From positions 1,335 through 65,334 of the forward strand of contig CAWCPY010000017.1 of the NCBI GenBank assembly GCA_963797385.1: a DNA stretch of 64,000 nucleotides, written 5' to 3'. Below are positions 1 through 64,000 of the stretch, piece by piece. The position numbers were made by a program, and so were the translations under genes. How positions within the stretch are numbered: position 1 is the stretch's first letter; every line of letters begins with the position of its first letter. The DNA is from Terriglobia bacterium. GTDB lineage: Bacteria; Acidobacteriota; Terriglobia; Terriglobales; Acidobacteriaceae. Below the pieces are notes generated by a model, which was given only the letters and a program-made list of their open reading frames with translations, searched no databases and was not told the origin of the DNA.

Positions 1-22
1 TTTCGCCCGAGAGGAGGCAGCA

Positions 23-280
23 ATGCTCTCCAAATGTGCCAATCCGGGCTGCACGGCCACTTTTCTGTATCTGCATCAGGGAAAGCTGTTCCGTCTGGAT
101 ACCAGCATCGAAGTTGTTGCCGATACATCTGCAGCAGAAACCAAAAAACCTTCGCGGCGAGTCGAATTCTTCTGGTTGTGCCATTCCTGCGCAGCGGAGT
201 TGACGCTGGGTTACAAGAGAGGGACCGGCATCACGGTCGTTCCCCTGCCCAAGGCCCTGGCCCGCGCCCAGAGTGCGTAG
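23..280 (+). CDS. small zinc-ribbon-like hypothetical protein (85 aa)
   Basis: ORF with SD-like GAGGAGG just upstream of ATG 23. It has two Cys pairs (CANPGC ... CHSC). No family recognised. Confidence 0.5.
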   Translation: MLSKCANPGCTATFLYLHQGKLFRLDTSIEVVADTSAAETKKPSRRVEFFWLCHSCAAELTLGYKRGTGITVVPLPKALARAQSA

Positions 281-397
281 GGGCGGGTGCCCTCACCCGC
301 CCGGCGGAGCGCAGCTCCGCTGGTCTTACGAGTTGACGCTAAAAGCCAGGCGAGCTTTGCTCGCCCGCCCGGACGAGGGCGTCCGGGCCTACGTAGG
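276..397. repeat. REP-like composite palindrome (variant of the four-hairpin family)
   Basis: GTAGGGGCGGGTGCCCTCACCCGCC, GGCGGAGCGCAGCTCCGC ... GGCGAGCTTTGCTCGCC, GCCCGGACGAGGGCGTCCGGGC, CTACGTAGG. The hairpin order matches the copies at 5882, 10721, 25178, 50735 and 62944, but the stem sequences differ. Confidence 0.8.
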
Positions 398-401
398 TCT
401 T

Positions 402-1445
402 TTATGCCACCTGCCGCTGTTTTTCCAACATGGAAAGGAATTCCCGGGTGAGTTGCTCGTCCCAGTATCCCGAGCGGGCTTCTTCCCGCATGGTGATGGC
501 CGCCTGCTCATGGCTGAGCGCAACTTTGTAGGGACGCTGCGTGCGCAGGGCATCGTACACGTCCACCACCTGCAGCACGCGCGCCAGCAGCGGTATTTCG
601 CTGCGCTGCAGGCCGTCGGGATATCCGCTGCCGTCGGAGTGTTCGTGGTGACTGCGAATTATCGGCAACACCAGCCGCAGCGACTTGAGCGGCTGGCAGA
701 TGTTCTCGCCGGTGACCGGATGCCGCTTCATGATGGCCCACTCTTCAGGAGTGAGATTGGTTCCCTTTTTCAGAATTTCATCGGGCACTGCGATCTTCCC
801 CAGATCGTGCAGATAGCCGCCGCGGCGCAGGGCCACGATCGATTCCTGGTCCAGGCGGAGGTGGCGTCCGAGGTCGCTGGCATGACGTGCCAGGCGTTCG
901 CAGTGGCCTTCAGTGTAAGGATCGCGACTCTCCACGCTTAAGCCCAGCGTGCACAACACCGATTCCGCCGTCTCCAGTTCGTCGGTGAACTCTTTGAGCT
1001 TCAGCAGCGACTTGACCCGGGCAAACAGTTCCTCGGGAAAAATCGGCTTGTGCAGAAAATCATCCGCTCCCGATTCAATTCCCAGCACCCGGTCCTGGCG
1101 ATCGGTAAGACCGGTGATCAGAACGAACGGGATGAGGCGGGTGGCGGGATTCCCTTTAAGTTCCCGGCACAATTCGTATCCCGACTTGCCGGGCATGACT
1201 ACGTCGGAAAGAATCAGGTCGGGAGGGTGGCGTTGGATCTCAACTTCGGCATGGAATGCATCGGGAACCGCGACCACGTCATAGCCGTGCGTGGCCAGCA
1301 GTTCCTGCATCAGGCCCATGATGTCCCGATTGTCGTCCACCACCAGGATTCGGGGCGGGGACCGCCGAATGGACTCTTCACCCATCTCTTTGTAAGAGAC
1401 CGAGCGGGAAGAAATGGTTGTCGGTAGTTTTTGCGGGGGGCTCAT
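402..1445 (-). CDS. response regulator with HD-GYP phosphodiesterase domain (RpfG-like)
   Basis: Receiver domain (ILVVDDNRD...) followed by an HD-GYP signature (HHEHSDGSGYPDGL). The start is ambiguous between 1445 (MSPPQK) and 1385 (MGEES). The ORF-track extension to 1943 overlaps the divergent gene. Confidence 0.85.
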   Translation of the reverse strand: MSPPQKLPTTISSRSVSYKEMGEESIRRSPPRILVVDDNRDIMGLMQELLATHGYDVVAVPDAFHAEVEIQRHPPDLILSDVVMPGKSGYELCRELKGNPATRLIPFVLITGLTDRQDRVLGIESGADDFLHKPIFPEELFARVKSLLKLKEFTDELETAESVLCTLGLSVESRDPYTEGHCERLARHASDLGRHLRLDQESIVALRRGGYLHDLGKIAVPDEILKKGTNLTPEEWAIMKRHPVTGENICQPLKSLRLVLPIIRSHHEHSDGSGYPDGLQRSEIPLLARVLQVVDVYDALRTQRPYKVALSHEQAAITMREEARSGYWDEQLTREFLSMLEKQRQVA

Positions 1446-1596
1446 GGTACTGCCGACTGCGACAATCACTATTGTAAACGATTTCTTCCGCCGCGAAGCA
1501 GCGTAGTCGCGTCCTGGTTCCCGTTCCGGAACAAAATGTTGGGGAGTGTGACCTCCGTCCTTGTTCTGTGCGCCAGCGCACTCATAGCCTTGGCGC

Positions 1597-2280
1597 ATGA
1601 ATCGATTCCTGTCATCGACAATGTTCTTCCTTCTGCTATTTCCGGCGGGCGCGGCCTTCGGCGTCTCCAAGCCGCATGTCATCGCTTTCGGCAAGTGGAC
1701 CACAATCAAATGGTGCGCCGGAGCCAGCGAAGCCCAGTGCCTCGACGTGAAAATGCGAGCTCTGTACGTTGACGGCCGCGCCCGCGAATCGACTATGGGC
1801 GCCGCCCACGACATCACCGAACACCTGTTCGTGGTACGGCGGGCTTTCCGGGTCAACGATAATCTGCCGGGCGATACGGGCGTCACGCATTGGGTGTGGC
1901 AGCGCGGAGGATGGCTGCTGGTGGACCGCATGACCGGGCACATCTCTTCTCTTGCCCTGCCTGAATTCGATCCCTACTATTCGGTGGCCAGCTGGTATCG
2001 CGACTACACAGCCTATTGTGGCGTCTCCGATGACGGCAAAAAACTCTTCGCCATCGTGTTCCAGATCGGACGCCGCAAGCCGGTCCTGAAGAAAGCTCTC
2101 GGCGAAACCGGAGGCGATGACGCGCCCGATTCGGAGTGTCCGGCGCCGGGCTGGGAGCGGCGTCCGGTGCGGGTCACTTTCGAGCCCGACGAAACCCGGA
2201 AGTCCACGTACGCAGTGCGCGGACACGCCGCAGATTTAGTGAGTGACGAGGAGCAGGAAGAGGAAAAGGCCTCGCAGTAA
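1597..2280 (+). CDS. secreted hypothetical protein
   Basis: Signal-peptide-like N-terminus (FFLLLFPAGAAFG) and an acidic C-terminal tail. No family recognised. Confidence 0.5.
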   Translation: MNRFLSSTMFFLLLFPAGAAFGVSKPHVIAFGKWTTIKWCAGASEAQCLDVKMRALYVDGRARESTMGAAHDITEHLFVVRRAFRVNDNLPGDTGVTHWVWQRGGWLLVDRMTGHISSLALPEFDPYYSVASWYRDYTAYCGVSDDGKKLFAIVFQIGRRKPVLKKALGETGGDDAPDSECPAPGWERRPVRVTFEPDETRKSTYAVRGHAADLVSDEEQEEEKASQ

Positions 2281-2295
2281 TTGGTCCGCTTCGTT

Positions 2296-3429
2296 TTATT
2301 GTTGCTGATGCCTGGACTCCGTCGCCTTGCGGAATGCTGCCTCGGCCTCCGCGTGCATTCCTTTCGCTTGATACGCCAGCCCGAGACCGGCTTGCGCGTC
2401 GGCGTCGCCGGGCTTGAGATGCAAGGCCTCCTGGAACGAGGCGATGGCCGCGTCCGGCTGGCGTGCTCCCACATACGCGAGTCCCAGGAGATTGTGGGTT
2501 GAGGCGGAATCTGGATCGCGTTCCGCCGCCTGCTTCAATCCCGGGATGGCTTGCCCAAAGTTTCCGTGGTTGAAGGCTGCGACCGGATCCTGCAGCGAGG
2601 CGGTGGCGTCGATTTTTCCCGTCTTCTGTTTTAGATAGCTGCTGGCCAAAAATACGAGCGCCAGCATTCCTGCCGCAGCGTAGTTCCGCATCCGCCCCCG
2701 AATTTCCGGCGGCGCGGCGATGCTTCGGGAAAGGACGCCGCCCAGCACAAGTCCCGTCCCCAAGCCTCCCAGGTGCGCAGCATTATCGATGCCTGCGCTC
2801 AATCCGAAAAACAGGTTATAGCCTGCAAAGGCCAGCAGACTTCTAAGCGTGGGCTTCAGTGCCGCCTTGGAGATGGGTAGGTTTCCCAGATACAACGCCG
2901 CGATCAGCGCCCCGGCAAGTCCGAAAATAGCGCCGGAAGCGCCCGCCCCGGTCTGCAGGGGATGCCACCACAGACTGGCCAGGCTGCCGCCAATCCCCGT
3001 CGCGGTGTAAACCAGCAGGTAAGTCCAGCGATCGAAAATGCGTTCGGCGAGCTGGCCCAGGTTCCACAAGCACCACATATTGAAAAAGATGTGGATGATT
3101 CCGATGTGAACATAGTTGGAGGTGAGCATCCGCCAGGGCTGCGATCCGAGCGAGAGCGGTCCCCAGTTCGCACCCCATTTGATCAGTTGCCAGTTGGTGG
3201 GCTGCATTAGAGAGACGCCCGAGATCACCATGGCAATGAATACTGCGAGGTTGACTCCGAAGATAATTTTGGTCAGGGTGATCGCCTTTGGAGCAGGCAC
3301 GGCAGCATCGACAATTTGCGGCGAGCCGACCGCGGTATGAGCCAGGACAGCGTCACAATCACGACAGAAGGGATGGGAGTCTGCCGAAGACGACGGCAAT
3401 TCGCGACCGCACCGCACACATGTCAGCAT
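2296..3429 (-). CDS. rhomboid family intramembrane serine protease with N-terminal zinc ribbon and C-terminal TPR
   Basis: GASGAIFGL serine motif and AAHLGG histidine lie in a multi-TM core. N-terminal CVRCG...CRDC zinc ribbon. The C-terminus is TPR-like (NLLGLAYVGARQPDAAIASFQEAL). Confidence 0.85.
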   Translation of the reverse strand: MLTCVRCGRELPSSSADSHPFCRDCDAVLAHTAVGSPQIVDAAVPAPKAITLTKIIFGVNLAVFIAMVISGVSLMQPTNWQLIKWGANWGPLSLGSQPWRMLTSNYVHIGIIHIFFNMWCLWNLGQLAERIFDRWTYLLVYTATGIGGSLASLWWHPLQTGAGASGAIFGLAGALIAALYLGNLPISKAALKPTLRSLLAFAGYNLFFGLSAGIDNAAHLGGLGTGLVLGGVLSRSIAAPPEIRGRMRNYAAAGMLALVFLASSYLKQKTGKIDATASLQDPVAAFNHGNFGQAIPGLKQAAERDPDSASTHNLLGLAYVGARQPDAAIASFQEALHLKPGDADAQAGLGLAYQAKGMHAEAEAAFRKATESRHQQQ

Positions 3430-3460
3430 GAAATCTCCAAGCGCTGCCGCAGCGCCGACC

Positions 3461-3560
3461 GTAGCGCCGGCATCTTGCCGGCTGTCCGGAGGGCATCCTG
3501 CCCTCCGGCTTAAGGGGCGGCGGGACGCCGCCCCGACAGCCGCCGGGACGGCGGCGCTAC
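3461..3560. repeat. tandem GC-hairpin element bounded by GTAGCGCCGGC / GCGGCGCTAC
   Basis: Four consecutive hairpins: GCCGGCATCTTGCCGGC, GGAGGGCATCCTGCCCTCC, GGCGGCGGGACGCCGCC and GCCGCCGGGACGGCGGC. A sister copy lies at 29918-30012. Confidence 0.8.
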
Positions 3561-3574
3561 TTTATCGTACCCAA

Positions 3575-4538
3575 CTAGTCTCCCATACTCTCCACCGCCG
3601 GCATTTCCTCGATCACCCGCTTCGCCGTTACCGGAGCGCTGGTGACCAGCGCCACCGAGGCCACCACAATGGCGCTGCCCGCCAGGATGAACCCGGTCAC
3701 GCGTTCATGCAGCACCAGCCAGCCCAGAAACACCGCGACCACCGGATTTACGTAGGCGTAGGTGGAAACTTTCGAGGTCGGCACGTGACCGAGCAGCCAG
3801 ATATACGCGGTGTATCCCACCCAGGACCCAAAAACCACCAGGTAGAGCGTGGCGGCGATGCCGCGGACGCTCCACATCGCTCGCGAACTGTCGCCCAGGG
3901 CAAATGCGATCAGAAAGTTTGCCAGCCCCGCCGCGATCATCTGCCACGCGGTGGCCGAGAAGGGATCGACCGCGGATGACTTCCATTTCTTGGCCAGCAC
4001 CGAACCCAGCGCCCAGCTGAACGACCCGCCCAGCAAGCTGATGGAGGCCCAGAACTGCACTCGCCCCAGGGCGGTGGTAGCCGAGAGATCGGGCCACAAC
4101 AAAACCAGCAGCCCGGCAACCCCCATGCCCAGTCCGGCCTTGCCTCGAGGCGCGATGTGATGATCGCCCAGCAGCAGCGCGTCCAGCACCAGAAACCAGA
4201 GCGGCGTCACGGCGATGATCAAAGCTGCCAAGCCAGAGGCGACATGGCGCTCGGCATAAGCCAGCGTGAGGTTGCCGCCCACGAGCAGCAGGACGCCTAC
4301 GATCGCCATCCGCGCTAGCTGGTGCGGAGGGTAAGCAATCTTTCGCCCGCGCAGCCCGCAATACGCCAGCATGAATCCGCCTGCGATCATAAAGCGGGTG
4401 CCGCACATCAGCGGCGGGCGGAATGTGCTCGACCGCGATGTTAATGCCGAGATAAGTCGATCCCCAGAAGAAATACACCAGCGCGAAGGCCAGGATTACG
4501 GCGAGGCGATGCTGGCGCTGAGCTTGGGTCATGGGCAC
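3575..4538 (-). CDS. EamA/DMT family transporter, interrupted by an apparent +1 frameshift
   Basis: The N-terminal 43 aa (MPMTQAQRQHRLAVILAFALVYFFWGSTYLGINIAVEHIPPA) are in the frame of ORF 3705..4538. The remaining 277 aa (MCGTRFMIAGG...) are in the frame of ORF 3575..4408. Deleting one base within 4409-4420 restores IPPALMCGTRF. Confidence 0.75.
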
Positions 4539-4667
4539 GAACGCTGAAGAAGCAGAACTTAGAACATATCAGACGGTTTAGAGCGGCAAGTGGATTCAGA
4601 CTCTGCGCGAAGTGTGACGGATCAAGCGTACCCGCCAGCCGGCGAGCCAAGACCGCGATCAAAACGT

Positions 4668-4715
4668 GGCGAGCTTTGCTCGCCTGGACAGGTGAGGACA
4701 CCTGTCCCTACGTGG
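4668..4715. repeat. half REP-like element (two hairpins + CCCTACGTGG)
   Basis: GGCGAGCTTTGCTCGCC followed by GGACAGGTGAGGACACCTGTCC and CTACGTGG. Confidence 0.7.
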
Positions 4716-4767
4716 ACCGTGGCAGGCGCCGGCGCTCCGGCCCCCATGCTAAAATCATGGCAGCCCA

Positions 4768-5871
4768 ATGCTTCCCGACGTGCAACACCTCATGGAGCTA
4801 CAGCAGGCGGACCGCGAAATCCTCCGCCTGAACCAGGAAGTAGCCGCCCTGCCCAAACGCGTGGCCGCGATCGAAGAAAAGCTGGCCGGGACCAAAGCCG
4901 GCCTGGAACGGGCCAAGGCCGCGGTCAAGGCCGACGAAGCGACCAGGCGGAAATACGAAAGCGCCATTCAGGACCAGCAGGGCAAAATTTCCAGGTATCG
5001 TGACCAGTCTCTTGCCGTCAAAACCAACGAACAATACAAAGCTCTGTTGCACGAAATCCAGTTTGCCGAGCAGGACATCAAGGCCAACGAAGACAAGATT
5101 CTGGAGTTGATGCTCAACGCCGACGCCCGCGACAAAGACGTGAGGGCGGCCGAGCTTGAACTGAAAGCCGAAATGGCGGAGATCGAGAAAGAGAAGGCCG
5201 CCGCCCGCGAGCGCACCGCCGAGGACGAGAAGCTGCTGGCGGAGTGGAATGCGAAACGCGACCAGGCCCGCGCCGGAGTGAATGAAGACCTGCTGCGGCA
5301 GTACGAACGCGTGGCTAAATTTCGCGGCTCCGGGATCGCTGAAGTTCGCGAACAGAAATGCATGGGATGCCAGGTCATGCTGCGTCCGCAGACTTATAAC
5401 GAAGTGCGCAGCGGACAGATCGTGGTCTGCGAATCCTGCCAGCGCGTTCTGTACTTCGATCCCGCCACCGGAGTGGCCGTGGAGCGACCCAGTCTCACCG
5501 CCAAGCGCCGGGCCCGGCCCAAGACCCATGTGGACAAAGCGTGGTTTTACCGGGCGGAGTATGGCGATCTGGGCGAGGTCTTCTTTGCCTTCATGAACGC
5601 CGACGGAAGCGCCAGCCGTAGAGTGTATGACGCTCAAACCGGCAGGAAAATCGGCGACACGCAGCAGCTGCCCGGCGACTTCAGCGCAGTTTTCGCGGAT
5701 GACATCAAGTCCGGCGTGCGCCTCCACACCACGCTGGACTTGCAGCAACTGGAAGAGTGGGCGTCGGAGCTGCCCATGACCGAACTCGACGAGTTGCACG
5801 CCGATTTGAAAAAAGCCCTGCGCGAAGCCCCGGTCGAAGCCCAGTCGTCACAACATCCCGCCGCCAGCTGA
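4768..5871 (+). CDS. coiled-coil C4 zinc-ribbon protein (COG1579-like) with extra C-terminal domain
   Basis: Long coiled-coil N-terminus, then CMGCQV...CESCQRVLY, as in COG1579-type proteins. About 125 further residues have no recognisable family. Confidence 0.7.
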   Translation: MLPDVQHLMELQQADREILRLNQEVAALPKRVAAIEEKLAGTKAGLERAKAAVKADEATRRKYESAIQDQQGKISRYRDQSLAVKTNEQYKALLHEIQFAEQDIKANEDKILELMLNADARDKDVRAAELELKAEMAEIEKEKAAARERTAEDEKLLAEWNAKRDQARAGVNEDLLRQYERVAKFRGSGIAEVREQKCMGCQVMLRPQTYNEVRSGQIVVCESCQRVLYFDPATGVAVERPSLTAKRRARPKTHVDKAWFYRAEYGDLGEVFFAFMNADGSASRRVYDAQTGRKIGDTQQLPGDFSAVFADDIKSGVRLHTTLDLQQLEEWASELPMTELDELHADLKKALREAPVEAQSSQHPAAS

Positions 5872-5881
5872 TCACAACGAA

Positions 5882-6003
5882 CCACGTGGGGACAGCCGCC
5901 CTCGGCTGTCCGGCGGAGCAACGCTCCGCTGGTTTTGCGCTTGCATCAAAGGCCGTCGAGCTCTCGCTCGACCGGACAGCCGAGGGCGGCTGTCCCCACG
6001 CGG
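5882..6003. repeat. four-hairpin REP-like element, full copy
   Basis: CCACGTGGGGACAGCCGCCCTCGGCTGTCC GGCGGAGCAACGCTCCGC ... GTCGAGCTCTCGCTCGAC CGGACAGCCGAGGGCGGCTGTCCCCACGCGG. Confidence 0.9.
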
Positions 6004-6027
6004 TTCGCGCCAGCGTAAGATCATGTC

Positions 6028-7221
6028 ATGCCACCAAAATCAGGCGCTTCGTCGCTTCCCGTCGTAAAGATCTCCCGCCGCGGCGCCAAACGTTTGCAGG
6101 ACGGCCACGTCTGGGTCTATCGCTCTGACATCGTCTCCGCCGACGGAGTTGCGCCGGGGACGGCTGCAGGCGTCACCGACGAGCGCGGAAAATTCCTGGG
6201 CACGGCCCTCTACAGCAGCGCCTCCCAAATCGCCATCCGCCTGATTTCCCCCCACGCCGTCAATGACCTTGGCGGCCTGCTCCAGGAACGCATTCAGGAA
6301 GCAATCAGTTATCGGGAACGGATCGTGCGCGCGACCGACGCTTATCGCGTCATTTTCAGCGAGGCCGACTTTCTTCCCGGGCTCATCGTGGACCGTTACA
6401 ACGATCTGGTTTCCATCCAGGCCCTGACCCAGGCCATGGACGCGGAGCCGCTCCGCAGCGTGATTGTCTCTGAACTCCGCGACCGCCTGAAGCCGGCAGC
6501 CATCGCGGAACGCGTCGATCCCCGCATCCGCGAACTGGAGCAATTGCCGGCCCGGGCCTCAGGCCTGCTTCTGGGCGAAAAAACCAGCACGGTTTTCACC
6601 ATGAACGGCGTGCGCTTTCACTATCAGGCGCTGGAGGGACAGAAGACCGGCTCCTTCCTCGACCAGCGGGAGAATTACGCAGCGGCCGCGCGCTATGCTC
6701 ACGGCGAGGCCCTGGATGTTTTCTGTTACCAGGGTGGCTTTGCCCTGCACCTGGCCCAGGCCTGCTCCAAAGTCACTGCGGTGGACAGCTCGCGCCCCGC
6801 GCTCGAGGTCGCCGACCGCAATGCTGAACTGAATGGCCGTGACATCGAATGGGTCGAAGCCAACGCCTTCGACCTGCTGCGCGACTACGCCGATGCCGGA
6901 CGGCGCTACGACACCATCGTGCTCGACCCTCCCGCCTTCGCCAAAAGCAAGGCCAACCTCGAAACCGCCCTGCGCGGCTACAAAGAACTCAACCTGCGCG
7001 CGCTCAAGATGCTGCGCCCCGGCGGCATCCTGGTCACCTGCTGCTGCTCCTATCACGTCAGCCCCTCCCAATACCTCGCAGTGGTGGGAGATTCGGCCCG
7101 CGATGTCCACAGAAATCTGCGCATCATGGAAAACCGCGGGCAGGCTGCAGATCATCCCATCCTCTTGAACGTGCCCGAAACCGAATACCTGAAGTGCGTA
7201 ATAGCCTACGTAAGTAATTGA
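6028..7221 (+). CDS. class I SAM-dependent rRNA methyltransferase (RlmI/COG1092-like)
   Basis: PUA-like N-terminus (VKISRRGAKRLQDGHVWVYRSDI) and methyltransferase core motifs (ALDVFCYQGGF, IVLDPPAFAKS). Confidence 0.8.
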   Translation: MPPKSGASSLPVVKISRRGAKRLQDGHVWVYRSDIVSADGVAPGTAAGVTDERGKFLGTALYSSASQIAIRLISPHAVNDLGGLLQERIQEAISYRERIVRATDAYRVIFSEADFLPGLIVDRYNDLVSIQALTQAMDAEPLRSVIVSELRDRLKPAAIAERVDPRIRELEQLPARASGLLLGEKTSTVFTMNGVRFHYQALEGQKTGSFLDQRENYAAAARYAHGEALDVFCYQGGFALHLAQACSKVTAVDSSRPALEVADRNAELNGRDIEWVEANAFDLLRDYADAGRRYDTIVLDPPAFAKSKANLETALRGYKELNLRALKMLRPGGILVTCCCSYHVSPSQYLAVVGDSARDVHRNLRIMENRGQAADHPILLNVPETEYLKCVIAYVSN

Positions 7222-7241
7222 AAATAATTAACATAATGCTA

Positions 7242-7270
7242 TTGACAATACGACACTCATATTTTATCAT
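7242..7270 (+). promoter_or_regulatory. sigma70-like promoter of hsp20
   Basis: TTGACA (7242-7247), 17 nt spacer, TATCAT (7265-7270), in an AT-rich gap about 80 nt upstream of the hsp20 ATG. Confidence 0.5.
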
Positions 7271-7351
7271 GCATTTACGCTAAATTACTATTCAGGGCGG
7301 CAACTGAGGCCCTAAAACCAAATTCTTAAGGTTGTTAAAGAGGAGGATTTT

Positions 7352-7840
7352 ATGACCGTACTAACCCGTTGGGATCCCTACCGCGAGTTCAGCAGCGTGC
7401 AGGACCGCCTGAACCGCCTGTTCAATGCCTCGTTCAACGAGGGTCGAGATGAATCGCTGACCACCTCGAGCTTTGCTCCGGCGGTTGACGTTTACGAGGA
7501 CGAGCACAACGTCACCCTGAAGATCGAAGTCCCGGGGATTGACGAGAAGGACATTGACGTCCGCATCGAAAACAACACCCTGACCGTGCACGGCGAGCGC
7601 AAGCTGGAGAAGGACGAGAAGGAAGAGAACTACCGCCGCATTGAGCGGCAGTATGGCAGCTTCACTCGCACCTTCACCTTGCCGACCACCGTGGATACGG
7701 ACAGCGTTTCCGCCCACTACGAAAAAGGTGTGCTGAAGGTAAAGCTGGCCAAGAAGGCCGAAGCCAAACCCAAGCAGATCAAAGTCAACGTGGGTGGGGA
7801 AAAGACCCTCGAAGGCAAGAGTCCAAGCAAGGCCGCGTAA
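7352..7840 (+). CDS. Hsp20/alpha-crystallin family small heat-shock protein
   Basis: Alpha-crystallin domain (APAVDVYEDEHNVTLKIEVPGI ... GVLKVKLAK). Strong SD AGAGGAGG. Confidence 0.9.
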   Translation: MTVLTRWDPYREFSSVQDRLNRLFNASFNEGRDESLTTSSFAPAVDVYEDEHNVTLKIEVPGIDEKDIDVRIENNTLTVHGERKLEKDEKEENYRRIERQYGSFTRTFTLPTTVDTDSVSAHYEKGVLKVKLAKKAEAKPKQIKVNVGGEKTLEGKSPSKAA

Positions 7841-7899
7841 TCCTGGTTCGATGGAGGACGGGCGTCCGCGCCCGTCCCTCGCTGTTGCCAGATAACTTG

Positions 7900-7937
7900 A
7901 CGGGAGGCGGCTCACTTACCGTCTCCCGTTTTCGTTT
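7900..7937 (+). terminator. candidate intrinsic terminator after hsp20
   Basis: 11-bp stem ACGGGAGGCGG / CCGTCTCCCGT (one G-U), 8-nt loop, then TTTTCGTTT. It is preceded by another GC hairpin, GGACGGGCG-TCCG-CGCCCGTCC (7856-7877). Confidence 0.5.
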
Positions 7938-8026
7938 GTGCAACCAGCCTTCAGCACTTAGCATTTGGCAGTGCAATCCAATTTGCTGAATGTCAAGTGC
8001 TGAGTGCTGGTTCTTGAGGAGCTCCT

Positions 8027-10713
8027 ATGGCAATTCGTTGGGAAAAACTTACGGTGAAGGCACAAGAAGCGGTCCAGCGGGGCAACGACCTCGCCTCCGA
8101 GCACGGCAATCCTGAACTGTTGCCTCTGCACTTGCTGGCGGCTCTACTTGAGGACAAAGAAGGAATTGTGCAACCCGTGCTGGAAAAAATTGGCATCGGT
8201 CCCCAAGCCGTACTGAGCGAGACTTATCGCGAGATCGAACGCCTGCCTAAAGTTTCCGGCGGCGGAGCGGCCCAGGCCACGCTGTCCAAAGCGGCCAACG
8301 ATCTTCTCGACCGGGCCTTCAAGGAAGCGGCCAACTTCAAGGACGAATATGTTTCGACCGAGCACCTGCTGCTGGCCATCACGCACCTGAAAAAGGACCC
8401 CAGCCAGGAAATCCTGGCCCGGCAGGGCGCCACTTACGATGCCATTCTCAAGGCCCTAACCTCGGTGCGCGGCTCCCAGAAAGTGACGGACCAGAATCCC
8501 GAAGCCAAGTACCAGGCGCTGGAACGCTACGCTCGCGACCTGACGGAGCAGGCGCGGCGGGGGAAACTTGATCCGGTCATCGGACGTGACGAAGAAATCC
8601 GCCGCGTGGTGCAGGTGCTCTCCCGACGTACCAAGAACAATCCGGTGCTGATCGGCGAGCCCGGCGTGGGCAAGACCGCCATCGTCGAAGGCCTGGCCCA
8701 GCGCATCATCTCCGGCGACGTGCCCGAGGCCCTCAAGAACAAACGCGTGGTGGCGCTCGATCTCGGCTCCATGCTCGCGGGAGCGAAGTTTCGCGGCGAA
8801 TTTGAAGACCGCCTCAAGGCGGTGCTCAAGGAAATCGAAGACTCGCAGGGAAAAATCATCCTGTTCATCGACGAACTGCACACCCTGGTGGGCGCGGGTG
8901 CGGCGGAGGGCGCGATTGACGCTTCCAACATGCTGAAGCCGGCGCTGGCCCGCGGCGAGTTGCGCGCCGTCGGCGCCACCACGCTCAACGAGTATCGCAA
9001 GTACATCGAAAAAGATACCGCGCTCGAACGCCGCTTCCAGATTGTGTTTGTCGGGGAACCGAACGTCGAGGACACCATCGCCATTCTTCGCGGGCTGAAG
9101 GAACGCTACGAAGTGCATCACGGAGTACGCATCAAGGACTCCGCCATCGTGGCAGCGGCCACCTTGTCGCACCGCTATATCTCGGACCGATTCCTGCCCG
9201 ACAAAGCCATCGACCTGATCGACGAAGCGGCGGCCTCGCTGCGCATCCAGATCGATTCCATGCCCACCGAAATCGACCAACTGGAACGCCGCGCCACGCA
9301 GCTGGAGATCGAAAAGCAGGCGCTCAAGAAAGAGAGCGACCCCAACTCCAAAGAGCGTTTGGCGGTAATCGAGAAAGAGCTGGCGGAACTGCGGGAAAAA
9401 TCCCATGCGCTGAAAGCCAACTGGAAGCAGGAAAAGGACCTGATTGCCCGGACTCGAACGCTCAAGGAGAAAATTGAGCAGCTCAAGATCGAAGAGCAGG
9501 GGGAAGAGCGCAAAGGCAACCTGCAACGAGTGGCGGAGATACGCTACGGTTGCTGGTGCAGGCCGAAGAAGAACTGAAGAAGCTGACGGCGCAGATGGAC
9601 GGGGCTGCTCCGGGCAAATCCGCGCCCGGCAAGGCGGGCGATGGCGCCCGCCCCACACGGATGCTGAAAGAAGAAGTGGACGAGGAAGACGTGGCCCGCA
9701 TCGTCTCCAAGTGGACTGGCATTCCGGTCTCGAAGATGCTCGAAGGCGAAGTCAAGAAGCTGGTCACCATGGAAGAGCGCCTGCGGCAGCGCGTGGTCGG
9801 CCAGGACGCCGCGCTTGAACGTGTGGCCAACGCCATCCGCCGCTCGCGCGCCGGCTTGAGCGATCCCAAGCGGCCCATCGGGTCATTTATTTTCCTCGGG
9901 CCGACGGGCGTGGGCAAGACCGAACTGGCCCGCGCTCTGGCCGAGTTCCTGTTCGACGATGAGCACTCCATGGTGCGCATCGACATGTCGGAGTACATGG
10001 AGAAACACGCGGTCTCGCGCTTGATCGGCGCGCCTCCCGGCTATGTGGGCTACGAAGAAGGCGGACAGCTCACGGAGCAGGTGCGGCGGCGCCCCTACGC
10101 GGTTGTGCTGTTCGACGAAATCGAGAAGGCGCATCCGGATGTGTTCAACGTCCTGCTGCAGATGATGGATGATGGCCGCCTGACTGACGGCCGGGGCCGC
10201 ACTGTGGATTTCCGCAATACGGTCATTATCATGACTTCGAACATCGGCTCTGCCTTCCTGCAGTCCGAAGGTTTGCGATCCGACAAAGAGTTCGACGAGG
10301 CCTCAAAGCAGGTGATGAATGCCCTGCACAGCCACTTCAAGCCGGAGTTCCTGAACCGCGTGGACGACATCATCGTCTTCCGTCCGCTGGGCAAAGAGCA
10401 GTTGGTGAAGATTATCGAGCTGCGGCTGGAAGACGTTCGCCGGCTGCTGGCCGATCGAAAGATTTCACTCGAGTTGACCGATGCGGCCAAAGACCTGCTG
10501 TTCACCGAAGGCTTCGATCCCAACTTCGGGGCGCGTCCGCTGAAGCGGGCGATTCAGAAGCTGGTGCAGGACCCGCTGGCGCTGAAGATCCTGGACGGCG
10601 AGGTGCTGCACGGCGATCACGTGGTCGTAGACGCCGACAAGAAAACCGGCAGGATGGTATTCGAAGTCAGCAAGCGTGTGGGCGAGAAAGAACCGGCCAA
10701 GGCAAAGCGTTAA
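8027..10713 (+). CDS. clpB: ATP-dependent chaperone ClpB, split by an apparent 1-nt deletion near 9550
   Basis: ORF 8027..9577 carries the N-domain, NBD1 (GEPGVGKTA) and the first half of the M-domain, ending ...VAEIRYG. ORF 9550..10713 continues [12 protein letters not shown]..., NBD2 (GPTGVGKTE) and the C-terminal domain. The two frames overlap by one base at TACGGTTGCTG. Confidence 0.9.
9603..9658. repeat. REP-like GC hairpins inside the clpB coding sequence
   Basis: CCGGGCAAATCCGCGCCCGG and GGCGGGCGATGGCGCCCGCCCCACAC. The second matches the intergenic unit GGCGGGCGAGGGCGCCCGCCCCACAC. It encodes ...[16 protein letters not shown], which E. coli ClpB lacks as I recall that protein. Confidence 0.65.
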
Positions 10714-10720
10714 CCAAGGA

Positions 10721-10833
10721 CCGCGTGGGGACAGCCGCCCCCGGCTGTCCGGCGGAGCGAAGCTCCGCTTTCATGGCGCAACAAATGTCGAGCTCCGCTC
10801 GACTGGACAGCCGGGGCGGCTGTCCCCACGCGG
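10721..10833. repeat. four-hairpin REP-like element, full copy
   Basis: CGCGTGGGGACAGCCGCCCCCGGCTGTCC GGCGGAGCGAAGCTCCGC ... GTCGAGCTCCGCTCGAC TGGACAGCCGGGGCGGCTGTCCCCACGCGG. Confidence 0.9.
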
Positions 10834-10882
10834 CCTGTGGTCGTCATTGCCCAATTTCCCTTTTCGCCTTACCATCCAGTCA

Positions 10883-11926
10883 GTGGCTACCGCCAAAAAC
10901 ATTCCCGACGTGAAGCAGCGAATCGTGTCGGCGGCGCCGGTCGAGGACGATTCATCCTTTGAGCTGAAACTCAGGCCCCAGCGGCTGGCGGAATTCATCG
11001 GTCAGCCCAAGGTCAAAGAAAATCTGGCAGTCGCGATTGAAGCGGCCAGATCACGCGGCGAGGCTTTGGACCACGTTCTGCTGTACGGCCCGCCCGGGCT
11101 GGGCAAGACTACGCTTGCCACCATCATCGCCAATGAACTGGCTGTTCCTTTCCAGCAGACTTCCGGGCCGACGCTGCAAATCAAGGGCGATCTGACCGCC
11201 ATCCTGACCAATGTGCGCGATAAACAAGTGCTCTTTATCGACGAGGTCCACCGGCTGCAGCCGGCGCTCGAGGAGATTCTGTACTCGGCGCTCGAAGACT
11301 ACAAGCTGGACATCATGATCGGGCAGGGGCCATCGGCGCGCACTCACACCATGGATGTGAAGCCGTTTACTTTTATTGGAGCTACCACCCGCGCCGGGCT
11401 GCTGTCCTCGCCCTTGCGGTCGCGTTTCGGCATCGTCCTGCGGCTGCAGTTTTATACCCACGAGGACTTGCGCATCATCGTGGAGCGTTCGGCGGAGATT
11501 CTCGCTATCGGAATCGACCACGCTGGAGCGCTCGAAATTGCCAGCCGCTCCCGCGGAACTCCGCGCATCGCCAACCGTCTGTTGCGCCGGGTGCGCGACT
11601 ACGCCCAGGTGCGGGGAGCGGGAAAGATTGATTTGCCCACTGCCCAGGCCGCGCTGCAGATGCTGGAAGTCGATCGTCACGGCTTCGACGAAGTGGACCG
11701 CAAGCTGCTGCTGACCATCATCGAGAAATATCAGGGCGGCCCGGTGGGCGTGAACACGCTGGCCGCAGCCCTGGCCGAGGAGCAGGACGCAATTGAAGAA
11801 ATCTACGAACCGTTCCTGATCCAGATTGGCTTCCTGAACCGCACGCCGCGGGGACGCGTGGCCACACAATTAGCTTACGAGCACTTTGGGATCACTCCCA
11901 ATCGAAAACAGAGTTCGTTGTTCTAG
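10883..11926 (+). CDS. ruvB: Holliday junction branch migration helicase RuvB
   Basis: Walker [10 protein letters not shown] and RuvB-type AAA+ and winged-helix regions. GTG 10883 was chosen as start because the upstream part of ORF 10676..11926 runs through clpB and a REP element. Confidence 0.9.
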
Positions 11927-12098
11927 TCGTCGAACTAGTCGTCAGTCTTCAGTCTTCAGAAAAGCTAGACGACAACGGACGATTGGGGACTCAAGACTGA
12001 TTCTTATGAGTTGTTTATTCTAGTCGTCAGTGATCAGTTGTCAGTTCTCAGAAAAACCAGACTCTGCTGACGACTGAAGACCGACGACTGACGACTGG
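11923..12098. repeat. heptamer-periodic imperfect palindromes
   Basis: The arms are built of degenerate 7-mers (GTCGTCA GTCTTCA GTCTTCA; GTCGTCA GTGATCA GTTGTCA GTTCTCA). The complementary 7-mers (CTGACGA CTGAAGA CCGACGA CTGACGA) lie downstream. Confidence 0.7.
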
Positions 12099-12103
12099 TT
12101 CCC

Positions 12104-12685
12104 ATGATTGCTCATCTGCGCGGAAAGCTGCTGGCCAAGCATCCCAACCAGGCCATCGTTGAGACCGGCGGCGTCGGATATGACGTGGTCATCAGCGTTC
12201 CTACATTTTCTGATCTGCCCGCAATCGGCGGCGAGGTTGCGCTGCACATCCACACCCATGTGCGGGAAGACGCGCTCGCGCTCTACGGATTTCTGCATTC
12301 GTCCGAGAAGGCACTGTTTGAAAAACTGATCACGGTAAGCGGCATCGGACCCAAGCTGGCCATCACCATTCTGAGTGGCATGGCGGCTGACGAGATGATC
12401 AACGCGATCCGCGGCAACGACATCGCACGGCTCACCCGAATTCCCGGCATCGGCAAGAAAACCGCCGAGCGCATGGTGCTCGAACTGCGCGACAGGCTGG
12501 CCCTCGAAAAACACGGAGAGATTGCGGCCGCACCCGCACTGAGCTCAGTAGAAGAAGACGTGCTCTCGGCGCTGGTGAACCTGGGGTATCAGCGCGCGGC
12601 GGCAGAGAAGGCATTGGCCTCGGTCTCCAAAAGCGGCCAGTTCGACGCCATGTTCCGCGCCGCCCTGGCCGGCCTCACCAAATAG
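12104..12685 (+). CDS. ruvA: Holliday junction DNA helicase subunit RuvA
   Basis: OB-fold N-terminus and two helix-hairpin-helix motifs (VSGIGPKLA, IPGIGKKTAERM). Confidence 0.9.
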   Translation: MIAHLRGKLLAKHPNQAIVETGGVGYDVVISVPTFSDLPAIGGEVALHIHTHVREDALALYGFLHSSEKALFEKLITVSGIGPKLAITILSGMAADEMINAIRGNDIARLTRIPGIGKKTAERMVLELRDRLALEKHGEIAAAPALSSVEEDVLSALVNLGYQRAAAEKALASVSKSGQFDAMFRAALAGLTK

Positions 12686-14146
12686 CTACTTTCCGATGCA
12701 GAACCTGCTGAAGATCAGATTCATGATGTCATCGTTGGTGGTGGCCCCGGTGATCTCATCCAGCGGACGCAGTGCGCTGTACAGATCGAGCAGGACCATC
12801 TCGTGCGGGATTTTACTTCGCGCCGCGTTCACCGCCGCGTCAAGCCCGGACAGCGAGTCGCGCACCAGGCCCTGATGGCGCGTGTTGGTAAGGAAGCCAG
12901 TTTCGCGGCTGCCTTCTAACTCTCCTCCTGCGTGGCGCAGGATCTCGGCGCGCAGCCCAGGAATACCTTCTGCCGTCAGCGCCGACACTCGAACGCGCTG
13001 CAACTGGGAACCGGGAACCTGAAACTGGGAACTGATTTTGTCGGACTTGTTTTCCACCAGAATGGCCTTTCGCTGTGCCACCAGCTCCAGCAACCGGAAA
13101 TCTTCCGCTCCGGCCGGTTCAGAAGAATCCAGCACCACCAATACCAGGTCTGCTTCGGCCAGGGCTTCCATCGATTTGCGAATGCCGATGTCTTCCGCTT
13201 CATCAAGGGCGCGCCGGATGCCGGCAGTATCGACCAGCTTTACAGGAATACCCCCCAGCGCAACCGTTTCGGTCACCAGGTCGCGAGTAGTTCCAGGGGC
13301 AGAGGTGACGATGGCGCGGTCAGTCTCGACCAGGCGATTGAACAGGCTCGATTTGCCCACGTTGGGCCGGCCCACGATGGCGAGGGTCAGTCCCTCGTGG
13401 ACGAGCTTGCCATAAGCGAAGGAGGCGGCCAGCTCTTCCAGCGGGGCTCGAAGCACAGAGATGTGGGCAAGGATTTGCTCCGCCGGAAGGACCGAGACGT
13501 CGTCCTCGGCGAAATCGATGCCCGCTTCGAGCAGAGCGATCAATTCCACCAGCTTCTGTTTGATGGGCTGGAGCCGGCGGGAGAGTGCGCCCTCAAGTTG
13601 CTGGGCTGCGACCTTGGCCTGATAAAGCGTTTGCGACTCGATCAGATCGCGGACAGCTTCGGCTTGGGTCAGATCGATGCGACCATTCAGAAACGCGCGC
13701 ATGGTGAACTCACCCGGCTCGGCCAGTCGTGCTCCTCGCGCCAGAGCCAGTTCGACCACGTGGCGCAGCACCACGGGAGAGCCGTGGGCCGAGATTTCGA
13801 TGATGTCATCCGTAGTGTAGGAATGAGGCGCGGCGAAGTAGGTGACGACCACTTCGTCGATGCGCTGACTCTGCCGGTGGGTGCGAGTGTGTGGAGCGGG
13901 CGCCCCCGCCCGCTGCTTTTGTTCTTCTGCCTCTGAATCGCTGCCGGCTTCCAGGCGGGCGAGGGCGCCCGCCCCACAGGGTTCCACCAACTCTCCAAAC
14001 ACCGCTTGCCCGGGCGCAAGTTCGTGCTTCAGGCGCAGCATGGGCGCGGCAATCGTGCGTGCGTCAGGCCCGGCAATGCGCACAACCCCGATGCCGCCAC
14101 GGCCGGGCGGTGTGGCGATGGCGACGATAGTGTCGTCGAGGTTCAC
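12686..14146 (-). CDS. mnmE: tRNA modification GTPase MnmE, carrying a 31-codon repeat-derived insertion
   Basis: G-domain motifs [15 protein letters not shown] and NKSD. C-terminal CIGK. N-terminal [14 protein letters not shown]. Confidence 0.9.
13887..13979. repeat. 93-bp GC-hairpin MITE-like element inserted in-frame in mnmE
   Basis: GTGTGGAGCGGGCGCCCCCGCCCGCTGCTTTTG ... GGCGGGCGAGGGCGCCCGCCCCACAG. The termini match the intergenic elements at 20919-21053 and 17632-17778. Confidence 0.8.
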
Positions 14147-14192
14147 GGGAAGATTGTAGCGGGTGAAGGCAGTTTTCGCGGGGAGGCAGATA

Positions 14193-14239
14193 GCCGAGCG
14201 TTGCTCGGCATGGACGGGTCAGAGACCCGTCCCCACACG
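14193..14239. repeat. half REP-like element
   Basis: GCCGAGCGTTGCTCGGC followed by GGACGGGTCAGAGACCCGTCC and CCACAC. Confidence 0.7.
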
Positions 14240-14248
14240 GGCAACTAG

Positions 14249-14788
14249 TCAGGGCAGGGTTTTCCGCGGGGGCTTGGCCGCCGCGGGCTTGTAATTTTCC
14301 GGATAGACGACTACGTAGCGGCGCATTCCTTCGCCTTCGCTTTGGGTACGCAGGTCGCTTTGATCGCGCAAAGCCAGGTGGACGATGCGGCGCTCGCGCG
14401 ATGACATAGGGGCAAACTCGTATGGCATTTTGGTCTTGCGCACTCTGTCTGCCGCCACCCCGGCCGCCAGGCGCAGCTCTTCCAGCCGCATGCCGCGATG
14501 GTTCATGCAGTCGAAGCAGATTTTCTCGTGCTCATTACCGGCCAGGCGGAGCATTTCGAGCGCGAGGAATTCAATGGAGCGCAGCAGTTCGCCGCCCCGC
14601 TCCAGGAGCAATGGCGAGTCCGGGCCCACGAACTCCACCAGAATTTCGGGACGCTCCCAGTCCCGCTGCTCGGCCAGCGGCGGGTCCACGGTGATGCGGT
14701 ACTTCAGGCGCAATCCACCGTTGGCGACAATACCTTTCAGCAGGTCGTTGATCTTATTGGCAGCGGCGATCTTGTCGGGAATGGACAC
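14249..14788 (-). CDS. jag: Jag/KhpB-type RNA-binding protein (KH + R3H)
   Basis: C-terminal R3H motif (ERRIVHLALRD). It occupies the conserved position downstream of yidC. Confidence 0.8.
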   Translation of the reverse strand: MSIPDKIAAANKINDLLKGIVANGGLRLKYRITVDPPLAEQRDWERPEILVEFVGPDSPLLLERGGELLRSIEFLALEMLRLAGNEHEKICFDCMNHRGMRLEELRLAAGVAADRVRKTKMPYEFAPMSSRERRIVHLALRDQSDLRTQSEGEGMRRYVVVYPENYKPAAAKPPRKTLP

Positions 14789-14790
14789 AG

Positions 14791-14872
14791 GCTTCTAGCT
14801 CCTGGCTGCTAGCTTCCAGCTATCGCCTCCGGCCAACGTTTGGCTAGAAGCCAGCAGCTAGAAGCTAGAAGC
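14791..14872. repeat. heptamer-periodic palindrome between jag and yidC
   Basis: Left arm GCTTCTA GCTCCTG GCTGCTA GCTTCCA. Right arm GGCTAGA AGCCAGC AGCTAGA AGCTAGA. The arms are imperfectly complementary. Confidence 0.7.
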
Positions 14873-16633
14873 TCACTTATCTTTCTTCCTCGCCCGCTTC
14901 AGCGCGATCTCCCGCATTTCGCGGCCCAGGCTGGTACGGTTCATCACTGCCTGCTGGGCAATAGCGATCAGGTTGCCCTCGGACCAGTACAGGCACAGGC
15001 CCGCCGCCAGGTTCCAGCTGATGACGCCCAACATCAGCGGCATCATGAAGGTCATCATTTTTTGCTGCGACGGGTCCATACCCGGCTGGGGCGTCATACG
15101 TTGCGTGAGCAGCATGGTGATGATAATTCCGATGGGCAACAGATGCCACGGGTCGGGCGAAGATAGATCGTGGATCCAGAGCCAGTGCGCCTGCCGCAGG
15201 TCCAGGGCCGCGCCCAGCATGCTGTAGTAGGCAAACAGGAACGGCATCTGGATGACCATGGGCAGGCATCCGCCCACCGGATTCACGCCCTCCGCCTTGT
15301 ACAGCGCAGAGACCTCCTGGTTCATCTCCTGCTTGCGCGGATCGCGCATGCTGTACTTCTTGTACTTTTCCTGGATGGCCTTGATCTGCGGCGCCACCTT
15401 CTGCATCTTGAGCGCGGATTTCATGCTGGAGACGCGCAAGGGCAGCAGGGCCACATTGATGATCAGGGTCTGGATGACAATGGCCCAGCCCCAGTTGTGC
15501 ACCCAGCCGAAGGTCCACTTGAGCCAGAGGAACAAGGGACGGGCGATCACACCGAAGAAACCAAAATTGATCAGGGCACGCAGGTCCGGCGGCGCCCCGG
15601 TCAAGGTGGGCACTGCCACAGCTTCGAGTACGCCGAGTGATTTGGGCCCTACGTACAGGCGTTCGACGCTGGGTCCGCGAAGATTGCCTACGCCGACTCC
15701 CAGAACGTCTTCCTTGATCGTCTCCTGGGGATTGGGGTTCTTCGCATTCTTGGGCACTTCAATCTGGTGCCGCAGCGTGACCATGGCTGCGTTCTGGATG
15801 TCTTCGGGCAGAAAGACCGCGGCAAAATACTGGTCAACCACGCCGGCCCAGTTGAACGGACCCAGCAGAGTGGCCCCGCCGCTGACTTTCTTAATATCGA
15901 GGCGCTCGGTCTTGTCGTTGTACTGGTGCTCGATGCGGCTGCCGGCATAGGAGGACGGGCTCGACTGGTCGCCGAATCCGGCCGGCCACATGGGGTAGGC
16001 CGTGACCTGGCTGCCCTTTGAAACCACCGAGGTGTCGACATGGACAACGTAAGTGTGATCAAAGCTGAAAGTCTTGCGAACTGCCACATCCTGGTCGGCG
16101 TATTCGAAGGTGAGTTCGGCAGGGGCCTTCACGTTTCCTGATTCGGAGGCAAGATAAAGCGCTGAGTTCAATTTATTGCGCTGGGTCTCGTCGTAAGTCC
16201 ACAGCGACAGCGGGTATCCGTACTTCTCCGCCGCCTTGCTGACTAATTCGAGGGGCTTGCCCTGCTCGTCAAAGTACGTTTTGAGGATCCAGGACTTCAC
16301 CAGGCCGCCGCGGTTGGTGAAAGTAACGCGGTAAAGATCGTTTTCGATGACCGTGTCAGCTTCAGCTGCAGCCTGCTTGGTGACACCCTTGGCGGGAAGT
16401 GGGACCTGGGGCGTGGCGGGCACTGGAGCCGCCGGCTGAGCGGCTGGCTGGGTCGCCGGCTGAGTCGCCCGCTGAGCCGCGGCCGGAGTTTCGGGCGCAG
16501 GCGTGGCCGTCTGCGGCATGTACTTTTTCAGCAGAGGTTGAAACAGAATGATGACCAAAAAGGTGAGCGCGAACACCAGCAGCAGCCGGCGCTCCATGCC
16601 AGGATCTTGTTGAGGATTGTTGAAGTCAGGCAA
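14873..16633 (-). CDS. yidC: membrane protein insertase YidC
   Basis: 586 aa with an N-terminal TM, a large periplasmic domain and a YidC/Oxa1 core (PLFLWLKW..., GCLPMVIQMPFLFAYY). Confidence 0.92.
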   Translation of the reverse strand: MPDFNNPQQDPGMERRLLLVFALTFLVIILFQPLLKKYMPQTATPAPETPAAAQRATQPATQPAAQPAAPVPATPQVPLPAKGVTKQAAAEADTVIENDLYRVTFTNRGGLVKSWILKTYFDEQGKPLELVSKAAEKYGYPLSLWTYDETQRNKLNSALYLASESGNVKAPAELTFEYADQDVAVRKTFSFDHTYVVHVDTSVVSKGSQVTAYPMWPAGFGDQSSPSSYAGSRIEHQYNDKTERLDIKKVSGGATLLGPFNWAGVVDQYFAAVFLPEDIQNAAMVTLRHQIEVPKNAKNPNPQETIKEDVLGVGVGNLRGPSVERLYVGPKSLGVLEAVAVPTLTGAPPDLRALINFGFFGVIARPLFLWLKWTFGWVHNWGWAIVIQTLIINVALLPLRVSSMKSALKMQKVAPQIKAIQEKYKKYSMRDPRKQEMNQEVSALYKAEGVNPVGGCLPMVIQMPFLFAYYSMLGAALDLRQAHWLWIHDLSSPDPWHLLPIGIIITMLLTQRMTPQPGMDPSQQKMMTFMMPLMLGVISWNLAAGLCLYWSEGNLIAIAQQAVMNRTSLGREMREIALKRARKKDK

Positions 16634-16638
16634 ATTCG

Positions 16639-16923
16639 CTACTCAGTGACCGCACGACTGGCGGGCGGCGCCGCATTCGGCGTCACGCTGTAGTTGTTCA
16701 ATCGCACCACCGGATCATAACCGCCTCTAACAAAAGGATGACAGCGCAACACGCGCCACAGCGCTCTCAGGCCGCCGCGCAGCACGCCGTAGCGGTCCAC
16801 CGCTTCCATCGCGTACTCGGAGCAGCTGGGCACGTAGCGGCAGGCCGGAGGCAAGAGCGGCGAGAGCGCCCACTTGTATCCGCGTAACAGGAAGAGTACG
16901 AGGCTTCTGGCCCACCGGTTCAT
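16639..16923 (-). CDS. yidD: membrane protein insertion efficiency factor YidD
   Basis: Conserved YK..LSPLLPP.CRY.PSCSEYA motif. Confidence 0.85.
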
Positions 16924-17387
16924 TGTTTTCCCGCTGCCTTTTCGATTACGTCGAACGCCCGTCGAATTTCGCGCTGCACATCCTCAAACTCTGCGGTCAG
17001 GAGCGACTTCTTGGGGTTGATCACGACATCCATCGCGGCTGCAATCATGCCATGCAATCGGACCGCTTCCCGCAGGCGTCGCTTCAAGCGATTGCGCAAT
17101 ACCGCGCCGCCCAGCACCTTCCCCACCGTGAACCCGACCCGCACTCCTCCGTCACTTTCGCGGCGCGGGAGGTAAAACACGGTCATGTGGGCGGCAAAAT
17201 GCCGGCGCCCCTGTTTGTACACGCGCTCGAAATCCGCGTGCCGGAGCAAGCGCACGCTGCGCGGGAACCTGCTTCTGCCCGATCCCGACCGGTCGCCGCC
17301 GCCATTGGCCGCGAGTGAGTTCACAGCACGCCTCAACCCAGATTGCGAATCTTCCGCGAATTCCGGAAAAGGGGAAGCACTACTCAC
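16920..17387 (-). CDS. rnpA: ribonuclease P protein component
   Basis: [12 protein letters not shown] ... [13 protein letters not shown] motifs. 4-nt overlap with yidD. The non-ATG start at 17387 is uncertain. Confidence 0.8.
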
Positions 17388-17535
17388 GGAAGCCGGGTTT
17401 CACTGACACCCGCTTGCGGCCCTTGGCACGCCGCCGCGAAATTACCGCGCGGCCGGCCTTGGTCTTCATCCGCGTAAGAAATCCGTGCGTCTTCGAGCGG
17501 TGACGACGGTTAGGCTGGAATGTGCGCTTGGGCAT
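17380..17535 (-). CDS. rpmH: 50S ribosomal protein L34
   Basis: [42 protein letters not shown]. The real start is the internal Met of ORF 17380..17748. Confidence 0.92.
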
Positions 17536-17631
17536 GAAAAATCGCTGCTCCTGATGAACTGGGTCTCTTTTAAAGCGAATGAGAAGTATAAATGAGTGCG
17601 CGCAGCCGGGCAAACCGGGAGGCGCGGAAGA

Positions 17632-17778
17632 TGTGGGGCGGGCGAGGGCGCCCGCCGCTTTTGCAGTTGCCCTTGCTTCTGAAATTTTTCCTTTTCCCGC
17701 AGGGTCACAGGGCTGCCGGCGAGGGGTAAATCCGAAAGTCCAGATCAACAGCGGCGGGCGAGGGCGCCCGCCCTACAC
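17632..17778. repeat. GC-hairpin MITE-like element
   Basis: TGTGGGGCGGGCGAGGGCGCCCGCCGCTTTTGCAG ... CAGCGGCGGGCGAGGGCGCCCGCCCTACAC. Confidence 0.75.
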
Positions 17779-18063
17779 CGACTTCTGCACCACTCGCGCG
17801 ACAGTTATAAGTTGAACACTTGACAGGAGGATTGCTTAGGGTTCTGAATCATAGCAACGAAAAAAGTCGGCGAACAAGATTCCCGCAGACGCAAAAATTT
17901 TGTGCTAGTATGCCGGACTGATCCAGCTTACAGAAATTTTCTTGACCCAGGGCAAACGGCCAGCAATCAAGGCTCTTCTGCTGCTGGAAAATGAAAGCAT
18001 TTTGGGTTGCACAAGTTCTGATACCGGGCGCTGATCTGGCCGCAGCCCCACGAAAATTATTTT

Positions 18064-19443
18064 ATGTCTGTTCCAAGCCCAAGCCTCTCTCCCAATCCGT
18101 GGTTGCGCGTTCTGGACGCGCTGGAAAAAAAGATCAACCGGCATTCGTATGACACCTGGCTGAAGCCCACCAAGTACAGCCATTCCGCCGGACCTGTCCT
18201 TTTCGTGCGCGTGCCCACCGCAGAATTCCGCCACGTGGGCGACAAGTACGCGGACCTGATCCAGGAAGCGCTGGACAATCTTGGCCTGGAGTTCCAGGAA
18301 GTGAAGTTCGTCACGCCGGAAGACGATCCCGCCTCGACTCCCGTGCGTCACGACGGCGGACTCTCCGCCCACCTTGTTCCCGCCAGCTCGCACGCCTCCC
18401 AGTCGCGCTTTGATTGGGACGGCGCGGCGCAACTGAATCCACGCTATACCTTTGACGCATTCGTCATCGGCAGCGGAAACCAGTTCGCGCATGCCGCCTG
18501 CCAGGCGGTATCGGAACGTCCCTCGAAAGCCTATAACCCGCTCTTCCTCTATGGCGGCGTCGGCATGGGCAAGACCCACCTGATGCAGGCCATCGGCCAC
18601 GAGATCAAGCGCCGCCAGCCGCAGTCGGCCATCTGTTACGTCTCCAGCGAGAAGTTCACCAACGAAATGATCAACTCGCTGCGTTACGACAAGATGATCA
18701 GCTTCCGCGACAAGTTCCGGGGCGTGGACGTGCTGCTGGTGGACGATATCCAGTTCCTGGCCCAGAAGGAACGCACCCAGGAAGAGTTCTTCCACACCTT
18801 CAACGCGCTGCACGAGTCCATGAAGCAGATCGTGATCGCCAGCGACCGTCCTCCCAAGGAGCTGGCGGAGTTCGAGGACCGCCTGCGCAGCCGCTTCGAG
18901 TGGGGACTGATCGCTGACATCCAGCCGCCCGACCTCGAAACCAAGGTCGCCATTCTGCAGAAGAAGGCGGAGCAGGAAAAGGTCATTCTGCCCACCGACG
19001 TGGCGCTTTACATCGCTTCAAACATCCGTTCCAACGTTCGCGAACTGGAAGGCGCGCTCATCCGCCTGGTGGCGCACTCTTCCCTGATCGGCGCCGAGAT
19101 CACCCTGCCTTACACCCAGCAGGTGCTCAAAAATTTCATCGACTCCCAGGCCCGCAAGGTGACCATTGAGTCGATTCAGAAAGCCGTGGCCGAGCAATTT
19201 GGATTGCGCCTGGTGGAGATCAAGGCCAAGAACAACTCGCGCGCCATCGTCTATCCCCGGCAGATCGCGATGTATCTGGCCAAGCATCTCACCGAAGCTT
19301 CACTGCCAGAGATCGGACGCCAGTTTGGCGGCAAGCATCACACCACGGTGCTGCATTCGGTGGACAAGATCGATGTCACCCGTAAGACCGACAAGGATTT
19401 GAACAGGTTGATCAATAAAATGACCGAACAGTTGGGTGGATGA
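18064..19443 (+). CDS. dnaA: chromosomal replication initiator protein DnaA
   Basis: AAA+ Walker A GGVGMGKTHL, Walker B LLVDDIQF, and a C-terminal DNA-binding HTH (FGGKHHTTVLHS). Confidence 0.95.
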   Translation: MSVPSPSLSPNPWLRVLDALEKKINRHSYDTWLKPTKYSHSAGPVLFVRVPTAEFRHVGDKYADLIQEALDNLGLEFQEVKFVTPEDDPASTPVRHDGGLSAHLVPASSHASQSRFDWDGAAQLNPRYTFDAFVIGSGNQFAHAACQAVSERPSKAYNPLFLYGGVGMGKTHLMQAIGHEIKRRQPQSAICYVSSEKFTNEMINSLRYDKMISFRDKFRGVDVLLVDDIQFLAQKERTQEEFFHTFNALHESMKQIVIASDRPPKELAEFEDRLRSRFEWGLIADIQPPDLETKVAILQKKAEQEKVILPTDVALYIASNIRSNVRELEGALIRLVAHSSLIGAEITLPYTQQVLKNFIDSQARKVTIESIQKAVAEQFGLRLVEIKAKNNSRAIVYPRQIAMYLAKHLTEASLPEIGRQFGGKHHTTVLHSVDKIDVTRKTDKDLNRLINKMTEQLGG

Positions 19444-19460
19444 ACAGTGGCTTCAAACCG

Positions 19461-19722
19461 TATTTCCACTCAGCAGCAAAGTCTTCCTTGAGCGGCACTG
19501 TGAATCGGTTGTGGAAGGTGTGTAAGAGACGGTGACAATCGCGAGGCACGGCCAAACGATACCTTCATCTCCGCCAGTGAGTGGGCTAGTTTTCGACATG
19601 AAGGCTTGAGCGCAGAAACCGGTGGGATGCGGGTTTGGACACGATTTCCACTTTTACGACCCCTCTACTGTTACTGCTGGTTTTATAGGTTTTTATTTTG
19701 ATATAAGGGAAGTATTTAAAGT
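19461..19722. other. candidate oriC core (DnaA-box-like sites + AT-rich unwinding tract)
   Basis: TTTCCAC-type boxes at 19461-19469 (TATTTCCAC), 19509-19518 (TTGTGGAAGG, inverted) and 19643-19651 (GATTTCCAC). An AT-rich tract at 19681-19722 (TTTTATAGGTTTTTATTTTGATATAAGGGAAGTATTTAAAGT). Confidence 0.45.
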
Positions 19723-19749
19723 AGCGCCGCCTGACGGGAGATCTGGGTT

Positions 19750-20907
19750 ATGCCGGTAGAAGCTTTGGCCTCAGCCACGGGGACCGCCACCATGGAAATC
19801 ACGGTCAGCAAATTCGAACTTTTAAAAGAACTGACTGCGACCCAGGGGGTGGTGGAGCGCAAGACTACAATCCCAATCCTCTCCAACTACCTATTTGAAG
19901 CTTCGAGCGACAAGCTTTCACTCACCGCCACCGACCTCGACCTAAGCCTGCGCACGGTGTGTAACGCCAAAGTCAAGAAGGAAGGCTCCTGTACGATCCC
20001 GGCCCGCAAATTGCACGACTACGTAAAGCTGCTGCCGGACGCCGATATCACCATCAAGCTGCTGGAAAATCATTGGATCAGCATTCGCTGTGGACGGTCG
20101 AATACCAAAATGGTGGGGATGGCGCGTTCAAACTTTCCCACGCTGCCAGTGTTTCCGACCGCTGGTGTAGTGAAGATTCCCGCCCAGGTATTGCGCGCCA
20201 TGATCGCCAAAACCGGGTTCGCCATCGCCAGCGAGGAATCGCGTTATACCCTGAACGGCGCGCTCATGGTTCTGAAACCTGAGTCCATCACCATGGTGGC
20301 GACTGACGGACATCGCCTGGCCCACATCGAACGCAGCGGAGAAAAGTTCGAAGGCGTTTCCGGAGAGCTGAAAACCCTTATTCCCAAGAAAGCTATGGAC
20401 GAGCTCAAGTCTTTGCTTGATTCGACCGACGCGGAAACCATTGACTTCGCGAAAGACGAGTCCACGCTCTATTTCCGCATCGGACAGCGGCTGCTGACCT
20501 CGCGCCAACTCACGGGCCAGTTCCCCAACTACGAAGCCGTTCTTCCCAAGGACAACAACAAGAGCGTCACCCTGGCCGGCAACGAGTTGAGCGCGGCCAT
20601 CTCCCGCGTAGCCCAGTTTGCCGACGAGCGCTCGCGCGCCGTCCGCCTAAGGCTGGAGAAGGGCGAAGTCAAACTTTCCGCCTCCTCGACCGAAACCGGC
20701 GAATCCGAAGACTCGATCGAAACCGGCTACCAGGGCGATTCCCTGACGGTCGGGTTCAACGCCCAATACATTCTGGACTTCCTCAAAGCCGTCGGCGCCG
20801 GCGACGTGAAACTCGAATTCAAAGATCCCCAGTCCGCCGGCCAACTCCGCCCCGCCGACAGCGAAGACTACAAGTACCGCTACATCGTCATGCCCATGCG
20901 GATCTGA
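19750..20907 (+). CDS. dnaN: DNA polymerase III beta sliding clamp
   Basis: Typical DnaN sequence (MEITVSKFELLKEL..., ...YRYIVMPMRI). An alternative start at ATG 19792 would give 371 aa. Confidence 0.92.
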   Translation: MPVEALASATGTATMEITVSKFELLKELTATQGVVERKTTIPILSNYLFEASSDKLSLTATDLDLSLRTVCNAKVKKEGSCTIPARKLHDYVKLLPDADITIKLLENHWISIRCGRSNTKMVGMARSNFPTLPVFPTAGVVKIPAQVLRAMIAKTGFAIASEESRYTLNGALMVLKPESITMVATDGHRLAHIERSGEKFEGVSGELKTLIPKKAMDELKSLLDSTDAETIDFAKDESTLYFRIGQRLLTSRQLTGQFPNYEAVLPKDNNKSVTLAGNELSAAISRVAQFADERSRAVRLRLEKGEVKLSASSTETGESEDSIETGYQGDSLTVGFNAQYILDFLKAVGAGDVKLEFKDPQSAGQLRPADSEDYKYRYIVMPMRI

Positions 20908-20918
20908 GATACTCCCCC

Positions 20919-21053
20919 CGTGTGGGGCGGGCGCCCTCGCCCGCCGCTTTTGATCCCGACTTTTGCCACGGCAGGTTTAATGCCCAGTAACCCACATCTC
21001 CATGTCCCGAATCAACTTCAAAGGCAGCAGGCGAGGGCGCCCGCCCCACACAC
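20919..21053. repeat. GC-hairpin MITE-like element, full copy
   Basis: GTGTGGGGCGGGCGCCCTCGCCCGCCGCTTTTGATCC ... GCAGGCGAGGGCGCCCGCCCCACACAC. Confidence 0.85.
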
Positions 21054-21124
21054 AAGTCGTTCAGCTTGACCGACCCTGCGTCGACGCCGTAAATTAGCCG
21101 CCTTGCGCTTTGGAGGTTCCTTCC

Positions 21125-21541
21125 ATGCTTAGCGGCTTCAAGCAATTCATTCTTCGTGGCAATGTGGTTGACTTGGCAGTCGGCGTGGTCATCGGCGCGG
21201 CTTTTGGATCCGTGGTGACAGCTTTCACCAAGGACCTGCTTACCCCGCTCATCGCAGCCATCGTCGGCAAGCCTGACTTCTCGTCCATCAGCTTCACCGT
21301 CAATGGCACGCCGTTTCCGGTGGGCGATTTCATCAACGCCCTGGTATCGTTTTTGCTGGTCGCGGCGGCAGTATATTTCTTCGTGGTGACCCCGATCAAC
21401 GCGCTCATCGCGCGCATGCGCAAAGCTCCGGTGCCGGCCGATCCCACCACCAAGAAGTGTCCCGAATGTCTGAGCGAGATTCCCATCGACGCCCGGCGCT
21501 GCGGCTTCTGCACCCAGCCCCTGGCAGCGCGCGCCGCCTGA
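21125..21541 (+). CDS. mscL: large-conductance mechanosensitive channel MscL with C-terminal CxxC..CxxC tail
   Basis: MLSGFKQFILRGNVVDLAVGVVIGAAFG is a canonical MscL N-terminus with two TMs. The C-terminal tail is KKCPECLSEIPIDARRCGFC. Confidence 0.85.
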   Translation: MLSGFKQFILRGNVVDLAVGVVIGAAFGSVVTAFTKDLLTPLIAAIVGKPDFSSISFTVNGTPFPVGDFINALVSFLLVAAAVYFFVVTPINALIARMRKAPVPADPTTKKCPECLSEIPIDARRCGFCTQPLAARAA

Positions 21542-21626
21542 GGTAGTCGCTGCGGTTGGGCGCGAGCGTCCTCGCTCGTGCAGGGTTACGCCCTGAGGAT
21601 GAGCACTCTGACAGGAGGCACTCGCC

Positions 21627-22634
21627 ATGTCGGATCGAGTCGAAGCCAAAGCCGACCGTTACGCTTACGGCAAGAACCGTCCGGGAAATGCCAGCGTCGC
21701 TTACGTCGCCGAAACCCAGCTGCGCGACATTCAGAAGACTCTTCCACTGCGGGTGCTCTCCGAAGACGACTGGAAGCACTGGATCACACACGGCTACGTA
21801 GTAGTCAAGCAGGCCGTCCCTGCAGAAAATGTGAAGCACCTGGTGGATCTTCTGTGGGAATTTCAGGAGATGAATCCCGCCGATCCCTCCACCTGGTACA
21901 AAGACCAGCTCCGCGATCACGCCATGAAGGAGCTGAACAACAGCGGCATGGTGGAGATATACAACCACCAGTATTTGTGGGACAACCGGCAGCATCCGCG
22001 AATCTACGACGCCTTCGTCGATATATGGGACAACGAAAAGCTCTGGGTCACGATTGACCGCGCCAACCTGAATCCCCCCAATCGCAGCCAGCGCCCCTTC
22101 AGCGGCTTCATTCATTGGGACGCGGACACCACGCTTGATCCTCTGCCGGTGAACGTTCAGGGCGTGCTCTCGCTGGTCGATCATGAGCCGGAGATGGGTG
22201 GCTTTCAATGCGTGCCGGAGCTGTTTCGCACGCTCGAGGAGTGGAGAAAGACCCAGCCCGCCAATCGCGATCCGTGGAAGCCAGATACGGCCGGCTTCGA
22301 AATCGTACCGGTGATGCCCAAGGCCGGCGATCTTCTGATCTTCAACAGCCTGCTGGCGCACGGCATCCGGCCGAATGCTTCGAAAGACAAGGTTCGCATC
22401 GCGCAATACATTTCGATGACGCCGGCGGACGAATCCCGCGATGACTTGCGCGAGATACGTGTCCGCTCCTGGCGCGAAATGGAGCCGCCGCAAGGCTTCG
22501 CCTTCCCCGGTGACCCGCGGGAGTGGGAGAAGAAAAACTGTTCCCCAGCCCGCCTGACTGCGCTGGGCGAAAAACTACTCGGCTCGAAGAGTTGGAGTGT
22601 CGGACCCACGCCGGATTGGGAGAGCATGGCGTAA
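21627..22634 (+). CDS. phytanoyl-CoA dioxygenase (PhyH) family Fe(II)/2OG oxygenase
   Basis: HxD (IHWDAD) and distal His (LLAHGIRPN), with PhyH-like spacing and length. Confidence 0.6.
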   Translation: MSDRVEAKADRYAYGKNRPGNASVAYVAETQLRDIQKTLPLRVLSEDDWKHWITHGYVVVKQAVPAENVKHLVDLLWEFQEMNPADPSTWYKDQLRDHAMKELNNSGMVEIYNHQYLWDNRQHPRIYDAFVDIWDNEKLWVTIDRANLNPPNRSQRPFSGFIHWDADTTLDPLPVNVQGVLSLVDHEPEMGGFQCVPELFRTLEEWRKTQPANRDPWKPDTAGFEIVPVMPKAGDLLIFNSLLAHGIRPNASKDKVRIAQYISMTPADESRDDLREIRVRSWREMEPPQGFAFPGDPREWEKKNCSPARLTALGEKLLGSKSWSVGPTPDWESMA

Positions 22635-22656
22635 CATCAGTCATAGTTCGCTAATC

Positions 22657-23274
22657 ATGATTCGATTCCTGGCTGGCATCCTTCTGGTTTCGCTCGCGGC
22701 AGTTTCATGGGCGCAGGACAAACCGGCTCATTCGTCTTCCAAGCCCCCGGCCCGCTCGAAATCGTCGATTCCGGATCCCGGGGCCATCCGTCAGGGTGTG
22801 TACCGCAACTCAGCTTTTGAATTCAGCTACAAACTGCCCTTTGGCTGGGTGGACCGCACTGCCGAGATGCAGGACGACTCCGCCGACGCGTTTGAGTCCC
22901 AGCTGCTGCTGGCCATTTTTGAACGGCCACCGGAAGCCAGCGGCGACACGATTAATTCCGCGGTCGTGATCGCAGTTGAGCCGCTTCCCGCAGGCATGAA
23001 GGCCGAGGCCGACTATTTCGAGTCCCTGGCCGAGCTGACCACGGCCAAGGGCTTTCAGGCAGCAAACGAAGCCCACGAGCTGTCAGTCGGCACCACGAAG
23101 TTGGTGCGAGGAGACTTCATCAAGCCGAGGGGCGCGCTCACCATGCGGCAGACATCGCTGGTCCTGGTGCAGAGGAGCTACGCAATCTCGTTTACGTTCA
23201 TCGGCGGGAGCGAAGAAGAAGTGAATGAACTGATTGAGCGGCTGAGTTTCGGGACGCGAAAACCAAATCGCTGA
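22657..23274 (+). CDS. secreted hypothetical protein
   Basis: Signal peptide MIRFLAGILLVSLAAVSWAQ. No family recognised. Confidence 0.5.
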   Translation: MIRFLAGILLVSLAAVSWAQDKPAHSSSKPPARSKSSIPDPGAIRQGVYRNSAFEFSYKLPFGWVDRTAEMQDDSADAFESQLLLAIFERPPEASGDTINSAVVIAVEPLPAGMKAEADYFESLAELTTAKGFQAANEAHELSVGTTKLVRGDFIKPRGALTMRQTSLVLVQRSYAISFTFIGGSEEEVNELIERLSFGTRKPNR

Positions 23275-23305
23275 TCACCTCGCAGAACACCACGAACCTA
23301 CAAAC

Positions 23306-23508
23306 TGTCATCCTGAGCGAAGCGGAAAGTTCGCTTCGCGAACTTTCTGCGCAGTCGAAGGACCCCTATGGTGACGGCGCGCCGGAATCGCTGAGGATTT
23401 GCGTTGCGCTGGAAAAGCTCTGAGCGCATAGGTTTCTGGCGTCGTTAGGGGTCCTTCGACTTCGCACCTGCGTTCGCAAGCGAACGCGGGTGCTGCGCTC
23501 AGGATGAC
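23306..23508. repeat. inverted pair of GTCATCCTGAGCG...GAAGGACCCC-type repeat units
   Basis: TGTCATCCTGAGCGAAGCGGAAAGTTCGC..GCGAACTTTCTGCGCAGTCGAAGGACCCCTA (23306-23367) and its inverted partner TAGGGGTCCTTCGAC...GCGCTCAGGATGACA (23447-23508). Related copies lie at 28158-28222 and 61604-61722. Confidence 0.8.
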
Positions 23509-23514
23509 AAGGAA

Positions 23515-23958
23515 TTATTCCAGGGATTCCGGCTCCAGACCGATGTGCTTCTCGCCGGCGGCTTTCTTTTCCACGTACTTTTTCACCCACGCTTCCCAGC
23601 TTTTTCCAGCTGCCGTATCGCGCCCGGTGAAGGCCAGGGCGGCGATGTCCGAGTAAGCGATCATCACGCGCTGGTTGGAGGTTCGCGGAAGAACTCGCAC
23701 CAGGGATTCGGCAAGAGTGGGGCCGGTCTTACGGTCAAAAAGGTAGCCTTCGACCGTGCTTCCGTCTTTTCGCGTGATGGTGACATCCCCGCGGTAGTCG
23801 AAGGCTTTTTCCAGGGCCTGGCGGGATTCTTCTTCGGAGGCCAGCGCGGGGACCCAGCCCTCAAGCTTCTCGTGTTCCCATCCGGGAGAGACTTCGAGCG
23901 TGTCTGGCGAAGCCGCCCCAGGTTCGGGGTGCACGTGCCCGGCGGCTTTGCCGGTCAC
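23515..23958 (-). CDS. hypothetical protein translationally coupled to hpnH
   Basis: 147-aa ORF whose start overlaps the hpnH stop by 4 nt. No family recognised. Confidence 0.5.
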
Positions 23959-25073
23959 GCCCGGGTCTCCTCGAGCGATTCACTTGGTGTAGCAATCTGC
24001 ACCAGCGAATGAGCGGGCTCAACCGGTTCGTCCAGCAGCCGCAAAGCGCCTTCATCGCGATAGCGGTTGAACAGCGTGCCCTTCACCGTCGCGACAAAGC
24101 CCTCGAGCGAGCCAAACGTATCGTTCACCGCCGAGGCCTCATAGCCGCTGTGCACCATGCAATTCGCGCAATGCGGATTGCCCGACTCCGTGCCGTAGGA
24201 TTCCCACGCGGTTTCTCGGATCAACTCGTCGAAGGTATCAGCGTAGCCATCCTGCAGCAGATAGCAGGGCTTCTGCCAGCCGAAAATATTGTACGTGGGC
24301 ATTCCCCACGGGGTGCAGGCATAGTGCCGCTTGCCCATGAGGAATTCCATGAACAGCGGCGACAGGTTGAAGCGCCAGTCTTTTTCGCGATTGGACAAGA
24401 TTGCCCGGAACAGGCGCCGGGTGCGGGCGCGTCCCAGGAAGTGCTGCTGGTCGGGCGCTTTCTCGTAGGAGTAGCCGGGAGAGAGCATCATGCCTTCGAT
24501 GCCCAGCTCCATCATGTCGTCAAAGAAGGCGCGCACGCTCTTGGGATCGGCACCGTCAAACAGTGTGGTGTTGGTAGTGACCCGGAAGCCGCGCTTCAGG
24601 GCTTCGCGGACGGCGTCCACCGCAATGTCATAACCACCCTCGCGACAGACGGCAAAGTCGTGGTGTTCTTTCTGTCCATCCAGGTGAACGCTGAAGGTCA
24701 GATACTTGGTCGGCTTGAAGAGATGGATCTTTTCCTTCAGCAGTAAAGCATTGGTGCACAGGTAGATGTACTTCTTCCGCGCCACCAGGCCCTCGACAAT
24801 CTTGTCGATCTCGGGGTGCATGAGCGGTTCGCCGCCGGGGATCGAAACCACCGGCGCGCCGCACTCATCGACCGCCCGGAAGCACTCCTCCGGGGTCAAC
24901 TGACGCTTCAGGACGTGGGCGGGATACTGGATTTTGCCGCATCCGGCGCAGGCCAGGTTGCAGCGGAACAGCGGCTCCAGCATCAGCACCAGCGGATACT
25001 GCTTCCGACGGGCAAGCTTCTGCCGGATGACATAGCTGGCCACCGTCCACATCTGCGATACAGGCACACTCAT
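23955..25073 (-). CDS. hpnH: radical SAM adenosyl-hopene transferase HpnH
   Basis: CNLACAGC radical-SAM cluster motif. The overall sequence ([21 protein letters not shown]..., ...[11 protein letters not shown]) is typical of HpnH. The start is taken at the internal Met (MSVPVSQMW), because the upstream ORF extension runs into a repeat. Confidence 0.85.
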
Positions 25074-25135
25074 GCTGAACTGGGATCTCCCTGCCAATAT
25101 GCTATCAGGTCGGGCCGATCTCGTGCGCTGACAAT

Positions 25136-25293
25136 GTAGGCGCGGGCGCCCCCGCCCGTGCAAGGGGCACCACGAGCCGCGTGGGGACAGCCGCTTCCGG
25201 CTGTCCAGCGGAGCAAAGCTCCGCTAGTGTGCTCGCCAACCCCCGTCGAGTTGCGCTCGACTGGACAGCCGAGGGCGGCTGTCCCCACGCGGC
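25136..25293. repeat. GC hairpin (GTAGGCGCGGGCGCCCCCGCCCGTGCAAGG) plus full four-hairpin REP-like element
   Basis: CGCGTGGGGACAGCCGCTTCCGGCTGTCC AGCGGAGCAAAGCTCCGC ... GTCGAGTTGCGCTCGAC TGGACAGCCGAGGGCGGCTGTCCCCACGCGG. Confidence 0.85.
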
Positions 25294-25402
25294 TTTTGGC
25301 TGCATTTACCGGCCCGGTTCGGGGGTCGAAAAATGCTGTTTCTCGTGCTACAATTGGCTACAACCTCGGAAGCCGTAAGTGTTAATAATTTCAGTAATTT
25401 GA

Positions 25403-28096
<2,694 letters not shown>

Positions 28097-28102
28097 AAGT
28101 TT

Positions 28103-28222
28103 GTGTGGGGCGGGCGCCCTCGCCCGCCAATTCCAGGTGTATGGATCCGATAAGCAGGTAGGGGTCCTTCGACTGCGCAGAAAGTTCGCGCGGCGAACTT
28201 TCTGCTCCGCTCAGGATGACAT
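28103..28222. repeat. GC hairpin unit plus GGGGTCCTTCGAC...CTCAGGATGACA unit
   Basis: GTGTGGGGCGGGCGCCCTCGCCCGCC (28103-28128) and GTAGGGGTCCTTCGACTGCGCAGAAAGTTCGCGCGGCGAACTTTCTGCTCCGCTCAGGATGACA (28158-28222). Confidence 0.8.
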
Positions 28223-28386
28223 TACTGCTGTCGGTTACCAGTGGTTACCTCCGTGCTCTCTGTGTCCTCCGTGGTTAAAAACTCCCTGCAAGTTTCCCCT
28301 TGCCCCGCGTTCTTCCCATAGGACGGGAAAGCCTCCTCCTTCCCGCTCACTGAAAACGCTCATTTTGAGAACAAGGGGAAACGACA

Positions 28387-29910
28387 ATGAAGAAGTTGCT
28401 GCTGATCAGATTTATTTCGACTCTGCTTTTGCTGTGCGGGATGGTGGTTGGACAGGAAAAAGCTCAGGAGAAGGCTGCCGACAGCAGCAATCAGCCCGCG
28501 CTCACCATCTACAACCAGAATTTCTTTGTGGCACGCGAGTATGTGCCGCTCGATCTCGGGCCGGGCGTCAACCATGCGCAGTTTGCCGGCATAGCCTCGC
28601 ATCTGGAGCCGGATTCCGTGATTCTTCGCGACCCCGGCGGGCGGGCCTTGCAGGTGCTGGAACAGAACTACCGCAACGATCCTATCTCCCAGGAGCTGCT
28701 GCTTTCTTTCTATGAAGGCAAGACGATTGACTTCTTGGTGCAGCGCGCCGACAAGCAGGAAATCATCAAGGGAAAGATCGTGCGCAGCGGTTACATTCCC
28801 AGCACTTACTACGCGCAGAATTATCAGCAGCCGTCCTTCACTCAGCCCATCATCGAAATCGATGGCGTGCTGCGCTTCGGACTGCCCGGCCAGCCACTGT
28901 TTCCGGCGCTCTCCGGCGACACGGTTCTTAAGCCGACTCTGAGTTGGTTGTTGCAGACTAACGATCCCGGCAAATTCGACGCCGAAATTTCCTACGTCGC
29001 TGGCGGCATGAGCTGGCAGTCCGACTACAACATCGTGGTCTCCGACAATCCCAAGGGCAAGACCGATCTGCTCGACATGGTGGGCTGGATCACCATGCGC
29101 AACCAGAGCGGCAAGACATTTGAGAACGCGAACATCAAGCTGCTGGCCGGCGACGTGAACAAGATCGCGGCTCCAACCTCCGCCATGCGGGCCTACGGCG
29201 CGATGAACAAGGCCATGGCGGATGAAGCCATGGCGCCCGCCGTCAGCGAGAAATCGTTCGACGAATTCCACCTTTACTCTCTGGCGCGGCCAACCACGCT
29301 GCACGATCAGGAGACCAAGCAGGTTGAGTTCGTGCGCTCCACCGGCATCCACGCCCAGCGGCTCTACGTGTACGACGGCGCGCAAGTGGCGCAGTACGGC
29401 TACTACAACCTGGAACAGATTCGCCAGGACCAGAACTACGGTACGCAGTCGAATCCCAAAATCTGGGTAATGGAAGAGTTCAAGAACGCCGACGTAAACC
29501 ATCTCGGCATTGCTCTGCCCAAGGGCAAACTGCGCTTCTATCGCCGCGATACCGATGGCCACCTGGAATTTGTCGGCGAGAACGTGATTGATCACACGCC
29601 GAAAGACGAAACCATCCGCATCTTTACCGGCAATTCGTTCGATGTGGTGGGGGAGCGTAAACGCACCAACTATCGCGTCGATTCATCTCAACACTGGATG
29701 GATGAGTCGTTTGAAATCCGGGTGCGCAATCACAAGAAAGAAGCGGTCACGGTGCGCGTGGTCGAGCACCTGTATCGCTGGACCAACTGGAAGCTGACCG
29801 AGCAGTCGCACCCGTCGCGCAAGACGGATGCGCAAACGGTGGAGTTTCCCGTAACCATCGCGCCCGACGGCGAACAAGTCATCACCTACACGGTGCACTA
29901 TTCGTGGTAG
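28387..29910 (+). CDS. secreted DUF4139-like protein
   Basis: Signal peptide. The N-terminal LTIYNQNFFVAREYVPLDLGPGVNHAQFAGIASHLEPDSVILRD resembles DUF4140/DUF4139 proteins as I recall them. This family assignment is unverified. Confidence 0.55.
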   Translation: MKKLLLIRFISTLLLLCGMVVGQEKAQEKAADSSNQPALTIYNQNFFVAREYVPLDLGPGVNHAQFAGIASHLEPDSVILRDPGGRALQVLEQNYRNDPISQELLLSFYEGKTIDFLVQRADKQEIIKGKIVRSGYIPSTYYAQNYQQPSFTQPIIEIDGVLRFGLPGQPLFPALSGDTVLKPTLSWLLQTNDPGKFDAEISYVAGGMSWQSDYNIVVSDNPKGKTDLLDMVGWITMRNQSGKTFENANIKLLAGDVNKIAAPTSAMRAYGAMNKAMADEAMAPAVSEKSFDEFHLYSLARPTTLHDQETKQVEFVRSTGIHAQRLYVYDGAQVAQYGYYNLEQIRQDQNYGTQSNPKIWVMEEFKNADVNHLGIALPKGKLRFYRRDTDGHLEFVGENVIDHTPKDETIRIFTGNSFDVVGERKRTNYRVDSSQHWMDESFEIRVRNHKKEAVTVRVVEHLYRWTNWKLTEQSHPSRKTDAQTVEFPVTIAPDGEQVITYTVHYSW

Positions 29911-29917
29911 GAGTTTC

Positions 29918-30012
29918 GTAGCGCCGGCGTCCCGCCGGCTGTCCGGGCGGGCATCCTGCCCGCCCCCGGGGGCAAGATGCCCCCGAGCCAGCCGGCAAGA
30001 TGCCGGCGCTAC
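29918..30012. repeat. tandem GC-hairpin element bounded by GTAGCGCCGGC / GCCGGCGCTAC
   Basis: Hairpins GCCGGCGTCCCGCCGGC, GGGCGGGCATCCTGCCCGCCC, GGGGGCAAGATGCCCCC and GCCGGCAAGATGCCGGC. Sister copy of 3461-3560. Confidence 0.8.
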
Positions 30013-30046
30013 ACGTTCGTGCTGCAGACTCTCAATCCGGAGGGCC

Positions 30047-31144
30047 CTAATCTGATATCCGCAATCGAGGATCTGCAATCTCGTTTGTCGGCGGGTACTT
30101 CACATCGGGATACACCCGGTCGAACACCACCCACAGCAGCGCCAGCAGCACGAAGAGCAAGACGCTGCCTTCCGGTCCGACGGAGCCGCCGCTCAGCCAG
30201 CGCGGGCCCTGCAGGGAAGAATGCAGCAAGTGGCCGGGGGGCGTCCAACCGCTGTTGGGGACCGAGTAGAAATAGCTCTCGCCCCAGTCCCACGCAGCAT
30301 GAAAGCCGATCGCAAACCAGAGGTTTCCCGTGCGCCGCAGAGTCAGGCAGAAGAAAAAGCCGATCATCATGGCGGCCAGAATTCCCACCCAGTCTTCGCC
30401 CGGATTCTCCAGATGCAGCGCGCCGAAGCCCAGAGACAGCAAGATCGCCGCCGGCCAGAAGCCAACACTCTCGGTCAGGGTGAACTGGGTGTATCCGCGG
30501 GTGAAGAATTCTTCGTAGAAGCCCACGATCAGGAAGAACACGGCCCAGAACACGGCAAACTTCAGCAGGCGCACGCCGTGCAGGGCGACTGCCCCAAAAT
30601 AAAAGACGTGGGCCCCGCGCAACGCCAGCATCAGCACGGTGAGGGAACACATCCCCCACAAGGCGCCTACCCAGAAAAGCCGGCCAAAGGCGTTGGCTGC
30701 AGGCATGCCGTAGCAGCCGAATGCCCGATCTTCGACCCGGGCCATGAGCAGTGCCGGAGCCAGCGCGATGAGGGCGAGTCCCAGTTCTGCAGCGGTCTGG
30801 AGCCACAGGCGTGACACGTTGGGGAGGCCATAAGCGATGAGAACGTAAAGACAGAAGCGCAGGCCGCGGTACAGAATGAGATAGAGCGCAAGGCGCCATA
30901 TCGGACGCAGGCCGCCGCGCCCGATAAATATCTTCTGCGTCCATGCTTCGAAGGGAGAGAGTTTCGTCAGCTCGAAGCCGGAGGCGATGCCGGACGCGGG
31001 AGACGCGGGAGAAACCTCATCACGTTCACCGGGCTGGCTGCCTTGCGGGTCATCCATCTTTGGTTCGTCCATCTGTGGAAGTTTCCCGATTCGTCCCCCG
31101 CCATGGTAAAACACTCGCCGGTTCGTCATGGGACGATTCTTCAC
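30047..31144 (-). CDS. CPBP family intramembrane glutamic endopeptidase (CAAX protease-like)
   Basis: EEFFTRGY, FGALH and HAAWDW motifs in a multi-TM protein. The start is uncertain because it overlaps the divergent ORF by 17 nt. Confidence 0.75.
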   Translation of the reverse strand: MKNRPMTNRRVFYHGGGRIGKLPQMDEPKMDDPQGSQPGERDEVSPASPASGIASGFELTKLSPFEAWTQKIFIGRGGLRPIWRLALYLILYRGLRFCLYVLIAYGLPNVSRLWLQTAAELGLALIALAPALLMARVEDRAFGCYGMPAANAFGRLFWVGALWGMCSLTVLMLALRGAHVFYFGAVALHGVRLLKFAVFWAVFFLIVGFYEEFFTRGYTQFTLTESVGFWPAAILLSLGFGALHLENPGEDWVGILAAMMIGFFFCLTLRRTGNLWFAIGFHAAWDWGESYFYSVPNSGWTPPGHLLHSSLQGPRWLSGGSVGPEGSVLLFVLLALLWVVFDRVYPDVKYPPTNEIADPRLRISD

Positions 31145-32381
31145 TCGCGAAAGATTCGGCCGGCCCCAGGTGCTGGCTTCATGCCTGCTGCTGGCGTTTC
31201 TGGCGCAGTGTCTCTGGCTGGTGGAGAAGGGGGTGCGCCACGAGACTGTGAATCCCGCGGAGATTTACCGGCTTGAGCGCGGGATTGCCTTGTGGAAGAG
31301 CAAAGGCGCACCCAGCGCAGATACGCAGGGGGCGCCCGATCTGGGCGAGGAAGACTTCGGGAACGAAGTAGATCCCGCTCTCCGCCTTGCTCTCGCTGGC
31401 GGCGCCTACGATGCCCACCATTCGCCGCTGTGGTATCTGATTGCGGCCGCCCCGCTGTGGCTGCGGCCGGTGGCGCTCCAGCCCGAAAACATTCGCGCCC
31501 TGCACTGGTCGGCGGCCGTCCCTTACCTGGGTTTTGGCCTGCTCCTCGGCGCTTCGCTGTGGTACGTGGCGCGGCGGCTCTTCGGCAACGCCGGCGGATA
31601 CGTAGCTTTGGCCCTTTATTGTTTCTCGCCAGGAATTGTGCGCTCCTGCGCTCTGTGGTTTGCCGAGCCTGAAGTCGGCGCCGCCTGGGGCGCGTTCGGC
31701 GCCATCTTCACCGCCATAGCCGTGGCCCACACTCTGTACGCCCCGCGCGAAGTGGTGGTGTGGAACTGGCGGCGCATTGTGTTATTGGGACTGTCGCTGG
31801 CGCTCGCGGTAGGCTCACAGTTTTCGCTGATTGTGGTTGTGCCCGCCGCTCTGGCGTTCATGCTTTACCTCGCGCCTACGCGGCGCCTGGCGGCGTTGGC
31901 GATCTGGGCGGTGGCTTGCGGGATCGCGGTTCTCCTCGTCTATGCGTCTTATTTTTTTCGGGCGCGCGCTTTCTGGCAGGGGATTATGCACGCGTCGTTC
32001 TTCGGTCTCTCGTGGAAGGCGTACACCATGCCGCAGGCGTATGGTCAAGTGCTGGCGCAACTGGGACAAAGCACTCCCGCACTGGTGCTGGCCCTGCCGG
32101 TCGCGCTGGTCACTTACTTCAGTTGGCCCCGCACGCGCTACTTCGGCAACACCGCGCCTCTGCTGGTCGCGGCCTTGTCTCTGGCGCTCGCCGTGGGTAC
32201 GCCGCACTATCCCGGCCTCGGTTTTCAATTCATCGTTGTACCCTTCCTGTTCGTCTTCGTGGCCGGCATCGCCGCTGATCTGCTGGAGACTCGCCATCGT
32301 CAAGTCGTCCTGGCGGCGGTATGGGGCCTGCTGGTAGCGAATGCCGCCTGGAACTTGTGGGAGTTGGCTCGCGTGGTGTGA
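31128..32381 (+). CDS. polytopic membrane protein (possibly GT-C-like glycosyltransferase)
   Basis: At least 9 hydrophobic segments. No catalytic motif recognised with confidence. Confidence 0.45.
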   Translation: MGRFFTRERFGRPQVLASCLLLAFLAQCLWLVEKGVRHETVNPAEIYRLERGIALWKSKGAPSADTQGAPDLGEEDFGNEVDPALRLALAGGAYDAHHSPLWYLIAAAPLWLRPVALQPENIRALHWSAAVPYLGFGLLLGASLWYVARRLFGNAGGYVALALYCFSPGIVRSCALWFAEPEVGAAWGAFGAIFTAIAVAHTLYAPREVVVWNWRRIVLLGLSLALAVGSQFSLIVVVPAALAFMLYLAPTRRLAALAIWAVACGIAVLLVYASYFFRARAFWQGIMHASFFGLSWKAYTMPQAYGQVLAQLGQSTPALVLALPVALVTYFSWPRTRYFGNTAPLLVAALSLALAVGTPHYPGLGFQFIVVPFLFVFVAGIAADLLETRHRQVVLAAVWGLLVANAAWNLWELARVV

Positions 32382-32514
32382 ACGTGACTATCGTCACAGG
32401 CTTACTCTTCAACCACTTAGAACCTCCGCAAAGTTAACAGAAACATAGACAAACCAACCTGCCTCTAACGGGCTCTAAGTAAACGGGGCGGGTTTTTGCT
32501 CAGGGGGCTGCGCC

Positions 32515-33309
32515 ATGGTTTCGAAACTGGGGTATGATTCGCATGTGAAGGGGCTGAACTCAGCCACGGTAGCGGTACTGGCCCTGGTCCTGGGCGGATT
32601 GGTTTTCCTCGCGTCCGCTACCGATGCGCAGATCAATGGCACCCCAGCATCCGTGACCTCGATCAACTCCGGCGGCCACCTTAATTCCACACCGGGTGTA
32701 CCTGCCAGCACCACATCGCTCGGACCGAACGGGCTTCAGCCGAGGAATCCGGGTTTTAATCAGCCAGGTTGTTGCACCCTGTTTCAGGTGAATCCGAATC
32801 CTGCGCGTGGCCAGCGTAATCATCATCATCGCAGCGGGCAGTTTTTCCCCGGCGGAGGCGCGGTTTACGTACCCTATGCGTACCCCGTGGTGATCGGTGA
32901 ATCCGGACCCGACGATGCGGCGGACCAACAACCGCTCCAGCGGGAAGAGGACTACCGTGGAGGCCCCACCATCTTCGACCGCCGCGGCCCGGGCCAGGAG
33001 GCGCGCTCTTATGCAGATGCCTATCCGCAACGGTCGAGCCGCTCCGAGAGTGAAACTGAGGTTGCTGCAGCCCCGTCGCCGGCCGAAGCTCCCGTAGCTG
33101 ACCAGCCCCAGACCGTGCTGGTCTTCAAAGACGGGCACCAGCTGGAAGTGCAGAACTACGCCGTGATTGGCGACATGCTGTACGACTTGACGCCGGGACG
33201 TCATCAGAAGATCCCGCTTGCCGATCTGGACCTGACGTCCACCGCGCAGCAGAACGACGATCGTGGCATTGATTTCCGTTTGCCGCCGAGCCCTGAAACG
33301 AGCAAGTAA
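32515..33309 (+). CDS. secreted hypothetical protein, paralogue A
   Basis: TM/signal segment. The C-terminal ~70 aa (PQTVLVFKDGHQLEVQNYAVIGDMLYDL...KIPLADLDLTSTAQQNDDRGIDFRLPPSP) are shared with the next gene. Confidence 0.45.
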   Translation: MVSKLGYDSHVKGLNSATVAVLALVLGGLVFLASATDAQINGTPASVTSINSGGHLNSTPGVPASTTSLGPNGLQPRNPGFNQPGCCTLFQVNPNPARGQRNHHHRSGQFFPGGGAVYVPYAYPVVIGESGPDDAADQQPLQREEDYRGGPTIFDRRGPGQEARSYADAYPQRSSRSESETEVAAAPSPAEAPVADQPQTVLVFKDGHQLEVQNYAVIGDMLYDLTPGRHQKIPLADLDLTSTAQQNDDRGIDFRLPPSPETSK

Positions 33310-34065
33310 ATGCCAAGCCGGTTTATTTTCGCCGTCCTCGCCGCCGCGCTCTCGATATCGCCAGTCACCGCCCAGATTCGCATCACAGGCGCGGCAGGCT
33401 TCGGTCCAAGCGCCGGCTCTGCTGGAATCAGGCCAGGCGGAAGCGGGTCATCGGCGTTCGGGTTTTCGGCACACGGCATGGCCGGTGGTTCCGCGCGCTT
33501 CCATCAGGGGCACGCGTCAGGGCGAGGCGCGATTCTGTTTTCCTACCCGTATTTCTATCCGGATTCCGGCATGGGCTACGACTCCCAGCAAGCCGCGCAG
33601 CCCCAGGTGATCGTGGTTCCGGCCCCGGCGCCGGCCCCGCCCCCCGCGCCGGCGGCGCCGCGCGAGTCATTGCTGATCGAATGGCAAGGCGATCACTTTG
33701 TACGCACTACCATGTCCGCGAAATCCGCGACCGGCCAGCAAACCGCGCCCGACTACTCCGAGAAATCGGCACTCACTTTGCCTGCTGCCGGACGACCGGC
33801 GCCGGGCAGGATGGGCGCAGTTCAACCGCGCGAGCTTCCGCCGGCCGTCCTCGTATTCCACGATGGCCGCAGGGAAGAGGTGAGCGATTACACCATCATG
33901 AGCGGGATGATTTATTCCAAGGCGGATTACTGGACCACCGGTTCCTGGACCCGGAAGATACAGATTGCGGATCTCGACGTGCCCGCCACGTTAAGGCTCA
34001 ATCAAGAGCGGGGAGTGAAGTTCGTGCTGCCGTCCAGTCCCAACGAAGTAGTGGTCCGGCCCTAG
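33310..34065 (+). CDS. secreted hypothetical protein, paralogue B
   Basis: Signal peptide MPSRFIFAVLAAALSISPVTAQ. C-terminal PPAVLVFHDGRREEVSDYTIMSGMIYSK...KIQIADLDVPATLRLNQERGVKFVLPSSP. The ATG directly follows the TAA of the upstream gene. Confidence 0.5.
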   Translation: MPSRFIFAVLAAALSISPVTAQIRITGAAGFGPSAGSAGIRPGGSGSSAFGFSAHGMAGGSARFHQGHASGRGAILFSYPYFYPDSGMGYDSQQAAQPQVIVVPAPAPAPPPAPAAPRESLLIEWQGDHFVRTTMSAKSATGQQTAPDYSEKSALTLPAAGRPAPGRMGAVQPRELPPAVLVFHDGRREEVSDYTIMSGMIYSKADYWTTGSWTRKIQIADLDVPATLRLNQERGVKFVLPSSPNEVVVRP

Positions 34066-34086
34066 GTTTTGCCCAATCCCGCCTTT

Positions 34087-34557
34087 TCATGGACGCGTAC
34101 TCCACCACAGAAGCCCGATAAACAAGACCTGCATGGGTGCCCGCAACAGCAGAGGCGTCGCTGGTTTGCCGGCCAAGGTCGTCTGCTTAAGTGCAGCGTT
34201 CACATTGGCGGGAAACATCGCGATCAGCAGCGCGATCAGGCAGATGCCCGCGAGTGCGCGGAAGCGTGGCAACAGCAATCCGACCGCGCCCATGAATTCC
34301 AGAACGCCGGTGAAATAGATCAGCAGCATAGGCCGCGGAAACATGGCCGGCACCATTAGCACCAGGTCATGTTTCACCTTGGTGAAGTGTGCGATGCCGG
34401 TAAAGACGAACATCAGCGCCAGCGCATAGACGGCCGACCCCTGCCACGTGGCAAGCGCACTCGCACCCAGCGCTCCGACTCCCCGGAGCACCAGCCACGA
34501 CGTGAACAAGACGACCAGCACCACCATATGCGGGAAGCTCAGCTTACAGGAGATCAC
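34087..34557 (-). CDS. small four-TM membrane protein (DoxX-like)
   Basis: Four hydrophobic helices of DoxX-family size. The assignment is tentative. Confidence 0.5.
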   Translation of the reverse strand: MISCKLSFPHMVVLVVLFTSWLVLRGVGALGASALATWQGSAVYALALMFVFTGIAHFTKVKHDLVLMVPAMFPRPMLLIYFTGVLEFMGAVGLLLPRFRALAGICLIALLIAMFPANVNAALKQTTLAGKPATPLLLRAPMQVLFIGLLWWSTRP

Positions 34558-34577
34558 CCTGGGTTACTGTCCTCAAC

Positions 34578-35309
34578 TCAACTCGGATACCATCCCCCGT
34601 TGGGATTGACCGTCTGTCCGGTCATGTAGCCATTTTCCGCGAGCAGCAGCACCACCGAGGCCACTTCGTCCACGGTGCCAAAGCGTCCGACCGGAATCAC
34701 GTTCGAAGTAGCTCGAGGGTTCGCGCGCAGCATATCGGTCTCAACCAGCGCCAGGCAAACCGTGTTGGCCGTAATGCCCTCCTTGGCCAGCAACGCGGCA
34801 TAGGAGTGCGTGAGCCCGAGCATTCCGGCCTTGGACGCGGCATAGTGCGGCCCCACTAGTCCGCCCGTCTGTGCCGCGGTGGACGAAATATTGATGATTC
34901 TCCCCCAGCGCTGGGCCCGCATCTTCGGCAGCACCGCCTGAGTCACCAGGAATGCGGACTTCAGATTCACGCTGATGTGTTCCTCCCAGTCCGCTTCGGC
35001 AACGTCCTCAATCTTGAGTTGGCGTGCGATTCCCGCATTGTTCACAACAATATTCACGGCCCCGAGTTCGCCTTCAATTTGCGCAACCATTTTCTGCACC
35101 TGATCGGATTGCGAGACGTCAGCCTGAACTGCCAGCGCGCGCCGCCCCAGGTTCCTGATCGCAACGCAGACTATCTCCGCATCTTCAGAGCGCGCCCGGA
35201 AGTTGACTGCGACGTCTGCGCCCGCTCCCGCAAGCGCCAGCGCAACCGCCGCTCCGATACCGCGGCTGCCGCCTGTAACCAGAGCTATCTTTCCCTTCAA
35301 AGTCTCCAT
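34578..35309 (-). CDS. SDR family oxidoreductase (FabG-like 3-oxoacyl reductase)
   Basis: TGGSRGIG cofactor motif, NNAG, and catalytic YAASK. Confidence 0.85.
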   Translation of the reverse strand: METLKGKIALVTGGSRGIGAAVALALAGAGADVAVNFRARSEDAEIVCVAIRNLGRRALAVQADVSQSDQVQKMVAQIEGELGAVNIVVNNAGIARQLKIEDVAEADWEEHISVNLKSAFLVTQAVLPKMRAQRWGRIINISSTAAQTGGLVGPHYAASKAGMLGLTHSYAALLAKEGITANTVCLALVETDMLRANPRATSNVIPVGRFGTVDEVASVVLLLAENGYMTGQTVNPNGGWYPS

Positions 35310-35499
35310 AGAGTTGACCCTTGCAGACCCAGATTATCCTACTGTCGAGGCCCCGCGCTGCGAACCGGATTGGTCATCCGGGAAGGGGGAGTTGTGAACC
35401 CTTTTTCCGAGCTCGTCCATGGTATAATTCTCATATCGCGAATTCGCGGTAACTTCCTGTAAATGCAATTGTTTAGGGCGGAACAATGGCTGAGCTATC

Positions 35500-35623
35500 A
35501 CGTGTGGGTCGGACACTCCTGTCCGACGCTTTTGAAGTTGATTTTACCCCGGCATTGTTAAGGATGAACGACTCAGAAACAACGCAAGTCAAAGGCAGCG
35601 GACAGGAGTGTCCGCTCCACACA
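35500..35623. repeat. MITE-like element with hairpin termini, ending 21 nt before the gyrA ATG
   Basis: ACGTGTGGGTCGGACACTCCTGTCCGACGCTTTTGAAGTTGATTTT ... GCGGACAGGAGTGTCCGCTCCACACA. A related copy lies at 55645-55787. Confidence 0.8.
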
Positions 35624-35644
35624 AGCTAGGAGCTAGAAGCTTAC

Positions 35645-38374
35645 ATGGCTGACGATCAGAATCCCGAACTCCCCTTGACGCCTCCTCCCAACGGCGGAGA
35701 CGGCACCGGCATTCCCGGCGCGCTTAACATTCAACCCGTCAATATCGAAGAGGAGATGAAGAAGTCTTATCTCGACTATTCGATGTCGGTCATTATCGGG
35801 CGCGCGCTGCCCGACGTCCGCGACGGATTGAAGCCGGTGCATCGCCGCATTCTGTACACCATGCAGCAGATGGGCCTGGCGCCCAATAAGTCCACCCGCA
35901 AGTGCGCCCGCATCGTCGGCGACGTGATGGGCAAATACCATCCCCACGGCAACCTGGCTGTGTACGACGCCCTGGTGCGCCTGGCGCAGCCGTTTGCCAT
36001 GCGCTATCCGCTGGTGGATGGACAAGGCAACTTCGGCTCCGTCGACGGCGACCCGCCGGCCGCAGATCGTTACACCGAAGCCAAGCTTACTCGGGTTGCG
36101 ACAGCGCTGCTAGAAGATCTCGACAAAGATACCGTCGATATGCGCCCCAACTACGACGGCAACGAAATTGAGCCCGACGTGCTTCCCGCGCGCATCCCGA
36201 ACCTGCTGGTGAACGGATCAGACGGCATCGCGGTGGGCATGGCGACGAAAATTCCGCCCCACAACCTGACTGAAATTGTGGATGCCACCATCACCCTGGT
36301 GAACAATCCTACTGCGCAGCTCGCCGAAGTTCTGAAATTTGTGCAAGGCCCGGATTTCCCCACCGCCGGCATCATTCACGGCAAGGCGGGAATCGTAGAC
36401 GCCTACAAGAACGGCCGCGGACGCTTCATCATGCGGGCCAAGGCGGGCATCGAAACGTTCAACAAAGACCGCAAGGCCATCGTCATCACCGAAATTCCCT
36501 ACCAGGTCAACAAGGCGCGCCTGGTGGAGCGAATCGCGCAGTTGGTGAATGACAAGGTCGTCGATGCCATCTCCGACATTCGCGACGAAAGCGATCGCGA
36601 CGGCATGCGCATTGTGGTCGAGCTAAAGCGCGACGGCGAGCCCCAGCTCGTCCTCAACCAGCTGTTCAAGCACACCCAGATGCAGGAAAGCTTCAGCATG
36701 ATCCTGCTCGCCGTGGTCAACGGACAGCCCAAGGAAATGGGCCTGGTGCAGGCCATCAAGCACTTCATCGACCACCGGGTTGATGTGGTCCGCCGCCGCA
36801 CCGCCTTCCTGCTCTCGAAAGCCAAAGACCGCGAACATATTCTCGAAGGCTACCTGACCGCGCTCGATCACCTGGACAACGTGATCACCATCATTCGCGC
36901 CAGCGCCAACCGCGCCGAGGCCCGCGAGAACCTGGTCGCATACTTTGCCGGAAAGAAAATTGATATCAACGTCACCGGCCGCGCTCCCAAGCGCGATCCG
37001 GAAAAGCCCTTCACCGGCATTCAGGCCGACGCGATTCTCGAACTGCAGTTGCACCGCCTCACCAAGCTGTCGATCGACGAAATCACCAAAGAACTGACCG
37101 TCACCCGCGAGCACATCGCGGATTACGAATCCATCCTGAGTTCGGAGAAGAAACTCCGCGCCGTGATCGTGCGCGAACTCGAAGAAGTAAAGAAGCTCTA
37201 CGGCGACGACCGCCGCACGGTGATCGAAGACGAAGCCGCCGAAATCCATCTCGAAGACCTGATTGCCGACGAACAAGTCGCAGTCACGGTGAGCCACGGC
37301 GGCTACATGAAACGGACGCCAATCTCCACCTACCGCATGCAGCGCCGCGGAGGCACCGGCCGCACCGGCATGAAGACGCGCGACGAGGATTTCGTCGAAC
37401 ACCTCTTCATCGCCTCCACCCACGCCTACATTCTCATCTTCACCAACACCGGGCGTGTTTACTGGCTGAAGGTTTACGAGATTCCTGACATCAGCGCCGC
37501 CGGCAAAGGCAAACACGTCGGCAACCTGGTCGGCCTGCAACCGGGAGAGACGGTCCGCACCATGCTGGCCGTTCGTAACCTCGAAGAAGCGGGCAAGTAC
37601 ATCTTCTTCTCCACCCGCAACGGATTGGTAAAAAAGACCGAGCTCAAGGATTTCTGCCACGTGCGCTCGAACGGCATCTACGCCATCAGCATCGAGCAGG
37701 GCGACGAACTGGTCGCCGCCCGCCTCACCGACGGCCAGCAGATCATCTTCCTGGCCACCCACGAAGGCCAAGCCATCCGCTTCGACGAAGCCGCCGTCCG
37801 CCCCATGGGCCGCCAGGCCTACGGCGTCTGGGGCATCCGCATGGAAAAGGGCGACTACCTGGTGGGCATGGCGACAACGCCAAAGCCAGGCGCTGATGTG
37901 GGCGCGGGCATCCCGCCCGTGCAAGGCAAGGACAATCACAAAGACAAAGACAAAGCCAAGACTGGTGGGGCCAGCGTGGTTGCGGGCGACTCGCCCGCGG
38001 ACGCCACCGCCGAGGTCGTCGACGTCGGCAAAAGAGGCACCCTGATCCTCTCCGTCACCGAAAACGGCTACGGCAAACGTACCCCCGCCGACGAATACCG
38101 TCTGCAGGGACGCGGCGGCTCGGGCGTCATCAACGTCAAAACCACCGCCCGCAACGGCAAGGTGGTAGGCATCGCGCAGGTGGAAGAACACTCCGAGGTC
38201 ATGCTGATCAGCCAATACGGCAAAATCATCCGCATGGACTCAGAAACCATCCGCGAATCCGGCCGCGCCGCCCAGGGTGTCCGCCTGCTGAACCTGGAAC
38301 CGGGAGATCGGGTGGCGGCGTCGGTGGTCATCCCGCCGGAGGAAGAGCCGGCGAATGGGACGCTGATTCAGTAA
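35645..38374 (+). CDS. gyrA: DNA gyrase subunit A, with a repeat-derived insertion in the C-terminal domain
   Basis: GKYHPHGNLAVYDA, active-site region AADRYTEAKL, and C-terminal beta-pinwheel repeats (ENGYGKRT, QGRGGSGV). Confidence 0.95.
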   Translation: MADDQNPELPLTPPPNGGDGTGIPGALNIQPVNIEEEMKKSYLDYSMSVIIGRALPDVRDGLKPVHRRILYTMQQMGLAPNKSTRKCARIVGDVMGKYHPHGNLAVYDALVRLAQPFAMRYPLVDGQGNFGSVDGDPPAADRYTEAKLTRVATALLEDLDKDTVDMRPNYDGNEIEPDVLPARIPNLLVNGSDGIAVGMATKIPPHNLTEIVDATITLVNNPTAQLAEVLKFVQGPDFPTAGIIHGKAGIVDAYKNGRGRFIMRAKAGIETFNKDRKAIVITEIPYQVNKARLVERIAQLVNDKVVDAISDIRDESDRDGMRIVVELKRDGEPQLVLNQLFKHTQMQESFSMILLAVVNGQPKEMGLVQAIKHFIDHRVDVVRRRTAFLLSKAKDREHILEGYLTALDHLDNVITIIRASANRAEARENLVAYFAGKKIDINVTGRAPKRDPEKPFTGIQADAILELQLHRLTKLSIDEITKELTVTREHIADYESILSSEKKLRAVIVRELEEVKKLYGDDRRTVIEDEAAEIHLEDLIADEQVAVTVSHGGYMKRTPISTYRMQRRGGTGRTGMKTRDEDFVEHLFIASTHAYILIFTNTGRVYWLKVYEIPDISAAGKGKHVGNLVGLQPGETVRTMLAVRNLEEAGKYIFFSTRNGLVKKTELKDFCHVRSNGIYAISIEQGDELVAARLTDGQQIIFLATHEGQAIRFDEAAVRPMGRQAYGVWGIRMEKGDYLVGMATTPKPGADVGAGIPPVQGKDNHKDKDKAKTGGASVVAGDSPADATAEVVDVGKRGTLILSVTENGYGKRTPADEYRLQGRGGSGVINVKTTARNGKVVGIAQVEEHSEVMLISQYGKIIRMDSETIRESGRAAQGVRLLNLEPGDRVAASVVIPPEEEPANGTLIQ
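37898..38000. repeat. REP/MITE-like sequence in-frame inside gyrA
   Basis: GTGGGCGCGGGCATCCCGCCCGTGCAAGG closely matches the intergenic GTAGGCGCGGGCGCCCCCGCCCGTGCAAGG at 25136. The right end carries the hairpin GCGGGCGACTCGCCCGC. Confidence 0.65.
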
Positions 38375-38508
38375 GGCGGTTGAGCCAGTCTGAACTGCAA
38401 AGACCCCAACGTTCCATGTCGACGACACAGCCTGATTAAACAGCGATGTTCCTCCCCATTCAGGCAATGACACGTCGTCCGGCATGTTCTATGCTTGGAG
38501 TGGGACAC

Positions 38509-39192
38509 ATGAGCATGAAACCAGCACCTAACATCGCAATGGAGATTCCGATCTACGGCTTGTCGGAAGCCGCCCAATATCTGAGAGTGCCGCTCAACAC
38601 TCTGCGCTATTGGGTGCGGGGGGCAGGTTCCGTACCTCCGCTCGTCAGGCTGGCAAAGAGCGAGCCCTCTCGATTGTCGTTCATGAACTTGCTGGAGTGT
38701 CACATGCTCAGCAGTATGCGGGCCATTTACGAAGTGAAGATCCCCAGAGTTCGCAAGGCACTGGTCAGTCTCGCGAAGTATGTCGAGCACAAACATCCCC
38801 TCGTGGAGCAAGCATTCCAAACCGACCACCGTGACTTGTTCATCGAGCATCTAGGAAGCGTCGTGAATTTGTCGAAGGACCGGCAGATACTGATTCCCGG
38901 GGTGATGGAATTTTATCTTGAGCGCATTGAGCGCGATCCCAAAGGGCTCTTCAAGTTTTACCCGTTTGTCATGGAGCGAAACCAAAACGAGCCCAAGCTA
39001 ATTCTGATCAATCCTGCCGTGGGATTTGGGAAGCCCGTGATTGCAGGCACTGGCATCTCGACTGCGGTAGTCGCTTCCAGGTTCAATGCCCGGGAATCCA
39101 TAGACGACCTTGCCACCGAATATGGCGTCAAGCCGCGGCAGATCGAAGAAGCAATCCGCTGGGAGCAGAAGACGGCAGCCGTCGCTGCCTGA
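38509..39192 (+). CDS. VapB45-like antitoxin (N-terminal HTH + C-terminal DUF433)
   Basis: HTH-like LSEAAQYLRVPLNTLRYWV. The C-terminal NPAVGFGKPVIAGTGISTAVVASRFNARESIDDLATEYGV resembles DUF433. ATG 38509 is preceded by GGAG. ORF-track start is 38446. Confidence 0.6.
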   Translation: MSMKPAPNIAMEIPIYGLSEAAQYLRVPLNTLRYWVRGAGSVPPLVRLAKSEPSRLSFMNLLECHMLSSMRAIYEVKIPRVRKALVSLAKYVEHKHPLVEQAFQTDHRDLFIEHLGSVVNLSKDRQILIPGVMEFYLERIERDPKGLFKFYPFVMERNQNEPKLILINPAVGFGKPVIAGTGISTAVVASRFNARESIDDLATEYGVKPRQIEEAIRWEQKTAAVAA

Positions 39193-39580
39193 AGACTTCG
39201 TTCTGTATCTCGACGAAAATCTTCACAACTGCAAACCCATTCTCGACGCGCTCGCCCAACATGGCGTGAAGCACGAGCGTCACGGCCAACACTTCAGGCC
39301 CGGTGCGGAAGACACTACTTGGCTGCCCTTCGTGGGTCAGAAGGGTTGGTTGCTGGTGACCAAAGACAAGAAGATTCGATACAACGAACTGGAGAAAACA
39401 GCAGTCCTGCAACACCGAGTACGGGAATTCTATTTCTCATCGGGAAATTACAGTGGCGCGGAGATGGCAGAGATGTTGATCGTTGCTCTACCCGGAATGG
39501 CTCGAATCTGCCGAAAGCATAACCCGCCTTTTATTGCTAGTATTACCAAGGCAGGAGATGTGAATCTCCGTTTTCCCTAG
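39122..39580 (+). CDS. PIN-like toxin (DUF5615 / VapC45-like)
   Basis: FVLYLDENLHNCKPILDALAQHGVKHE...WLLVTKDKK resembles the Mut7-C/DUF5615 PIN-like fold. It overlaps the antitoxin gene by about 70 nt. The start is uncertain (TTG 39110 or ATG 39122). Confidence 0.55.
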   Translation: MASSRGRSKKQSAGSRRRQPSLPEDFVLYLDENLHNCKPILDALAQHGVKHERHGQHFRPGAEDTTWLPFVGQKGWLLVTKDKKIRYNELEKTAVLQHRVREFYFSSGNYSGAEMAEMLIVALPGMARICRKHNPPFIASITKAGDVNLRFP

Positions 39581-39587
39581 CGCCGGG

Positions 39588-41717
39588 TTACTTGTTGCTG
39601 GCAGCCGCCACGGCCCAGGCCTTCCCATCAAAGTAAGAAGGCAGTTCCAACCCAAACAATCTCATCACCGTAGGCGCGACATCCACGATCGCAGGCTTCT
39701 CAATCGCAATCTTGCGATTCGAAAACAGCACGCCCGGCACCAGCCGCGGGTCAACGCAGTGATCGCCGCTCCAGGCTTTTAGGTTGTCCTCGAAGATTGC
39801 GGTGGTCACTTTGCCCATGACCGAATCCCATGACGCGCGAAAGCCTTCGCCGTAGCCGACGATCAGGTCGGGAGCATTATCTATATATGGCCCGGCGTAA
39901 ACTGCGTCGCAGTCGAACATGCCGGTGATGCCGACTTTCCCCGATGCCGGATCAACCAGTCCGTCGAGCTTGCCGCGCAGCTCTTCTTTTAGGGCCTCCG
40001 CTTCCGCCCCGGCTTCTACGATTCCTTCGCGCTCTCGGCCTTTGATGTTCATATAGAGCCCGTTCAGGCCCATGGTGTAGGCACGGGTGCGCGACCAGTC
40101 CACGTCTTCGAACCAGTCTCCGCTTTCGGTTTTGCCGTCTTTCAAAGCCAGGTAGCCTTTCTGATGCAGCCAGGCATTCAGATTCATGCAGCGATTGAAT
40201 GATCGGAAGCCGTGATCGGAGATCACCAGCAGCAGGGTCTGATCGTCGATCTGCCGCATGACCCGCCCGACCAGGGTGTCCATGCGGTCGTAGAGGTCCT
40301 GAATCACGCGCGGCTTCTGGTCTTGCGGCACATCTCGTGCCGCGGGATGATCTTTATCGAGATAGCGCCAGAACATGTGCTGTACGCGATCTGTGGTGTC
40401 GAAGACGCAGGCGCACAGGCCCTGCGGAGTCTTTTCCAGCGCGTCGAAGAACATGCGCTCGCGGTCTTCGTGATTGCCGTAGCACTGGGCCAGAAACGCA
40501 TCGTCGTCGAGCACTTCTTCGTTGAGCGCCCAGGTATCTTCCGCCAGACCTAAGGTCGCGTAGGGACCGAACAGCTTCGCCAGGTAGATCGAATAGGTCA
40601 CGGGATGAGAAATGGGCAGGTCGGGGTGTCCGGGATCGATATTCACCGGCGTGACATAGACCTCAACCTCGGGCGAGATTTCCTTCAGGTAGAAGCGGCA
40701 GATGCCGCGAGCCGTGAATCCCATGCCCGCCTTGAACTTCACCGGAACCCATTCAGAGTACTCGCCCACTTTGACAGTGAACGTTTCCGAATCAATTTCA
40801 AACCGCGCTTGGCCGCGTTTTGTGTCGGGACGCAACTTGAAGTCGGCACGCAACTCGCTGCCTGTCCCCAACGGGTTCTCCGGGCCAGGAATGTAGGAAT
40901 GAAATCCCGCGCCATCGCGCTCGACGGGAATGCGCACGCCGCCCTCGCGAAACTTGTCGCTGCTTGCCCGTGTGGTGCAAAAGCAAAATGTCCCCTGGCT
41001 TCCCTTGAGATCGGGCACGCACATGCCGGAAAGCAGCACGCCGGGAAACTTCTCCGGAGGAAAAGTTACCGGAACGCGAATGACGGAGCAGAATACTCCT
41101 GCCTTGCCAAGCCAATGCCAGAACGGCGTTCCCTTGCGCAGGCCCTTGACCTCGGACTTTCCCAGTGGAAGCGAATATTTACCAATCTTCAGGTGTCTTT
41201 TGGGCTCGCTGATCTGCGCCGATGAAAGATACGGAAGATAGTTCTTCAGGTCGCGGGCCAGAAAATCATAGATATTGTGCTTGCCCGGATTGACTCCGGT
41301 CTGAAATGTTGACCAGGCCACTGGAGAGATCGCGGGGAAAGTGGTTCGCAGCGGACGAAAGGTCCCGCTGTCACGAAGCTTGGCCAGGTTCGGCAGCTTG
41401 CCTTCGCTCATGAAGCGATTGGCCAGTTCGGGATCCATGCCGTCGAATCCGACAATCACTACGCGCTTCACTTGCGCTTTGCCGTACGCTCTGCGCCGCC
41501 GGAACATTCGCAGGAGTTGACGAATGGGCCAAGTCATTAGCGCATAGAAGGAGTAAAGAAAGGCGACGAAGATGGTCCAGAACGAAGACAGGACGGCGAA
41601 TCCCGCGCCCGGACCTGCATACGCCTCACTGCGCTGGGGGAACAGCAGCACCAGCATGATGATCAGAAGCAAAGCCGGAAGCAGGCGCTGGTTCGGTCGC
41701 GATTGAAGCCGCTTCAT
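39588..41717 (-). CDS. membrane-anchored alkaline phosphatase superfamily protein (type I phosphodiesterase/nucleotide pyrophosphatase-like)
   Basis: Two N-terminal TMs, then VVIVGFDGMDPELANRFMSEGKLPNLAKL, SPVAWSTFQTG, LLLVISDHGF and WSGDHC motifs. Confidence 0.75.
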   Translation of the reverse strand: MKRLQSRPNQRLLPALLLIIMLVLLFPQRSEAYAGPGAGFAVLSSFWTIFVAFLYSFYALMTWPIRQLLRMFRRRRAYGKAQVKRVVIVGFDGMDPELANRFMSEGKLPNLAKLRDSGTFRPLRTTFPAISPVAWSTFQTGVNPGKHNIYDFLARDLKNYLPYLSSAQISEPKRHLKIGKYSLPLGKSEVKGLRKGTPFWHWLGKAGVFCSVIRVPVTFPPEKFPGVLLSGMCVPDLKGSQGTFCFCTTRASSDKFREGGVRIPVERDGAGFHSYIPGPENPLGTGSELRADFKLRPDTKRGQARFEIDSETFTVKVGEYSEWVPVKFKAGMGFTARGICRFYLKEISPEVEVYVTPVNIDPGHPDLPISHPVTYSIYLAKLFGPYATLGLAEDTWALNEEVLDDDAFLAQCYGNHEDRERMFFDALEKTPQGLCACVFDTTDRVQHMFWRYLDKDHPAARDVPQDQKPRVIQDLYDRMDTLVGRVMRQIDDQTLLLVISDHGFRSFNRCMNLNAWLHQKGYLALKDGKTESGDWFEDVDWSRTRAYTMGLNGLYMNIKGREREGIVEAGAEAEALKEELRGKLDGLVDPASGKVGITGMFDCDAVYAGPYIDNAPDLIVGYGEGFRASWDSVMGKVTTAIFEDNLKAWSGDHCVDPRLVPGVLFSNRKIAIEKPAIVDVAPTVMRLFGLELPSYFDGKAWAVAAASNK

Positions 41718-42538
41718 ACTTGAATTCCCAACGCGCTCTTAAAAATGAAACCTGCGATGAGCGAGACCACAAAAAACAGGACAATCCAGTTCCACTCCGT
41801 CCAGGCGAAGCTGATCTCGCGTGGAGAATAATTTATGGCGATCGATTGCACAGGACTATTATCCGCCAAAGCCGGCTCCCCCGAGGTAAAGATGCGCTCC
41901 CAGAAATGGTCTTTCAATCGAACCGGCGAAACCCGCGCCAGGCCCGTCGCCACGACTACCTGTTTCGAAACCGTCTGCCCGGCGGCTGTAATCTCGATGT
42001 CGTAATGTCCAGCGCGCCCGGCCAGCACGCGCCACACCGCTTCCTTTTCTGTCGGAATATGCACCGCTGGAGCGGAACTCGAGAGTTCGGAAGGCAATTG
42101 CAGTGACACTTCATTGAGCGCGGCTGGATCTTCGACTCGCGCTTCCACCAGAAAGGTCTGTGCCGGCTGCAGCGGCATCCAGCCGAAATAGCGATCTAAT
42201 TGAACGATCATGAAAGTGATGGGCAGAATCGCAATCAGGAACGGCGTGAAGGCTAGCCGCAGGTAGCTGCCCGTCCCGCGCAGGATCTTTCCATAGGCGC
42301 GCATCACCACCGGCAGTTGGTCCTGAAACAGGCGGACAGCCAGCAGGTGAGCCTTCAGGCGGTCTTTGGCGCGACCGATCGCTTTTTGATCCGAAGCGTA
42401 GCGAAACACGATCACCATCAGAAATCCAATCACGATGGAAATCGCAAGCACCCATAAAAGTGGACTGTTGGCCGCGAAATCGAAGAACGCAAACCCGGTC
42501 GGGATGGAGCCTGATGCCATTAAAGTTTGCGAGGACAA
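41714..42538 (-). CDS. hypothetical membrane protein, coupled to the phosphodiesterase gene
   Basis: 274-aa ORF with 3-4 TM segments. 4-nt overlap with the downstream gene start (41714-41717). Confidence 0.55.
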   Translation of the reverse strand: MSSQTLMASGSIPTGFAFFDFAANSPLLWVLAISIVIGFLMVIVFRYASDQKAIGRAKDRLKAHLLAVRLFQDQLPVVMRAYGKILRGTGSYLRLAFTPFLIAILPITFMIVQLDRYFGWMPLQPAQTFLVEARVEDPAALNEVSLQLPSELSSSAPAVHIPTEKEAVWRVLAGRAGHYDIEITAAGQTVSKQVVVATGLARVSPVRLKDHFWERIFTSGEPALADNSPVQSIAINYSPREISFAWTEWNWIVLFFVVSLIAGFIFKSALGIQV

Positions 42539-42550
42539 ATCACGACACGG

Positions 42551-42757
42551 CTACTCGATATAGCCCAAACCCTGCAGCCGTTTGGTCACTTTCTCTTTGG
42601 ATTCGGCACCGCCCCCCTGGTCAGGCGACAGGCGTTTCACTTCCTTCTCGATCGTGTGCAGCACGAACTCATCGACCGACGCATAACCCGAAGCGTCCGC
42701 ACACTGTTTCGCCTTTTCCAGCAACTCGCCTTCAATCTTGATCTTCTGCGAGGACAT
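42551..42757 (-). CDS. small hypothetical protein (68 aa, possibly ribbon-helix-helix-like)
   Basis: IKIEGELLEKAKQCADASGYASVDEFVLHTIEKEV resembles CopG/RHH-type N-termini. This is weak evidence. Confidence 0.4.
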   Translation of the reverse strand: MSSQKIKIEGELLEKAKQCADASGYASVDEFVLHTIEKEVKRLSPDQGGGAESKEKVTKRLQGLGYIE

Positions 42758-42793
42758 TGGTCCGCCTCCTTGTGCTCCGCCTTTTGACGCGCG

Positions 42794-44780
42794 TCAGTGC
42801 TTCGATGAAAGAACTGAATGTCCCATCATACTGCCCGGCTGAGGAATTCCAAATTGCGCGAAGATGGTGGGCGCAATGTCCGTCAGCGCCGGATTGGCCG
42901 CGTCAATCGATCGGTTGCTCAGTAACACGCCCGGAACCAGCGTGTAGTCCATGCAATGGTCGCCGCTCCATGGGTTCGTGTTGTTCTCGAAGACGTCCGC
43001 AGGAAAATTCCCCAGAATGCGTTTGCCATCCCGCGCGATAGCCGCGGTTGTAGCCCACCAGCAAATCTGGCCCCTGCGCCGCGTACGGTCCCTGGTAAAC
43101 CTCGCTGGCCCGGTCCACCCGCGTGATTGCTGCCTGATTGTTCTGAGGGTCGCGCACGGCCAGCAGTTTTTCCTTGATTTCGTTGAGCAGCGCATCCGCA
43201 ACCGCGCCCGGCTCGACAATCCCCTCGCGCTCGCGTCCCTTCAGATTCAGATAGAGGCCATTCAACCCCAGCCCATAGGCGCGAGTGTGGCTCCAGTCCA
43301 CGTTGGCGAAGGCCTGGTCCTGATCGGGATTGGGTTCACTCTTCAACGTGATGTACCCATGGTTCAGCAGCCACGTGTTCAGATTGAAGGACCGATCGTA
43401 GGGAGCGAAGCCGTGGTCGGAGAGCACCAGCAGAGTTGTGCGATCGTCCATGCGCTGCAGGACTTCGCCCAGCACCTGATCAATCTGCTGATAAAACTCG
43501 GGCAATGCCGACCCGTACTGTGCGGCCAACTCAGCGTCGTATTCCGGATGCTGCGGATCGATCAGTCGCCAGAACATGTGCGAATTCAGATCAAGGCTGG
43601 AGAAATAAAAAAAGAAAACGCCGGAGTGAAACTTGGGAAACTCGGCGTCGAAAATCTGGCGATGCTCCGCCAGGACCGTTTTCGCCTGCTCCAGATATTC
43701 CTTATCGTCGAGCACGCCCGCCGACAGGGCTTTCGTATCTTCGGCAATACCCTGGGTGTAGAACTCGCCCACCTCTTCCGAAAGCTTCGCGGGAATAACT
43801 CCTGGGAGTGGAGAGCGGCAGCGCGGGATCGGCGGGATCAATGTTGATGGGCGAGACGTACAGCTCGAAGCGCGGATGCGCCTGCTTCAGATAGAAGCGG
43901 CAGATTCCTTTCACGTTGCCGATGAATGGAATCAGTTGGAACTGAATGTGGACCCAATCGCTCCATTCCCCTTCGCGCAGTACGAATGTCTGGTCCTGCA
44001 CCGAGAATTTTGCCGCAGCCTCCAGAGGATCGACGGAAACGGTGAAGGGTTCGAGTGTGGGCGGCGATCCTTTGCGAAACGTGTTGTCTGGTCCGATCAA
44101 CTTTGCTTTCACCTGTGAATCTTCCACCTGGACGGGAATAATCTGTCCGCCTTCCACCGCGCCCGCAGCGGTCATGGGGTCGTCGGTGTAAAAGGAAAAT
44201 GTTCCGTAGCTGCCACGCAAATCCGGCGTGCCCATGCCGGACAAGGTGTATCCCCTGGCTTTGACCGGAGGGAAATTCGAAGGCATGAGGATGACCGTGT
44301 TGGGCACGCTCGTAATCGTCCAGCGTTTCCCAGAATGCCTTGCCCTGGCGAAGTTGCTCGGCGGTTCCGCCTCCGATCGGGATCACCCAGTTGCCCAGGT
44401 GAATGCCATGCTTCGGCGGTTCCACGCGCGAAGCCGAAAAATAAGGTTGCAGTGTCTTGGGGTCGCGATGGATGAAATCAAAAATGCCGTGCCCGCCAGC
44501 GTTCATTCCGGTAATCAGGTTCGACCATGCGACCGGACTCTGCGGCGGAATGCTGGTGGTGAGCAGGCGGAACGATCCCCTTTGCGGCCAGCGCCGAAAA
44601 ATTCGGCATCTTGCCTTCGGCCATGTACTTTTTCAGCAGTTGCGGGTCCATCCCGTCGATGCCCAGAATGATGAGCTTCTGATCCCCGTGCCATTTCCGG
44701 GGCTGGCAGGAAGGCAGGAGGCCAGCCGTTGCGCACACCAGCAGGAAGAGGCCCAGGCTCCGGATTCGTAGAAAGCGCAA
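42794..44780 (-). pseudogene. second alkaline phosphatase/phosphodiesterase paralogue, broken by four single-base insertions
   Basis: Five consecutive ORFs in shifting frames (44478-44780, 43838-44506, 43702-44307, 42903-43841, 42794-43219) align end to end with the intact 709-aa paralogue at 39588-41717. The junctions lie at about 44577-44580, 44308, 43813-43815 and 43030. Confidence 0.8.
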
Positions 44781-44890
44781 GGTAAGGTGTGATCCTCGCT
44801 ACCCATGATAGTCGATGTCAGGCGGCCGTGTGGCGCGGGCGCCCTCGCCCGCGTGCGTCGGGCCCGCGATCCTGCGGTAAACTTCACAGT

Positions 44891-46598
44891 ATGTTCCGCC
44901 GGATTCTTCCCGCACTTTTCTTTGCTCTCATCGTCGCAAACGCGATTTCCATGCAAGCGGCCGGCAAGCCGAACATCGTCCTGATCACTCTAAGTTCCAC
45001 GCGCGCCGATCGCATGGGTTTTCTCGGCTCGAAAGCGAAAATTACGCCGAACCTCGATGGCCTGGCCCGCCAGAGCCTGATTTTCGAACACGCATATTCC
45101 CAGGCGCCGCTGACGGTGGTCTCCCACGCAACCATCCTTACTGGCACTTATCCCCAGACCCACCGGGTCAGCGAGTTCGGCTCCCGGCTGGCGTCCACGC
45201 TGCCTTTCGTCCCTGACTTGTTGCGCGCAGGTGGATATCGTACCGCCGCCTTCGTCGGATCGATCGCGCTCGATCCGAAAAACGGACTGGCTCCGGGCTT
45301 CGACCGCGGATTTTCGACATACGACGCCGGCTTTCAGCCGCCGGGAGCATGGCCCGGGCCGAAACAGCTCAGTCGATCGGGCAGCAGCGCAAGTCGTCGC
45401 TCGGGCTGCGGCCTGGCTTGCCCGCAATCCTAACGGCCCATTCTTCCTGTGGGTGCACCTGAATGATCCACAGGCTGCGTCCGGCGCTTCCTACAATGCC
45501 GCCGTGGGCGCCACTGATGTTGCCGCGGGAAAGCTGATTGCCGTCTTGCGGGCCCGGAAGCTGTACGACGATGCACTCATTGTTATTGCTGCCGATCACG
45601 GTCAGGGCCTGGGCGAGCATGGCGAGGAGACTCACGGAGTCTTCCTCTACGATGAAACCATCCATGTGCCCTTGTTGCTGAAGTTGCCTCAGAACCAGAG
45701 CGCGGGTAAGCGAGTGAGCGGGCGGGCTTCACTGGTGGACGTTGCTCCCACCGTCCTTGCCATCGCGGGCGTGCCGATTCCGTCGCAGATGCAGGGGCAG
45801 TCTTTATTGAGAATCTCGAAGACGAATTCCGATCAGGCCTCTTATTCGGTCAGCGATTTTCCGAAACGCGGGTTCGGGTGGAGCGCGCTGGAATCCTGGC
45901 GTGCGGGTAAATATCTATACATCAAGGCGCCCCAGCCGGAGCTCTATGATCTCTCGGCCGACCCCGGCGCCACGCGCAATCTGGCCGAGACTTCCAAGGC
46001 CACGCTCGAAACCATCGCCGGTCAGCTGGATGCCTTCGACCGGCGTTTCAGCAACCCCGGCGCCTCCGGAGGCCCTGAACTTACCTCCAGCGAAATGCAG
46101 AAGCTGGCTTCGCTGGGATACGTCGGCCTGCAGAAATCCGCGGGTCCGAACGCCGCCGCGACGGGAGTCGATCCGAAGGATGGAATTGCAGACGCAAACA
46201 AGGTCCTGGCGGCGCTGGCGTTGCTGGACGAAGGAAAGCCGGAGAAGGCTGCGGCCATTCTGCAGCCAGTGCTGGCAACGGGCTCAAGGATGTACCTGGC
46301 CCAATTCGTCATGGGATCTGCGCTGGCCCGCCAGCAACAGTATCCCAAGGCCATTGAGTATTTGCGGCATGCGATCGAGCTCCAGCCCGACTCGACCTGG
46401 GCGCACTACGAAATGGGTGCCAGCCTCTTGAAGAGCGGCGATTTCAAGACCGCAGTTGTCCACCTGGAGATTGCCGCAAGCCGGCTGCCCGGCTTCGCGG
46501 AGGCCCATGCCCTGCTGGCCCAGGCTTACGACCATCTAGGGCGGGCGGAAGAGGCGAAGCGAGAGCGCTCCCAATCGGGGGCCTCGCCGAAGCCGTAG
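44891..46598 (+). CDS. sulfatase-like hydrolase with C-terminal TPR domain, apparent +1 frameshift near 45343
   Basis: Signal peptide, then NIVLITLSSTRADRMG...THATILTG in the frame of ORF 44789..45433. It continues as FFLWVHLNDP...IAADHGQGLGEHGE plus TPRs in the frame of ORF 45231..46598. Confidence 0.75.
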
Positions 46599-46611
46599 TC
46601 CCTCGGCCTTC

Positions 46612-46639
46612 TTGACAATAATCCCATAATGTCTATCAT
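46612..46639 (+). promoter_or_regulatory. sigma70-like promoter of the sulfate-uptake operon leader
   Basis: TTGACA (46612-46617), 16 nt spacer, TATCAT (46634-46639). The hexamers are the same as in the hsp20 promoter. Confidence 0.5.
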
Positions 46640-46682
46640 GTTAGTAGACTTATGTGGCAATTATGTCGTATACTATTTTCCG

Positions 46683-46772
46683 ATGCTAGCCAACCACATC
46701 TCCACGAGCTGTATCTGTACGTGCTGTCGTTGCACGTGTTGCAGTCATCGTGGACGTGGGGATGGAATGTAG
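46683..46772 (+). CDS. candidate Cys-rich leader peptide (29 aa: MLANHISTSCICTCCRCTCCSHRGRGDGM)
   Basis: Manual translation; the ORF is too short for the ORF track. It has 7 Cys codons within 11 codons (46710-46742). No obvious SD. Confidence 0.55.
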   Translation: MLANHISTSCICTCCRCTCCSHRGRGDGM

Positions 46773-46796
46773 CCGGACCAGGACATTCGATTTCTC

Positions 46797-46836
46797 AAAC
46801 GGCCCACGAATCAGATTCGTGGGCCGTTTGCTTTTT
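46797..46836 (+). terminator. strong intrinsic terminator inside the sbp leader (attenuator candidate)
   Basis: AAACGGCCCACGAAT / CAG loop / ATTCGTGGGCCGTTT is a perfect 15-bp stem. It is followed by GCTTTTT and lies 54 nt upstream of the sbp ATG. Confidence 0.8.
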
Positions 46837-46889
46837 ACGGCCCCGGAACCGGGTTCGCGGCGCCGCGTGAAATTTCAAAGGGGAAGGTA

Positions 46890-47915
46890 ATGCAGAGCAG
46901 AGTTCTGGTGGTTACGGGGTTACTGGTTGCGGGACTGCTGCTCCTGTTGTCCATCCCGGGGGGAGCGCAGGGCGGCGAGGTCACGCTGCTCAACGTTTCC
47001 TACGACCCCACGCGCGAGCTGTATCAGGATTTCAATCAGGCCTTTGCCAAATACTGGAAGGCGAAAACCGGCCAGGCGGTCAATATCGAGCAGTCTCATG
47101 CAGGATCGAGCAAGCAAGCCCGCGCTGTCATTGACGGATTGCAGGCCGATGTTGTCACCCTCGCCCTGGCCTACGACATCGACGCAATTTCCCAGAATGC
47201 CGGTTTACTCCCCGCGGACTGGCAGAAACGCTTGCCCGAGAACAGCACGCCCTACACCTCAACCATCGTTTTTCTGGTGCGCAAGGGCAATCCCAAACAC
47301 ATCAAAGACTGGGACGACCTGGTAAAGCCGGGAATTTCAGTGATCACGCCCAATCCCAAGACCTCGGGCGGGGCCCGCTGGAATTACCTGGCGGCCTGGG
47401 CCTATGCCCTCAAACAGCCCGGCGGAAGCGAACAAAAAGCGCAGGATTTTGTGCAGCGTTTGTATAAGAACGTCCCCGTGCTCGATTCCGGGGCGCGCGG
47501 TTCCACCACGACTTTCGTCCAGCGCGAGATCGGGGACGTGCTCCTGGCCTGGGAAAACGAGGCTTTTCTGTCAATAAAGGAGCTGGGGCCCGAAAAAGCG
47601 GAAATCGTTGTGCCCTCACAAAGCATCTTAGCTGAGCCGCCCGTTTCGATCGTGGACAAGGTGGTGGACAAGAAGGGCACCCGGAAGGTGGCCCAGGCCT
47701 ATCTGGAATATCTGTACACGCCTGAGGGGCAGGAAATTGCGGCCAGGAACTACTACCGGCCGCGGCTTGATTCCGTGGCCCGGAAGTACGCTTCGACATT
47801 TCCGAAGCTAAAGCTGGTCACCATCGACGAGGTTTTCGGTGGCTGGCAGGCGGCCCAGAAGAAACATTTTGCCGACGGAGGCGTGTTCGACCAGATCTAT
47901 CAGCCCAGTCAATAA
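46890..47915 (+). CDS. sbp: sulfate/thiosulfate ABC transporter substrate-binding protein
   Basis: Signal peptide, then [25 protein letters not shown]...[24 protein letters not shown], typical of Sbp/CysP. Confidence 0.88.
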
Positions 47916-47920
47916 GTATT

Positions 47921-48784
47921 ATGGCTTTCACTTTCAAAAAACGCAGCAACCTGCCGGGCTTCGGACTGGCGTTGGGCTTCACCGTGCTGTATCTCAGCCT
48001 GATCGTCCTGATCCCGCTGGCGGCTACTTTTCTGAAAGCGTCTGCTCTCAGCTGGGACCAGTTCTGGCACATTGTGGCTTCTCCGCGTGCCGTGGCTTCC
48101 TATCGCTTGACCTTCGGGGCCTCGCTTATCGGTGCTTTGATCAATCTGGTATTCGGCGTCCTAGTGGCGTGGGTGCTGGTGCGCTATAGCTTTCCCGGCA
48201 AGCGGCTCTTCGACTCGCTGGTCGATCTCCCATTCGCTCTGCCGACGGCGGTCGCGGGCATTGCCCTGACCACGATCTATGCGCCCAATGGCTGGCTCGG
48301 CCGGCCACTGGCGTCTATCGGAATCAAGTCGGCGTACTCGCCGCTCGGGATCGCGATCGCGCTCACCTTCATCGGACTTCCGTTCGTAGTTCGAAGTGTG
48401 CAGCCGGTCCTCGAAGACATGGACAAGGAACTCGAAGAAGCCGCGGCCAGTCTCGGGGCCAGCCGGTGGCAAACTTTTTCGCGGGTGGTGCTGCCCACAA
48501 TTCTGCCCGCTGCGCTGGCAGGATTCGCCATGGCGTTTGCGCGGGCGATCGGCGAATACGGCTCGGTGGTTTTCATCTCCGGCAATATGCCGATGCGGAC
48601 TGAAATCACTCCCTTGCTGATCATGACCAAGCTCGACCAGTTCGACTATGCGGGCGCGACTGCCATCGCGGTAGTCATGCTGGTGTTTTCGCTGATCTTG
48701 CTGCTGCCCATCAACCTCTTGCAGAAGTGGAGCAGCAGCCGCGAAGAGAAGACGACTGCCCTGGTCGCGGAGGAGATCCACTAG
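47921..48784 (+). CDS. cysT: sulfate ABC transporter permease CysT
   Basis: Six-TM permease with an EAA-type loop ([15 protein letters not shown]). It is second in the operon. Confidence 0.85.
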
Positions 48785-48786
48785 CG

Positions 48787-49701
48787 ATGGCGACTACTCT
48801 TCCACTCAGCACGCGAAACCTGTTGCCGGCGCGAAGGGTCGCGACGGCCGCCACCGGCGAATCGGCTGTTGTCCGCTGGGTCCTGATCGCCGTGGCTGTA
48901 ATCTTCCTCGGGGTGTTTATCTTCCTGCCGCTGGCGATCGTCTTTTCCCAGGCGTTCGCCAAAGGGATTGGCGCCTATTGGGCGAGTCTGCGCGAACCCG
49001 ACGCGTTGTCGGCGATCCGTCTGACCTTGCTGGCGGCGGGCATTGCTGTTCCCCTGAACCTTGTCTTTGGAATCGCCGCGGCCTGGGCCATCGGCAAGTT
49101 CGAGTTCTTCGGCAAGAGTTTGCTGATCACCCTAATCGATCTGCCATTCTCGGTCTCGCCGGTCGTCGCTGGATTGATTTATGTCCTGCTGTTCGGCCTG
49201 CAAGGAGCGCTGGGACCGTGGCTGGGGCGGCACGATCTGCAAATCATTTTCGCGGTGCCGGGAATCGTTCTGGCCACCATCTTCGTGACTTTTCCTTTTG
49301 TGGCCCGCGAACTGATCCCGCTGCTGCAGGCGCAAGGCCAGGAGGAAGAGGAAGCCGCCCTGGCTCTCGGCGCCAGTGGCTGGCAAACTTTTTTTCGCGT
49401 AAGCCTGCCCAATATCAAATGGGGACTGCTCTATGGCGTGATTCTCTGCAATGCCCGCGCCATGGGCGAGTTCGGAGCGGTTTCGGTGGTCTCCGGCCAT
49501 ATTCGCGGACGCACCACTACCATGCCGCTGCACGTTGAAATTCTTTACAACGAATACCAATTCTCGGCCGCATTCGCGGTGGCCTCCTTGTTGGCCTTGC
49601 TGGCCCTGGCCACCCTGCTGGTGAAGACCGTTGTCGAATGGCGAGCGCGACGGCAGCAGGCGGAGTCGGTGCGCTGGGATGGAGAAGAGCAAACCGCATG
49701 A
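48787..49701 (+). CDS. cysW: sulfate ABC transporter permease CysW
   Basis: Paralogous permease ([18 protein letters not shown]). The start is taken at the internal ATG 48787, 2 nt after the cysT stop. Confidence 0.85.
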
Positions 49702-50726
49702 GCATTGAAGCCAAAAATATCAGCAAAAAGTTTGGGCAATTTGCCGCGCTCGACAACGTCAGTCTGAAGATTCCCTCGGGTGAACTGGTGGCGCTGCTAG
49801 GCCCGTCGGGCTCCGGCAAAACCACGCTTCTGCGCATCATCGCCGGCCTGGAATTTGCTGACTCCGGGATCATCATGTTCGATGGCGAAGACACTACTCA
49901 CCGCACCGCCCGCGATCGCCGCGTGGGCTTTGTCTTCCAGCATTACGCCCTCTTTCGGCACATGACGGTGTTTGAAAACATAGCCTTTGGACTGCAGGTC
50001 CGCCCCCGGAATGTGCGTCCGTCGAAGGAACAGATCCACGACAAGGTGCACGAGTTGCTGGGCCTGATCCAGTTGAAGAACCTGTCCGGCCGCTATCCTT
50101 CGCAACTTTCCGGCGGCCAGCGCCAGCGCGTCGCCCTGGCCCGAGCCCTGGCAGTCGAGCCCAGCGTCCTCCTGCTCGACGAACCCTTCGGCTCACTGGA
50201 TGCAAAAGTCCGCCTGGAACTGCGCCGCTGGCTGCGACAGTTGCACGACGAAGTTCACATCACCAGCGTATTCGTCACCCACGACCAGGAAGAAGCTCTG
50301 GAGGTCTCCGACCGGGTGGCGGTGATGAACGAGGGCCGCATCGAGCAAGTCGGCAGCCCGGACGAGGTTTACCATCACCCGAAGACCCCCTTCGTTTACA
50401 ACTTTCTCGGCAGCGTGAACCTGTTCCATGGCCGCATGGACGAAGAAAATCCCGCCATCCACGATGTGGAAACCGGGGATCTCGTTTATGTGCGGCCGCA
50501 CTTGCTGGAAATTCAGCGCCAGCCCAATGGTGGAAGCAACTTTCGCGCCATCATCAAACACATCAATTCCGCCGGCCCTCTGGTAAAAGTTGAAGCGCTC
50601 AGCGAGTGGGGAGCTCCGGTCCAGGTCGAGATGTCGCAGGAAAAATTCCAGGAGCTTCAGCTGGCCAAGGAAGAAACCGTTTTCATCATCCCCAAAGAGC
50701 TAAAGGTCTTCCACAAGACTCTCTAG
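49698..50726 (+). CDS. cysA: sulfate ABC transporter ATP-binding protein CysA
   Basis: Walker [10 protein letters not shown], signature LSGGQRQR, Walker B LLLDEP. ATGA overlap with cysW. Confidence 0.9.
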
Positions 50727-50734
50727 CTGGAGAA

Positions 50735-50851
50735 CCACGTGGGGACAGCCGCCCTCGGCTGTCCAGCGGAGCGAAGCTCCGCTATCTTCCATGGGTAAAC
50801 CCCGTCGAGCTGCGCTCGACCGGACCGCCGAGGGCGGCTGTCCTCACGTGG
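50735..50851. repeat. four-hairpin REP-like element, full copy
   Basis: CCACGTGGGGACAGCCGCCCTCGGCTGTCC AGCGGAGCGAAGCTCCGC ... GTCGAGCTGCGCTCGAC CGGACCGCCGAGGGCGGCTGTCCTCACGTGG. Confidence 0.9.
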
Positions 50852-51007
50852 CCTCGCGTTACTTTTGTACTCTTTCCCCGCAGCCCCGGTTATAGACACT
50901 ATGAACGGGTAGTGTGCGCACCCCAGGGGCAATCCCCGGCCCGCGTTCCGGTGCGCAGCACAGGCATCAGCTTGATTCTCGTTTAGCTGACTCTTGCGCG
51001 CAATCGC

Positions 51008-53083
51008 TTGCGACTCCTTGCCATGAGCCAGGAACCATACACGACCTACCGGACTGTCGCCCGCCTCGGCGCTGTGCTGTTAATGCTCCTGGGAAGCTTG
51101 GTGCTCCTGGGCTGGCTTTGGAATGTAGGATTCCTCACCAGCGTTCTGCCCGGGCGCATCACCATGAAGCCGAACACGGCCGTCGGCTTTCTGTTTCTCG
51201 GCCTGGCCCTTTTCCTGCTGACCCAGCCCAAAAAGACTCGCAGCCCGCAACTGTGGTGTGCCGCTTCCGCAGCGCTGGTCAGCCTGATCGGATTGCTGAC
51301 CTTGGCCGAGTATGTGTTCCACGCCAATCTGGGGATCGACCAGTTACTGTTCAAAGACGTGGTGCAATTGTCCTATCCCGGCAGGATGGCCCACATTACC
51401 GCCTTCAACTTTTTTATTGCCGGGTTGAGCGTCCTGTTGTTGGCCTTCTGGGAGAAGCAAGCCCGGCTCTCCCAGAGTCTGGCAGCGGTTACCGGACTGA
51501 GCGCCCTCTTCGCCATCGTCGGATACCTGTACGGCGTTCCCCTGCTTTACGGTTCAATCGAGTACACGTCGATGGCGCTTCACACCGGCGCCGGATTTCT
51601 GATCGGTTCTCTGGCTCTCTTGTTTTGTCGGGCGGATCTGGGCCTGATGGAGGTGCTCACCAGTTCCTATGCGGGCGGCTGGCTGGCCCGCAGACTGTTG
51701 CCGGTGACCGCGATTGTTCCGGCTTTGCTCGGCGCTACATGCATCCACAGCCGATTATTTTCGAGCGACGTGCGGCTGAACATCGCGTGTCTGGTGGTGG
51801 TCCAGATCGTTTTGTTCATGACCCTGGTATGGATTCTGGCCTTCGTGCTGAACCGTGCCGAGTCCGAAAAAGGGTTGGCCCAGGATGCCCTGGCCCGCTC
51901 GGAAAAACTTTTGCAACAATCGCAACGGATGGAAGCCATCGGTCTTCTCGCGGGTGGCGTAGCTCACGACTTCAACAACCTGCTGGCCGTGATCAACGGC
52001 TACAGCGATCTCCTGCTCGAGCGTGCCGGTGTGCCCGACGCGGATCGCAGGAGCCTGGAGCAGATCAAGCAGGCAGGCAACAGCGCCGCCTCGCTCACAC
52101 GCCAGCTCCTGATGCTGAGCCGGCAACAGGTGGTCGAGCCTGTAGTCCTGAATATCAACCAGACGGTCGGCGCCCTGGACAAGATGCTGCGGCGCCTGAT
52201 CAAGGAGAACATCGAATTTTCGTTTGTGCTGGACCCGCAACTGGACCGCGTGAAAGCCGACCCGGGACAGATTGAACAGATTGTTCTGAATCTGGTCGTC
52301 AACGCGCGCGACGCCATGCCCAACGGTGGCAGCCTGCGCATCCAGACGAAAAATGTCGAGAGGGTGGACGCTCACGCGGGCCCGGCCACCCCGCCCAGCC
52401 GCTTCGTGCTGCTGGAGGTGACCGACACCGGCTGCGGCATGGACCCCGAAACCCAGGCGCGCATCTTCGAACCATTTTTCACCACGAAAGCTGTAGGCAA
52501 GGGAACCGGGCTGGGGCTGGCCACGGTTTACGGAATCGTGAAGCAGAGTAACGGCTGCATCGAAGTGCAAAGCACCCTGGGGCGCGGATCATCCTTCCAG
52601 ATTTTTCTTCCTTCCGAAGCCCAGGCGGGAGCCGCGCTCGAACCCGGCAAAGATAACAACACCGACCCTGCGTTTTCGGGAGAGACGGTGCTCGTGGTCG
52701 AAGATGCGGAAGCGTTACGCGAATTGATCTGCGGGGCCTTGAGCGCCTCAGGCTGCAACGTGTTATCTGCGCCCCAGGGCCAGGAAGCGTTGCGCATCGT
52801 CAACCAGCAAAAAGGCATGATCGATCTGCTGGTCACGGACGTGATCATGCCGGGAATGAACGGCCCCGCTCTGGCCAAACAGGTCCGCGAACTTCGCCCC
52901 GAGATAAAGGTCCTTTACATGACCGGATACAGCGGCGAGTTTGTCCGCTCAGACATGCTGATTCCCGGCGTGTCTTTCATCCAGAAGCCTTTCACCCCCG
53001 CCGACCTCCGGCGCAAAATCCGCAAAATGCTGGGGGACAAACCCACGTTGGCCAAGAAGGCCGCCGCTGGCAGCGCAGGCTGA
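51008..53083 (+). CDS. hybrid sensor histidine kinase / response regulator with polytopic N-terminal sensor
   Basis: About 8 TMs, H-box (GVAHDFNNLL), N/G boxes (NLVVNARDAM, DTGCGM, GTGLGL) and a C-terminal receiver (VLVVEDAE...DLLVTDVIMPGMNG). Confidence 0.85.
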   Translation: MRLLAMSQEPYTTYRTVARLGAVLLMLLGSLVLLGWLWNVGFLTSVLPGRITMKPNTAVGFLFLGLALFLLTQPKKTRSPQLWCAASAALVSLIGLLTLAEYVFHANLGIDQLLFKDVVQLSYPGRMAHITAFNFFIAGLSVLLLAFWEKQARLSQSLAAVTGLSALFAIVGYLYGVPLLYGSIEYTSMALHTGAGFLIGSLALLFCRADLGLMEVLTSSYAGGWLARRLLPVTAIVPALLGATCIHSRLFSSDVRLNIACLVVVQIVLFMTLVWILAFVLNRAESEKGLAQDALARSEKLLQQSQRMEAIGLLAGGVAHDFNNLLAVINGYSDLLLERAGVPDADRRSLEQIKQAGNSAASLTRQLLMLSRQQVVEPVVLNINQTVGALDKMLRRLIKENIEFSFVLDPQLDRVKADPGQIEQIVLNLVVNARDAMPNGGSLRIQTKNVERVDAHAGPATPPSRFVLLEVTDTGCGMDPETQARIFEPFFTTKAVGKGTGLGLATVYGIVKQSNGCIEVQSTLGRGSSFQIFLPSEAQAGAALEPGKDNNTDPAFSGETVLVVEDAEALRELICGALSASGCNVLSAPQGQEALRIVNQQKGMIDLLVTDVIMPGMNGPALAKQVRELRPEIKVLYMTGYSGEFVRSDMLIPGVSFIQKPFTPADLRRKIRKMLGDKPTLAKKAAAGSAG

Positions 53084-53179
53084 CCCCTGGGGCGTTGAGG
53101 CAGATGACCGCGGAACCCGAGGGCGGCTGCCCCTACGTGATACACAACCAACGCTCCCTGGCCTCTCATCTAATCAGCC

Positions 53180-53731
53180 ATGCGAACAGTTGCGTCCAAA
53201 CTCGGTGTGATCGCCTTCATTCTGCTGCTGCTGCCGGCCGCGGCCCTGGCCCAAATCCCTACTCGCGGCAATGTCTTTTTTGGATATTCCTACGGCAGCG
53301 CCGACTTGTCTTCCAACGGCCGCACTAACCTCAACGGTTGGAACGGGTCTCTCGAAGGCAAAGTTTTGCCCTGGGTGGGATTCGTGGTTGATTTCAGCGG
53401 CCTCTATGGCACTCAGAATATTCCTGTCGCCCCGAGTTTCAGCGCTGACACCAACATGAACAGCGTGGTCCTCGGTCCGCGCGTGTCCGTCGGAGTCGGG
53501 AAATTTACGCCCTTTGCCCACGCCTTGTTCGGGGCTTCACACATACACGAGAGCGCTGCCGGCTTTTCCGACTCGGACACTTCGTTTGCCAGCACCCTGG
53601 GCGGAGGCATCGACTATCGGCTGATCCACGGTATCGGCGTGCGGGTGCAAGCCGACATGCTGCAAACGCGCTTCTTCAGCAATACGCAAAACAATTTCCG
53701 GCTCTCCACGGGCATCGTTTTGCATTTCTGA
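53180..53731 (+). CDS. small outer-membrane beta-barrel protein
   Basis: Signal peptide (LLLLPAAALAQ), alternating beta-strand pattern, and a C-terminal ...STGIVLHF ending in Phe. Confidence 0.7.
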   Translation: MRTVASKLGVIAFILLLLPAAALAQIPTRGNVFFGYSYGSADLSSNGRTNLNGWNGSLEGKVLPWVGFVVDFSGLYGTQNIPVAPSFSADTNMNSVVLGPRVSVGVGKFTPFAHALFGASHIHESAAGFSDSDTSFASTLGGGIDYRLIHGIGVRVQADMLQTRFFSNTQNNFRLSTGIVLHF

Positions 53732-53757
53732 CGCCTGCACGCGACGAAGGGAAAGCG

Positions 53758-54552
53758 TCAACCCACGCTTTCGTATTCGGCTTCTTCAAGGGACCCTGGT
53801 TCGTCAGCAGTTTCGGCCAGATTGGAATCAGCCTGTTCGGGCTCCCCCTCTTGGCCTGCCTCGCGGTATTCGTGGATACGAACTCCGTTGGAGTCAATCG
53901 TCAGGTAGGTTGGCGGAAAATCGGTCCAGCTGCCGGAGTTGTAGTAGGCGACGCCATCTCGTTCGATGCAGGTTGCCTGGTGAGTGTGACCGCAGAAGAC
54001 CCGATCCGCATGGCGCAGGCGGGCGTGCAGGATGGCGCCGGAAGCCACCTTCGAGGAGAGGCGCAACCAGCGGGCATTCAAGCGATCCAAAAAGCGCGAG
54101 AACGCCTTGCCCTTGAAGTCGAGCTTCTGCAGTTGCAGATGCACAAACGTCCCCGCAGCGCTGAGCAGCAGATTATTGACGGCAAAGCGGTCAAACTGGT
54201 GACCATGAATGGCCAGGTGACGGTGTCCGTCAAACTCCCACTCGTATTCCTCGTACACTTTCACGCCCACCAGGTGAGACATGATGTTGCTGAGCCCGCG
54301 ATCGTGATTGCCCTCCACCCAGACCACCTCAATGCCGCGCTTGGGATTGGATAGCTTGCGGATGTAGCCGAGGAACTTCCAGTGGGGCTTGGTCAGACGG
54401 CCAAAGTTCAGGTCAGAAAAAATGTCGCCCAGTAGGATCAGCCGTCGGAAACGGTTTTCCCGCAGCATCCGCGTGGCCTGCTCGGCGCGGCTGATCTCCG
54501 ACCCGAGATGCAGGTCGGAGAGAATGAGCGTGTCGTAAACGGCGGCACTCAT
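53758..54552 (-). CDS. calcineurin-like metallophosphoesterase (LpxH-like)
   Basis: LSDLHLG, LLGDIF, GNHD and GHQFD/GHTH motifs. The start is taken at the internal Met (MSAAVYDTLIL). Confidence 0.75.
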   Translation of the reverse strand: MSAAVYDTLILSDLHLGSEISRAEQATRMLRENRFRRLILLGDIFSDLNFGRLTKPHWKFLGYIRKLSNPKRGIEVVWVEGNHDRGLSNIMSHLVGVKVYEEYEWEFDGHRHLAIHGHQFDRFAVNNLLLSAAGTFVHLQLQKLDFKGKAFSRFLDRLNARWLRLSSKVASGAILHARLRHADRVFCGHTHQATCIERDGVAYYNSGSWTDFPPTYLTIDSNGVRIHEYREAGQEGEPEQADSNLAETADEPGSLEEAEYESVG

Positions 54553-54669
54553 CACCCTAAGTTCTAGCAAAGCCATGTTACAGGGTGATGAAAATTGCAC
54601 CAAAAATAGGGCAGTCAGGTTGCCCCTACGTGGGTCCTGGCGGACCATCATCTCCGAATTTCGCTAAGC

Positions 54670-54948
54670 TTACTTCGAAGCGGGAGGCACGTACTCTTTG
54701 GGCGGGGCCGCGCCTTCGCCGAAAAAGTATTGCTCCATCTGCTTGACGATCGCGGCCTGGTCTTCACGCCGCGCGGGGTTGAGGCGATATTCGTTGAGCA
54801 GCATCTTGCAGAATTCCGTCCAACCCTTCCAGGCCTCGAGGGAGACGTTGTCGTAGATTTTCTGGCCCAGCTCGGTGTCGAAGGGAAGCTCATCCAGGCC
54901 GGGAAGCTCCTTCTTTAGCTTTACGCAGAAAACCTTGTGCTCAGCCAT
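54670..54948 (-). CDS. yggX: Fe(2+)-trafficking / oxidative damage protection protein YggX
   Basis: VFCVKLKKELPGLDELPF..ELGQKIYDNVSLEAWKGW...LLNEYRLN matches the YggX family pattern. Confidence 0.8.
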   Translation of the reverse strand: MAEHKVFCVKLKKELPGLDELPFDTELGQKIYDNVSLEAWKGWTEFCKMLLNEYRLNPARREDQAAIVKQMEQYFFGEGAAPPKEYVPPASK

Positions 54949-55006
54949 GAAATTCCTCGCAAGCCATGAAGGAAAATTATCTCACAAGGCGGGATTTCAG
55001 AAGGAT

Positions 55007-55564
55007 CTACTTGTGTTTCTGACTGACCAGGCGCGGCTTCGTGACCGGGGCGAGGTCGCTCTTTACATAGCGGTAGAACCTGACTTGCCCGCGCTGCTTC
55101 CAATACTGGGCATCATAGGCATCGACGCCCGGCCCGCTGCGTAGCCGACTGAAGAAGAGGCGCTGCGCTGGATTGATCACGATACCCACATGTCCGGGCC
55201 AAACCACCATGTCCCCGGGTTGAGGATGTGTCACTCGCCGGAAGGCATCCATTCCATCGTAGAGATCTGACGAACTGGCGTAGGGATAAGGAAAACCGGC
55301 CTGGAGATAGATGGCGTGCACCAGGTGTGAACAATCCGGCTGCCGGGACGCCTTGACCCGCGCATCCAGCGCGGCAGCAATTACCGATAACCCGTCATCC
55401 GGGCTCAATGCGGCCCGCCTCGCGTGCCTGCTCGCTTTCTCGTGCTGGACCTGAGTAGTCGCATTCGAGCTCGGGGCCGGCAGGGTCTGTGCCTGCGCGA
55501 ACGACGGACTGAATGCAAGTCCGCACAGAGCTATCCCACCTGCGCTTTTCACGCTGAATCGCAT
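55007..55564 (-). CDS. NlpC/P60 (C40) family peptidase-like secreted protein
   Basis: Signal peptide, catalytic-type Cys (DCSHLVHAIY) and His (WPGHVGIVI). Confidence 0.65.
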   Translation of the reverse strand: MRFSVKSAGGIALCGLAFSPSFAQAQTLPAPSSNATTQVQHEKASRHARRAALSPDDGLSVIAAALDARVKASRQPDCSHLVHAIYLQAGFPYPYASSSDLYDGMDAFRRVTHPQPGDMVVWPGHVGIVINPAQRLFFSRLRSGPGVDAYDAQYWKQRGQVRFYRYVKSDLAPVTKPRLVSQKHK

Positions 55565-55644
55565 GGCTGGTATTTTGATGCGGAATCGACCGATGGCGGC
55601 AGGTTACGCAGGTACTAGGACATCCGCCGAGTAGGAGGTTAGCA

Positions 55645-55787
55645 GTGTGGGTCGGACACTCCCTTCGACCTCGGTCAGGGCAGGCTCTGTCCGACGCCTT
55701 TGAAGTTGATTTTGAGCTTCACAGGATGAAGAGTTTGCAAAACATTAAAGATCAAAAGCGGCGGGCGAGGGCGCCCGCCCCACACAC
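55645..55787. repeat. MITE-like element (chimeric termini)
   Basis: GTGTGGGTCGGACACTCC...GTCCGACGCCTTTGAAGTTGATTTTGAG ... AAAGATCAAAAGCGGCGGGCGAGGGCGCCCGCCCCACACAC. Confidence 0.75.
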
Positions 55788-55796
55788 GGACAATGA

Positions 55797-56663
55797 TTAC
55801 ACATCGCACAAATCCACGGCTTCGCGCAACGAGGTCAGCGGATCGCGCGTGGGCACGAACTCATGCGCCACGTAGCCCTGGTAGTTAGTGGCGGCAATCC
55901 CGCGCATTACGCCATCCCACTGCACTTCCTGGGTGCCGTCGAGTTCGTGGCGGCCGGGGACGCCGCCGGTATGGAAGTGAGCCAGCCACTGAATGTTCGC
56001 CTGGATGGTCGCGATGAGATCTCCTTCCATGATTTGCATATGGTAAATATCGTAGAGCAGCTTGACGTGCGGTGAGTTCACGGCCTGCACCACCTGCAAT
56101 CCCCACGCGGTGTGATCGCACATGTAGTCTTTGTGATTCACCTTGCTGTTCAGCAGCTCCATGCAGATGACGACGCCGTTGTCTTCGGCAATCTTCTTCA
56201 CCCGATTGAGACCGATGATGGCGTTCTTCGCGCCCTCTTCGTCCGACATGCCGGCGCGGTTGCCAGAAAAAGTGATCACGTTGGGCACGCCGGCCTTGGC
56301 TGCCAGGGGAATGTACTTGCGAAAACCTTCCTCGATGCTGGCGTGGTTCTCGACCCGGTTCAGGGCGTTGGGAATGTCACCGCCGCCGGCGTAGGCCATG
56401 CTGCACACCAGGCCATACGTCCGCGGCACTTCATATTCTTCCGGCTTGAGCAGGTCAACCGCCTTCAAGCCGATCTGGGCGGAGTAGGCACAGAGCTGGT
56501 CGAGCGGGATGTCTTTATAGCACCACCGGGATACCGACTGTTTGATCCGTCCCTTGCGCGGTACCGGCGGAGTTTTCTGCGACCACGCCATGGACGGAAC
56601 CGAGACCACCGCCGCGCCCGATAAGGCACCTTTCAGCAGGGTGCGACGCGATAGTTTGTCCAT
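55797..56663 (-). CDS. Tat-exported sugar phosphate isomerase/epimerase (xylose isomerase-like TIM barrel)
   Basis: Twin-arginine signal (MDKLSRRTLLKGALSGAAV) and a TIM-barrel-family pattern (...MELLNS...HFHTGG...). ORF-track start is 56711. Confidence 0.6.
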   Translation of the reverse strand: MDKLSRRTLLKGALSGAAVVSVPSMAWSQKTPPVPRKGRIKQSVSRWCYKDIPLDQLCAYSAQIGLKAVDLLKPEEYEVPRTYGLVCSMAYAGGGDIPNALNRVENHASIEEGFRKYIPLAAKAGVPNVITFSGNRAGMSDEEGAKNAIIGLNRVKKIAEDNGVVICMELLNSKVNHKDYMCDHTAWGLQVVQAVNSPHVKLLYDIYHMQIMEGDLIATIQANIQWLAHFHTGGVPGRHELDGTQEVQWDGVMRGIAATNYQGYVAHEFVPTRDPLTSLREAVDLCDV

Positions 56664-56737
56664 CAATAGCCTGTCCCCCGATAGTTTTGCCATAGACCGC
56701 AGAGTGTACATCTGAATGGAAAAAATGGGGAGACAAA

Positions 56738-56871
56738 CCGTTGCCCCGGGTCAGTTTGGAGACCATGAACCACGAAGGGCACGAAGGTACACGAAGGAAA
56801 CCCTGAAAAACAAAGCCTTCGTGATACTTCGTGTCCTTCGTGGTTTATGCACTTCCCGTGTCATATCACGA
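56738..56871. mobile_element. 134-bp MITE with long terminal inverted repeats and a flanking 12-bp direct repeat
   Basis: TIRs are GGGTCAGTTT...AACCACGAAGGGCACGAAGGTACACGAAGG and CCTTCGTGATACTTCGTGTCCTTCGTGGTT...AAACTGACCC. The direct repeat ACCGTTGCCCCG lies at 56727-56738 and 56875-56886. Confidence 0.75.
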
Positions 56872-56995
56872 AAACTGACCCACTACCGTTGCCCCGTTGC
56901 AGCCGCCCACTCCGGGGGACTAGACTTCCTTTTCACTCTGGCCGCGTCATGTCATCCAGGATTTGTGCGACCAGCGATCGGGGGACCTTGGTTCG

Positions 56996-57832
56996 ATGCC
57001 GCATTCGATAGCCAGTTCATCTGCGTCTAGATTCAGCGATTTCAAATTTAGCGAGTTCAAATTCAGAATCATCGTGCCGATCGTTGTGGCTTTGCTGGCC
57101 GGGTGCGCGTCCGTGACGGCGCAGACCAAGCCCGCCAGCACGGCGTCCCCGGCTGCGGTGGTGGAGCACGGCAAGACCCTGTTCGGCCAGAACTGCGCGT
57201 TTTGTCATGGCCGCGAAGGTTTCGGCGGCGAAAGTGGACCGAACCTGATGGATTCAGACCTGGTCGCGAGCGACGTGCGGGGCAATAAGATCGGCCCGGT
57301 CGTACGCAACGGACGCCGCGAAACCGGCATGCCGGCATTCAAGCTCTCTCTGCAGGAGATCACGGCGCTCTCCGCGTTTCTTCACGCGCAGAAACAAAGG
57401 GCTGACTCACATCCCGGGGGCCGGCGCGGTGTGTCGGTGGCCGACCTTCAAACCGGCAATGTCGAGGCTGGCAAGGAATATTTCAATGGCGCGGGGACCT
57501 GCTCGTCCTGCCATTCTCCCACTGGCGACCTGGCTGGGGTGGCCGGGCGTTACCGCGGACTGGAGCTTGAAAGGCGAATGCTCTATCCGCGCTTCGCCAA
57601 AGCGACGGTCACCGTCACAACGCCGTCCGGCCAGACTTTGTCCGGCGAGCTCTCCTATCAGGACGAGTTCACCATCGGGCTGACCGACGCGGCGGGATGG
57701 TATCAGTCCTGGCCCGCAGATTCGATCAAGTACACGATCCATGCCCCGGCGGAAGCTCATGCTGATTTGCTGCCAAAATACACGGACGACGATGTCCACA
57801 ACCTGATGGCGTACCTGCAGACCCTGCGCTAG
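56996..57832 (+). CDS. dihaem c-type cytochrome lipoprotein
   Basis: Two CxxCH motifs (CAFCH, CSSCH) and a lipobox-like LLAGC. The start is uncertain (ORF-track 56963). Confidence 0.75.
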   Translation: MPHSIASSSASRFSDFKFSEFKFRIIVPIVVALLAGCASVTAQTKPASTASPAAVVEHGKTLFGQNCAFCHGREGFGGESGPNLMDSDLVASDVRGNKIGPVVRNGRRETGMPAFKLSLQEITALSAFLHAQKQRADSHPGGRRGVSVADLQTGNVEAGKEYFNGAGTCSSCHSPTGDLAGVAGRYRGLELERRMLYPRFAKATVTVTTPSGQTLSGELSYQDEFTIGLTDAAGWYQSWPADSIKYTIHAPAEAHADLLPKYTDDDVHNLMAYLQTLR

Positions 57833-57844
57833 GAGCGAACCGGA

Positions 57845-59407
57845 TTGCGATCCATAAAGTATTTTCATAACGCCCTTCATCTTTTCGTGCTCATGCTGAC
57901 TCTTCTGTTGTCTGGCCGCCTGCTGGCGCAGGGTCTCGATCCGGCGACGATTGCAAATCCACCCGCCGACAGTTGGCCAAGCTATCATGGCGATTATTCC
58001 GGCAGGCGCCATAGTCCTCTGACCCAGATCACGCCGCAGAACGTTGGATCGCTGACCCTGGCCTGGGCGTTCCAGACCGGACAGCCAGCGGCCCTGAAGT
58101 CCTCGCCTCTTCTGGTCAATGGCATTCTTTACTTCACCGTGCCGGACAACGTCTGGGCAGTGGATGCGCGCTCCGGACATCAGATCTGGCATTACACCTA
58201 TCCGCCCAACAAGGGCCTCCACATCGGACATCGCGGCGTTGCCATGTACAAGGGCTGGTTGTATTTCACCACTCCGGATGCCCACCTCATTTCCCTGGAC
58301 GCCAAGAACGGCAAAGTCCGCTGGAACATCCAGATCGCCGATGTCGAAAAGGGCTATTGGTCCACCATGTCTCCGCTGGTGGTCCGCGATCACGTGATCG
58401 TCGGCGTTTCCGGTGATTTCGACAACCTGCCGGGATACCTGCGATCGATCGATCCCGAGACTGGGAAGACGCAGTGGCAGTGGGACGCAACGCCTCCGAT
58501 CACTACTAAGAACACGACCTCGGGAGGCATGACGTGGATGACGGGCACCTATGACCCGGAGTTGAACCTGGTCTATTGGGGAACGGGCAATCCGACGCCG
58601 GTGCTGAACGGCAAGACGCGGCCCGGCGACAACCTTTACACCTGCAGCATCGTGGCCCTCAATGCCGACACCGGGAAGCTGGCCTGGGCTTTCTCGGCCT
58701 CTCCGCATGACACTCACGACTGGGACGCGGTCGAAACCCCGGTGCTGGTCGATGCCGACTTCGGAGGACAACCGCGCAAGATGCTGATGCAGACATCCCG
58801 CAACGGCTACTTCTTCATCCTCGACCGGACCAACGGAAAGAGTCTTCTTACGTTGCCCTACGGGCCTGTGAACTGGACCCTGGGGGTGGATGGACAAGGG
58901 CGGCCGGTTCCCAACCCGGAAAAAGAACCGGCCCCGGACGGTCGCATAATCGCACCCGACGAAGGCGGCATGACCAACTACCGCTCGCCCAGTTTCGATC
59001 CCAAGACTGGATTGTTCATCGTTTCCGCTCACCCCAGCTGGTCGATCTACTTTGCCAAGCCCGCCGACGGTACGTACGGCTGGGCGGGAGCGGACTACAC
59101 CGTCTGGAGCAAAGGGGTGATCGAAGCCATCGACTACCGCACCGGCAAGATTCGTTGGACCCACGACGTGGGAAAAGACATTTTCGCGGGCGTGCTGACC
59201 ACCGACTCAGGATTGACTTTTACCGGCGACATCTCCGGCAACGTTCTCGCTCTCGATACCAGCACCGGCAAGACTCTATGGCACGCCGGAACCAGCGAAC
59301 GGATGGACACTTCCCCGATAACGTACGAACTGGACAAACGCCAATATGTTGTGACCGGCACCGGAGGCGTGATCTTCGCCTGGGCTCTGCCGGAAAGCGG
59401 ACAGTAA
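57845..59407 (+). CDS. PQQ-dependent dehydrogenase-like beta-propeller protein
   Basis: Signal peptide and quinoprotein propeller repeats (NGILYFTVPDNVWAVDARSGHQIW, GWLYFTTPDAHLISLDAKNGKVRW, ...). It lies directly downstream of a cytochrome c gene. Confidence 0.75.
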   Translation: MRSIKYFHNALHLFVLMLTLLLSGRLLAQGLDPATIANPPADSWPSYHGDYSGRRHSPLTQITPQNVGSLTLAWAFQTGQPAALKSSPLLVNGILYFTVPDNVWAVDARSGHQIWHYTYPPNKGLHIGHRGVAMYKGWLYFTTPDAHLISLDAKNGKVRWNIQIADVEKGYWSTMSPLVVRDHVIVGVSGDFDNLPGYLRSIDPETGKTQWQWDATPPITTKNTTSGGMTWMTGTYDPELNLVYWGTGNPTPVLNGKTRPGDNLYTCSIVALNADTGKLAWAFSASPHDTHDWDAVETPVLVDADFGGQPRKMLMQTSRNGYFFILDRTNGKSLLTLPYGPVNWTLGVDGQGRPVPNPEKEPAPDGRIIAPDEGGMTNYRSPSFDPKTGLFIVSAHPSWSIYFAKPADGTYGWAGADYTVWSKGVIEAIDYRTGKIRWTHDVGKDIFAGVLTTDSGLTFTGDISGNVLALDTSTGKTLWHAGTSERMDTSPITYELDKRQYVVTGTGGVIFAWALPESGQ

Positions 59408-59426
59408 GTTAACGGGAAAACTTACC

Positions 59427-59665
59427 GGTGCCCCATTCATTCGCATCTTTTGCGAATGAGTGGGGTGACTGGCGGGTGGGCCAGGGTTTTGACCCCTCTG
59501 GCACCATAAACATAGTGGTTGCCCCGTCCTTTGCGCACTTTGCAAAGGGCGGGGAGCTGGAACGCATACGCGACTGGGTTGCACAACAGGCGAAAGTTGT
59601 GTCGGCAGCATCGCGACCCGCCCTTGCAAAAAACGCAAGGACGGGGCATCCTCGGCACAGTTAGC
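59427..59665. repeat. composite hairpin repeat (CCCGTCCTTTGCG..TTGCAAAGGGCGGGG type)
   Basis: Hairpins CATTCGCATCTTTTGCGAATG, CCCCGTCCTTTGCGCACTTTGCAAAGGGCGGGG and CCCGCCCTTGCAAAAAACGCAAGGACGGGG. Confidence 0.65.
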
Positions 59666-59730
59666 GCGCACAGAATCATCTAAGGGTGGGCCCACCCGCC
59701 CTCGACCGGGTTCTTGTGACGGCCGGCATA

Positions 59731-59778
59731 GCGGAGCCCTGCTCCGCCGGACAGCCGAGGGCGGCTGTCCCCACGTGG
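59731..59778. repeat. half four-hairpin REP-like element
   Basis: GCGGAGCCCTGCTCCGC CGGACAGCCGAGGGCGGCTGTCCCCACGTGG. Confidence 0.8.
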
Positions 59779-59797
59779 TTCAGTACTGCACACGCTC

Positions 59798-60400
59798 TCA
59801 GTTCTTCAGCTTTTGCCGCTCGCACGCCTCCACGGTTTTCGTCGGATCGACCGCCTCATTGTCGACTTGTTCGTTGATGATCTTCCCTGATTTGTCGATG
59901 AGGAAGGTGGCGCGCCTGGCGGTTTCCATGGGAACACCCTGAATATCAAATTTCTGAGTGAGTCCATACCGGCTGGTGACCGGGCCTCCCCAGTCGCCGA
60001 GGATGGGAAAGCTGATTCCGTTTTGTTGCGCGAAAGCAAAGTTTGAGAAGGGACTGTCCATGCTCACACCCAGAACCTGGGTGTCTGCGCCCTCCAGCCT
60101 GGCGATGTTCTGCTGGAGAGCTTTCATTTCGCGGGTTCAACCCCCGGTGAAGGCGAAGACGAAGAATGCCAGGGCGACGCTTTTCTTCCCGCGGTAATCC
60201 TGCAACGATATTTTCTTCAGCTCCTTGCCATCGAAGGCCAGCAGAGTGAAATCCGGAGCCATGTCGCCCACCTTGAGTTTCATGGGCGCAGGCGCTTTTT
60301 CGTCCTTGTTCTGGGATTTATTTTGGGCCTGCAAGAATGAAGGCACCAACGCAAGGGTTAGAAGCCACAGACAGACAACATGTTTCCACGCTACTTTCAT
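59798..60400 (-). CDS. secreted AhpC/TSA-type peroxiredoxin with in-frame TGA at the peroxidatic position (candidate selenoprotein)
   Basis: ORFs 60137..60400 and 59798..60127 share one frame and are separated only by TGA (60137-60139) plus 3 codons. The joined sequence reads ...ALAFFVFAFTGG[TGA]TREMKAL...VLGVSMDSPFS...RRATFLID. Confidence 0.7.
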
Positions 60401-60454
60401 TGACAGACTCCTTGACCGCGGCCGCGTGAGCGGGGCGAAGAGAATGACGAAGCT

Positions 60455-60530
60455 TGGTGGGCCCTCCAGGATTTGAACCTGGGACCAATGGATTATGAGT
60501 CCACTGCTCTAACCGCTGAGCTAAGGGCCC
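60455..60530 (-). tRNA. tRNA with CAU anticodon (elongator type; resembles tRNA-Ile2/lysidine more than initiator)
   Basis: GGGCCCTTAGCTCAGCGGTTAGAGCAGTGGACTCATAATCCATTGGTCCCAGGTTCAAATCCTGGAGGGCCCACCA folds as a cloverleaf with a 7-bp acceptor (G1-C72 paired) and encoded CCA. The anticodon stem lacks the GGG/CCC typical of initiators. Confidence 0.85.
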
Positions 60531-60755
60531 GGAAAGACGCTGACTGCTTATCAGTTTCGCATAGGCCCCTGACAAGCACCAACTGCGCCACGGCCAAATT
60601 CCTGTAAGTGCGGCCTTAATCTCTGACGTCTCCGACCGGAAGTCAGCGCTCGGATGGTGCATTTGCCTGTTCTTTCGTTACTTTCGTACCGGGGCGCGGA
60701 ACATTATAAGAAGTTAAACTGTGGCGCTAGGTCGATACAGCCCAAGCGGTTGCGG

Positions 60756-61574
60756 ATGCATAACCAAACCGAAAGTGTTCTAGCCCGGGTCAGCCAACAA
60801 CTCTCGCAGCTTGAAAAGCGGGATGGAGAACTGTGGCTGATCGTGTCCCTCACCGGCCTGCTGGTCGGCGCCGGGCTGTGCGCAGTGCTCTTCCCCGCGG
60901 CTTTCCTCAAGCAAGGCAACATTCACTTTGAGTTGACCGTGTCGCGTCCCCTGGTGCTCGGGTTGGTGGTTTTGTTGACTTTGCTCAATACCTATCTGGT
61001 GTCGCGGCGCATGGAACTCCGCCGTCTCCGCGAAGAGCTGATTTCGCGGACCATTCAGCAGGAGCTGGTGCAGCAGCAGTCTTTCACCGATCCCTTGACC
61101 GAGATTTACAACCGCCAGTCGCTGGGAGAAATGGCTGGCCGGTTCATGTGTCATGCCCGGCGTTCCAGGAAGCCGCTCACCCTGATGCTGATCGATGTGG
61201 ACGGGTTCAAGGAGGTCAACACCCGCTTCGGCCATCTCACCGGCGATGTAGTCCTGGCCAACACAGCCGCCCTGCTGAAGCATTCCGTGCGCGGCTCGGA
61301 TGCCGTGTTTCGCTACGGCGGCGATGAGTTCCTGATCATTCTCGCGGACACTTCATGCACCGATGCCCGGCATGTGGTCGAAAGAGTTAGAAACGGTCTG
61401 GCGGAATGGAACCGCGCCGGACACCTGGAAAAATTTGAGCTGAGCCTCAGCATCGGAGTTGCAGAATGGGCGGAGGGTAAGACCCTGGACGACCTGCTCG
61501 ATGGCGCCGATCACCAGATGTACGCGGCCAAGGAAGGCAACAAACTGAGCAAGGGTAAAGCGGCTGGAGTCTGA
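60756..61574 (+). CDS. diguanylate cyclase (GGDEF) with two N-terminal TMs
   Basis: RYGGDEFLIIL active site and DPLTEIYNR. The start is taken at the internal ATG (MHNQTESV). ORF-track start is 60654. Confidence 0.8.
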   Translation: MHNQTESVLARVSQQLSQLEKRDGELWLIVSLTGLLVGAGLCAVLFPAAFLKQGNIHFELTVSRPLVLGLVVLLTLLNTYLVSRRMELRRLREELISRTIQQELVQQQSFTDPLTEIYNRQSLGEMAGRFMCHARRSRKPLTLMLIDVDGFKEVNTRFGHLTGDVVLANTAALLKHSVRGSDAVFRYGGDEFLIILADTSCTDARHVVERVRNGLAEWNRAGHLEKFELSLSIGVAEWAEGKTLDDLLDGADHQMYAAKEGNKLSKGKAAGV

Positions 61575-61603
61575 ACCTCTCGCACCAATTCCATACTTCT
61601 AAC

Positions 61604-61722
61604 TGTCACCCTGAGCGGAGCATTCGAAGGGCCCCTATAAGCTGACGAGAGTGCGGCGTAGCAGGGGTCCCTCGACTTGATCTCACCGCGCCAGCGCGGC
61701 TCGATCCGCGCTCGGGATGACA
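61604..61722. repeat. GTCACCCTGAGCG...GGGGTCCCTCGAC...CTCGGGATGACA-type repeat
   Basis: A degenerate relative of the units at 23306-23508 and 28158-28222. Confidence 0.65.
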
Positions 61723-61732
61723 TCTTCCATCC

Positions 61733-62452
61733 TTACATCAGCAGATCAGTGGCCCGCTGCGCCAGTGGGTGCTGCATTTCCTGCAGATCGTTTTTTACCC
61801 GGTTAAGGCCGTACACGCATTGTTCGAAGTTCTGCGAGAGGTTGGCGAACAGGGGCGCCACCTTGGCGTATTCGAAGTGCTCGAACTTGGAAACGATGTA
61901 GTAGCTTTCCTTGCCGGCCTTGATCCAGTCCACGAAATTTTCCATGCGGTTGCGGCGCAGGCGAAAGTGGTTGATGCTCTCGGGGAACATGCCGGTAAAG
62001 AAAAGGGTGTAGTCGCCGATATGTTTGCGCACCTGGCGCTCGCGGTCGAAGGATGGCGCGGGCCCGAAGACGGGATTCGATTCCACCAGCATCTCGCCCA
62101 CATCGGTGAGCGGCCGGCCCCCGGTGTTGCGGATCCTGAACAATTCTTCGGCGTCGCAAAATTCCGCCAGCAGGTGGGCGACGTAGTTCACGATCTGGGG
62201 ATCGCGCAGTCCGATCTCCTCCGCATAGTGCCGGCCCACGAGTTCGATGAACAACTGCTGCAAAGGATGCGATTCCGGAATCATTCTGGATCTCACCTCC
62301 TCCTGGAAAGCCCGAGTGGTGCGGGATTTCATCGGCACTTCGCTCGTCCTACTTAAACTCAGCTCCATGCCTAAAGGCAAGTGACTTTTGTAAGTCACCC
62401 AAATCGATATTTCATATTCACTTAGAACCCCGGGAAGGACGAAAGGTTTCAC
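61733..62452 (-). CDS. conserved-looking hypothetical protein
   Basis: Long ORF with balanced composition. No family recognised. The likely start is internal (62368 or 62332). Confidence 0.5.
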
Positions 62453-62535
62453 GTCTTCAATTGCTGGCAGACTGCGGCCTTGGCTGCCAGGTACTGGCTT
62501 TCACAGCTCCGGCTACAATGATTTACGGAGGCAAC

Positions 62536-62925
62536 ATGGAACGAACCAACATTTCCAGCGGCGCGCCCTGGGAGCCGATCGTAGGTTACTCTCGTGCGGT
62601 CAAGGTTGGCCCCTACGTGCACGTAGCCGGAACCACAGCCACGGGCCCGGACGGGAAGATCGTCGGCGTGGGCGATGTTCGCGCTCAGACCATCCAGACT
62701 CTAAAGAACATCGAGTCTGCCCTGCTGAAGGCGGGTGCGACGCTGAAAGATGTGGTGCGCACGCGCATGTTCGTGATCAACATTGCCGAATGGGAAAAAG
62801 TTGGCAAGGCGCATGGAGAGTTCTTCAGCGAAATTCGCCCGGCAACGTCGATGGTGCAGGTGAGCGCGCTGATCTCTCCGGAGATACTGGTAGAGATCGA
62901 AGCCGACGCTTTCATCGCGGGCTGA
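62536..62925 (+). CDS. RidA/YjgF family protein
   Basis: [18 protein letters not shown]...[29 protein letters not shown]...EIEADAF. SD GGAGG upstream of ATG 62536. Confidence 0.8.
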
Positions 62926-62943
62926 AGACCGTGTGGGTAAGAA

Positions 62944-63091
62944 CCACGTGGGGACAGCCGCCCCCGGCTGTCCGGCGGAGCAATGCTCCGCTATTCTGGT
63001 GAGGCAATGAATTTGTCAGGAATAAACTATCGGGCGATAGATTGTCGAGCTGCGCTCGACTGGACAGCCGGGGGCGGCTGTCCCCACGTGG
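62944..63091. repeat. four-hairpin REP-like element, full copy with long spacer
   Basis: CCACGTGGGGACAGCCGCCCCCGGCTGTCC GGCGGAGCAATGCTCCGC ... GTCGAGCTGCGCTCGAC TGGACAGCCGGGGGCGGCTGTCCCCACGTGG. Confidence 0.9.
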
Positions 63092-63166
63092 TTCTTCCGT
63101 TCGACACAGGCTCTGTTCCACATCAGCATGATGTATCATGCCCACCCGAACCCACGAGAGGTGGAT

Positions 63167-64000
63167 ATGCGCTATCTGCTCAGCCTGATGGCTACCGTTG
63201 CACTTGTTTTATCTGCGTCAGCCCAAACCACTCCGCCCCCGGCCGTCACCGTCATTCGCGCGGGCGTACTCATCGATGGCAAGTCCGACCAGCCCCGCCG
63301 CGACCAGGTGATTGTGATTCGCGGCAATCATATTGAAAGCGTCTCCGACGCTGCCTCGGCGAAAATTCCCGCGGACGCCACGATCATCGATCTCTCGCAT
63401 GCCACCGTGTTGCCCGGTCTGATCGATTCTCACACTCATATCTTCCTGCAGGGAGAAGACCCGGCACAGGGTGGGTACGACGCCAACATCCTGAGGTATC
63501 CGCTAGCCTTGCGGGCGGCGCGGGCAACGGTGGCGGCGCGGCGCGCACTGGAGCAGGGATTCACCACGCTGCGCGATGTGGAGACCGAAGGAGCGGGATA
63601 TGGCGACGTGGGAATCAAGGAGGCGATCGAAGGCGGCTACATTCCCGGGCCGCGTCTGTTCGTGGTTACCCGCGCTATCTCCACCACCGGCGGCTACAAC
63701 CTGGAGGGCTACGCGCCTGAGCTCGACATGCCCAAGGGCGCGCAGATCATCGACGGCCCGGTCGAGGCTCGCAAGGCGGCGCGCGAACAGCTTGACCACG
63801 GCGCTGACTGGATCAAGGTTTACATGACTCATCGCTCCTGGGTGGGAAAGCACGGTGAACTGGTCTCGCAGCCGACCCTCACCGTGGAAGAGCTGAAAGC
63901 AATCGTGGACGAAACCCACGGTTGGGGCAGAAAGGTGGCATGCCATGCCTACAACGGCATCGGCTTGCAGCGCGCCCTGGACGGCGGATGCGACTCCATC
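63167..64000 (+). CDS. secreted amidohydrolase family protein (3' end outside the window)
   Basis: Manual translation from ATG 63167: MRYLLSLMATVALVLSASAQ signal peptide, PGLIDSHTHIF metal-binding HxH, ...ADWIKVYMT. The frame stays open to the window end, so the ORF is absent from the ORF track. Confidence 0.75.
   Translation, partial: MRYLLSLMATVALVLSASAQTTPPPAVTVIRAGVLIDGKSDQPRRDQVIVIRGNHIESVSDAASAKIPADATIIDLSHATVLPGLIDSHTHIFLQGEDPAQGGYDANILRYPLALRAARATVAARRALEQGFTTLRDVETEGAGYGDVGIKEAIEGGYIPGPRLFVVTRAISTTGGYNLEGYAPELDMPKGAQIIDGPVEARKAAREQLDHGADWIKVYMTHRSWVGKHGELVSQPTLTVEELKAIVDETHGWGRKVACHAYNGIGLQRALDGGCDSI

Follow-up and report, generated by a model that had tools for sequence, protein, structure and literature searches.

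Repeats of the REP and REPIN classes are known within genes as well as between them. Intragenic REPs have been catalogued in several phyla (Di Nocera, De Gregorio and Rocco 2013; PMC3733652), with in-frame hosts in Opitutus, Thauera, Xanthomonas, Stenotrophomonas and others; a minority lie in frame in housekeeping genes, mostly as dimers or grouped repeats of 20–30 aa, and recB of Xanthomonas, with different REPs at about one position of its coding sequence, sets a precedent for repeated use of a site (PMC3733652). The element described here, in the tRNA-modification gene mnmE of an acidobacterium, is very probably of this kind: a REPIN-like doublet of two inverted REP-class hairpin repeats, translated in a turn of MnmE. 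Intragenic REPs and REPINs as such are therefore known already, and what is new is that a single coding site has been colonised recurrently. The initial annotation had likened the element to the palindromic elements of Rickettsia (RPEs) and had considered in-frame elements rare outside that genus; the rarity does not hold, because PMC3733652 lists intragenic REPs in several other genera.

The likeness to REPs and REPINs (Bertels and Rainey 2011; PMC3116915) extends to a hairpin of 20–40 nt with a short conserved head, to the common occurrence of inverted doublets and, as far as the 64-kb stretch of DNA analysed goes, to many copies that are mostly intergenic and often lie just past stop codons. 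Each 26-nt arm of the mnmE element folds as an imperfect palindrome, and a long hairpin is predicted for the mnmE doublet; three further doublets, all intergenic, lie in the 64-kb stretch (Table 1), which we call the window. There are differences. The head here is GTGG or GTGTGG, as against the canonical GTAG or CGTC tag, so that we regard the repeat, termed family A, as a GTGG-headed relative that falls outside the canonical GTAG type. Among 80 metagenome loci of the RAYT family conserved in this clade, none had exactly family A at its flanks; a single loop is shared by at least four unrelated families, with another loop occupied as well, across dozens of species; and arms appear to switch subtype over an inherited spacer. 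Neither colonisation of a loop by several families nor arm switching over an inherited spacer did we find described in the REP literature surveyed.

With the RPEs (RPE-1 to RPE-8) the element shares an in-frame insertion into a conserved protein gene whose reading frame stays intact, the palindrome being presumably translated as an extra surface segment compatible with function; the likeness is one of behaviour only. The RPE hosts of Ogata et al., as related in PMC3733652 and PMC1779305, include tRNA-modification and DNA-metabolism genes. The host here, however, is a free-living soil acidobacterium and not an obligate intracellular alphaproteobacterium, and several short REP-type families co-exist in place of elements of 100–150 bp; given this host and the very G+C-rich composition, sequence homology to RPEs is unlikely. 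The phylum is shared with the TIRYT/TIRtron systems of Acidobacteriota, tyrosine transposases whose flanks are inverted, repeated sequences with GGGGWSAS in common (PMC3733652). Family B, another repeat of the mnmE loop, starts GTGGGGACAG, which fits that motif, and is a double palindrome in dimers, as is the repeated TIR family of Koribacter versatilis (PMC3733652); moreover, this clade has a conserved 160-aa Y1 transposase with flanking inverted hairpins. Family A (GGGGCGGG), in contrast, does not fit GGGGWSAS, and the transposase here is flanked by a different sequence, GGGTGGCGCAGCGCTTCAGCGCTGCG. Like MITEs, for which in-frame insertions have occasionally been reported, the element is a small repeat that is non-autonomous and has inverted ends; unlike them, it shows no target-site duplication at the mnmE flanks and has no relation to the ends of insertion sequences of the DDE-transposase type, and its ends are self-folding, REP-like hairpins.

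The doublet in the MnmE hairpin turn

Pfam places TrmE_N, MnmE_helical and MMR_HSR1 on the mnmE product, which has the N-terminal and helical domains, the inserted G domain and the C-terminal FCIGK of the MnmE/TrmE family, and MnmE structures in the PDB are matched at E values of 1e-95 to 9e-77 in alignments that extend to the C-terminal CIGK. The reading frame is, as initially annotated, intact and free of stops across the insert. The doublet (13889–13979) is made up of a 26-nt hairpin repeat (consensus GTGTGGGGCGGGCGCCCTCGCCCGCC) and its inverted copy; these two arms lie 39 nt apart and, with the register set from TGTGG, are complementary at 22 of 26 positions. The upstream arm in gene direction departs from the consensus at one position and forms a hairpin of its own (8 bp, GGCGGGCG-CCCT-CGCCCGCC); the downstream arm departs at three. 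In MnmE the doublet reads CGAGALAR...RAGAPAPHT. An insert of 93 bp at 13887–13979, of exactly 31 codons, had been proposed. Residues C57 to T87 are indeed 31 codons, but their codons occupy 13886–13978, one base away from the proposed range, and the arms span 91 nt, so that the exactness of the figure depends on the boundary chosen.

Table 1. Positions of mnmE, the parts of its doublet and the related repeats in the window
Feature	Position	Strand	Remarks
Family A single copy in clpB	9633..9658	-	In frame, in linker before KEEVDEEDV; encodes 11-letter peptide
mnmE (tRNA U34 carboxymethylaminomethyl-modification GTPase)	12686..14146	-	486 aa, intact ORF; Pfam; PDB matches
Second variable loop of MnmE (loop 2)	12990..13040	-	G domain, between NKSD and VRVSALT; residues ~369–385
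Tail (T)RTHRQSQ	13865..13888	-	Between repeat terminus CCACAC and conserved RIDEVVV
Downstream REP arm (gene direction)	13889..13914	+	Plus-strand reading GTGTGGAGCGGGCGCCCCCGCCCGCT; encodes RAGAPAPH(T)
Doublet spacer	13915..13953	-	Encodes 14-letter peptide; conserved with L001
Upstream REP arm (gene direction)	13954..13979	-	CTGTGGGGCGGGCGCCCTCGCCCGCC; encodes (P)CGAGALAR; inverted repeat; predicted fold
Family A intergenic doublet	17632..17777	.	Between rpmH and dnaA; pair I12
Family A intergenic doublet	20920..21051	.	Just past dnaN stop codon; pair I6
Family A single copy	28103..28128	+	7 nt past gyrB stop codon; consensus match
Subtype A' intergenic doublet	35495..35629	.	GGACACTCCTGTCC core; upstream of gyrA; pair I5
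R-subtype copy in gyrA	37976..37999	+	GTGGTTGCGGGCGACTCGCCCGCG; in frame, extra loop of C-terminal domain, ~50 aa

Hairpin termini were said to be common to the insert and to the intergenic sites between rpmH and dnaA, past dnaN and past gyrB, and matches to the consensus at all three bear this out. The GCTTTTG motif, likewise claimed as common, adjoins the inner side of the plus-strand arm and is found at intergenic copies too, including the variant upstream of gyrA; the downstream end of the spacer, in gene direction, carries its complement CAAAAGC, and the arm on the sense strand has lost the motif. When terminators and promoters were sought in the insert, none was found on the sense strand; only on the antisense (plus) strand does the arm hairpin, together with GCTTTTGTTC, score as terminator-like (site 13895–13914). 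No direct duplication is seen at the flanks of the doublet (GGAACC|C and CACAC|ACTCGC), and no defined insertion point can be read from them. The CA-rich tail that follows the doublet differs in length between species (HTHTHSQTHSQ in L001), and it probably arose by slippage of the element terminus CCACAC, together with a remnant of the native turn.

In the protein, the doublet falls at the turn of a beta hairpin of the N-terminal domain. E. coli MnmE had been taken to have only a short loop here, and by PDB alignment the solved structures are ∼33–37 residues shorter at this point, with a short turn instead; relative to the shortest orthologues the window protein has ∼38 extra residues when the RTHRQSQ stretch of the tail is counted in. 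An AlphaFold2 model, of moderate quality overall (mean pLDDT 61.7), puts the insert between strands 48–54 and 95–104, with residues 58–93 below a pLDDT of 50. The insert is predicted to be an extra loop of ∼31–38 residues, modelled at very low confidence. In frame and free of stops, it would be translated along with the 390 residues that follow it, an expectation founded on conservation of the frame.

An insertion in an ancestor and other repeats of the loop across Terriglobales

Whether the resemblance of the insert to intergenic repeats was significant had been a concern of the initial annotation. At up to 3 mismatches, the consensus GTGTGGGGCGGGCGCCCTCGCCCGCC occurs 9 times in the window against 0.00 expected (100 shuffles), and 6 of these copies, a count limited to the 64-kb window, lie outside coding sequence. 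In the window, all family A copies have the head GTGTGG save the one at 17753–17778, which reads GTGTAGG; the doublet past dnaN has 34-nt arms that are 91% complementary and include GCTTTTGA. In the clade generally the repeats are built of a GTGG or GT(A/G)G head adjoining an 8-bp G+C-rich stem.

The insert is not peculiar to this genome. It is old: of the 120 closest MnmE homologues (79–93% identical), nearly all have it, and the spacers of the window and of L001 are homologous; the insertion took place in an ancestor and has been inherited since. An assembly artefact was ruled out, since over 100 independent assemblies have an insert at the site. In about ten related species the insert is essentially missing and there is a short turn only, and the orthologue alignment gives near-empty sites in L005, L010, L043, L030 and L057. 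Together with the solved structures and the excess of repeats, these sites support the view that a palindromic repeat of intergenic type lies in frame, in RPE-like manner, in an MnmE loop. Some apparently empty sites (L051, with CGEAAD, and L007) look like secondary deletions and not ancestral states.

Beyond what had been annotated, several repeat families have made recurrent use of the loop, and in-frame copies lie in clpB and gyrA also. Across 80 species of Terriglobales it holds at least four unrelated palindromic families, all of which form hairpins; some of the inserts are nested or in tandem. Family B is found in both orientations, read as a 16-letter peptide one way and as a 15-letter peptide the other, and subtype A' occupies the loop in several species. 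The loop inserts derive from repeats: by blastn-short, 54 of 69 inserts have matches outside mnmE as compared with 13 of 207 mnmE control segments of matched length, and the three controls with at least 5 matches all overlap loop 2. In relatives, this second loop carries family B and other repeats; the window's own version has no repeat matches and may be a decayed relic. In-frame copies are present in mnmG, tgt and yidC of relatives, the clpB site is empty in five related species, and L161 has five copies outside mnmE, every one of which independent gene calls place between genes. Because the families used in counting coding against intergenic copies were defined from the mnmE inserts themselves, any apparent enrichment in mnmE is inflated. 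Our single-gene neighbour-joining tree of MnmE is too weak for exact counts of insertion events, and so we claim a minimum only, from the unrelated families and opposite orientations.

Joint change of the arms and competing explanations

The two arms of the doublet change together. Complementarity of the arms within a locus is 0.85, as compared with an identity of 0.65 when one arm is set against its counterpart at other loci. Pairing between the arms is kept in 92% of cells, and 11 pairs have changed on both sides, a result reached in none of 500 shuffles (0/500); in 11 species the local hairpins are 97% paired. The 49-nt spacers of L006 and L036 are homologous, but the former has A arms and the latter A' arms, and L004 is an A/A' hybrid. 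These loci argue for arms replaced over an inherited spacer, whereas for other pairs of A-type and R-type doublets independent re-insertion is a possible origin. The arms stay complementary and appear to switch subtype (A, A', R) jointly over the inherited spacer, most likely by gene conversion against the repeat pool of the genome; selection on the hairpin would be the alternative.

Such selection would be expected if the hairpin were kept for a role in cis, the peptide being a by-product: as RNA it might pause translation between the N-terminal strands, shield the mRNA or stop antisense transcription, and as DNA it might bind a protein near the replication origin, with mnmE ∼4 kb from dnaA. 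The two-sided changes that keep the arms complementary as the spacer drifts would be in keeping with this, as would the very stable predicted fold (−67.5 kcal/mol for the 120-nt loop segment) and the survival of the terminator-like hairpin and T tract on the antisense strand only, the sense arm being without GCTTTTG. We nevertheless consider a cis role improbable. The arm subtypes also exist as ordinary intergenic copies, so that the covariation can stem from conversion against them; the antisense T tract is absent in most other species; the same loop elsewhere holds unrelated and differently structured elements, or, in about ten species, essentially nothing; and Rfam, applied to the entire window with gathering thresholds, gave one tRNA only and no family on the insert. 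Alternatively, the loop could have been co-opted as a feature of the protein, with the peptide selected for contact with MnmG, tRNA or a regulator. Its persistence across many species, the recurrence of Cys and Arg/Pro-rich motifs and the in-frame repeat inserts of the partner enzyme MnmG in several species could be cited for this. The peptide, however, is wholly different between species with different families, the conserved residues are exactly those set by the DNA hairpin, the insert has low pLDDT and species without it exist, and we hold co-option to be very unlikely. Scarcely credible is a native, lineage-specific linker that is G+C-rich and self-complementary by chance, with a repeat likeness that is incidental or reversed. 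Conservation of CGAGALAR and RAGAPAPH in many homologues could, taken alone, resemble constraint on the protein, but the excess of the 26-mer in the window, the absence of the segment from outgroups and several relatives, the different families in both orientations at the same place in other species and the want of confident structure in the AlphaFold2 model all run against it; an ancestral linker was accordingly rejected.

The preferred reading, a REPIN-like doublet in a turn, would have elements insert genome-wide, with those that disrupt proteins lost, and inserts would therefore build up at those few positions in genes where additional residues are tolerated; a resident element may draw further insertions or recombination. 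A stronger proposal, which is possible though we think it doubtful, is that the beta-hairpin turn and the G-domain loop are a true hotspot of insertion and turnover and not merely tolerant sites. After a first hairpin had entered, tyrosine transposases of the clade, or recombination with the repeat pool, would repeatedly target the loop, so that whole elements would be replaced or nested and arm subtypes swapped with the reading frame kept. If that were so, a universally conserved gene would be a natural recorder of REP-family dynamics across a bacterial order, and the MnmE–MnmG tRNA-modification complex would have a continuing supply of new surface peptides.

Significance and probable source of mobility

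In-frame colonisation of conserved proteins by palindromes, famous from Rickettsia, is pervasive also in free-living soil Terriglobales, where several families take part together. One orthologous coding site followed over ∼80 species offers a dated series, of a rare kind, in which REP-type elements insert, nest, decay, are deleted and switch arm subtype, and this series bears on how REP/REPIN populations stay homogeneous, be it through transposition or through gene conversion. For annotation and the study of protein families, the repeats explain odd low-complexity peptides that recur in acidobacterial proteins and also in spurious ORFs.

Mobility would most likely come from an HUH tyrosine transposase of the RAYT/TIRYT type, with single-stranded hairpins as its substrate. 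A scan for RAYT motifs in the window and 80 orthologous loci found one only, in L017, and none in the window. The conserved RAYT of the clade, the 160-aa Y1 transposase, is flanked by inverted hairpin repeats of similar build; at nearly all of its 80 metagenome loci these are family F (GGGTGGCGCAGCGCTTCAGCGCTGCG) and not family A, so that the transposase link to the mnmE element is one that we infer. In L148 only, an A-like outer pair surrounds the RAYT, and that pair reads GTGTAGG.

An in-frame doublet within a loop of MnmE

The mnmE reading frame of the window is intact and encodes 486 residues, as the initial annotation had it, and the ORF call, the Pfam domains (TrmE_N, MnmE helical and MMR_HSR1 G domain) and the matches to solved MnmE structures (E 1e-95 to 9e-77) agree on this. 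Inside it lies a doublet, two inverted copies (arms) of a 26-nt unit around a 39-nt spacer. The unit (family A, consensus GTGTGGGGCGGGCGCCCTCGCCCGCC) forms its own hairpin (GGCGGGCG-CCCT-CGCCCGCC), and nine copies with at most three mismatches are present in the window, where 100 dinucleotide-preserving shuffles give an expectation of 0. The claimed length of "exactly 31 codons" is approximately right (residues 57-87), but the exactness rests on a chosen boundary, since these codons span 13886-13978 and the arms together cover 91 nt. No Rfam family matched the doublet region, and no terminator-like site was found in the doublet on the sense strand; on the antisense strand, the hairpin 13895-13914 together with GCTTTTGTTC scores as terminator-like. 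The sense-direction arm has CTGGAAG in place of the family's GCTTTTG, which would avoid premature termination of mnmE, a pattern that is not general across species.

The doublet is an insertion within loop 1, the turn of the N-terminal beta-hairpin. The MnmE structures of T. maritima, Nostoc and Chlorobium and the 454-aa MnmE of 9hip align to residue 53 and resume at residues 78-95, without roughly 33-37 residues of the window protein in between, and an AlphaFold2 model, only moderate overall (mean pLDDT 61.7), has strand 48-54 before the insert and strand 95-104 after it, with residues 58-93 below pLDDT 50 and having almost no predicted secondary structure. Both bear out the proposal that the insert separates conserved strands at a point where other MnmE proteins are short. 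The empty site that an ortholog alignment was expected to reveal is also there: among mnmE loci from 80 different GTDB species of Terriglobales (L001-L080), the loop measures 1 to 55 residues from GEL[VI]EP to RIDEVVV and is nearly empty in L005 (GELVDSQKIDEVVV), L010, L043, L030 and L057, among others.

The insertion is old and not private to the window genome. Of the 120 closest homologues, which are 79-93% identical and come from metagenomic Terriglobales, nearly all have an insert whose terminal peptides are the same, and the spacers of the window and L001 (protein 89% identical) are clearly homologous. Of two exceptional homologues, P0019 (CG...PRP) resembles a deletion between the arms and P0102 has no insert.

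Repeat families in the MnmE loops

Loop 1 has repeatedly taken in elements of several repeat families. When the 81 loops (80 species and the window) were sorted by peptide patterns, which yields approximate counts, about 25 fell to family A with its subtypes A' and R (CGAGAxAR...RAGAPAPH; A' core GGCGGACACTCCTGTCCGCC; R core CGCGGGCGACTCGCCCGCG), at least nine to family B in one orientation and at least six in the opposite one, about seven to family D (VKIPTLAAKNAARMGHP) and three to family E (VSSFQSPVSS...ETGNS); 10 were essentially empty (≤12 residues between EP and RIDEVVV), and 19 matched no pattern used. Both class-B peptides come from one element, the double hairpin GTGGGGACAGCCGCCCCCGGCTGTCC-GGCCGAGCAAAGCTCGGC, read on opposite strands. 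Inserts of all classes fold into strong hairpins, and some are tandem or nested, with D plus B in L069 and L080 and A arms enclosing B-like sequence in L012 and L075. Because the families are unrelated and orientations opposite, we count at least five independent events; the classes are interspersed on a single-gene tree, but this tree is too weak to give the number of events exactly.

The inserts are repeat-derived: by blastn-short with mnmE masked, 54 of 69 had matches in the rest of the 1.6 Mb that the loci and the window make up, as compared to only 13 of 207 length-matched control pieces of mnmE. The three control pieces with at least five matches all overlapped loop 2, the variable G-domain loop between NKSD and VRTSALT (window residues about 369-385). 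In many species this loop is occupied by family B or by other repeats (repeat matches in 33 of 77 segments), and several (L048, L049, L053) have family B in both loops. The window's intergenic tandem-motif elements may relate to the SGQWSV and SSQFSV peptides in loop 2 of other species. The MnmE of L008 (10001-11440) has a 12-residue tandem duplication (with IRRALDE occurring again) at residues about 300-328, in the G domain adjoining the DTAG motif.

Arm turnover, mobility and known systems

In 15 mnmE doublets, the two arms average 85% complementary within species; compared between species, a given arm shows only 65% identity. In an alignment of arms from 11 species, 92% of cells show arm-to-arm pairing and 11 pairs have changed on both sides, a level reached by none of 500 shuffles; the local hairpins are 97% paired. 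Because these genomes also contain A, A' and R as ordinary copies, intergenic or intragenic, we consider gene conversion with the repeat pool, or arm replacement, more likely than stepwise compensatory mutation; the alternative would be selection on the hairpin. Whole arms differ over related spacers: a homologous 49-nt spacer has A arms on both sides in L006 and A' arms on both sides in L036, and L004 has one A and one A' arm around a 73-nt spacer common to L017 and L013.

No transposase of the expected type was found in the window. L017 encodes a 160-aa Y1 (IS200-like) transposase (5931-6527; Pfam PF01797), homologues of which some sources call "REP-associated tyrosine transposase"; inverted GCTTTTGGGTGG-CGCAGCGCTTTCAGCGCTGCG stands on either side of the gene, whose open frame continues through the downstream repeat. 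The transposase is conserved, and among 80 metagenome loci of its family (L081-L160) essentially the same flanking repeat (GCTTTTGGGTGGCGCAGCGCTT(C)CAGCGCTGCG, inverted) recurs, with this arrangement on dozens of soil contigs. The repeat is like family A in its G(G/T)GTGG head beside an 8-9-bp hairpin with GCTTTTG nearby, but differs in sequence; at one of the 80 loci (L148), an extra outer pair, GTGTAGGCACGGGCGTCCTCGCCCGTGC, resembles family A. Since acidobacterial tyrosine transposases have been described with inverted repeats carrying a GGGGWSAS motif, some of repeated families (Di Nocera et al. 2013, PMC3733652), and family B fits this motif, it is plausible that an enzyme of this kind mobilises the mnmE element.

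The in-frame palindromic repeat is thus confirmed, and its likening to the Rickettsia elements is supported: it behaves like them but is not itself one of them. Such repeats are uncommon, but not as rare outside Rickettsia as was suggested: intragenic REPs (repetitive extragenic palindromes) were catalogued in 2013. Most of these code for 20-30 aa and consist of dimers or grouped repeats, DNA-repair and tRNA-related genes being the hosts of many, and two Xanthomonas species have different REPs at about the same recB site (PMC3733652). Alone, the mnmE doublet is an ordinary example of this documented phenomenon, and it is the wider hotspot pattern across MnmE loops that lends it moderate interest. 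Our literature searches returned no report of in-frame palindromic repeats in Acidobacteriota, none of an order in which many families have entered a single coding loop, and none of arms that switch subtype while the spacer is inherited.

Copies in other genes and in spacers

Of 154 strict repeat-motif matches in the window and loci, 70 lie inside ORFs conserved on both sides in at least three other loci, about 55 of them in mnmE (a biased share, as it was mnmE inserts that served to define the families, with the contrast to other coding sequence still large) and the remainder in mnmG, tgt, yidC and clpB. MnmG/GidA, the partner of MnmE, has in-frame family B inserts at about residues 150 and 540, so both MnmEG subunits are decorated in this clade; family B inserts also occur in Tgt and the YidC N-terminal region of some species. 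GyrA (35645-38374, +) has an extra loop at about 37880-38030 (PGADVGAGIPPVQGKDNHKDKDKAKTGGASVVAGDSPADATAEVVDVGK), which includes, besides the in-frame R-type copy, a weaker hairpin near 37900; at this point M. tuberculosis has almost nothing and Xanthomonas its own insert.

Repeat copies and associated genes (window coordinates unless a locus is named)
Feature	Position	Strand	Remarks
mnmE	12686..14146	minus	intact ORF, 486-aa MnmE
Family A arm	13889-13914	+	inverted copy of 26-nt unit, in mnmE ORF
Family A arm	13954-13979	-	inverted copy of 26-nt unit, in mnmE ORF
Family A singlet	9633-9658		in clpB, in frame; empty site in five related species
R-type copy	37976-37999		in gyrA, in frame, within ~50-aa extra loop of C-terminal domain
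MnmG/GidA, Tgt, YidC insert loci	L069:13814-15925, L059:15906-18101, L072:1821-3110, L070:5354-7378	minus (all)
Family A doublet	17632-17777		between rpmH and dnaA
Family A doublet	20920-21051		just past dnaN
Family A singlet	28103-28128		just past gyrB
Family B doublet	5878-6007		intergenic
Family B doublet	10713-10841		intergenic
Family B doublet	25170-25299		intergenic
Family B doublet	50735-50851		intergenic
Family B doublet	62939-63096		intergenic
A' doublet	35495-35629		intergenic
Other inverted-repeat family	11932-12101		intergenic
Other inverted-repeat family	14791-14872		intergenic
Other inverted-repeat family	23306-23509		intergenic
Other inverted-repeat family	56764-56849		intergenic

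The intergenic spacers of the window are full of such elements, and the three family A copies there that the initial annotation had named are real. Family B doublets combine GTGGGGACAGCCGCCC(C/T)CGGCTGTCC with a second hairpin of GCGGAGC..GCTCCGC type, and the four elements of other families carry the short tandem motifs AGTCGTCAGTCTTCAG, GCTAGAAGC, CACGAAGG and others.

The clpB gene (8027-10713, +) is split between ORFs 8027..9577 and 9550..10713, which overlap in different frames; at the break, near 9545-9577, the window has GGTTGCTGG against a frame-keeping GGTTTGCTGG, its T run being one T short, so that the gene has a true frameshift or the assembly an indel. A sulfatase-like gene, named by eye only (44789-46598, +), is apparently split as well (ORFs 44789..45433 and 45231..46598), and this second possible indel hints at long-read assembly errors in the window. 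The origin neighbourhood (12104-21541) is classical, with rpmH, rnpA (16920..17387), yidC (14873..16633), jag (14249..14788) and mnmE on the minus strand and dnaA (18064..19443), dnaN (19750..20907) and then mscL on the plus strand; the rpmH-dnaA spacer, with its family A doublet, is a place where oriC is often found. A tRNA gene (60458-60530, -) is the sole Rfam match in the window at the gathering threshold.

Follow-up and report, generated by a model that had tools for sequence, protein, structure and literature searches.

A cysteine-codon-rich leader ORF and a conserved intrinsic terminator upstream of sbp-cysTWA form a likely ribosome-mediated transcription attenuator in Terriglobia

The stretch of Terriglobia DNA analysed here (64,000 nucleotides, referred to as the window) carries a sulfate transporter operon, sbp-cysTWA, at positions 46890-50726 of the forward strand. 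Pfam and NCBIfam assignments identify the product of its first gene, sbp (46890-47915, with the ATG at 46890), as the substrate-binding protein of a sulfate ABC transporter (548 bits, with the cut-off at 288), and place two permeases and an ATPase 3' of it; the ORFs of the transporter operon are cysT (47921-48784), cysW (48727-49701, as the ORF is listed) and cysA (49638-50726, likewise as listed), all on the same strand. These assignments agree with the first-pass annotation of this DNA, in which the operon was read as a sulfate importer. The encoded proteins are poor in cysteine, which accounts for 2 of 1314 residues (background, 0.87%). By the same assignments, a sulfatase and TPR gene lies 5' of the leader. 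Within the leader itself, the promoter hexamers, short ORF, Cys codons, pairing segments and terminator described earlier were all re-found at their coordinates, as was the sbp start codon.

The leader ORF (uORF) is unannotated, lacks a Shine-Dalgarno sequence, and extends on the forward strand from an ATG at 46683 to a TAG at 46770-46772. Its 29 codons specify the product MLANHISTSCICTCCRCTCCSHRGRGDGM. Seven of them encode cysteine and all seven fall within codons 10-20 (46710-46742), with consecutive pairs at codons 14-15 and 19-20, such that the originally reported ORF, with 7 Cys in 11 codons between promoter and sbp, was recovered intact. Among the 98,476 stop-free 12-residue windows in the six frames of the 64-kb window, only two contain 7 Cys, and both are within the uORF. 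A second Cys-rich stretch, at 30100-30192 on the reverse strand, was discarded as an out-of-frame segment within a 365-aa ORF. An in-frame extension of the uORF to 47 aa, starting from ATG 46629, was also ruled out as a real ORF, being out of frame in the relatives L005-L007.

Relatives of the locus were collected through Sbp, which yielded nine Terriglobales/Terriglobia MAGs with 87-97% Sbp identity, and by a DNA pattern scan, which added 45 loci from metagenomes; all family members thus derive from MAGs or metagenome contigs. An in-frame Cys-rich uORF ending in ...GM* is found approximately 120 nt upstream of sbp in 9/9 of the Sbp-found genomes. Over all related Terriglobia instances, an intact Cys-rich uORF is present in 53 of 55, and the two exceptions are faulty assemblies. 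Loss or frameshift of the uORF in close relatives that keep the terminator, named at the outset as an observation that would speak against attenuation, was therefore not seen. In every locus with enough DNA, the gene 3' of the leader is sbp. Among approximately 70 more distant sbp loci no such uORF was found, and L070 alone has a different Cys-rich ORF. A covariance model of the leader (R1) likewise returned no further copy when run on the window, the 70 sbp loci outside the family, and the L070 group. As a separate observation, L070 and L126-129, from Acidobacteriaceae, carry a non-homologous uORF that ends in ...CSFCPCCCCCSL* and is not accompanied by a terminator.

Judged from sequence divergence, the leader is under purifying selection: it is 65-86% identical where the third codon positions of sbp are only 46-62% identical, and between terminator and sbp the identity to the most distant relatives drops to just 36-57%. 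The family-wide counts given below refer to 37 unique leaders, which are related to one another and of which 27 were ascertained with a pattern fixing 21 bases of the hairpin P3 and its flank, so that the counts are not independent.

In-frame internal stop codons occur in 0 of the 37 unique leaders, while the corresponding figures for the other two frames are 19 and 24. Likewise, 229 Cys codons lie in the uORF frame, as opposed to 60 and 3 in the others. The sole indel inside the uORF is of 3 nt, and indels of 1 and 2 nt occur past the stop codon. Taken together, the open frame, the excess of Cys codons in it and the indel length of 3 nt argue that the uORF is translated. The 34 distinct family peptides contain 4-8 Cys each and share a conserved tail, RG-x-[GE]-[DG]-[GR]-M.

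Conservation of an apparently translated ORF with such a tail could also arise if it encoded a functional small Cys-rich peptide, for example for metal binding or redox/sulfur buffering, made from a short transcript that ends at the terminator and only occasionally continues into sbp. However, the number and positions of the Cys residues differ between subfamilies (C-x-C-x-CC-x-C-x-CC versus CC-x4-CCC-x-C), the N-terminus is free to vary, and no homologous protein was called in a set of 5.8 billion proteins queried with the 47-aa in-frame extension. A peptide with 24% Cys would, in addition, be wasteful under sulfur shortage. Furthermore, the tail accepts G/E and G/R swaps while the nucleotides of P3 and region 2, described below, are fixed, and the constraint therefore looks to act at the level of the RNA. 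A functional peptide is accordingly regarded as very unlikely.

Between the uORF and sbp lies an intrinsic terminator (46796-46836, forward strand), the 5' arm of which includes GCCCACGA at 46802-46809. Its stem (46796-46830) comprises 16 pairs, 9 of them G-C, closed by a 3-nt loop and followed by CTTTTT, the CUUUUU tail of the transcript; the terminator noted earlier at this position is thus present. It is by far the strongest among the terminator-like matches in 45000-52000. Across the family, 90% of the stem cells are paired, and pair 127-146 is compensatory, occurring as CG in 24 sequences, AU in 10, GC in 2 and GU in 1. No promoter-like site was found between the terminator and sbp (46837-46889), and expression of sbp therefore needs read-through. 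A pyrBI-type mechanism, in which the ribosome would block the terminator, was considered and rejected, since 24 nt separate the uORF stop codon from the stem and the direction of regulation would be the opposite of that expected.

The 247-nt leader folds with a z-score of -3.85, a value equalled by 0 of 200 shuffles. Upstream of the first Cys codon, and ending 3 nt short of it, is region 1 (CCACAUCUCCACGA, 46694-46707), with the family core UCCAC at 46701-46705. Region 2 (46748-46762) lies beyond the Cys codons and is composed of B1 (UCGUGGAC, 46748-46755) and GGGGA (46758-46762); its partner may be either region 1 or the 5' arm of the terminator. The helix between regions 1 and 2, which would act as an anti-antiterminator, is present in the minimum-free-energy folds and in the RNAalifold consensus, and it covaries in part (columns 12-80 are CG in 15 sequences, UA in 10 and UG in 4, and columns 28-69 occur as several kinds of pair). 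A few of its pairs change on both sides, and the helix is weak in part of the family. The RNAalifold consensus also contains the hairpin P3 (46758-46796), formed by GGGGA/UUCUC and GAAUGU/ACAUUC with the uORF stop UAG (46770-46772) at its apex. Its cells are 99-100% paired in the 37 sequences, an invariance that in L081-L125 comes partly from the search pattern and that is unbiased in the 10 genome-derived sequences.

A stable fold with several conserved helices would also suit an untranslated structured RNA, whether a sulfur-metabolite riboswitch or an sRNA encoded in cis and set free at the terminator (the terminated transcript would be approximately 154 nt), with the ORF as a by-product. 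Against such an RNA, the lack of stops specific to the uORF frame, the concentration of Cys codons in that frame and the indel of 3 nt argue for translation. Moreover, the most variable parts of the leader are the Cys tract and the N-terminus, which retain coding properties instead of a fixed structure. A scan of 45500-48000 against Rfam 15 with E up to 10 found nothing in 46600-46890 and returned just four chance-level matches (E 2-7, far under the gathering scores). An untranslated RNA is thus considered highly improbable as the explanation for this leader.

The first-pass annotation had assigned two mutually exclusive pairings to the segment CGTGGACGTGGGG (46749-46761), one with CCAC/TCCACG (46694-46706) and the other with CCCACG in the terminator arm (46803-46808). 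All of these segments are present, and the first pairing, which corresponds to the region 1:2 helix, is backed by some covariation. Conversely, the second, the 6-bp CGUGGG:CCCACG register, proved to be subfamily-specific, with 81% pairing over the 37 sequences and many mismatches in other subfamilies, and was abandoned as the antiterminator. In its place, a family-wide candidate antiterminator, UCGUGGGC:GCCCACGA, is proposed one register upstream, where it would stack on P3. Together, P3 and the pairing of region 2 with the terminator arm are possible in 94.7% of cells, as compared with 32-56% for slid controls.

Other analyses did not add to the case for this candidate. No pair of the candidate antiterminator changes on both sides among the 37 sequences, and at pair 73-127 the terminator arm is altered in 13 sequences with no matching change in region 2. 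The similarity of region 2 to the 3' arm of the terminator, used as a test of mimicry, was marginal (median p 0.11; 0.14 for the window). When the leader was folded with a masked ribosome, a stall at any Cys codon left mostly 6-10 of the 14 arm nucleotides sequestered, versus 0-5 when it stood at the stop codon. Yet dinucleotide-shuffled upstream sequence did nearly the same, with the C-rich arm of the terminator sequestered at about the native frequency, and the masked folds were therefore not counted as evidence for the antiterminator. In addition, 28 of the 37 members already form the antiterminator when the truncated leader is folded to equilibrium without translation, and so the region 1:2 lock is not dominant everywhere. 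The assignment of UCGUGGGC:GCCCACGA on P3 as the antiterminator is thus the least supported element of the model and its weakest link.

The promoter originally reported for the leader, TTGACA-16-TATCAT (46612-46639, forward strand), does have both hexamers (TTGACA at 46612-46617 and TATCAT at 46634-46639) with the 16-nt spacer, and matches at 11 of 12 positions, although a promoter-like match by itself is within chance (2 found versus 1.5 expected). It is, however, confined to the subfamily of the window: TTGACA is missing from L005-L007, L009 and most metagenome members, while TATCAT is conserved because it lies inside the palindrome described below. This element may be a second promoter specific to that subfamily. 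The probable main promoter is instead located at 46645-46674 on the same strand, with a -35 element TAGACT (46645-46650), an 18-nt spacer and a -10 element TATACT (46669-46674). It matches at 9 of 12 positions. The form TAGACT-N17/18-TATA[CT]T is family-wide, and its hexamers and spacing are kept in all 38 distinct promoter sequences. The gap from the end of the -10 element to the uORF AUG is 7-8 nt in 53/53 instances. Given this spacing and the lack of a Shine-Dalgarno sequence, the uORF is probably leaderless, with the start of its mRNA predicted from the hexamer spacing to lie at or beside the AUG. Approximately 10-19% of Acidobacteria genes are predicted to be leaderless (PMC3160421).

The -35 element is overlapped by an operator-like palindrome, ATGTCTAT-N7-GTAGACTT (46629-46651, forward strand), which occurs once in the window, where 0.28 occurrences are expected with one mismatch allowed. 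Its core, GTCTA-N9-TAGAC (46631-46649), is invariant across all family promoters and is the most conserved promoter element. The same palindrome is found directly 5' of operons in which sbp is preceded by a CymR-like rrf2 gene (L053, L133 and L136). The Rrf2 protein scores 107 bits, under the CymR equivalog cut-off of 195, and no rrf2 gene was found by tblastn in the window or in the family loci. The palindrome is a putative operator, and the protein that would bind it is probably a CymR-like Rrf2 regulator whose gene lies elsewhere.

It could be argued that control is exerted essentially by a transcription factor at this palindrome, whether a CymR-like Rrf2 protein or another, and that the hairpin is merely a constitutive leaky terminator or RNA-stabilising structure, with no sensing role for the ORF. 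The unmatched conservation of the palindrome within the promoter, its recurrence before rrf2-sbp operons in other Acidobacteria, and an antiterminator that lacks statistical support would all accord with this. Nevertheless, such control leaves unexplained why the ORF has stayed open and Cys-rich through near-saturating divergence with a sole indel of 3 nt, and why a 16-bp terminator has been retained between the only promoter and sbp. Operator and attenuator layers can, moreover, coexist. Control by a transcription factor alone is therefore judged unlikely.

Together, the analysis supports a translatable Cys-rich ORF and a covarying terminator in a fixed place between promoter and sbp. The reading preferred here is that the leader is likely a ribosome-mediated transcription attenuator that senses charged tRNA-Cys and sets read-through into sbp-cysTWA. 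This was the central proposal of the first-pass annotation, and it is supported by the comparative data, namely the uORF in 53/55 instances, the frame-specific stops and Cys codons, and the terminator covariation. In the proposed mechanism, transcription from TAGACT-N18-TATACT would start at or beside the AUG of the 29-codon uORF, giving a leaderless mRNA. When cysteine is plentiful, the ribosome would pass the 7 Cys codons to reach the UAG, unwind P3 and cover region 2. With the terminator's 5' arm thereby left free, the 16-bp terminator would form, and transcription would end approximately 55 nt upstream of sbp. Conversely, when Cys-tRNA is scarce, the ribosome would stall in codons 10-20 and cover or sterically block region 1, thus freeing region 2. 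The free region 2 (UCGUGGRC) could then pair with GCCCACGA of the terminator 5' arm and, stacked on P3, create a composite antiterminator that permits read-through. A shortage of cysteine would thus most likely switch the operon on. At initiation, a second layer of control would come from the palindrome over the -35 element and a CymR-like Rrf2 protein that probably binds it.

Acidobacteria are abundant in soil and poorly tractable, and hardly any of their cis-regulatory RNAs have an assigned function (PMC2965389). The leader described here is absent from Rfam and from gene annotation, and it yields a ready covariance model together with a clear hypothesis for the regulation of sulfur acquisition in a dominant soil clade, and would add a second phylum with Cys-codon stalling over sulfur metabolism. 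A broader proposal, about as likely as not, is that leader ORFs sensing cysteine arose before the sulfate transporter genes of Acidobacteriota separately from those of Actinobacteria, possibly twice (the terminator-based, probably leaderless family and the ...CSFCPCCCCCSL* uORF of L070/L126-129 without a terminator), with both layered on an ancestral CymR-like operator and occupying the place of rrf2 elsewhere in the phylum. If this were true, the leader would rank as the first cysteine attenuator of the classical terminator/antiterminator type to be tied to sulfur uptake, and 'ribulon'-type Cys-codon control would be a recurrent solution across phyla.

The classical leader-peptide attenuators are those of trp, his, leu, thr, ilv and pheA in Proteobacteria. 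The Acidobacteriota leader resembles them in its succession of a promoter, a short ORF with a run of regulatory codons, a 1:2 hairpin, a terminator, and an operon for biosynthesis or uptake. It differs in that cysteine would be sensed, the regulated genes import a sulfur precursor, and the uORF has no Shine-Dalgarno sequence. Furthermore, whereas the classical antiterminator is one long 2:3 helix, in the candidate here a constant hairpin holding the stop codon carries a short switching helix stacked on it. CymR, of the Rrf2 family, controls cysteine metabolism in Firmicutes. The promoter palindrome, found also before a CymR-like rrf2 in operon with sbp, recalls CymR systems, but the Rrf2 protein falls under the equivalog cut-off, the window and family loci are without rrf2, and the operator is putative.

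The uORFC-8-2 motif, upstream of cysS in Rhodobacterales, is a predicted attenuator with Cys codons in its first stem and a 3' intrinsic terminator (Brewer et al. 2021, PMC8632094). The present leader shares this predicted architecture of a ribosome-mediated transcription attenuator, and both are known as predictions. However, uORFC-8-2 has only two tandem Cys codons rather than 4-8, is not described as leaderless, and serves cysteinyl-tRNA synthetase control in Alphaproteobacteria, whereas the leader described here precedes a sulfate transporter in Acidobacteriota, with sbp and not cysS downstream in every locus with enough DNA.

The closest parallel is provided by mycobacteria, in which Cys leader ORFs were predicted early, with no terminators found (Seliverstov et al. 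2005, PMC1262725), and in which leaderless polycysteine sORFs (the 'Cys ribulon') mediate a response to cysteine in M. smegmatis (Canestrari et al. 2020, bioRxiv 10.1101/834739). The set includes Ms4527 and Ms4533, and Ms5788A acts on translation through pairing between its Cys tract and the Shine-Dalgarno sequence of the gene that follows, no terminator being involved (bioRxiv 10.1101/834739). As in mycobacteria, the Acidobacteriota uORF is short, unannotated and rich in Cys codons, is first on its transcript with a start that appears to lie at or beside the 5' end, and precedes genes of sulfur/cysteine assimilation, with a Cys-stalled ribosome as the predicted sensor. The region of Ms4527 and Ms4533 includes genes for sulfate assimilation and transport. 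Like the mycobacterial sORFs, the uORF also has runs of two or more Cys codons ahead of genes for cysteine or sulfur metabolism. Unlike Ms5788A, the Acidobacteriota leader includes an intrinsic terminator, and a strong one. In both its minimum-free-energy and its centroid fold the Shine-Dalgarno region of sbp is left unpaired, and the leader therefore does not fit the mycobacterial translational mechanism. The two also belong to different phyla and have no sequence homology. Thus, the novelty initially suggested for a cysteine leader attenuator holds for Acidobacteria, for which none was found described, but not in general, as such leaders are known experimentally in Actinobacteria and predicted in Rhodobacterales; the principle of Cys-codon attenuation is already known from mycobacteria, and it is this family and this phylum that are new. 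With its probable leaderless start and classical intrinsic terminator, the Acidobacteriota leader would allow transcriptional and translational attenuation at Cys codons to be compared directly.

The elements that the first-pass annotation had listed ahead of the sulfate transporter operon sbp-cysTWA (46890-50726) were all found in place by a direct check of the sequence. On the forward strand, TTGACA (46612-46617) and TATCAT (46634-46639), its proposed -35 and -10 boxes, are separated by a 16-nt spacer, and are followed by the 29-codon leader ORF, or uORF, MLANHISTSCICTCCRCTCCSHRGRGDGM (46683-46772), by a perfect terminator hairpin (46796-46830; 16 pairs, nine of them G-C, then CTTTTT), and by the ATG of sbp, the first operon gene, at 46890. 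The uORF carries seven Cys codons within codons 10-20, and this density is exceptional: only two of 98,476 stop-free 12-residue windows in the six frames of the 64-kb window contain seven Cys, and both lie inside the uORF. The window's sole other stretch with six Cys in 12 residues (30100-30192, minus strand) lacks a start codon and falls within a 365-aa ORF in a different frame, and was rejected as a chance product of GC-rich coding sequence. The leader RNA folds with a z-score of -3.85, beating 200 of 200 dinucleotide shuffles. The promoter-like match by itself is unremarkable, as two such matches occur in 7 kb against 1.5 expected.

A scan with the Sbp protein, covering one genome per species, returned nine close relatives (87-97% identity), all MAGs of Terriglobales/Terriglobia (Acidobacteriota), and approximately 70 remoter sbp loci from Burkholderiales, Geobacter, Verrucomicrobia, and other Acidobacteria. 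The Cys-rich ORF on which the first-pass annotation built its proposal is retained in all nine close relatives, in-frame, ending in GM before the stop codon, and at an equal distance from sbp. Among the remoter loci, a comparable Cys-rich ORF occurs only in L070, and there it is a different one. A DNA pattern based on the leader's conserved 3' portion recovered 45 further metagenome contigs, bringing the uORF to 53 intact copies in 55 instances. The two exceptions, contigs L083 and L096, are faulty sequence and have the look of assembly artefacts, not of natural variants: the L083 leader (1154-1280) contains a poly-G run of about 19 G, and the error-rich L096 holds two inverted leader copies with many indels (1117-1268 and 2839-2991). 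At every locus with enough DNA the gene after the leader is sbp (82-100% identity), the upstream sulfatase+TPR gene is syntenic, and a covariance model built from the family detected no second copy in the window, nor any at the non-family loci. The leader is therefore a single family, confined to one clade and always at the same locus.

Several lines of evidence, drawn from 37 unique leaders of the family, argue that the uORF is translated. Its frame is free of in-frame stops in all 37, while stops break the two alternative frames in 19 and 24 of them, and it holds 229 Cys codons, as opposed to 60 and 3. The 34 different peptides are 29 or 30 residues long with 4-8 Cys each, and the only indel inside the ORF is of 3 nt, whereas 1- and 2-nt indels occur beyond the stop codon. 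Where relatives are 46-62% identical at sbp third codon positions, the uORF is 65-83% and the stop-to-terminator segment 73-86% identical; from terminator to sbp, identity is 36-57% in the remotest relatives. This last segment (46837-46889), which is conserved among members of the window's subfamily though not in the distant subfamily, contains two small palindromic hairpins rich in GC, CCCGGAACCGGG and CGCGGCGCCGCG, located after the terminator and ahead of the Shine-Dalgarno sequence of sbp. The Cys arrangement differs between the two main subfamilies (SCICTCCRCTCC versus TCCTNASCCCxC); conservation is of richness in Cys codons rather than of a Cys scaffold. The C-terminal RG-x-[GE]-[DG]-[GR]-M is also conserved, yet G/E and G/R swaps occur while the helix-pairing nucleotides are fixed, a pattern that we read as constraint at the RNA level. 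The uORF product is absent from a collection of 5.8 billion proteins.

An alignment of 38 distinct promoter regions modifies the earlier promoter assignment. Although TTGACA and TATCAT are present, TTGACA is limited to the window's own subfamily. The family-wide elements are instead AATGTCTAT-N7-[GC]TAGACT and, 17-18 nt further on, TATA[CT]T (46669-46674), the second of the two promoter-like matches counted in 7 kb. Only 7-8 pyrimidine-rich nucleotides separate this -10 from the ATG, a spacing kept in 53 of 53 instances. Transcription would thus begin at the AUG or right next to it. Given also that the uORF has no Shine-Dalgarno sequence, in contrast to sbp, which has GGGGAAGG, it is probably leaderless. 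Predictions for three genomes of Acidobacteria put the share of leaderless genes at 10-19% (PMC3160421).

A palindrome, ATGTCTAT-N7-RTAGACWT (46629-46651), overlaps the -35 box of the leader promoter, and its core GTCTA-N9-TAGAC occurs once in the window. In other Acidobacteria, this palindrome also directly precedes rrf2-sbp operons (L053:2397-2415, L133:956-974, and L136:463-481). The Rrf2 proteins of L133 and L136, the two sequences read, contain no Cys, and the best model for that of L133 is CymR, at 107 bits, which is under the 195-bit equivalog cut-off; the protein scores above the Rrf2 superfamily cut-off. Since the palindrome precedes operons encoding a CymR-like Rrf2, it is probably the operator of such a regulator. 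Neither the window nor any of the family loci contains an rrf2 gene and, judging from these comparisons, the leader of this clade sits where rrf2 sits elsewhere. A second, non-homologous Cys-rich uORF precedes sbp in several Acidobacteriaceae MAGs (L070:2710-2865 and L126-L129:1277-1441). It ends in CRLGCCSFCPCCCSR or CRVGGCSFCPCCCCCSL before the stop, contains a TGT repeat that has expanded from 3 to 5 Cys, and has no obvious terminator, with a degenerate copy of the operator palindrome nearby; in the close relatives L130-L135 it is absent or just an 11-codon ORF ending in ACCR (L134).

Every member has the terminator, in which 90% of cells are paired and one pair is compensatory (CG 24, AU 10, GC 2, GU 1). 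Directly before the first Cys codon, region 1 (46694-46707; family core UCCAC) forms a helix with region 2 (46748-46762), and a few pairs of this helix covary, for example columns 12-80 (CG 15, UA 10, UG 4). The stop codon lies at the apex of a constant hairpin, P3 (46758-46796; GRGGA/UUCUC plus GAAUGU/ACAUUC). While its invariance in the comparison loci L081-L125 is partly imposed by the search pattern, P3 is equally invariant in the 10 genome-derived sequences, which were found via Sbp and are unbiased.

The antiterminator is the weak point of the attenuator model, and the pairing proposed for it is putative. As the first-pass annotation had suggested, region 2 can pair with the terminator arm; however, its 6-bp register is pairable in 81% of cells, compared with 94.7% for the family-wide candidate, UCGUGGGC (in the window UCGUGGAC, 46748-46755) with GCCCACGA in the terminator 5' arm (46802-46809), stacked on P3. 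Slid controls reach 32-56%. Two-sided changes are seen at none of the antiterminator pairs. In 13 sequences, an alteration of the terminator arm at pair 73-127 has no counterpart in region 2, and the altered subfamily has two extra pairs via a UG insertion. Folding with a ribosome mask, the check suggested earlier, does display a switch, in that most Cys-codon stalls sequester 6-10 of the 14 arm nucleotides, as opposed to 0-5 for a ribosome at the stop codon, but shuffled upstream sequence sequesters the C-rich arm about equally. The similarity of region 2 to the terminator 3' arm has a median p of 0.11 (0.14 in the window), and for 28 of 37 members the antiterminator is already the favoured equilibrium fold of the truncated leader in the absence of translation.

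Taken as a whole, the anatomy fits the classical model and supports the core of the earlier interpretation: the leader is quite likely a Cys-codon attenuator of sbp-cysTWA, probably leaderless and layered on the CymR-like operator. With ample Cys-tRNA, the ribosome would reach the UAG, melt P3 and cover region 2, leaving the terminator arm free, such that transcription would stop about 55 nt before sbp. With scarce Cys-tRNA, it would stall at codons 10-20, covering or blocking region 1, so that region 2 and P3 could capture the terminator arm and polymerase would read through. As no promoter-like site lies downstream of the terminator, sbp must rely on read-through. Occlusion of the pyrBI type is ruled out, as 24 nt separate the stop codon from the stem, and a translational mechanism as in mycobacteria is not applicable, because the sbp Shine-Dalgarno sequence is unpaired in the leader fold.

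The downstream gene encodes a sulfate ABC substrate-binding protein (NCBIfam, 548 bits; cut-off 288), followed by two permeases and an ATPase with a TOBE domain. Sbp, CysT, and CysA contain no Cys and the CysW ORF as listed contains two, where approximately 11 would be expected for the operon at the 0.87% background of the window's other ORFs; Sbp of relatives has 0 or 1. So Cys-poor a transporter suits proteins needed while cysteine is short. Directly upstream (39588-46598) lies an alkaline-phosphatase-superfamily cluster of two Phosphodiest-type genes and the sulfatase+TPR gene, and the locus may thus scavenge organic sulfate or phosphate esters. The sulfatase+TPR gene seems split across two overlapping frames (44789-45433 and 45231-46598), with Sulfatase profile positions 1-110 in one ORF and 146-301, SGSH_C, and TPR in the other, which suggests a frameshift, from a pseudogene or a sequencing error.

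Cys-codon leader ORFs in general are already known, from the earlier work of Seliverstov et al. (PMC1262725) onward. In M. smegmatis, polycysteine leaderless sORFs confer a cysteine response; the dissected case is translational, and the authors left transcriptional action at other loci open (Canestrari et al. 2020, bioRxiv 10.1101/834739). In Rhodobacterales, uORFC-8-2 combines two tandem Cys codons with an intrinsic terminator upstream of cysS (Brewer et al. 2021, PMC8632094). No Rfam family matches the leader, and our literature search found no description of a Cys-codon leader ORF for Acidobacteria. Though not homologous to the known Cys-codon attenuators, the leader is of their kind, and we have found no earlier example either in Acidobacteriota or ahead of a sulfate transporter with a classical terminator.

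Follow-up and report, generated by a model that had tools for sequence, protein, structure and literature searches.

Peroxiredoxins in which selenocysteine (Sec) replaces the peroxidatic cysteine of the TxxC motif, known as TxxU peroxiredoxins (PF00578, COG1225), are an established selenoprotein family with one member shown experimentally and hundreds predicted (PMC13188914, PMC1088965, PMC5029168). The experimental demonstration of Sec was made for PrxU from Eubacterium acidaminophilum, and many TxxU proteins are predicted in Deltaproteobacteria, Clostridia, and marine metagenomes. The consensus bacterial SECIS has an apical loop of 3-9 nt, an upper stem of 4-16 bp, and a G in the first two loop positions that is usually followed by G or U; the apical loop lies 16-37 nt from the UGA, and the minimum free energy (MFE) is -7.5 kcal/mol or lower (PMC13188914). 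Acidobacteria are among the phyla with selenoproteins (PMC1794560), and one cultured member of the Acidobacteriota, Occallatibacter riparius, has been classed among the Sec users (PMC12013277).

Here, we describe a peroxiredoxin gene with an in-frame TGA codon in the window, that is, the whole 64,000-nucleotide stretch of DNA that was analyzed. An earlier note on this DNA had proposed the gene as a candidate selenoprotein and stated that peroxiredoxins with Sec in place of Cys are known in some bacteria, as the recognized TxxU family attests (PMC13188914, PMC1088965). Judged from its sequence, the gene very probably encodes an exported BCP/AhpE-like peroxiredoxin with a peroxidatic Sec specified by UGA codon 88. 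The proposal is supported, and the Sec reading favored, because the UGA codon and the hairpins downstream of it are conserved and under constraint, the UGA column is that of the active site, and selA is linked to the gene.

The interrupted peroxiredoxin gene and its annotation

The features of the locus are collected in Table 1. Two open reading frames on the minus strand, 60137..60400 and 59798..60127, share one frame and are separated only by the TGA codon and the three codons ACC CGC GAA, in agreement with the coordinates and translation that had been noted earlier. The gene appears as two pieces in mechanical ORF lists because the next ATG after the TGA comes three codons on. When joined, the frames give a protein of 200 aa that carries the motifs GDMAPDFTL, AFFVFAFTGG-*-TREMKAL, VLGVSMDSPFS, and RRATFLID. 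Translated with Cys at codon 88, it matches the Pfam families AhpC-TSA (PF00578, residues 44-175, E=6e-30) and Redoxin (E=9e-19), so that its description as a complete AhpC/TSA-type peroxiredoxin holds.

Table 1. Features of the peroxiredoxin locus in window coordinates
Feature	Position	Strand	Details
tRNA gene, CAT anticodon	60455..60530	minus	54 nt 5' of the start codon; ARAGORN, Rfam tRNA 75.8 bits
Peroxiredoxin gene	60400..59798	minus	200 codons and a TGA stop (59800-59798); the single in-frame TGA is codon 88
Predicted Sec-type signal peptide, residues 1-25 (MKVAWKHVVCLWLLTLALVPSFLQA / QN)	60326..60400	minus	sequence reading with putative cleavage site
UGA codon 88, predicted Sec at the peroxidatic position of T-G-G-U	60137..60139	minus	conservation and structure alignment
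Hairpin 1	60089..60121	minus	10-bp stem with one G-U pair; 13-nt loop; RNAfold
Hairpin 2	60066..60084	minus	ACACCCAG-GUU-CUGGGUGU; perfect 8-bp stem; loop starts 60 nt past the UGA
Arg162-Arg163	59912..59917	minus	includes the conserved active-site Arg of peroxiredoxins; both invariant in 84 of 84 homologues
Cys193 (TGC)	59822..59824	minus	invariant in 84 of 84 aligned homologues; also present in Cys-form relatives
REP-like palindromic repeat copy	59749..59772	minus	26 nt 3' of the stop codon; 10 copies in the window against 0 expected

The gene was compared across 87 loci, consisting of the window, six loci from contig look-ups, and 80 from a collection that holds one genome per species. The collection contained at least 581 related stretches, of which the best 80 were kept, all from metagenome-assembled genomes (MAGs) of Acidobacteriota; these 80 genomes are species representatives from Terriglobia and Thermoanaerobaculia. 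The earlier expectation that gene callers would report two fragments is borne out in the public calls of the homologues, where the gene appears as an N-terminal piece, 79-87 aa long in the calls listed, and a second piece of about 110 aa. In a protein search, Terriglobales and Thermoanaerobaculia yielded more than 100 matches of about 110 aa that start at the Met three codons after the TGA. The same search found a few full-length database proteins that have W (the JGI proteins P0001, P0002, P0005, and P0008-P0011) or G (the JGI protein P0006) in place of the TGA.

Such W and G residues could be taken as a sign that TGA has been reassigned to Trp or Gly in the host organisms. However, the peroxiredoxin gene is itself terminated by TGA in 47 of the 87 loci (by TAG in 22 and by TAA in 18), and TGA must therefore still be a stop codon. 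Neighboring genes have normal lengths under code 11, and the W form P0001, at 286 aa, overruns the true C-terminus into unrelated sequence, as results from a wrong choice of code on a short contig. The W and G forms are the expected output of a gene caller using code 4 or 25, and a reassigned code is exceedingly improbable.

No conserved partner gene was found beside the peroxiredoxin gene, and its neighborhoods vary among the lineages compared. The upstream tRNA gene with the CAT anticodon is an arrangement shared by loci L007-L010, L013, L014, and L019. The REP-like repeat on the 3' side may form a hairpin at the end of the transcript. Among the other TGA-interrupted ORF pairs of the window with a coding-like GC signature, a list dominated at 60% GC by antisense frames of real genes, none with a redox motif stood out as a further selenoprotein candidate.

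Conservation of codon 88 and the active site

Codon 88 is TGA in all 87 loci, that is, in the window and in 86 full-length tblastn matches with 54-95% protein identity. In every locus the alignment runs through the TGA, with the protein conserved on both sides and no other disruptions. The loci come from distinct assemblies, samples, and species, and a sequencing or assembly error at this codon is untenable when the TGA recurs in 87 independent assemblies. More distant homologues have a Cys codon, TGT or TGC, in the codon-88 column. There are 38 of these Cys forms, three from the first search (TGT, TGT, and TGC) and 35 from a metagenome pattern search that required TGY at this position.

Residue 88 aligns with the peroxidatic Cys of two solved structures, 2ywn and the AhpE structure 5id2. 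The best matches among solved structures are the archaeal Bcp-type enzymes 2ywn and 3hjp and Mycobacterium tuberculosis AhpE (1xvw and 5id2); in 3hjp the aligned residue is Ser, apparently an active-site mutation. This alignment, together with the TGT or TGC codons of the Cys homologues, confirms that the TGA occupies the place of the peroxidatic Cys in TxxC. Thr85, U88, Arg162, and Arg163 are present in all 84 distinct homologues, which bears out the earlier recognition of a conserved Arg in RRATFLID. The Pro of the PxxxTxxU pattern is not conserved, as 67 of the 84 homologues have Val at position 81, 16 have Ile, and one has Pro. Val or Ile at this position is a trait of the clade, since Val is found as well in two of the three Cys relatives that lie nearer.

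The N-terminus has the layout of a signal peptide, in which a basic n-region is followed by a hydrophobic core and then by an A-x-A-like end, and the enzyme is therefore probably exported and located in the periplasm. A hydrophobic segment precedes the mature domain in 83 of the 84 distinct homologues (11-aa Kyte-Doolittle window, threshold >=1.6), consistent with the signal peptide that had been proposed for the joined protein. In the mature enzyme, peroxides would be reduced at the selenolate of U88 in a site formed by T85-G-G-U88 and Arg162/163. Cys193 is a candidate resolving Cys, and recycling would probably proceed through a selenenyl-sulfide between U88 and this invariant residue.

These observations bear on the simplest alternative, in which a peroxiredoxin gene has decayed and left the two ORFs as a pseudogene, the TGA having arisen by nonsense mutation or through faulty assembly. 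Public annotation, which holds the pieces as separate short genes, is in keeping with such decay. Yet a dead gene would not be expected to retain the TGA in every one of the independent loci at protein divergences of up to 46% with no second disruption, to keep its active-site residues invariant, or to show selection at the RNA level downstream of the TGA. Nor are the homologues redundant copies, as they come from different samples and species representatives. The probability of this alternative is close to nil.

Two hairpins downstream of the UGA

RNAfold recovers both of the hairpins that had been described earlier from the letters of the sequence: the first with a 10-bp stem (60112-60121 paired with 60089-60098), one G-U pair, and a 13-nt loop, and the second with a perfect 8-bp stem and a GUU loop. 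Hairpin 1 consists of the 5' arm GCUCUCCAGC (60121-60112), the loop AGAACAUCGCCAG, and the 3' arm GCUGGAGGGC (60098-60089); its stem starts 15 nt and its loop 25 nt past the UGA. The MFE of the 83-nt stretch is -35.7 kcal/mol, compared with -25.4 +/- 3.2 kcal/mol for dinucleotide shuffles (z = -3.2), and one of 200 shuffles is as stable. Folded singly, hairpin 1 has an energy of -17.3 kcal/mol and hairpin 2 one of -11.4 kcal/mol.

The TGA and both hairpins are present in every orthologue examined, and this recurrence across other genomes is the main evidence that the hairpins are not due to chance. The 90 nt around the UGA form a gapless alignment of 81 distinct sequences, in which standard pairs occupy 90.5% of the cells of helix 1 and 99.8% of those of helix 2. 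When the pairing partners are slid by 1-3 columns, pairing falls to 28-45% of the cells. With no structure supplied, RNAalifold finds a 6-bp core of helix 1 and all eight pairs of helix 2. Helix 1 contains one compensatory pair, 28-54, which is U-A in 54, C-G in 19, and U-G in four of the 81 sequences and corresponds to UUC(Phe)...GAA versus CUC(Leu)...GAG; the C-G cases may go back to a single ancestral event.

Selection on the nucleotides themselves is seen in synonymous diversity, scored for each codon among those sequences that have the most common amino acid. For the codons outside 89-113, the median is 0.50 and one of 92 columns falls below 0.1, while the stems have values of 0.04-0.23 against about 0.50 elsewhere in the gene. 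Diversity of 0.00-0.09 is found in the stem codons of hairpin 2 (Asp106 0.02, Thr107 0.09, Gln108 0.00, Leu110 0.07, and Gly111 0.00) and in three of the five scored stem codons of hairpin 1 (Phe95 0.07, Gln96 0.02, and Leu102 0.08). In hairpin 2, all 84 sequences use GGT for Gly111, despite the GC-rich genome, and CAG for Gln108, and 80 of the 84 use ACC for Thr107. The loop codons are variable (Asn98 0.48, Leu99 0.76, and Val109 0.54). The difference between the stems and the remainder of the gene gives a Mann-Whitney p = 1e-5, although p-values of this kind overstate independence because the sequences are phylogenetically related.

The Cys forms provide a comparison. All pairs of hairpin 2 are intact in 80 of 81 Sec forms and in none of the 38 Cys forms, and Gly111 is GGT in 84 of 84 Sec forms versus 10 of 38 Cys forms. 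Hairpin 1 keeps one to eight of its ten pairs in the Cys forms, as its stem pairing follows in part from conserved amino acids. The contrast is qualitative; the nucleotide-level constraint is confined to genes with UGA at codon 88, and hairpin 2 is the more strongly constrained element and is specific to the UGA forms. The earlier note had named relatives with a Cys codon and an unconserved hairpin as a sign of simple nonsense mutation, and the opposite is seen, as the TGA is universal among the loci and both hairpins are kept with low synonymous variation. The core of hairpin 2 is essentially absent outside the peroxiredoxin gene in about 1.5 Mb of related DNA, and it is therefore not a general SECIS sequence used throughout the lineage.

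The same contrast weighs on the possibility of a split gene, in which translation stops at the TGA and restarts at the ATG of codon 92 to give an exported piece of 87 aa and a cytoplasmic piece of 109 aa. In favor of a restart, Met92, three codons past the TGA, is nearly invariant. However, Met is also found here in the Cys homologues and in the solved archaeal enzyme (TKEM), which marks it as a residue of the family and not as a start that has evolved. There is no Shine-Dalgarno sequence at a usable distance, the two pieces would lie in different compartments without the catalytic residue, and the retention of hairpin 2 solely with the TGA codon would be left unexplained. We consider a split gene very unlikely.

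On the Sec reading, SelB carrying Sec-tRNA(Sec) would be recruited by RNA structure in the 75 nt past the UGA, so that Sec is inserted and translation does not stop. With the UGA in the A site, hairpin 1 would lie just outside the mRNA entry of the ribosome, and hairpin 2 would lie 4 nt beyond it. Actual insertion of Sec at codon 88 is inferred, and either hairpin may be the one bound by SelB.

Neither hairpin alone satisfies the whole consensus SECIS model. Hairpin 1 had been proposed as a SECIS at the usual distance, and this holds for its spacing of 25 nt, within the range of 16-37 nt, and for its energy, but its 13-nt loop is too large for the range of 3-9 nt. The loop begins AGAAC, with a G at position 2 followed by A, and some versions of hairpin 1 in Thermoanaerobaculia have an extra inner stem of 5 bp with a 3-nt GUC loop. 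Hairpin 2 has a 3-nt loop of the form GUY, an 8-bp stem, and an energy within the limits, but its spacing of 60 nt is too far. The covariance-model check that had been suggested for the UGA region gave a negative outcome, as no SECIS family of Rfam matched positions 59950-60250 at E <= 10 and the only matches were chance-level ones to a plastid UTR and archaeal snoRNAs. The bacterial SECIS models of Rfam are lineage-specific, and this null result therefore carries little weight.

Hairpin 1 may serve as the SECIS and hairpin 2 have an accessory role, or both hairpins may be needed for Sec insertion. As a tentative further possibility, to which we give well under even chances, the two could form a two-part signal beyond the consensus model, in which hairpin 2 would be the SelB site and hairpin 1 a folded 33-nt spacer. 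With hairpin 1 folded, the distance from the UGA to the loop of hairpin 2 becomes about 15 + 4 + 8 = 27 nt. The two-part arrangement is supported by the synonymous invariance of hairpin 2 in 84 Sec forms and its disruption in 38 of 38 Cys forms. It is also supported by a second selenoprotein gene with the motif W-U-P-Y-C (UxxC), which adjoins the peroxiredoxin gene in the Thermoanaerobaculia loci L004 and L005 and uses a single hairpin at a normal distance, GUCCGGCA-GGU-UGCCGGAC, starting 9 nt past its UGA. The GGU loop of this neighbor implies that at least the SelB of Thermoanaerobaculia appears to use ordinary G-G-U loops, and these are resembled more by hairpin 2 than by hairpin 1.

Selenocysteine machinery and comparison with known systems

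The search for Sec machinery that had been proposed for the genome was carried out in the window and in the flanks of the relatives' loci, and it succeeded in part: selA is linked to the gene, but selB, selD, and tRNA-Sec were not found. The window itself contains neither a sel gene nor tRNA-Sec (tblastn with E. coli SelA, SelB, and SelD; ARAGORN). Its part from 53.1 to 64.0 kb is colinear with three relatives at 85-91% nucleotide identity, and in these relatives selA lies about 5 kb past the point that matches the end of the window. In one relative, selA and the split peroxiredoxin gene are 8.7 kb apart on the same contig of 315,622 bp. In three Thermoanaerobaculia genomes selA is directly downstream of the peroxiredoxin gene, and the copy in L050 matches Pfam SelA at 3e-117. 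The same tblastn queries and ARAGORN, applied to about 1.5 Mb of flanking DNA from 86 loci, returned only selA, with no selB, selD, or tRNA-Sec, and no selB was found beside selA or in the 10 kb beyond selA in one relative. Weak matches to sel genes in L061 proved to be release factor 3 and ThiL, and two ORFs of 634 and 352 aa in L050 that were considered as SelB and SelD are subunits of pyruvate:ferredoxin oxidoreductase. Taken alone, selA is an imperfect marker of Sec use, with Helicobacter as an exception (PMC5029168).

The partial machinery leaves room for recoding of the UGA to another amino acid, either to Cys, with SelB delivering a tRNA-Cys that resembles tRNA-Sec, or to Trp or Cys by near-cognate read-through aided by the hairpins. 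SelB-dependent insertion of Cys at UGA by a non-canonical tRNA-Cys has reportedly been described in other bacteria, which gives a precedent, and both the lack of selD and tRNA-Sec in the roughly 1.5 Mb of locus flanks and the poor fit of the hairpins to the standard SECIS model are in line with recoding of this kind. However, two separate lineages have selA in linkage with the gene, and the known role of selA is the synthesis of Sec-tRNA(Sec). A TGY codon would suffice for Cys and is used by the more distant homologues, and replacement of the peroxidatic Cys by Sec is a documented pattern of the family (PMC13188914). We regard recoding to Cys or Trp as improbable, and Sec remains the preferred assignment for codon 88.

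Hundreds of Acidobacteriota species from soil and peat carry the gene family, for which the one-genome-per-species collection gave at least 581 matches. Because its members are stored as two fragments or as W or G read-through artefacts, standard pipelines miss both their function and the dependence of these abundant soil bacteria on selenium. The family points to a selenium-dependent peroxide defense in the cell envelope of Terriglobia and Thermoanaerobaculia. The region downstream of the UGA offers a natural test of the reach of a bacterial SECIS and of the effect of intervening structure, with two hairpins that can be mutated separately. The established picture of selenoprotein biology is unchanged.

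The Acidobacteriota protein is a member of the BCP/AhpE-like branch. Among solved structures, it is closest to Cys-type BCP/PrxQ of Sulfolobus tokodaii (2ywn) and AhpE (1xvw/5id2), with E = 2e-25 to 4e-19 and a colinear match across the entire domain. These enzymes differ in having Cys at the active site, in being cytoplasmic, and in lacking the C-terminal segment with Cys193. The UxxC peroxiredoxin-like thiol:disulfide oxidoreductases belong to the same Pfam family, and one of them adjoins the peroxiredoxin in two Thermoanaerobaculia contigs; these proteins, however, have Sec as the first residue in a W-U-P-Y-C motif of thioredoxin-like type, and one canonical hairpin with a GGU loop makes up their SECIS. 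The SECIS of E. coli fdhF is likewise a stem-loop in the coding region shortly past the UGA, and its GCA-GGUC-UGC is resembled by hairpin 2, which has a G-U loop closed by CA...UG (CCCAG-GUY-CUGGG). The position differs, as the GGUC loop of fdhF lies at nt 22-25 from the U of the UGA, whereas the loop of hairpin 2 lies at 64-66 with a 33-nt hairpin in between.

With the TxxU peroxiredoxins, the clade shares the AhpC/TSA fold, Sec in place of the peroxidatic Cys, the conserved Arg, a stem-loop in the coding region after the UGA, and widespread Cys-containing homologues (PMC13188914, PMC1088965). It is not orthologous to PrxU, as the Acidobacteriota protein scores 68.4 bits against the NCBIfam model NF040737, which has a cut-off of 270. 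Features of its own are the signal peptide, the invariant C-terminal Cys, Val or Ile in place of Pro, and two conserved hairpins after the UGA where the TxxU family has one; all 87 loci examined are from Acidobacteriota (80 of them the best 80 of at least 581). The gene thus represents a new, widespread, and mis-annotated clade of the known TxxU family, in which a specialist might be surprised only by the two hairpins and by how poorly they match the consensus SECIS model.

The predicted selenocysteine position in homologues and databases

The peroxiredoxin contains a variant of the PxxxTxxC/U active-site motif, in which the proline is replaced by valine or isoleucine in 83 of the 84 aligned clade members. 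At the predicted selenocysteine (Sec) position, tryptophan or glycine is present in ten matching database proteins (P0001, P0002, P0005, P0006, P0008-P0011, P0016, and P0017), which are translations of short metagenome contigs, and some of these translations extend beyond the true stop of the peroxiredoxin. These translations are consistent with the gene caller having picked genetic code 4 or 25 as a result of the in-frame TGA.

A tRNA gene beside the peroxiredoxin, and transcription

The peroxiredoxin has a linked tRNA gene, with anticodon CAT, in either of two positions: a 76-nt gene is located directly upstream in the clade of the window, and a 77-nt gene directly downstream in many Acidobacteriaceae (loci L035, L038, L046, L047, L064, L066, and L069-L085). 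The sequence of this tRNA is presumably similar to that of lysidine-type tRNA-Ile(CAU). A search of the window for a sigma-70-like promoter between this tRNA and the peroxiredoxin's start codon gave none, so the two genes may be co-transcribed. A terminator-like hairpin with a T-run lies beyond a REP-like element on the 3' side of the peroxiredoxin. This element is one of 10 copies of the palindrome GGGGACAGCCGCCCTCGGCTGTCC observed in the window, against 0 expected, most of which form inverted pairs, with a spacing of 80-110 nt, in intergenic spacers. Elements resembling this repeat are also present in two relatives (L008 and L013).

The peroxiredoxin gene is absent from L091, a contig of a relative with a SelA 95% identical to that of locus L007. 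Here, the tRNA gene is reduced to its 5' half and borders AT-rich DNA, a junction that looks like the result of either the integration of an element into this gene or a rearrangement at it.

Features in the window and in related loci (locus-own numbering)
Feature	Locus	Position	Strand	Remark
tRNA gene, CAT anticodon	window	60455-60530	-	ARAGORN call, tRNA-Met
Motif Pro position	window and homologues	60160-60158		codon 81
Terminator-like hairpin and T-run	window	59636-59654	-	about 145 nt 3' of peroxiredoxin stop
REP-like repeat	window	5888-5911, 5974-5997, 10727-10750, 25183-25206, 25263-25286, 50741-50764, 50822-50845, 59749-59772, 62950-62973, 63062-63085
tRNA 5' half	L091	about 1330-1400
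selA	L050	10632-11978	opposite to peroxiredoxin	adjacent
selA	L054	10600-11730	opposite to peroxiredoxin	adjacent
selA	L056	12318-13439	opposite to peroxiredoxin	about 1.8 kb away
Second TGA-interrupted gene	L005	9147-9683	-	same region in L004

Possible selenium-related neighbourhood in Thermoanaerobaculia

In three Thermoanaerobaculia genomes, selA is located 3' of the peroxiredoxin, which hints at a selenium-related gene neighbourhood. A second TGA-interrupted gene of the AhpC/TSA family adjoins the peroxiredoxin in this lineage (L004 and L005) and is annotated by NCBI as a single shorter gene or as two fragments. In this gene, a canonical hairpin starts 9 nt past the UGA and has GGU as its loop, and the gene's motif, YRGYW-U-PYC, is of the UxxC type found in Prx-like thiol:disulfide oxidoreductase selenoproteins.
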